Source of the DNA: Armatimonadia bacterium
Lineage (GTDB): Bacteria; Armatimonadota; Zipacnadia; Zipacnadales; UBA11051
Length of the DNA stretch: 15,061 nt
Assembly (NCBI GenBank): GCA_039683575.1
Contig: JBDKRC010000225.1
Location: 1-15,061 of the forward strand
Direction: 5' to 3'
This document shows positions 1 to 15,061 of the stretch, piece by piece. The notes beneath the pieces are model-generated. The model had not been told where the DNA came from. It worked only from the letters and a program-made list of their open reading frames with translations, and ran no database searches. The position numbers were made by a program, and so were the translations under genes. Within the stretch, counting starts at the first letter, position 1; every line of letters starts with the position of its first letter.

Positions 1-78
1 CGGGGGCTCCGTACCCCGCCGCGCGTGGCGATGGGTGATCGTAGACAACGACGGCGGGGTACGGAGCCCCCGCCCTAC
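1..78. repeat. Inverted REP doublet (REPIN-like), GTAG family; left copy cut by the window edge
   Basis: 1-21 CGGGGGCTCCGTACCCCGCCG is the exact reverse complement of 52-72. The right copy continues CCCTAC, so the minus strand reads GTAG-GGCGGGG-GCTCCGTA-CCCCGCC: a GTAG tetranucleotide followed by a 7-bp hairpin, the layout of RAYT-associated REPs. It lies just past the dnaE stop. Confidence 0.8.
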
Positions 79-92
79 AGCCGACTCATCGC

Positions 93-3000
93 CTACGCCG
101 GTACCCGCAGAACATCATCTTCAAAGAACCCGGTTACGCCACTGATGCGCATCAGTTCTGAGCGCAGTTCGGACGTCATCTCCACGCGCATCTGGTCGCC
201 GAGGGTCACCAGGCGGCGGGAGCCATTGCTGCGGATTGCGAGCGCCACCGGCTGACGGCCCGTGTGACGCGACAGCGTGGTCTGAAGGTGGCGAAGAGTG
301 TCGGGTGACGCTTCCTCTACCTGTAGCTCAATGTACATCCAGGGGCCGTAGTTGCGCGGGGCCTCAGCCGGCGTCTCTTCCTCGTCCGTGGACGGGAGCT
401 GCTCCTCGGTTACGAAGCCCTGCTCGGCCTCCTGGCGCTTCTTGGCGGACGCGCTGCGGGCCTGCTCGAGCGGCATGACACGGTCACAAAGCAGCTTGCA
501 TTCATAGCGAGGCGTGCCAGCGTCCTCTTCGTCGCTGTTGTGCGCGCCTCCGGAGGAGAGCTTCTTTTCCAGCGTCCCCTCCATGATGACAATCTCGTCT
601 TTGACCACGAACTGCCCGTACTTCTCATACCCGCGTGGAAAGAGCGTGACCTCCACCGACCCGGCGAGGCCGGTGAGGGTGAAAAACATCATCTGGTCGC
701 CCTTCTTGGTTGTGTAGGGCTTTGCCTCGCTGACCATGCCCCCGATCAGCAGGCTGGTCTTGTCCTTGAACTGTGGCAGCTCTTCGATGGTCGCGGTGCA
801 GCATTTGCTCAGCTTCTCCTGCGCGCGCAGGAGCGGGTGGTCGGAGACGTACAGGCCGAGGAGTTCCTTCTCAAGCTGCAGGGCCTCGTCGTCGGACATC
901 GGCTCTACGTTGGGCAGTTGCTCGCTGATCGCGTCGTCCTCGTCACCACCAAACAGGTCATCAAACAGAGCATTCTGGCCCTTGGCGGCATCGGCCTGCT
1001 GTTTCTGGGCCGAGGCGAAGGCGCCGTCGAGGGCAGCCAACAGTGCATTGCGCTCGCCGAGATCTGAGAGCGCTCCAGCCTGGATGAGGGTCTTGATGGC
1101 AGCCTTCGCGACGTTGCGCGGGCCCATGCGCCGGCAGAAATCGTGCAGGCTGGTAAAGGGGCCGCTCTCCTGCCGCTCCGCGGTGATTTGCTCGGCGGCT
1201 GAGTGTCCGAAAGTCTTAATGGCCGCCAGACCGAAGATCACGTCGCCGTTTGTGACGGTGAAACCCGCCTCACTGGCGTTGATGGACGGCGGGCGGACCG
1301 TGATGCCCTGTCGGGCGCACTCCAACACGTATTTGGCGATCTCGCCCGTGTTGTCCATGACGCTGGTCAACTGGGCGGATATGAGCTCTGCCGGCCAGTT
1401 CGCCTTCAGGTAGGCAGTCCAGTAGGCCACGAGCCCATAGGCGGCGCTATGAGACTTGTTGAAGCCGTAGTTGGAGAAGGTCACCATGCGGTCCCAGACC
1501 TGCTGGACCGCGTCCTCCGGCACGCCGTTGTTCTTGCACCCCTCAAAGAACAGCGGCTTCATCTGCAGCATCTTGGCTTCCTGCTTCTTAGCCATGGAGC
1601 GCATGATGATCTCAGCCTGCGGCATGGAGAAGCCAGCCAGTTGCGAGGCAACCTGCATTACCTGCTCTTGATATAGGATGACCCCGTAGGTTTCCTCAAG
1701 GATGGGCTTAAGCAGCGGGTGGAGGTACTTTACCTCGGCGCCGTGGCGGCCGGCGCAGAACTCGGGAGCCGAGTCCATCGGCCCAGGGCGGTACAGTGCC
1801 ACGAGAGCGATGACATGCTCAAACTTGTTGGGGCGAAGCTCGCGCAGAAGGTTGCGCATGCCCTCGCTTTCAAGCTGGAAGACCGCCGATGTATCCCCGC
1901 GCCCGAGCAAGTCATAGGTCTTGGGGTCGTCTTTGGGGACGTTGTGGAGATCTACTTTGATCCCGTGGTTGCGCTCGATGGCCTCCAGGGCGTAGCGGAT
2001 GATGGTCAGGGTCTTGAGCCCCAGGAAGTCCATCTTGACGAGACCCACGTCTACGACGGGGTTCATCGAATACTGGGTGATGACAGCTTCCTTCTCAACC
2101 TTGAGCGGGACCACGTCGGCGAGGGGCTTGTCTGAGATCACGACGGCGGCGGCGTGGACGGAAGAGTGCCGCGTGAGACCTTCCATGCGGCCCGCAAAAT
2201 CGGCCACGCGTCGCAGTTCCGGGTCATCCTTGACGCGCTCAATGACCTCGGGGGTTTCTTTGAGGGCCTTCTCAAGCGTCCAGCCCTTGCCCTCGGGAAT
2301 CGCCTTGGCCAAATCGTTGATCTTCGACTGCTCGACCCCCAGAACGCGCCCCACATCGCGCACGGCCTGCTTGGCGCCCATGGTGTTGAAAGTGCAGACC
2401 TGGGCGACATTGCCGCGGCCGTACTTCTCCCGAACGTATTCTATGATCTCTTCACGCCGGTCATCGGGGAAGTCGAGGTCAATGTCCGGCGGGCTGACGC
2501 GCTCAGGGTTGAGCATGCGCTCAAAAATGAGCTTGTTTTCCAGCGGGTCAACTTCGGTAATACCGGTCAGGTACGAGACGATGCTGCCGGTTGCCGATCC
2601 GCGCCCCGGCCCTACGAGCATCCCCCGGCGCTTGGCCTCGGCGATGAAGTCGCTGACGATCAGGAAGTAGCCGGAGTACTTGCAGTGCTCGATGACGGAA
2701 AGCTCGTAATTCAGGCGCTCAACAACATGCGAGGGGGGCGGCGCCCCATAGCGCGGCACCAGATTGCTCTCGCAGACGTGGCGGAGATAGGTTTCAACGG
2801 TGTGGCCCTCGGGTACCTCAAAGCGCGGCAGATTCAGGTGTCCCAGGTCCAGCTTGACATTGCAGCGTTCCGCGACTTCCGCCGTGTTGGCAATCGCCTG
2901 CGGCGCCTGGGGGAAGAGCTGCAGCATCTCCTCCTCGGTGCGGACGTAGAACTTGTCCGCACCGAAGCGCAGGCGCTTGGGATCGCTGTAAAGGGAGTTG

Positions 3001-3686
3001 GTGCCCACGCAGAGCAGCACGTCGTGCAACTCCGCCTCGTCGGGCATCAGATAGTGGCAGTCATTGGTCGCGACGACTTTGGCGCCGGTCTCTCGAGAAA
3101 GCTGGAGCTTGCCTTCGTTGATCTTCGCCTGCCCCTCCAGCCCGTGCTCCATGAGTTCGAGGTAGACGTTCTCGGGGCCGTAGAGCTCCCTGAGTTGCCC
3201 CAGGTGCTGTCGCGCGCCGTCGATATCGTCGTTGAGCAAGCGGTTGCCGATCACCCCGGCCTGGCAGGCGCTGAGGCAGATCAGGCCTTCGCGATGGGCG
3301 GCGAGCAGTTCGAGGTCAACGCGGGGCTTATAGTAGAAACCCTCAAGGTGTGCGGCGGAGACCACGCGGAGCAGGTTCTGGTAGCCCTGGTTGTCGGCGG
3401 CCAGCAGGACCAGGTGGTGGAGTTCCTTCTGTCCGCGAGCGGGGTCGCGTTCGAGGCGCGAGTAGTTGGTGTAGTAGACCTCACAGCCGATGACGGGCTT
3501 GATGCCAGCCTTCTCAGCGGCCTTGTAGAAATCAATTGCGCCATACATGACGCCATGATCCGTCATGGCGACAGCGGGCATCTCCAATTCGACGCAGCGC
3601 TTCACGAGACGGTCTACACGACAGGCGCCGTCAAGCAGGCTGTATTCGGTGTGAAGGTGGAGATGGGAGAAGCCGTACTGTGACAT
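93..3686 (-). CDS. dnaE: DNA polymerase III subunit alpha
   Basis: 1197 aa. PHP motifs HLHLHTEYSLLDG, MTDHG, GCEVY, NDCHY; polymerase motifs GPGRGSATGS, FERMLNPERVSPPDIDLDF, KMDFLGL, YGFNKSH; EKELLGLYVSDHPL followed by an OB-fold region. Confidence 0.98.
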   Translation of the reverse strand: MSQYGFSHLHLHTEYSLLDGACRVDRLVKRCVELEMPAVAMTDHGVMYGAIDFYKAAEKAGIKPVIGCEVYYTNYSRLERDPARGQKELHHLVLLAADNQGYQNLLRVVSAAHLEGFYYKPRVDLELLAAHREGLICLSACQAGVIGNRLLNDDIDGARQHLGQLRELYGPENVYLELMEHGLEGQAKINEGKLQLSRETGAKVVATNDCHYLMPDEAELHDVLLCVGTNSLYSDPKRLRFGADKFYVRTEEEMLQLFPQAPQAIANTAEVAERCNVKLDLGHLNLPRFEVPEGHTVETYLRHVCESNLVPRYGAPPPSHVVERLNYELSVIEHCKYSGYFLIVSDFIAEAKRRGMLVGPGRGSATGSIVSYLTGITEVDPLENKLIFERMLNPERVSPPDIDLDFPDDRREEIIEYVREKYGRGNVAQVCTFNTMGAKQAVRDVGRVLGVEQSKINDLAKAIPEGKGWTLEKALKETPEVIERVKDDPELRRVADFAGRMEGLTRHSSVHAAAVVISDKPLADVVPLKVEKEAVITQYSMNPVVDVGLVKMDFLGLKTLTIIRYALEAIERNHGIKVDLHNVPKDDPKTYDLLGRGDTSAVFQLESEGMRNLLRELRPNKFEHVIALVALYRPGPMDSAPEFCAGRHGAEVKYLHPLLKPILEETYGVILYQEQVMQVASQLAGFSMPQAEIIMRSMAKKQEAKMLQMKPLFFEGCKNNGVPEDAVQQVWDRMVTFSNYGFNKSHSAAYGLVAYWTAYLKANWPAELISAQLTSVMDNTGEIAKYVLECARQGITVRPPSINASEAGFTVTNGDVIFGLAAIKTFGHSAAEQITAERQESGPFTSLHDFCRRMGPRNVAKAAIKTLIQAGALSDLGERNALLAALDGAFASAQKQQADAAKGQNALFDDLFGGDEDDAISEQLPNVEPMSDDEALQLEKELLGLYVSDHPLLRAQEKLSKCCTATIEELPQFKDKTSLLIGGMVSEAKPYTTKKGDQMMFFTLTGLAGSVEVTLFPRGYEKYGQFVVKDEIVIMEGTLEKKLSSGGAHNSDEEDAGTPRYECKLLCDRVMPLEQARSASAKKRQEAEQGFVTEEQLPSTDEEETPAEAPRNYGPWMYIELQVEEASPDTLRHLQTTLSRHTGRQPVALAIRSNGSRRLVTLGDQMRVEMTSELRSELMRISGVTGFFEDDVLRVPA

Positions 3687-3745
3687 GATCTGCTTTACTT
3701 ATGGTGAAAGAGGGCGTCAGAAAACGATACTTCGAGCGAAGCGGG

Positions 3746-4720
3746 TTAGCGAACCGGAGCAGACTGCTGCTGCACTGGCGCCGGCTGAACGGCAGGCTGA
3801 GCCGTAGGCTGTTGCGTCGGTTGGACTGTGGCCGCCGGCTGCTGCATAGGGACGGCTGGCTGCGTCTGTGTCGCTGCAGGCGGCGTAGCAGGGCTGCTGG
3901 TGGCCGCCGGGGCCTCTTCAGTCGCTGCCGGGGCAGCCTTCTCTGGGGCCACAACCTGAGCGAATGACTTCAGAAGGTTGCCTATCTCGGTCAGTTCCGC
4001 GGCGACAACCGGCCAGGCCTGTCGCTGCAGCGAGTCTTCGGCGCCGCGGGCCGCAGCCTGTGCGTTGTCAAGCGTGGCGCCGCCTGGAATCGGCTTTTGC
4101 AGGACGGCGTTCAGCGTCTGCAGGGCCGAGGCGCCATCGCCACGCGCCGTGGAGGCGCGGGCGGTCTCAATTTCTTTCAGTACATCCGGCACAAGCTCAG
4201 CGGGACGACCGCTGACGCCCGCGTCGCTGGCCATCAGAAGCTCCTGCGTCGCTCCCGGGAACTCCTTCGAGCCGATGGACTGCTGGGTGCGGATCTGGTA
4301 GACGGCACGGTCGACATTGCGGACGATGGCCCGGCCCGGCAGATCCGCGTCGAGGCTCTGCAGGACCCTCTTGAGCCGATCCAGTGCCGACTTCGTGGCG
4401 GCCGCATCGTGGGCCTCAACGGCCTTCTGCGCCTCGGTGACGGCGTCGCGAGCTACCGCGAGGTCGCGAACCACAGGCGGGTCGCCGGCCTTCTCGGCGT
4501 CGAGGGTCTGCCGCCGCTTGACCTCCTCGGCGAGCATGGCCAGGTTCTTGCCGGTGGCTTCTTGATACTGCCGCAGCTCCTGCAGGATCTGCGAATTGGT
4601 ATCTGTCTGCTGTGCTTGGCCCTGGGGCGTTGCAGAGCGCTGGCAACCGGCGAGCAGACATGCTCCCACAGCCGCCAAAATGAGCGTTACAACCATGATG
4701 CGAAACGCCGGGCGGTTCAT
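3746..4720 (-). CDS. Predicted lipoprotein, alpha-helical, with a Pro/Ala/Gln/Thr-rich C-terminal tail; function unknown
   Basis: Start moved from 4795 to ATG 4720 (MNRPAFR): it has a GAGGT Shine-Dalgarno-like motif upstream, and the 4795 ATG overlaps a -10 box. Basic N-terminus, hydrophobic stretch and lipobox LLAG-C. Co-oriented with dnaE, 59 bp upstream of it. Confidence 0.8.
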   Translation of the reverse strand: MNRPAFRIMVVTLILAAVGACLLAGCQRSATPQGQAQQTDTNSQILQELRQYQEATGKNLAMLAEEVKRRQTLDAEKAGDPPVVRDLAVARDAVTEAQKAVEAHDAAATKSALDRLKRVLQSLDADLPGRAIVRNVDRAVYQIRTQQSIGSKEFPGATQELLMASDAGVSGRPAELVPDVLKEIETARASTARGDGASALQTLNAVLQKPIPGGATLDNAQAAARGAEDSLQRQAWPVVAAELTEIGNLLKSFAQVVAPEKAAPAATEEAPAATSSPATPPAATQTQPAVPMQQPAATVQPTQQPTAQPAVQPAPVQQQSAPVR

Positions 4721-4793
4721 CAGAGGGCTACCTCGACCGTTGGGTTGGAGAGCGCGGAGAGCGGCTGCAGAGGGGTCTTTACCCGTGTGGGGC

Positions 4794-4823
4794 ATTATAA
4801 GTCAAAGGAAGCCCGAAATGCAA
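4794..4823 (-). promoter_or_regulatory. Putative sigma70-type promoter for the lipoprotein gene (possibly extending to dnaE)
   Basis: Minus strand TTGCAT (4823-4818), 18-bp spacer, perfect TATAAT (4799-4794), in an otherwise GC-rich context about 70 bp upstream of the ATG. Confidence 0.65.
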
Positions 4824-4918
4824 CCGCACAGCGGGACGCGAGGAGCCGCCTTTGCTCAGTAGGTAGCCCGAAGTCTCACGCGGCACGGGCTGCCCCAGCA
4901 CACGCCCGCAGCCGGTGA

Positions 4919-6037
4919 GGACAGTCACTGTCATGGGAAGACGAGAAGGGGATAGCGCAGGAGATCCAACTTGAGCGTGTGTACATTCCCGGCAACCACG
5001 ACCGCCTCTGTAACAAGCACCCGCGAGTTCGACGTTTCGTCGACCGAGTGCTTGGACTGCATCGCCCCGTGGCGGATGCTCCATTCGACTGGCAACTCAA
5101 TGATTCTGAGCATGCGGTCCTGGCGAGACACGGCCACGTTTTCGACGGGGAGAACTTCGCAGGAAGAGCACTGACGGATCCAGGGCACCTGCTGACCCCA
5201 GTCGGGGATTTGCTCACGGTCGAGATCGCCTCCACTCTGCCCGATCGGATGACAAGCATTCTCGAGTCCTTTGGTCATCCGCCCTCGCCTGAAATCACGG
5301 CAGGTCTGAAGCGGGACCTGGAGGCGATGTTCTCGGTCCCCGGCTTCAGTGCGCTGACCTGGTTCTGGAAGAGGGTGGTCCGCCGCTGGCGCGGCGGCAA
5401 ATGCTTCATTGCGGCTGTGTGGGCGTTGGCCGCTTTGCTGTGGCGCTTCGCGCGGCGTTGCCTGCAGCTCCCTCGATGGTTCGGCAGATCCTGGGGGCAG
5501 AATGTGTTGTGGGCACTGCGTTCGGCGATTGTGGTGTCGGTAGTGGCCGCCCTGCCTCTCATCGCGGCTCTCGTGTGTTGGCGAGTATCCGCCCTCGCGA
5601 TCCCGCTGGGACGGGTGCTAACCGACGGGGCCAGAGCAATCGGGGCTGAAGTCTGTGCTCTACTCCTCCTGTGGGGACCGGTCATTGTGCGCAACCCAGA
5701 CCGTTGGTTGCGCAAGGGCGCGAGAGATGATGCCAAGAGGTCCATGAAGCTTGCCCCGGACTGTGTGCGCTACATTGTCTACGGACACACGCACCATGCT
5801 CTGCAGGAGTTGCTGACAGTCTGCCCCGACGGCAGACCTATCTACTACCTCAATACGGGAACTTGGCGACAGATCATCGATCTTGCTGGAGACAATTCGG
5901 ACTTCGCCTCATACAAGACCCTTAGCTACGTGGTGGTCTACGGGCAGGCAGAGCAGGAGAGGAGACTTCGCAATGGCCAGCCACGCCAGTACTTCGAGGG
6001 CTGGGCTGGCAAACTACGCGACGAGGAGTGTTTCTGA
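4919..6037 (+). pseudogene. 5'-truncated calcineurin-like metallophosphoesterase with inserted hydrophobic segments (could still be translated from GTG 4979)
   Basis: Later motifs present: YIPGNHD, ARHGH, VYGHTH, YLNTGTW. The N-terminal DxH and GDxxD motifs are absent. The frame is open only back to TGA 4916-4918, and there is no room upstream before the divergent promoter. Confidence 0.7.
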
Positions 6038-6109
6038 CGCAGTTGCAGTGGATCGTGTGGCTCAGTTGTTGGTTCGCCAGAATAGCACCGGCTTTGGAGG
6101 TTGGCAGGC

Positions 6110-6853
6110 GTGAGCGACATGCAGACGATCATCGATGGGATGACTGACGATCAGAAGGCTGAGTTCGGCGACAGGTTCCTACGGACTTGGAGTGACCATG
6201 GCTTCGGCACGCTTAGCAAACGCGACACAGAGCTACTACTGTTCAGTTGTCTGACCGAGGTGATAGGGGAGGGGCTTCCTCGCACCAACTACGACTGGGC
6301 GCGGGCACTGCGAATCACACCTGCACGGGTGCGCAACCTGCGGCGCGATGCCTACATGCGCTTCGGAAGCCTGCTTGATGCCGATCAGGGCGTGGCTCTA
6401 CTGAGGAGGTGTCTCGCCAATGTAACCACGATGCAGGTGGATCTATCCGGGAATGGTACTGGCAGCGTGCAGATCGTGGCGGACGACCCCGTCATCGAAC
6501 TGGAACTCGAGCCGAGACTCAAAGCGTTGGGCGGGTACTATGAGTACGGCCGTAACCGGGAGTTGCTGCAGATTCCCCTGTCGAGCTTCGTTGCCGTCGT
6601 GGACACCGTCCTTGGTGTAGACAGTGAAGAGACTTTCGTGGCTGTGATGGAGAGGGTTTTGCAGGACCAAAGAGCCCGTGGCGCAGTGGACCGTGAGCTT
6701 GCCAGCAAAGCTTGGGCAGACAAGTCTGAGGGCGGCAAGATACTTCATTTCCTGAAGTTCCTCGCTCATACCTTTGCTGACAAACCTGCCAAGCTAATCG
6801 AGTATCTGGAGCCAATCATGGGAAGTCATAAGTACCAGATAGCGAAGCCGTAG
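6110..6853 (+). CDS. Hypothetical protein with an N-terminal helix-turn-helix-like segment
   Basis: Open frame of ~247 aa. GGAGG at 6096-6100 favours GTG 6110 (ATG 6119 also possible). TNYDWARALRITPARVRNLRRDA resembles an HTH. Composition is protein-like. Confidence 0.8.
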   Translation: MSDMQTIIDGMTDDQKAEFGDRFLRTWSDHGFGTLSKRDTELLLFSCLTEVIGEGLPRTNYDWARALRITPARVRNLRRDAYMRFGSLLDADQGVALLRRCLANVTTMQVDLSGNGTGSVQIVADDPVIELELEPRLKALGGYYEYGRNRELLQIPLSSFVAVVDTVLGVDSEETFVAVMERVLQDQRARGAVDRELASKAWADKSEGGKILHFLKFLAHTFADKPAKLIEYLEPIMGSHKYQIAKP

Positions 6854-7073
6854 CAGACACGCGTGGATCGCACGACGCGGGGTTGCGGGACCGCCCCAGG
6901 CAGCTGACCGTTAGGCAGTGGCCCACCGGGGTTAGTGCAAGTCTCAATTCGACACGACGCTGCTTTCCGGGTTCAGTCAGTAGGAAAGGAGCTGCAGGCC
7001 GGCGAATAGACGTACAATACCATAGACTATGTCGAGGAGCCACCCAGGCTCACCTCGTCTTGCTGGAATCAGC

Positions 7074-7101
7074 ATGGGTCATAATTCGGCTTATAGACCC
7101 A
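7074..7101. other. dif-like site 1: ATGGGTCATAA-TTCGGC-TTATAGACCCA
   Basis: 11-6-11 layout with the CATAA-N6-TTAT core of E. coli dif (GGTGCGCATAA-TGTATA-TTATGTTAAAT). Arms TGGGTC/GACCCA are complementary with one extra A. About 180 bp upstream of a Xer-like recombinase. Confidence 0.6.
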
Positions 7102-7150
7102 CTCTCCGACCCCAAATCATCCCCTGCAGTGGCGGAAGGCATCTGAAGAA

Positions 7151-7178
7151 GCGGCACATAATCACTTTTATTGTGCCC
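7151..7178. other. dif-like site 2: GCGGCACATAA-TCACTT-TTATTGTGCCC
   Basis: Same CATAA-N6-TTAT core, 77 bp after site 1. Arms GGCAC/GTGCC are complementary with one extra T at the same position as the extra A in site 1. Confidence 0.6.
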
Positions 7179-7278
7179 ACTGTATTCAGAAGCCTTTGAT
7201 CCCCCGGTTATGAACACAACTTGAGCGCGGCGATGTGTCCCCTTCCTGCTCCGGCAGACGGAAAGGATGTGCACGTAA

Positions 7279-8199
7279 GTGCAAGTGACTCTGGACACAC
7301 TCGCTCAGCAGTTTCTCCTCTATCTGCAGGCCGAACGAGGCTGCAGCCCCCTCACAGCAGCGGCCTACCGCTCCGACCTCGCCAGCTTCTTCACCCCCCT
7401 TCAGAAGACGTTCGCCGTGGAAACGCCCGACCACATCACAGTCGACATGGTCCGGTCCTGGATCGTGTCCATGCACGCGAGAGGGCTCTGCGCCGACAGC
7501 ACCGCGCGGCGTGTTGCTGGCTTCAAGAGCTTCTGGAAGTACCTGTGCGAGAACGACTTGGCGTCGCCTGCTCTGCTGCTCAAGGTACGCGTACCGAAGC
7601 GACAGCGGAGCCTGCCGCAGTATCTCAGTGCGAGCGAACTGCGCAGTCTGCTCGACGCTGCGATTGGTCAGAGAAATGCCTTCTCGGCCTTTCGCGACTA
7701 CGCCATCATGGCAACGTTCGTCTATACCGGATTGAGGCGGGCGGAACTCCTAAGCCTCAGGATAGCTGATGTTGGTCTGGCGGAGGGGGTGCTGCGGGTT
7801 GTGTCTGGCAAAGGGGGCAAGACGCGTGTCATCCCGATTGTGGCGGAACTGCGCGAGGCGTTGGCTGATTGGCTTGAGGTGCGTCGGGCAACTCCCCGTC
7901 ATGACTACCTATTCATCGCCAGCCGGGGCAACCGAATCTATGCCGGACGACTACAGATCATCTGGAAGAAGCTGCTGGGTCTGACCGGCATTGCCCGGCC
8001 CGGTGTCAGCATGCATACCCTTAGGCATTCGTTTGCCACTCTGCTCTTGCGGAGTGGACAGGCGGACCTGGTCTCGATCCAGCTGCTGCTTGGGCATAGT
8101 CGGCTGGATACGACGGCGATCTATCTGCATGTCAGTGGGCAGCAGTTGAGGAAAGCGGTGGCGGCGCACCCGCTGGCTTCTCAAGCTCCCGTGACGTGA
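7279..8199 (+). CDS. Tyrosine recombinase, XerC/XerD-like
   Basis: 306 aa. N-terminal SAM-like core-binding region (FLLYLQAERGCSPLTAAAYRSDL). Full catalytic set R153 (TGLRRAEL), K178 (GKGGKTR), H246/R249 (HTLRHSFAT), H273 (LLGH), Y282. GTG start with GGAAAGGA at 7260-7267. Confidence 0.95.
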   Translation: MQVTLDTLAQQFLLYLQAERGCSPLTAAAYRSDLASFFTPLQKTFAVETPDHITVDMVRSWIVSMHARGLCADSTARRVAGFKSFWKYLCENDLASPALLLKVRVPKRQRSLPQYLSASELRSLLDAAIGQRNAFSAFRDYAIMATFVYTGLRRAELLSLRIADVGLAEGVLRVVSGKGGKTRVIPIVAELREALADWLEVRRATPRHDYLFIASRGNRIYAGRLQIIWKKLLGLTGIARPGVSMHTLRHSFATLLLRSGQADLVSIQLLLGHSRLDTTAIYLHVSGQQLRKAVAAHPLASQAPVT

Positions 8200-8241
8200 A
8201 CCATGTTGGTGTGGTTTTCGCATCAGCACCTGCACATCGGC

Positions 8242-8375
8242 GGCGGACCTGATCATGGTACGGTAGGGCCCTTACGGCGCGCCGCTTGGCTTCTGCTTGT
8301 TGGGGCATCTGGTGCTCAGCCTTCTGCGAGCAGAGCGGCGCAAGAGTGGTGGGAGCTCCTTGCACCGTATCCGCC
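8242..8375 (+). other. Extended nested stem-loop downstream of the recombinase (candidate structured RNA or ssDNA element)
   Basis: Nested pairings: GGCGGA 8242-47/TCCGCC 8370-75; TACGGT 8259-64/ACCGTA 8364-69; AGGGCCCTTAC 8265-75/GTGGGAGCTCCT 8349-60 (imperfect, G.U); GCGCCGCT 8279-86/AGCGGCGC 8334-41; CTGCTTGT 8293-8300/GCGAGCAG 8326-33 (two G.U). Confidence 0.5.
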
Positions 8376-8417
8376 TTCGCCCACTTCTCGAGACCGGGTT
8401 CAGCCCCCAAGGAGCAG

Positions 8418-8451
8418 TATGGGGGGTACCGCATTGGCGGTACCCCCCATA
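8418..8451. repeat. Perfect 15-bp inverted repeat with 4-nt loop (34 bp total)
   Basis: TATGGGGGGTACCGC-ATTG-GCGGTACCCCCCATA, between the convergent recombinase and PDZ-protein genes. No poly-T tract on either side. Confidence 0.9.
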
Positions 8452-8511
8452 GGCGTAAAGGCAATGTATTCGGCGCAGTCATTACCGGCCTTTGCCGATA
8501 TGACGACATGG

Positions 8512-9591
8512 TTAGATGCCGAGCAGGGATGCCAGACAGGAGGCCACGTGGTCGCGAGTGAAGCCGTTGAGCGAGCGACCCTTGCCGACCGTGAAACTGT
8601 CAGTCATCGATTCGTCTAACAACTCCTCGCCTGTCGCTATATCCACGATGGTGACTTGGACCGTCAGAGTCACGGCCCATCTCAGATACTGTCCGTCAAA
8701 CCAGCATGTGTCCTCGACTTCGCGTTCCGTGCTGATCCGCATCAGGCGTGTGCAACCCAGTTGCTTTTCCAGTTCGGCGACTGTGGCGCGCTCCTTCCTT
8801 ATCTCCGACAGCAGAGCCTCCAATTCGGCGCCTCGCACGGTCTTGTCACCTACCCTCTTGAGCAGGTTCTCTGCCGCCACGGCGGTATCTTCGCCAGCGT
8901 TGATTGCCAGAGTCTGGGTCTGATAGTCGAATTCCACCTGCAGCTTCCGTTTCGCTTGAGCTTGGTGGAATTTCATGATATGCAGCGGCGTGAGTGAGAA
9001 GGTGTACGGCTCGAGTTCCTCATTGTTGCTTCCGGCCGGCTCTTCACCCAACTCTACCACTACCGAACAGCGTTGCTTGTTGCGGACGACCTCAATCTCC
9101 AGCTTGGTGTGTGGCGGCCTGGCACGAATCGCGTCTATCACCTCGGCTATTTGGCGAACTGCCTTCCCGCCAACCGACATGATCACGTCGTTGGGCTGAA
9201 GCAGGTCGGCAGCTGGTGCGCCGTCGATGATCATGTCTACAAGTATCCCGCCTTTGGGCACTCCCAGCTTCCCTCGCGTGGCGGCGTCCAAGTCAGCGAG
9301 CCGCACTCCGAGCCAACTGCGCGGGATCTTCACAGCACCGGGGCCGCGCCGTTCGAGCACGCGATTGCCATCCTTGACAGTCAGGCTGTCTGGCCGGTAG
9401 CCCAGCTTGAGATAGGGGAAGGGCGCGAGCGTGAACGGCGACCGGGCGGGAACGGTGATGGTGGTTCTAACATGGACGATCCCAGTGTCTCCCTCGGCTC
9501 TTGCGGGGGCATTGCCGAGCACGAAGAGCAAACTGATTGCAGCAACGGTGAGCACAACACTGCAGAATGATCGGTGGATACTGGGTCTCAT
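8512..9591 (-). CDS. Secreted PDZ-domain protein with a C-terminal CsgG/LpoB/FlgO-like alpha/beta region
   Basis: Start moved to ATG 9591 (MRPSIH), preceded by AGAGGAG. Signal peptide ending APARA-E. HtrA-type PDZ (WLGVRL...GGILVDMIIDGAPAADLLQPNDVIMSVGG...IEVVRN). C-terminal VQVTIVDIATGEELL pattern. 359 aa, no protease domain seen. Confidence 0.85.
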   Translation of the reverse strand: MRPSIHRSFCSVVLTVAAISLLFVLGNAPARAEGDTGIVHVRTTITVPARSPFTLAPFPYLKLGYRPDSLTVKDGNRVLERRGPGAVKIPRSWLGVRLADLDAATRGKLGVPKGGILVDMIIDGAPAADLLQPNDVIMSVGGKAVRQIAEVIDAIRARPPHTKLEIEVVRNKQRCSVVVELGEEPAGSNNEELEPYTFSLTPLHIMKFHQAQAKRKLQVEFDYQTQTLAINAGEDTAVAAENLLKRVGDKTVRGAELEALLSEIRKERATVAELEKQLGCTRLMRISTEREVEDTCWFDGQYLRWAVTLTVQVTIVDIATGEELLDESMTDSFTVGKGRSLNGFTRDHVASCLASLLGI

Positions 9592-9830
9592 GAGAGCTAC
9601 TCCTCTTTGTATTGTCACTGCCACAGGGAAAATCCGCTGCCTGTTGGCAATCGCGATAGGCAAAATCGAGCAGACCAACCGTCGCCCTGGCAGAAACATC
9701 ATGAAGATGGGACACCCCGGTCGCACTTCCTGGCAGTTCCCCCACAGGCGGCATATACCTTCTGGCGCTGAGAACTGCAGGGCCACCGGTGCTCGCCTCT
9801 CGGGTCCGGGCTGGCGGTGCGAACCGGTCG

Positions 9831-10241
9831 TCAACTCAGGGTGGCGGCGATAAGTCTGGTCGGCGACCACATCTCGGCGGCGGTCATCTGTTCGCCCGCG
9901 GAGGTACGGTCGGCAGCTGGTGGGGTGGCCCACTGGTGCATCACGCGGCTGACTTCCCGCGCCACCGCCTTGTGCACCACGAGGTCGTAGAGACGGCCGG
10001 AGCGCGTCGCCCACAACACGCGGCCGAGGTCGTCATGGTGCTCGCGGATCGTCATCGAGGGGCGAACGACCGATCCGCCGACCTGGAACCACTGCAGGCG
10101 CCCACAAGGAACGAGCGGGCCGATGTGCTCGCAAAGCAGGGCTGCCACGGCGCCCTCCATCCCCTCGACTTGCTTCGCCGTCAGGTCCGCCAGTCTGTGC
10201 TCTTCTCCGTCTTGACTAAGAAAGACAGTGATGCTTGACAT
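9831..10241 (-). CDS. Hypothetical protein (136 aa)
   Basis: ATG preceded by AAGGGAGG on the minus strand; fills the gap between the PDZ gene and the divergent ECF operon; no family recognised. Confidence 0.6.
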   Translation of the reverse strand: MSSITVFLSQDGEEHRLADLTAKQVEGMEGAVAALLCEHIGPLVPCGRLQWFQVGGSVVRPSMTIREHHDDLGRVLWATRSGRLYDLVVHKAVAREVSRVMHQWATPPAADRTSAGEQMTAAEMWSPTRLIAATLS

Positions 10242-10352
10242 TGCAGTAGCCCTCCCTTGGGCGTTGCGTGCTCTCTCATTGTCGACTGGTTAGTCGGGCG
10301 CTTGGCCCGGACGACTCGGCCCTGATTGGGAAGTACCTGATTCCAGCGGGTA

Positions 10353-10380
10353 TTGATAAAGGAGGAGTTACCATGATAAT
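10353..10380 (+). promoter_or_regulatory. Putative sigma70-type promoter upstream of the ECF operon
   Basis: TTGATA (10353-58), 16-bp spacer, GATAAT (10375-80), in a local AT-rich patch about 200 bp before the sigma ATG. The same bases also read as Shine-Dalgarno plus ATG (see findings). Confidence 0.45.
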
Positions 10381-10586
10381 GAGGAATGCGACAGAGGCGT
10401 GTGTGTTGGCGGACGTTAGCGGGAGCGTAGGGGCGATGACGAGGCTAAGCGTGCGCGGGAGAGCCGTCGTTCAATGGGCGTCCCCCAGAGTTAGCAGGCC
10501 GCGAAACCGTAGGCCAGCTTCGTGGCGCGTTTCCAGGTCTGCCTCGAGACGGGTGCTCGGGCGTAGTTCAAGGGAGTTGAGGGGAC

Positions 10587-11195
10587 ATGTTGTTCGCGTT
10601 CTTGCTCAGCGTAGTGAGAGCTGTGGTAGGTGGGCGTGGTGAAGACCTTAGGTTAGCGCACGAAGGCTCCCTTCAGGAGCTAAGCGATTACCTGGAAGCC
10701 CTGCGTCCCACCCTAACGAGCGGAATCCGCAGGGCTTATTCGTCACTGGAGGAGGCCGCAGAGGATATTGTGCAAACGGCCTTTGCCGGGTTGCTGATCA
10801 GCAACGCCGCGAGCTTCCGGCGCTACCAGGGCAAAGCGAGTTTGCAGACCTATGTCACTGGTATCGTGCGGCGCAGGGCGATTGACTTCATGCGCAAGGC
10901 TCCCGACCTTTCGGCCCCCCTTACGGACCACGAGAACCTGGTTGCCGCACCGCATGAACAGGAGCCCTTGGCTTTGGTAGGCCAGGCCGAATTATGCGAG
11001 GAGGTGCAGGCGGCGGTAGCGCAATTGCCCGAGCGGTACGGGCTGGTCATCAAGTTGTACTACTTCGCCGAGCAGGACTGCACCGAGATCGGGCTGGCGC
11101 TTGGCTGTTCGGCCAAGCGCGTCACGAGTCTGTTGGTGGAGGCCCGTCAACGGCTTCGGAAGCAGCTCTCAGGTCATTTGCCAGATTTTGCCTAA
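10587..11195 (+). CDS. ECF-family RNA polymerase sigma factor
   Basis: 202 aa. Region 2: AAEDIVQTAF...YQGKASLQTYVTGIVRRRAIDFMRK. Region 4: VAQLPERYGLVIKLYYFAEQDCTEIGLALGCSAKRVTSLLVEARQRLRK. GAGGGG upstream of the ATG. Confidence 0.93.
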   Translation: MLFAFLLSVVRAVVGGRGEDLRLAHEGSLQELSDYLEALRPTLTSGIRRAYSSLEEAAEDIVQTAFAGLLISNAASFRRYQGKASLQTYVTGIVRRRAIDFMRKAPDLSAPLTDHENLVAAPHEQEPLALVGQAELCEEVQAAVAQLPERYGLVIKLYYFAEQDCTEIGLALGCSAKRVTSLLVEARQRLRKQLSGHLPDFA

Positions 11196-11271
11196 GAGGC
11201 GTAAAGAAAGCCCGAGTCGCAGGGCGACAAGTCGCGACTAAGTTGGCAGTAGTCGAAGGAAGTGAACGCCG

Positions 11272-12339
11272 GTGAACTCGTTTTTGCCGACAGCATGCAC
11301 CAAAACCGCTCTTCAGCTCCAGTTGCTGCAAGAGGGCAGACTGGGGTCGGAGGAGCGATTACGGTTGATTTCTCACGCCCGCGGGTGCGCCTCCTGTCGG
11401 GAGACGGTCCTGGGCACGGCCGCATTGGACCGGGCTTTGAGGCAAGAAGCCTGCCGACCGTCCGGGAGCCTGGCACCTACGGACGAGTGTCCGGACGGGG
11501 AAATCCTGGCGGGTTTTGCCGACGGAGGGCTGTCAGCAGAGGAGCGGCGTCGCTGGGGAAGACACGTGGCTGAGTGCCCGGCCTGCCTCGCCGAGATCAG
11601 GGACCTACGGACCATGCTGCAACTGCGGCCACCGGCCGACAGGGCACTGGAGCAACTGGCCGCAGCAGTCCGGGAAGCTCGTGCGCCCGAGGCGCGGCGC
11701 GTTTGGACCTGGCAACCAGCGCTTGTGGTTGCAGCTGCCGCGGCGGTTCTAGTTGCGGTCATGCTATTCCGCCAGCCGGCTCCGGGCCCCCAGGGCATGC
11801 CGTCACCGGGCCCAACCGTTGCCCAGGGCCCCACCGAGGTGCCGCAGACTCCGTCCACTCCGGCGCGGCCGCCGGAGGGGCCTACGGTCGCGACCCCGGC
11901 TCCGGCCAATGTGCCACCCGCGAGCGCCCCTTCCCCGGGTCTCAGGCGGTACCTACCGCGGAAGACTGCGCCCCATGCTCCGGCCCGCGTGAGGCCCCCC
12001 GCGACCATGTTAGCGAGAACTCCCGGGCGCAACCCTCATCCCTCGCTGAGCTACGCGCTGGTCGAACATCCTGCAGCGGCCCAGTTTGTGACACACACCA
12101 ATGCCCTGCCAGATCGCAGCTCCCTGCCCACTCTGGTGGAGGGTAGCACTCGCTTGGAGCAGTTGCTTTCCGGCGAGCGGTTGCCTTCTGCTGGTGCCAA
12201 CCCGTTTCCCCGTGACAGCGGCCTGAAACTTGATGCTGGCACCACTTTGGATTTTGGCGCACACACCAACCCCCGACCCCACCCGCTGAACACCGGTGGG
12301 GCCATGCCTGCTAACCTATTGCCAGTCGAAAGGAGGTGA
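11272..12339 (+). CDS. Membrane-anchored anti-sigma factor with two zf-HC2/ZAS zinc fingers and a Pro-rich extracytoplasmic tail
   Basis: HARGCASC (H35-C42) and HVAECPAC (H98-C105), each with an upstream Cys (C9, C73). Transmembrane helix ALVVAAAAAVLVAVMLF. Directly follows the ECF sigma gene. Confidence 0.88.
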   Translation: MNSFLPTACTKTALQLQLLQEGRLGSEERLRLISHARGCASCRETVLGTAALDRALRQEACRPSGSLAPTDECPDGEILAGFADGGLSAEERRRWGRHVAECPACLAEIRDLRTMLQLRPPADRALEQLAAAVREARAPEARRVWTWQPALVVAAAAAVLVAVMLFRQPAPGPQGMPSPGPTVAQGPTEVPQTPSTPARPPEGPTVATPAPANVPPASAPSPGLRRYLPRKTAPHAPARVRPPATMLARTPGRNPHPSLSYALVEHPAAAQFVTHTNALPDRSSLPTLVEGSTRLEQLLSGERLPSAGANPFPRDSGLKLDAGTTLDFGAHTNPRPHPLNTGGAMPANLLPVERR

Positions 12340-12345
12340 AATGCT

Positions 12346-12879
12346 ATGAGAATCTTGACAGCCAGCTTGTTGTTCGCTCTAAGCCTGACGCTGGTGTGGC
12401 AGACGGCCGCGCCCGCGGAGGGCGGCTCAGATGTCCGCTTAGAGTGGGGCAAAGAGCGGCCTGCAGGTGATTCGGCTAACCGCAACCCACAACTGCAGCC
12501 CGGAGCACAGAAGCTATTGCAGCAACTGCCTCTTCTGCCTCAGACAAACAGCACGCCCAGTGGGCTGCGTACCGCCCTAAACGTGGACCAGCCCTCGTGG
12601 TTGGTGGGCAGCATCAACCAGCGCCTCACGGGCCCGGGACTTGCGACCCTGACCTCCCCCGCGTACCTGTACGCAGAGCCGCAAGGGCGGCACGAGAGTA
12701 ACGGGCACGTGAGCATCAGCGTGCCCCTACGGCTCACCGGTGCTCCCTTCTTGTGGGGAACCGCAACGAACGCCGTGCGTGGGTACGGACTGCACCGGTT
12801 GCTGCGCTCGCAGGACTCTATAGGGACCGTCGTGACAGGCGCCGTGCAGACGAATCGCGCTGAAGGAGGCCAGAAGTGA
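12346..12879 (+). CDS. Secreted hypothetical protein (177 aa)
   Basis: AGGAGGTGA Shine-Dalgarno overlapping the upstream stop; signal peptide MRILTASLLFALSLTLVWQTAAPA; stop overlaps the next GTG (GTGA). Confidence 0.8.
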   Translation: MRILTASLLFALSLTLVWQTAAPAEGGSDVRLEWGKERPAGDSANRNPQLQPGAQKLLQQLPLLPQTNSTPSGLRTALNVDQPSWLVGSINQRLTGPGLATLTSPAYLYAEPQGRHESNGHVSISVPLRLTGAPFLWGTATNAVRGYGLHRLLRSQDSIGTVVTGAVQTNRAEGGQK

Positions 12880-14819
12880 ATAAGAACGCACTGACCGAGA
12901 GGGTGCCGGCCTGGCTGCTGGTCTTCCTGCTGCTGGGGATGCTGCAGGCCGTCGCTCCGGCGGCGGCGGATGAGGAGGCGGTGGTGAAGCAGCTGGTTAG
13001 CGACGTGGCGCGCCAACTCGAGGTGGCTGTGGCGGCGGACCAAGCGTCGCAGGTTGACCTCTCCCGCGTGCGGTTGACTTACCTGCTGGCCACCGAAGGA
13101 GAACTGGCGTGGAACGCGGGGGTCACTGGCAGTGTCTTCGAAGCTGAAAACGGGCTGGCGCTCTGCCAGCCGAGGCACTCGCTGGTCACCCCCGCCGACC
13201 GTGCGCTTCCGGAGGGGGAATGGGTGGACATCACCATGGTGTTGGGAAGGTCCCTCGTGACCCGCATGTGCGAGAGCCAACCAGCACGCCTGGCGGCGGT
13301 CATGGGTCACGAGTTCGGCCATCTGACGCTGGGCCATCTGGGAACGAGTATCACTGCCGGGACGGACATGCTGAAGGCCGCCAGCCTCACTCGGGAACGT
13401 GAGTTTGCCGCCGACCAGGCCGGGGTGCGGTATGCGGAGGCCGCTGGCTACGTTAACGCGCTCTCGGCGGCCACCGATTGTTGGGTGCGACTGAGTGAGG
13501 TTCGCGGGAACACCACTCCCCTCGAACCAACAACCGCCTTTCATGACCACCCGACCAACCTGGAGCGCGCGGCGGAGCTGCAACGTGACCCCAAGCGACG
13601 AGAGCAGTGGCGAGCCGCCTTGACGTTCGAGAACGGGGTCATGTGCCTCCAACTGGGCGAATGGGAACCGGCCCAGATCTGCTTCACGAGCGTTCTGAAG
13701 CAGTTCAAGGACAGTCCCGAGACCCTGACTAACCTTGGCTACGCCAAGATGATGTCCTTCTACGCCGGACTGCCGGTCGTGGAACGGCGGAAGATTGGCG
13801 GTGAGGTCAGTTGCCTTGCCTTCGCCACCGTGCGCCCGGTCATCCGGGGCGGAACCCAGACCCAGAAGACGCCCCTACAGCAGGCTATTGGGCACTACCG
13901 GGCGGCCCTGAAGATCGCCCCGGAGTTCCTGCCGGCCAAGTCGAGCCTGGGGGCCGCGCTGCTGATCAACCCAGACGCCTCCGTCGCGGAACTCAACGAG
14001 GCCGCGGCCCTGCTGGACGCCGTTGCCGTCCAGGCAGATAAGCGGCCTGGCGATGAAGCGACCCTGGCCGATGCGAGGGCCAACTTGGCTCTGGCGAAGC
14101 AGCGACTGGGCGGGCCGGAAGCGGGGCGCCTGGAATACCAAGATGCCTACCCCTTGCTCGAGGCGCGCAACGCCGTGCCCTTGGCCTTCAAGGCGAACTA
14201 CGCCTCCTCACTCGTTGCCTCAGCGGTGCGAGCAGACTGGGAGATGGCAGAGTCGTTGCTCCGGGACTACCTGACGCGCACCTCGCCGGAGAGCTACTAC
14301 TACCAGGTGGCGGCGCGTGACTGGGGGCTTGTGTGTGGGAAGCTCGGACGTCCCGCGGGCAAGGTCCCGGCGCCCGAGGCCCTGACCTGGCTGCCCGGCA
14401 CTCACCTGACAGTCCCCGCCGGCGGAAGTCTGTTTCCGCAGGAGCCCTGGGCTGAGGCTAAGGAAGCGCTGGCCCCATACAAGGCACTAATCGTGCCTGC
14501 CGAGAACGATGGTACTAACTTCACCTGCGTCTGCTCAGACCTGGGGCTGACACTGCGGGTCTCACGCGGCGCTGTGAGGGTGATCCTGCTCAGCGCCGAG
14601 ACCTCCCCCGCAATCACTCTCAAGAGCGATCGCGAGGGACTGGGACCCAAACTGTCGCTGAAGGTCGGCCAGCCACTGTCAAACCCCGCGGAACTGGGTC
14701 TGATGACTGATCCGCTGACCATCGGCAGCGACAAATACAAGCTCTACCGCCAGGTCGGCATTGCTCTGAAGTTCGACGACCAAGATCGCATCGCCGGGAT
14801 CGCCCTGATCTCTGGCTAA
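12876..14819 (+). CDS. Secreted M48-family zinc metallopeptidase with TPR-like repeats and an unrecognised C-terminal beta-rich domain
   Basis: Signal peptide; AAVMGHEFGHLTLGH (HExxH), REREFAADQAG (third ligand), HDHPTNLER; TPR-like helices AQICFTSVLKQFKDSPETLTNLGYA and AIGHYRAALKIAPEFLPAKSSLGAAL; GAAGGAGG upstream. Confidence 0.9.
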   Translation: MNKNALTERVPAWLLVFLLLGMLQAVAPAAADEEAVVKQLVSDVARQLEVAVAADQASQVDLSRVRLTYLLATEGELAWNAGVTGSVFEAENGLALCQPRHSLVTPADRALPEGEWVDITMVLGRSLVTRMCESQPARLAAVMGHEFGHLTLGHLGTSITAGTDMLKAASLTREREFAADQAGVRYAEAAGYVNALSAATDCWVRLSEVRGNTTPLEPTTAFHDHPTNLERAAELQRDPKRREQWRAALTFENGVMCLQLGEWEPAQICFTSVLKQFKDSPETLTNLGYAKMMSFYAGLPVVERRKIGGEVSCLAFATVRPVIRGGTQTQKTPLQQAIGHYRAALKIAPEFLPAKSSLGAALLINPDASVAELNEAAALLDAVAVQADKRPGDEATLADARANLALAKQRLGGPEAGRLEYQDAYPLLEARNAVPLAFKANYASSLVASAVRADWEMAESLLRDYLTRTSPESYYYQVAARDWGLVCGKLGRPAGKVPAPEALTWLPGTHLTVPAGGSLFPQEPWAEAKEALAPYKALIVPAENDGTNFTCVCSDLGLTLRVSRGAVRVILLSAETSPAITLKSDREGLGPKLSLKVGQPLSNPAELGLMTDPLTIGSDKYKLYRQVGIALKFDDQDRIAGIALISG

Positions 14820-14844
14820 ACCACAAAGGAATGCGTGAACTCAG

Positions 14845-15061
14845 ATGACTTACCGAACGACGACTCGCCTGCTACTAACGATCGCCCTGGCACTTGCCCT
14901 GGGTAGCCTGCTGGCCGTGCCAGCCTCGGCCGCCAGCCTTGCGGAACTGATGAGGAACTCCGGCATCAAGTATAGCGGCCCCGACAGCAACGGCGTTTAC
15001 CAGATCGAGTACGACGGTGACAACGTGCCGCTGATTCAGGTGAATGTGGCGCTTGCCGGAG
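14845..15061 (+). CDS. Secreted protein, partial (runs off the window end)
   Basis: ATG 14845 opens MTYRTTTRLLLTIALALALGSLLAVPASA-ASLAELMRNSGIKYSGPDSNGVYQIEYDGDNVPLIQVNVALAG with no stop; signal peptide with A-S-A cleavage motif; 25 bp after the peptidase stop. Confidence 0.8.
   Translation, partial: MTYRTTTRLLLTIALALALGSLLAVPASAASLAELMRNSGIKYSGPDSNGVYQIEYDGDNVPLIQVNVALAG

Follow-up and report, generated by a model that had tools for sequence, protein, structure and literature searches.

The segment 7083-8199 of the window (the whole 15,061-nt stretch of DNA that was analysed) is very probably the integration module, consisting of an att core, an accessory site and an integrase, of islands that target the rnpB 3' end. 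Apart from an unusual target gene and an integrase of a simple Xer-like kind, this is the known tyrosine-integrase island model. The locus had originally been predicted to be a self-contained mobile module with sites upstream and structured elements downstream. This holds for the mobile gene and its upstream sites, which are conserved and not vertically inherited, but not for the downstream structures, which are not conserved. The features referred to in this work are as follows.

6854-7082, no strand: left flank, non-coding; part of the left-hand partner, outside the integrase module
7076-7102, plus strand: site 1, GGGTCATAA-TTCGGC-TTATAGACCCAC, inverted arms around a 6-bp centre
7076-7084: left arm of site 1, GGGTCATAA, which closes the left flank
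7083-7107, plus strand: att core, AATTCGGCTTATAGACCCACTCTCC, which copies the final 25 nt of RNase P RNA, where the 3' strand of helix P1 lies
7085-7090: presumed 6-bp overlap, TTCGGC, inside the att core
7091-7102: right arm of site 1, TTATAGACCCAC, inside the att core
7152-7180, plus strand: site 2, CGGCACATAA-TCACTT-TTATTGTGCCCAC, arms like those of rnpB and site 1, centre different
7220-7229, plus strand: conserved upstream block in an 11-locus alignment, CTTGAGCGCG in the window and TCCTGAGCGC in relatives
7252-7290, plus strand: hairpin-prone leader with the Shine-Dalgarno sequence GGAAAGGA (7260-7267) and the GTG start at 7279
7279-8199, plus strand: integrase ORF, GTG start, 306 aa, intact; Xer-like simple tyrosine integrase with a SAM-like core-binding domain and a catalytic domain (Pfam)
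8418-8451, no strand: perfect palindrome (15+4+15) between the convergent integrase and PDZ genes
8512-15061, no strand: probable cargo region encoding a PDZ protein, an ECF sigma and zf-HC2 anti-sigma pair and an M48/TPR peptidase (Pfam)

The recombinase gene and its protein

The window had been said to hold an intact Xer-like gene of 306 aa with flanks of about 425 and 310 bp, and this is correct: the gene lies at 7279-8199, between non-coding flanks of 425 bp (6854-7278) and 312 bp (8200-8511). Its product matches PF00589 (E 3.6e-36) and PF02899 (E 7.1e-16) in Pfam, and residues R153/R154, K178, H246, R249, H273 and Y282 are invariant in an alignment of 13 family sequences, catalytic roles being given to them by eye against the usual tyrosine recombinase motifs. 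Judged by its sequence, the protein is a member of the tyrosine recombinase superfamily, with the R-K-H-R-H/W-Y set complete. A length of 306 aa leaves no space for any additional N-terminal arm-binding domain.

XerC and XerD were the top-named HMMs for this protein, although its scores with the NCBIfam models for XerC (TIGR02224, 235.7 bits versus a cut-off of 335.15) and XerD (TIGR02225, 218.3 versus 329.6) are below the cut-offs, and the XerS model gave 78.4 bits versus 267. XerH and XerA structures were among its PDB matches. Two IntI models, TIGR02249 (101.8 bits versus a cut-off of 265) and NF011946 (68.2 versus 435), each align to the protein in two stretches; when these sub-cut-off scores are used as the test, the IntI-specific insertion is absent, as had been proposed.

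Canonical Xer components, a proposed check on the original prediction, do occur elsewhere in this fragmented assembly of 352 contigs: a protein encoded on contig C302 scores above the XerD equivalog cut-off (335.1 versus 329.6) and both C119 and C239 contain AT-rich dif candidates, with no XerC above its cut-off found in the assembly. In a phylogenetic tree, generic Xer proteins, including the XerD of this assembly, form a separate clade (support 97/98), and the window protein falls within a clade of 10 rows (100/98) in which five rnpB-adjacent and five non-adjacent copies are mixed. A vertically inherited xer gene in conserved synteny is not what the comparisons returned. The best matches in three same-genus genomes are only 36-38% identical to the window protein, whereas its closest relatives (67-68%) come from other genera and families, with several copies per genome. 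On these comparisons, the window recombinase is neither a host Xer nor vertically inherited, and it belongs to a patchily distributed clade.

Site 1 and its identity with the rnpB end

Two dif-like sites had been proposed upstream of the gene, and both are found there as a pair of CATAA-N6-TTAT sites lying 77 bp apart, which is far beyond chance. Over both strands of the 6,231,525-base assembly, this motif has 5 occurrences; a palindromic site contributes twice, once per strand, and the number of distinct sites is therefore 4.

Site 1 is a copy of the rnpB 3' end (about 25-28 nt) and, as such, the att core of an integrative element. Over 27-28 nt, the stretch 7080-7107 is 96% identical to the 3' ends of rnpB in two relatives (G006 and G010), and, as seen by eye, site 1 would pair perfectly with the rnpB 5' end, AGAGTGGGTC, which is kept in four rnpB genes of the order. 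Within the 25-nt target, 20 nt are exact or have one mismatch in the five genomes compared. The core block lies 195-210 bp ahead of the integrase start in all 10 of 10 homologue loci, and also on contig C55 of this assembly; a genome-wide core search returned only C55, plus a copy on C329 with 1 nt deleted, noted by eye. Searches of the window up to the contig end returned no further core and no further copy of either right arm. The assignment of YTCGGC as the 6-bp overlap is presumptive. The claim that the twin hairpins match no model has to be abandoned: site 1 corresponds to the rnpB end, and the known model of tyrosine-integrase islands at the 3' ends of stable RNA genes fits.

Site 2 and other upstream elements

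In the 13 of 13 aligned family loci, the ATAA of site 2 is invariant, ACATAA is nearly so, and the distance from site 1 is constant, while the centre is never YTCGGC in any of the 13 rows. It is the sequence of site 2 that is kept in these loci, and not the pairing between its arms. Most likely, site 2 is an accessory or autoregulatory integrase-binding site that does not recombine.

The leader stretch (7252-7290) folds with a z of -3.1, and by eye its hairpin is kept in relatives with changes on each side of the flanking stem (for example, GTGCACA/TGTGCAC versus GCACACA/TGTGTGC). The structure of the whole upstream non-coding flank is not unusual (z -1.6). The left flank did not resemble those of homologue loci, and a scan of 6800-8600 found no consensus promoters or terminators.

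Association of the integrase family with rnpB

The integrase clade is tied to the rnpB 3' end. A family integrase is co-oriented directly 3' of rnpB (RF00010) at 18 of the 25 evaluable loci of the order, evaluable loci being those followed by about 550 bp of DNA or more, and is absent downstream of rnpB at the other 7. The same arrangement is present in another family of the phylum (G168; rnpB at 19-376, integrase at 556-1443). Three copies share nucleotide homology of 87-93%, which begins at site 1 and does not go beyond the approximate position of the integrase stop. There are three family members in this assembly and at least eight in G033. The rnpB-adjacent integrases of G010, G024, G028, G002 and G064 are pseudogenes or fragments, so many copies are fossils. 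A contig search for relatives was swamped by generic Xer proteins because its patterns coincided with catalytic motifs: of the 80 loci retained, 79 showed 30-37% identity, and the other, at 50%, was a family member from a record named 'candidate division WS1 bacterium'.

No rnpB was detected in this assembly, either by the covariance model or by blastn with the genes of four relatives. A match on C151 was rejected as rnpB, as it is a coding sequence. Since rnpB is in neither the window nor the assembly, integration at rnpB rests on the relatives, not on this genome.

attR sites, arrays and the junction at 7107

Both attR sites and tandem arrays exist in relatives. On G023 contig C3 and G033 contig C28, the left arm of the element is followed by CTCGGC and then by a differing, native-type end, TTACGGAC...; the rnpB of G001, which has no family integrase over about 1.3 kb downstream, ends in TTACAGATCC. 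On contig C46 of G018, exact co-oriented end copies at 48144, 91571 and 99977 are each followed, 160-230 bp further on, by an integrase gene (48378, 91734 and 100137), giving an array of three units behind rnpB with a unit size of 8-43 kb.

Metagenome junctions were examined in Logan contigs from four runs (X1, X2, X3 and X6) of four studies. Contigs of X1, X3 and X6 carry the left flank to 7107 at 95-99+% identity; past this position, the X3 contig ends and those of X1 and X6 continue into other sequence. One metagenome continuation past 7107 resembles the right arm of another subfamily. The X2 contig of the left flank stops at 7051, and this run also contains a roughly 92% variant of 7080-7188 with a different left flank and an 88% relative that diverges at 8183. 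It is exactly at 7107 that the left flank parts from the window sequence and joins other partners, which makes the core a swap point for recombination. Across the four runs, no contig continues through 7107 to the right side of the window, so the exact junction is known from this assembly alone; these contigs include the left flank and none was placed on 8236-9800, which is uninformative as to absence.

The left neighbours in the window reach conserved dnaE synteny within 2.3 kb. In the same-genus comparison, synteny extends over dnaE and a 349-aa gene and then shifts to contig C56 of this assembly, and no precise insertion boundary was obtainable from this empty-site comparison. In the window copy, the site is complete and nearly symmetric, in place of a left arm derived from rnpB. 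A symmetric site and dnaE synteny are not predicted by a simple rnpB array; a secondary site, a rearrangement or a mis-join is therefore invoked.

Downstream flank and putative cargo

The perfect 34-bp repeat reported downstream of the gene is the palindrome at 8418-8451. With its 15-nt arms and 4-nt loop, it folds as single-stranded DNA at -20.7 kcal/mol (z -7.5), occurs once in the genome and has no T-run. It is specific to this locus and lies outside the conserved module, and it is probably a terminator-like hairpin. The MFE fold of 8200-8511 is better than shuffles on both strands (z -2.9 for plus, -3.7 for minus), and the centroid fold retains little besides the palindrome. The nested rod of about 135 nt described for this flank can be recovered as part of the MFE fold, but is nearly gone in the centroid. 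The downstream structures are conserved in no homologue locus, and the downstream regions of 10 loci are unrelated.

The earlier observation of a window free of tRNA, partner recombinase, excisionase, phage and conjugation genes also stands: no tRNA was found in the window, and the main ORFs and scanned small flank ORFs yielded no second recombinase and no excisionase, phage or conjugation families. The small flank ORFs (8132-8509 minus, 8203-8619 plus, 6883-7146 plus and others) have no Pfam matches below E 0.01, and ORF 8132-8509 has no match in PHROGs; thus, these scans yielded no candidate excisionase. As far as the end of the contig, neither an attR nor genes for an excisionase or for transfer were detected. 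Repeated attC-like elements are absent from 6700-8700, and the neighbours in the window are ordinary genes of 250-650 aa with no promoterless cassette array. The region 8512-15061 is probably cargo of the element, whose right end is not reached within the window. In G001-G004, the M48 protein was not found and the PDZ protein finds matches only across its PDZ part.

Proposed mechanism

The integrase would bind two inverted arms flanking the 6-bp overlap YTCGGC. Its substrates would be the element site and a nearly identical rnpB end, GGCACAGAA-YTCGGC-TTAYAGAYCCAC, with strand exchange at the overlap. Upon integration, helix P1 would receive its 3' strand anew from the right arm of the element, which would keep the RNase P RNA whole, and the native rnpB end would become the attR, displaced to the opposite end of the island. 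Successive integrations would produce tandem arrays, and older units would thus retain an rnpB-end copy and an integrase while no longer adjoining rnpB. The window copy would be such a unit distant from rnpB, with its core joined leftward to unrelated, strain-variable DNA beside dnaE, and in other populations this core is where different modules are swapped in. With its rnpB-like arms and mismatched overlap, site 2 most likely binds the integrase without recombining. We infer that the element may be active at the present day.

A more far-reaching proposal is tentative and rather doubtful: that ordered, directional recombination is achieved through extra core-type sites alone, site 2 being one of them, without an arm-binding domain or excisionase; that an Xer-derived lineage lands on rnpB order-wide; and that scattered rnpB-end copies act as secondary pads for cassette-like island swaps.

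Alternative explanations

The unit of about 1.1-1.2 kb made up of site 1, site 2 and the integrase might itself be the whole mobile element, a circle hopping among rnpB-end copies, in which case the neighbours would not be cargo. The homology between copies does stop at about the integrase stop, the 88% relative in X2 diverging at 8183, and G033 is rich in site copies (14 matches to a 16-mer versus 2 in a control), with an integrase on its contig C11 between two inverted core copies about 1.9 kb apart. However, a second core or half-site after the integrase stop is absent from the window and most loci; known attR sites are on other contigs or tens of kb off; the units of the G018 array measure 8-43 kb; and common integration modules with varying cargo are normal in island families. 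This explanation is improbable.

Less probable again is a domesticated or fossil locus, immobile now, which would be either an inactive relic or a system kept by the host (e.g., for inversion or regulation), the variety of junctions reflecting old strain differences. Such a view draws on the many pseudogenes among rnpB-adjacent relatives, on a window with no excisionase or attR, and on the exact junction not having been seen in other runs. It is at odds with the intact ORF with all catalytic residues present, the 96% match of the att core to the rnpB end and the patchy distribution within the genus. Left flanks that are 99+% identical have different right partners in different samples, which argues for recent exchange.

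Recognition of folded, single-stranded twin hairpins or of an associated RNA, as for attC or the CTX-phage attP, is very unlikely. Both sites are imperfect palindromes and can form weak single-stranded folds (-5.6 and -4.7 kcal/mol, with z values of -2.7 and -2.4), and the downstream flank folds better than shuffles. However, over 13 loci, no arm covariation was found for sites 1 and 2 (score 0.082 versus a shuffled mean of 0.098), and 61.9% of cells are paired in the arms, a value reached by 495 of 500 shuffles; the conservation in the hairpin sites of these loci is of the sequence type (TCGGCTTATAGAC; ATAA). With no covariation, structure-defined or single-stranded substrates, as originally suggested, are not indicated. 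The suggested associated RNA fares no better: a search of 6000-9500 against Rfam, with E values allowed up to 1, yielded just two matches, both eukaryotic and due to chance, and the flanks are thus unexplained by any RNA family. In addition, site 1 is accounted for by its rnpB identity, and the downstream structures are confined to the window locus.

That the gene is the XerC/XerD of the host, or a lone Xer beside its dif (XerS/difSL type), and resolves chromosome dimers, has a negligible probability despite the top HMM names, the CATAA-N6-TTAT shared with dif and an assembly with no XerC above the cut-off, as the scores are far under the equivalog cut-offs, a true XerD is on C302, a close same-genus counterpart is absent, the family is multi-copy (three in this assembly, at least eight in G033) and a separate clade, and the site is an rnpB end, not an AT-rich terminus site.

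Relation to known systems

Williams, in 2002, is said to have described islands and prophages with tyrosine integrases at the 3' ends of tRNA and tmRNA genes. Such islands and prophages are of the Islander type (PMC4383910). As in these islands, the integrase adjoins the target, the element carries the replacement 3' end, the displaced native fragment is found at the far end, and tandem accretion takes place at one hot spot. The islands described here differ in their rnpB target, in a 306-aa Xer-like integrase with no space for an arm-binding domain, in a near-symmetric, dif-like core, and in a window copy located away from the target gene.

According to PMC12540744, phage phiEf11 integrates into ffs, the 4.5S RNA gene, through an identity segment of about 27 nt; its introduction gives tRNA/tmRNA and csRNA genes as known ncRNA targets, and the word 'rnpB' is absent from its text. 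The phage likewise has a non-tRNA stable-RNA gene as attB, the identity segment here being 25-28 nt, but the gene, host phylum and type of element are different. A full-text literature search found no paper that describes rnpB as an integration target.

XerS/difSL and XerH/difH are vertically inherited, present once per genome, and resolve chromosome dimers. They share with the window a lone, simple Xer-type protein and two inverted arms with a short centre beside its gene, whereas the members of the window clade are patchily distributed, occur in several copies, are associated with rnpB and are delimited by island junctions. Accessory core-type sites are known from the attI direct repeats of integrons and from DR1/DR2 of the TnpI internal resolution site of Tn4430. 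In these systems, as here, extra copies of the recognition motif lie beside the crossover and there is no arm-binding domain, the binding of site 2 being putative; unlike them, the window protein is not IntI, and a cassette array and transposon ends are absent. IMEX elements (CTX phage, GGI and others) rely on the XerCD of their host acting at dif. They resemble the element described here in their dif-like sequence for attachment and in their Xer-type chemistry, but the present element carries a recombinase gene of its own and has rnpB instead of dif as its target, and a folded single-stranded attP is unsupported.

With these islands, the essential ribozyme gene rnpB joins the short list of stable-RNA integration targets. 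This accounts for rnpB being missing or at contig ends in many metagenome-assembled genomes of the lineage, and it indicates that lone 'XerC/XerD' annotations with a nearby dif-like site can be island integrases. A small integrase free of an arm-binding domain, together with a 25-nt target, is a possible model for the control of directionality without accessory proteins. As its target is highly conserved across the order (five genomes compared), the integrase is also a candidate tool for site-specific integration.

Genes and sites in the window

The window is the complete contig C225, one of the 352 contigs of the assembly (G000), and carries the following genes.

Genes of the window (gene calls with Pfam; Pfam for the last two)
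93-3686, minus strand: dnaE
3746-4795, minus strand: gene without family
4979-6037, plus strand: gene without family
6101-6853, plus strand: gene without family
7279-8199, plus strand: 306-aa tyrosine recombinase
8512-10014, minus strand: PDZ protein
presumed cargo side: ECF sigma and zf-HC2 anti-sigma pair
12876-14819: M48/TPR peptidase

A tRNA search of the 15,061 bases found no tRNA gene, and no second recombinase or phage-type protein was present among the window ORFs scanned. CATAA-N6-TTAT sites were located by motif search at 7076-7102 and 7152-7180, and a perfect palindrome is present at 8418-8451. The lone recombinase, paired dif-like sites and palindrome of the original prediction were therefore all observed. 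In the 6.23-Mb assembly, the motif occurs five times on both strands, at four distinct sites, two of them in the window. The remaining two, at C119:414-448 and C239:~18321, are both AT-rich, and either could be the true chromosomal dif.

Relationship of the recombinase to host Xer proteins

The recombinase scored 235.7 bits against the XerC equivalog model (cut-off 335.15) and 218.3 bits against that of XerD (cut-off 329.6). A canonical Xer is found elsewhere in the genome: on contig C302, a 296-aa protein scores above the XerD cut-off, the sole Xer to do so, and no XerC above the equivalog cut-off was identified in G000. Among 41 related genomes, three of the same genus gave best identities of just 36-38%, and the nearest relatives (67-68%) belong to other genera in two families (G033, with two copies, G023 and G006). 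Of 151 phylum genomes sampled, 11 had matches with E of 1e-50 or lower: 10 from the same order (G000 counted) and one outside it. A 37-protein tree grouped 17 generic Xer proteins, the G000 XerD among them, in one clade (support 97/98) and put the window protein in a separate 10-row clade (100/98). The scores below both cut-offs, the low same-genus identity and the separate clade argue against a vertically inherited xerC or xerD; judged by these comparisons, the window recombinase is distinct from host Xer. Its best sequence match among solved structures is PDB 9i5v chain 14 (E 7e-42, residues 4-303), a 401-residue chain whose label, 'Ribosome-associated translation inhibitor RaiA', looks at odds with a full-length tyrosine-recombinase match.

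Site 1 and the RNase P RNA gene

In both G023 and G006, the sequence immediately left of the site extends into a complete RNase P RNA gene (rnpB), and Rfam places RF00010 immediately 5' to the integrase in these two genomes and in G010, G019, G018 and G028. The final 27-28 nt of rnpB in G006 and G010 match window positions 7080-7107 at 96% identity. A AAYTCGGCTTATAGACNCRCTCTCC block lies 195-210 bp ahead of the integrase start in 10/10 homologue loci compared. In G000 it also precedes another family member, one containing a stop, on contig C55, and a third on C329, where the block lacks 1 nt. On sequence grounds, site 1 (core 7083-7107, left arm from 7076) is a copy of the rnpB 3' end. The C55 module has its site at 2864 (minus strand); its reading frame is broken by a TGA, and an additional partial copy of the rnpB end lies ~160 bp upstream; the C329 site, with the deletion in its core, lies before 5100 (plus strand).

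RF00010 was above cut-off in 39 of 67 genomes. Among the 25 evaluable rnpB loci of the order, those followed by about 550 bp or more of sequence, a co-oriented family integrase (counted whether intact, pseudogene or fragment) lay within about 250 bp downstream at 18 (G006, G010, G023, G019, G018, G028, G015, G005, G013, G024, G021, G032, G044, G002, G064, G055, G047 and G046), and tblastn detected none downstream at seven (G011, G025, G049, G061, G016:C98, G012 and G001). At 13 more loci, outside the count, the contig stops within 450 bp past rnpB (G034, G030, G016, G048, G040, G060, G017, G004, G038, G054, G050, G020 and G033). Short-read assemblies would be expected to break in this way if a repeated module followed rnpB, and breakage at that att-integrase repeat probably explains these contig ends. 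The arrangement also occurs in another family of the phylum (G168; rnpB at 19-376 and integrase at 556-1443 of its locus).

Evidence for integration

The attR-type junctions on G023:C3 and G033:C28 consist of the element-side left arm region, CTCGGC and then a different, native-looking end (TTACGGAC...); on G023:C3, the left arm region is the same roughly 100-bp sequence found ahead of site 1 in the G033:C2 copy. By eye, AACTCGGCTTA is common to attL and attR of G023, placing the crossover in or beside the 6-bp centre. Contig G018:C46 carries a tandem array, with three exact co-oriented rnpB-end copies at 48144 (inside rnpB), 91571 and 99977 that precede integrase genes at 48378, 91734 and 100137, respectively. 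Among three copies with 87-93% DNA identity, homology is confined to the region from site 1 through about the integrase stop, so the common part is the att plus integrase module and the cargo differs. The G033:C2 module (L034) is flanked by ~160-bp inverted repeats (4177-4340 and 5613-5778, 82% identical) that hold further dif-like sites; one repeat is the element left-arm region, and copies also occur on C31 and C50 of G033.

Site 2 and the flanking regions

Comparison of homologue flanks showed the upstream sites to be conserved in sequence, but not the downstream flank. In 13/13 aligned loci, site 2 (7152-7180) has an invariant ATAA, a nearly invariant ACATAA and a constant distance to site 1. 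By eye, its arms in the window match the G010 rnpB site at 10/11 and 12/15 positions, but 5/6 central bases differ, and YTCGGC is the site 2 centre in 0/13 rows. Arm pairing is not kept (61.9% of cells paired, a value reached in 495/500 shuffles), and the covariation score of the 13-locus alignment is under the shuffled mean. As site 2 pairing is no better than in shuffles and the downstream structures are not conserved, the proposal of structure-defined sites fails. Site 2 is a putative sequence-specific integrase-binding site that would be unable to recombine with site 1 or rnpB, and it could serve in assembly, direction or autoregulation. Other subfamilies carry different inverted-repeat sites in the same position, which suggests that accessory sites may co-evolve with the integrase protein. 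In G168, an AT-richer relative (L168, G168:C89), the rnpB-integrase gap contains, at ~400-470, a 13-bp inverted repeat (AAGATATAACCCC ... GGGGTTATATCTT) around a spacer of some 28 nt, together with a further GACAGAACCC motif; its subfamily apparently has accessory sites of its own.

The leader (7252-7290) places the Shine-Dalgarno sequence within a hairpin-prone stretch; relatives share it, with changes on the two sides of the stem. A three-codon mini-ORF (ATG TGC ACG TAA) stops just upstream of the GTG start and in the same frame. Integrase translation may be controlled in this way. The downstream flank (8200-8511) is unique in G000, is conserved in no homologue locus and contains no consensus terminator. 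It folds slightly better than shuffles, chiefly owing to the palindrome, and is taken as locus-specific, probably a hairpin between convergent genes.

The window copy and its junction

No rnpB adjoins the window copy, either in the window or elsewhere in the 96%-complete assembly, where none was found. Synteny of dnaE and the 349-aa gene is kept in G001-G004, and the next gene in G002 and G003 corresponds to G000 contig C56. Window queries for the 250-aa and M48 proteins found neither in G001-G004; with such neighbours lacking counterparts, the region from ~4800 to the contig end is accessory. The M48/TPR peptidase, presumed cargo, has a 42%-identical paralogue at C302:2100-4028, on the contig also bearing the host XerD, and this query found neither protein in the four nearest genomes.

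The left arm of site 1 in the window, GGGTCATAA, is nearly symmetric and stands in place of the rnpB arm, GGCACAGAA, and non-adjacent copies in G033 and G035 have the same left-arm type. Such left arms fit junctions inside arrays or at secondary sites.

Logan contigs from four metagenome runs (X1, X2, X3 and X6) of four studies were placed on window 5500-9800. They match the left flank at 95-99+% identity, to 7107 in X1, X3 and X6 and to 7051 in X2. The X3 contig ends at 7107; those of X1 and X6 continue in other sequence, which in X1 resembles, by eye, the right-arm region of the G024/G038 subfamily. In X2, a roughly 92% variant of 7080-7188 follows a different left flank, and an integrase at 88% identity diverges at 8183. 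One X1 and one X6 record match only 7076/7083-7112/7115 and seem to come from rnpB ends in other organisms; by eye, the flanks of the X1 record match the G002 rnpB locus. These alternatives show 7083-7107 to be a swap point for interchangeable partners. None of the four runs gave a contig bridging 7107 into the window's own right side; the exact junction is that of this assembly alone and may be a mis-join.

Discussion

The module in the window is an att plus integrase of the tRNA/tmRNA-style integrative island kind, differing from such islands in its rnpB target, minimal Xer-like integrase and dif-like core. The proposed self-contained mobile or gene-capture element is upheld in part, as a mobile recombination module, but its mechanism is not, since nothing points to structure-defined or RNA-guided sites. 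Full-text searches turned up no article describing rnpB as an attachment site; rnpB targets may be listed in island databases (TIGER/Islander). The introduction of a 2025 article that presents ffs as a 'novel' site gives tRNA/tmRNA and csRNA as ncRNA targets, and its text contains no mention of 'rnpB' (PMC12540744). For assemblies in which contigs end at the repeated module behind rnpB, the apparent absence of rnpB may be an artefact.

Follow-up and report, generated by a model that had tools for sequence, protein, structure and literature searches.

The question raised by this locus is what kind of site is formed by two short palindromes that resemble Xer recombination sites and lie just upstream of a tyrosine recombinase gene. 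The window, by which we mean the whole stretch of 15,061 nucleotides that was analyzed, is an entire 15-kb contig of a metagenome-assembled genome (MAG) in 352 contigs. Site 1, which we treat as a core attachment site for the reasons given below, occupies 7075-7101 on the forward strand (TGGGTC-ATAA-TTCGGC-TTAT-A-GACCCA, with left arm TGGGTCATAA, center TTCGGC, and right arm TTATAGACCCA). Site 2, a second dyad, occupies 7153-7177 on the same strand (GGCAC-ATAA-TCACTT-TTAT-T-GTGCC). A sequence-only reading of the window had described both as dif-like hairpins with different arms and the same single bulged base, and had proposed that they might be read as folded single-stranded DNA, cruciform, or RNA, or might be autoregulatory operators. 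Overall, that interpretation is partly supported by the analysis reported here.

The two sites are real and nonrandom. Both were found in the places given for them, with ATAA starting at 7081 in site 1 and at 7158 in site 2, i.e., 77 bp apart, and they have CATAAT-N5-TTAT-W-G in common. The pattern ATAANNNNNNTTAT is present in 2 copies in the window and had no match in 200 dinucleotide-preserving shuffles of it, so that the pattern is not equally frequent in shuffled sequence, which the sequence-only reading had named as a possible refutation. Across the whole genome (6.23 Mb, 63.5% GC), there are five ATAA-N6-TTAT words, and only sites 1 and 2 among these five are flanked by 5 to 6 contiguous complementary bases at a 1-nt offset. 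A relaxed scan of the whole genome returned 64 TAA-N6-TTA words, and in three of them no fewer than 5 of 6 outer bases are complementary; because two of these three are sites 1 and 2 themselves, the genome contains no array of further such dyads, including between accessory genes, where additional copies had been suggested. A site-2-like word on contig C44 was taken as a chance match because it is the end of an ordinary gene. As single-stranded DNA, site 1 folds with -5.6 kcal/mol (z -3.6) and site 2 with -4.7 kcal/mol (z -2.3). As had been argued from their different spacers, the two sites are not recombination partners for each other.

The adjoining gene (7279-8199, forward strand) encodes a 306-aa Xer-like tyrosine integrase with matches to PF02899 and PF00589. 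Its scores against the XerC model (235.7 bits versus a cutoff of 335) and the XerD model (218 versus 330) are below the thresholds, as are those against the integron-integrase models TIGR02249 (101.8 bits versus 265) and NF011946 (68 versus 435). The nearest named solved structures are XerA and XerD, and 5hxy, 1a0p, and 5jjv are solved relatives from Xer systems. The residues R153, K181, H246, R249, H273, and Y282, which we take from the motifs of XerD to be the catalytic set, are all present. The best solved-structure match is PDB 9i5v chain 14 (E 7e-42, full length), the label of which, "Ribosome-associated translation inhibitor RaiA," misfits its 401-residue Xer-like sequence. The genome contains 12 such recombinase matches, one of which, on contig C302, passes the XerD cutoff; neither of the two proteins tested passed the XerC cutoff. 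Searches of annotated phages and plasmids returned only generic XerC/D-level relatives, with at most 38% identity.

The identity of site 1 is suggested by a block at 7083-7107 (forward strand), which is a 25-nt copy of the 3' end of rnpB and is identical to the rnpB end of a genome of the same genus (G235). The block takes in the conserved segment ACAGAA-nnCGGCUUA as well as the tail and the terminal helix's 3' strand, and it aligns to the end of the RF00010 model, at approximately positions 337-365 as estimated from the alignment. The window and the same-genus rnpB end differ only in the left arm, which reads CATAA in the window and CAGAA in rnpB. The rnpB stretch ACAGAA-yTCGGC-TTAT-AGACCCAC... 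itself contains a near-dif core, AGAA-N6-TTAT, which explains both the fit of a Xer-type enzyme and the earlier impression that the sites are dif-like. Several core matches with no recombinase nearby gave six-frame "peptides" that recur in different genomes, and such identity is the mark of a conserved RNA gene. Of 10 loci with the motif and without an integrase, Rfam has rnpB ending at the motif in 9; it puts rnpB immediately before the integrase gene in 9 of another 16 loci and then in 2 of 6. The core is the true rnpB end in at least 10 homologous integrase loci; elsewhere, including the window, the left arm imperfectly mirrors the right arm.

Beyond the 25-nt block, no rnpB remnant was found in the window. 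Rfam at gathering thresholds and ARAGORN returned nothing for the window, and a permissive Rfam scan of 6500-7350 gave two chance-level matches only besides the short copy. Nor was rnpB found on the contig or anywhere in the 96%-complete assembly (G000). The gene is also missing from two of five checked relatives that have many core copies.

The association of the core with the integrase was followed in homologues from genome and metagenome collections, comprising Armatimonadota, "Zipacnadia," and WS1 MAGs. The sequence TCGGCTTATAGACnCACTCTCC stands upstream of the gene in nearly all recombinase homologues. An initial look found the core in 16 of the first 25 loci, with five of the nine misses starting inside the gene, without upstream DNA. 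Among homologues with at least 36% identity, the core lies 103 to 222 nt before the start codon in 50 of 62 distinct upstream regions, two of the 50 being mislocated weak matches; of the 12 misses, four offer less than 250 nt before the gene, and in one, L013, the core is inverted. The proposed tie between the sites and the adjacent Xer-like recombinase is thus borne out upstream of its homologues. The locus shows two features of an attachment site in a stable RNA gene, namely an identity block that is the 3' end of the target gene and an integrase gene that adjoins the core in homologous loci. The 25-nt identity with rnpB and this association indicate that site 1 is the core of an attachment site used by a family of integrases directed at the 3' end of rnpB, rather than a dif site or an attC-like site that acts when folded.

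When 401 genomes of the phylum were searched by pattern, the core turned up in 43, which are concentrated in the order to which the window belongs, with 1 to 12 copies per genome; the reversed pattern, used as a control, gave at most one match per genome. Among the copies listed, those within a genome share lineage-specific substitutions (5 of 5 in G357, 3 of 3 in G243, and 3 of 3 in G027), i.e., they are alike within a genome and different between genomes. The present genome has two copies, one in the window and one on contig C55, and up to 12 intact palindromic cores are spread over many contigs in a genome of 2.9 Mb. Many core matches in the 401-genome search lie within 100 nt of a contig end, and this, together with the absence of rnpB from the present assembly, points to assembly breaks at rnpB and at the core loci in MAGs; the repeat probably breaks assemblies at rnpB.

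Some loci display unusual arrangements. In L013, the core (505-526) is reversed relative to the integrase gene and has several ATAGACC words upstream of it. A simple inversion at the core was considered for this locus and rejected on topological grounds, as such an inversion leaves the right arm beside the integrase. In L083 (2233-4107), the integrase gene lies between two inverted cores 1.85 kb apart, and the segment between them may be invertible; the left core has perfectly palindromic arms (GTGTCTATAA and TTATAGAC), and site-2-like half-sites (GAAGCGGCACATAA and GTGTGTACATAA) lie approximately 70 nt to its left.

Several observations suggest that DNA is exchanged at the core. The cores of the window and contig C55 are identical at 26 of 26 nt, and the integrases beside them are 39% identical. 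In one MAG, two paralogues have 92.6% identity, which is confined to the stretch that begins with the left arm of site 1 and ends with the stop codon of the integrase gene. L092 and L102 have 85% identity over 95 nt of left flank, with integrases that are 67% and 51% identical to the query; together with L086, they have approximately 75 to 100 nt of left flank in common and different integrases, and the same is true of L005 and L099. Left flanks and integrases thus appear, from these comparisons, to assort independently. One contig of G027 carries rnpB followed by a core and integrase gene, a second core and integrase gene 43 kb on, and a third such pair 8.4 kb further, all in direct orientation, which makes it a tandem array.

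Public sequencing runs agree with this picture. A 1985-nt contig from run X1 matches window positions 6300-7107 with no differences and then continues into unrelated sequence; since the left flank is unchanged through the core and then joined to different DNA, the core appears to be a recombination joint. On a contig from run X2, another left flank precedes the core and an unaltered site 2, and a third contig is an rnpB end. The run evidence for these alternative joins consists of assembled contigs, not reads. No contig in four public runs bridges the window's own left and right flanks, so the MAG contig is the sole source for the join at 7107/7108. In X1 and X5, 7190-8500 has no contig cover, and this gap is not informative about absence. 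Both occupied and empty targets are seen in relatives, in that rnpB occurs with and without an adjacent integrase, and the comparison of flanks within the genus lacked synteny: the rnpB flanks of two same-genus genomes have no flank in common, and within the family, synteny at the DNA level is too divergent to map an insertion.

The second copy in this genome, on the minus strand of contig C55 (L045, 1822-2861), is a core and integrase module without the site-2 dyad. A relic, TATAGACC-ACTCTCC, lies approximately 140 nt to the left of this core copy, and a divergent second tyrosine recombinase gene comes next on the opposite strand; the trio of core, integrase, and opposite-strand recombinase is also present in L084 and L086. 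In the window, the left (P-arm) flank of site 1 contains two direct ATAGAC words on the forward strand (7006-7011 and 7022-7027), identified by sequence and by a repeat match in which 7000-7011 is 83% identical to 7087-7098. On this weak indication, the two words may be accessory half-sites or relics of older cores.

The shared bulge, which gave the two sites their common hairpin geometry in the sequence-only reading, holds in the window; across homologues, it holds for site 2 and not for site 1. Among 47 cores with enough left flank, 16 have an rnpB-type left arm (ACAGAA or ACAAAA) and 31 do not, and the 31 non-rnpB-type left arms are imperfect inverted copies of the right arm. In 22 of these 31, the arms fit best without an offset, either uniquely or in a tie; the sole best offset is two in five, offsets of one and two tie in one, and the sole best offset is one in three. 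These three loci (the window, L103, and L075) all have the left arm GGGTCATAA. With the right arm fixed by rnpB and the left arm GGGTCATAA one base short, the "bulged A" results. The extra base at site 1 therefore looks, from these alignments, like a local accident of one arm variant rather than a designed extrahelical base, and the idea of a conserved site-1 hairpin with such a base is not sustained. The apparent covariation of the arms between loci has a similar origin, as the right arm follows the terminal helix of the host rnpB and the left arm copies it.

Site 2 behaves differently in homologues. All 24 aligned loci retain its left half, which reads AGCGGnAyrTAAGC, at a constant distance from the core. 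Within the clade with at least 65% protein identity, a dyad with a 6-bp spacer and a 1-nt offset is best in eight of nine loci, with 8 to 11 of 13 positions complementary; the exception, L088, has a degenerate inner TTAT and is best at a spacer of 7 with no offset, its outer arm being equally distant. In 15 more distant loci, the left half is kept and the complementarity of the right half falls to 4 to 9 of 13, which argues for a half-site read as sequence and not for a stem. One arm position is C:G, T:A, or A:T in different loci. When 10 site-2 regions were aligned, RNAalifold gave only a 10-pair dyad with two compensated pairs and a covariation term of +0.4, so that covariation, which had been offered as evidence of folding, does not serve as such. 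The half-site resembles the rnpB-side core arm GGCACAGAA, and the right arm of the core is echoed by the right half of site 2 in both L011 and L069, a likeness that points to an origin of site 2 by duplication of the core. In paralogues further removed, the same arm instead contains several TTATrGnCyCAC half-sites, direct or inverted, and L083 has half-sites on the left side too.

An outer inverted repeat (7136-7147 and 7185-7196, forward strand) surrounds site 2, and with it the region 7130-7200 folds with -13.7 kcal/mol (z -3.7). The sequence of this repeat is not conserved among relatives, and in a 92%-similar copy from run X2, the left outer arm has an insertion and a deletion and site 2 is unchanged. 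A third half-site at 7270-7283 on the forward strand (TGCAC-GTAA-GTGCA, with GCAC(A/G)TAAG) overlaps the GTG start codon of the integrase gene, and GAAAGGrTGTGCACrTAAGTGCA is conserved in most of the 24 loci. A three-codon frame, ATG TGC ACG TAA, stands at 7267-7283 directly behind an AGGA box and overlaps the conserved TGCAC-NTAA-GTGCA mini-hairpin that contains the integrase GTG start; the frame or the mini-hairpin may control translation. With arm-like half-sites at a fixed distance in the integrase-proximal arm, conserved along with the integrase clade, site 2 probably serves as an operator or, within the P' arm, as an accessory site bound by the integrase. An operator role, which the sequence-only reading had also raised, is possible judging from the position and sequence of the half-sites.

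In the window, dnaE and three open reading frames without a family match lie to the left of site 1; the genes to the right of the integrase gene encode a PDZ protein, then an ECF sigma/anti-sigma pair, and then an M48 peptidase. The dnaE and orf349 genes, 2.3 kb to the left of site 1, are syntenic with two genomes of the same genus, in which an ECF sigma/anti-sigma pair comes after dnaE-orf349. The orthologue of that pair in the present genome is inside contig C56 (3300-4342). This broken synteny implies that dnaE-orf349 and the pair are separated by a rearrangement or by at least approximately 25 kb of other DNA, and that genome-specific DNA starts near 4800 and runs off the contig. With core genes so near, a plain tandem array downstream of rnpB does not by itself account for this locus, which calls for a rearrangement, a secondary target, or an old core that was displaced. 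No second core copy (attR) was found in the window. Beside the G337 homologue of the neighboring orf352 there is neither a core nor an integrase, and the genome has two dnaE-type genes.

Taken together, these data make it quite probable, in our judgment, that the module integrates at the 3' end of rnpB and that site 1 is the element's own copy of the rnpB core. The product of 7279-8199 is a simple Xer-like tyrosine integrase without an arm-binding domain. The center TTCGGC and the right arm of site 1 are rnpB sequence and, on integration, would replace the displaced end of the essential rnpB gene. The left arm GGGTCATAA imperfectly repeats the right arm in inverted form and would offer a binding place for a second integrase monomer, and strand exchange would be expected at the borders of the 6-bp center, as in the Xer, Cre, and lambda systems. 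Site 1 as present in the window would then be an attP-like or tandem-junction form, with the DNA to its left belonging to another unit and the DNA to its right, from site 2 through the integrase gene and onward, to the element of this integrase. Site 2, 77 bp inside the integrase-proximal arm, would be a second dyad of integrase half-sites; site 2 and the half-site at the start codon most likely serve to assemble the recombination complex, to keep the integrase gene repressed, or to do both.

Points against this reading are the failure to find rnpB in the assembly, the single core copy in the window, the join at 7107/7108 that only the MAG contig shows, the nearness of dnaE and orf349, and the scattering of intact palindromic cores (up to 12 per 2.9 Mb), which is unusual for classical islands. 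It is conceivable, if rather doubtful, that the 1.1-kb modules of core, accessory site, and integrase go beyond plain integration at rnpB and act as portable joints that swap flanking gene blocks between loci and strains, in a modular cassette exchange distinct from integrons. Such exchange would leave as its traces a left flank that continues into different right flanks from sample to sample and an independent assortment of left arms and integrases. A further alternative starts from the known single-recombinase Xer systems, in which the site adjoins its recombinase gene. The protein here is XerC/XerD/XerA-like and its core has the form ATAA-N6-TTAT beside the gene, as would be so if the sites were the dif of such a system (XerS/difSL, XerH/difH, or archaeal XerA/dif) and resolved chromosome dimers. 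This we regard as extremely improbable. Dif, on which host XerC/XerD act under the control of FtsK, is expected once per replicon, and the core occurs twice here and 1 to 12 times in relatives; it copies rnpB, and its flanks are variable. Another canonical dif-like word, of the CATAA-TACAGA-TTATGTCAAA type, is single-copy in four of four genomes of the genus, and a XerD above the equivalog cutoff is encoded elsewhere, so "dif-like" in the sense of dimer resolution is not upheld. In the present genome, a canonical-looking dif word, ATATAA-TACAGA-TTATGTCAAAT, lies at 18305-18327 of contig C239 (L046), and it was not found in 42 other genomes of the order at up to three mismatches.

The sites could also function as folded single strands, in the manner of attC or CTX phage, or as RNA hairpins, with the bulged base directing strand choice. 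Both fold better than shuffles, the 1-nt offset of the site-2 dyad is kept in nearly all of the close relatives, one arm position changes in a paired fashion, and differing outer inverted repeats flank site 2 in several lineages. Set against these points are the rarity of the offset at site 1 and a right arm there that is dictated by rnpB, the distant loci in which the left half of site 2 outlasts its complementarity, the RNAalifold result, the absence of an array, and the 102 bits reached against an integron-integrase cutoff of 265; folding is thus very unlikely to be how the sites are used. Only a little less unlikely is a role for site 2 as a terminator or processing hairpin that the element supplies for rnpB read-through, or as part of the integrase promoter. 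The integrated form would place it approximately 50 nt downstream of the mature rnpB end, and the extended hairpin in the window is stable. However, no T-tract follows it, a promoter and terminator scan of 6800-7400 found no terminator- or sigma-70-like site, the outer stem is not conserved, and the half-site is conserved more as sequence than as a stem.

That elements integrate into tRNA and tmRNA genes at their 3' ends is textbook knowledge, and Williams in 2002 is said to have described tyrosine-integrase islands and prophages at such ends. The module proposed here is like those islands in that the identity block is the 3' end of a stable RNA gene and the element's copy would restore the gene, and in the integrase gene beside the att site, the tandem arrays, and, among relatives, the presence or absence at the same spot between genomes. 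It differs in its target, rnpB, the gene for the RNase P ribozyme, in its short Xer-type integrase without an arm-binding domain, and in its core-type accessory half-sites and many intact palindromic cores away from rnpB. Elements of the IMEX type, such as CTX phage, integrate at dif and encode no recombinase. The dif-like core is common to both; since the module carries its own Xer-like recombinase, it is not an IMEX, and its target is a dif-like word inside rnpB. Compared with XerS/difSL, XerH/difH, XerA/dif, and XerCD/dif, the module has the same fold and size, an 11-6-11-like core with ATAA/TTAT inner arms, and an adjoining gene, whereas its core is multicopy, copies rnpB, and bounds variable DNA in a genome with its own dif-like site and XerD.

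Extra recombinase-related sites are familiar from integron attI, which has the additional IntI-binding sites DR1 and DR2, and from cer and psi, which have accessory sequences. In each, as here, such sites or accessory DNA flank the crossover on a single side, next to the gene, and a comparable role for site 2 is possible by analogy. In contrast to integrons, there are no attC arrays and the enzyme is not an integron integrase; neither an integron-type integrase nor an array of folded sites with conserved extrahelical bases was found. No host accessory-protein sites were identified.

With respect to published targets, the Islander collection, in the part of the paper drawn on here, covers tyrosine-integrase islands within genes for tRNA and tmRNA (PMC4383910). 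Phage phiEf11 integrates into ffs, the 4.5S RNA gene, according to the portion of PMC12540744 used; it is similar in having a stable RNA gene other than tRNA as attB and attP near the integrase gene, and different in its target gene and integrase family. The introduction of the same paper, as far as it was available, gives tRNA/tmRNA and csRNA genes as known RNA targets, with rnpB absent. We found no report of rnpB as an integration target in the portions of the literature searched, including PMC12424338 and PMC12884075, and the TIGER target list may still include it; in PMC3541175 and PMC5462765, rnpB occurs only in the reference lists.

The main finding is thus a putative rnpB-targeting, Xer-like integrase module, recognized by its sequence relationships, with rnpB as the apparently new part. 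If this is true, island finders limited to tRNA and tmRNA genes overlook a class of elements, and targeting of rnpB also explains why MAG assemblies break at rnpB and at these loci. A simple Xer-type enzyme would have become an integrase by way of a natural dif-like word (AGAA-N6-TTAT) in a universal RNA gene, and the family would comprise compact integrases of approximately 300 aa with a 25- to 30-bp target that nearly every bacterium carries in some form.
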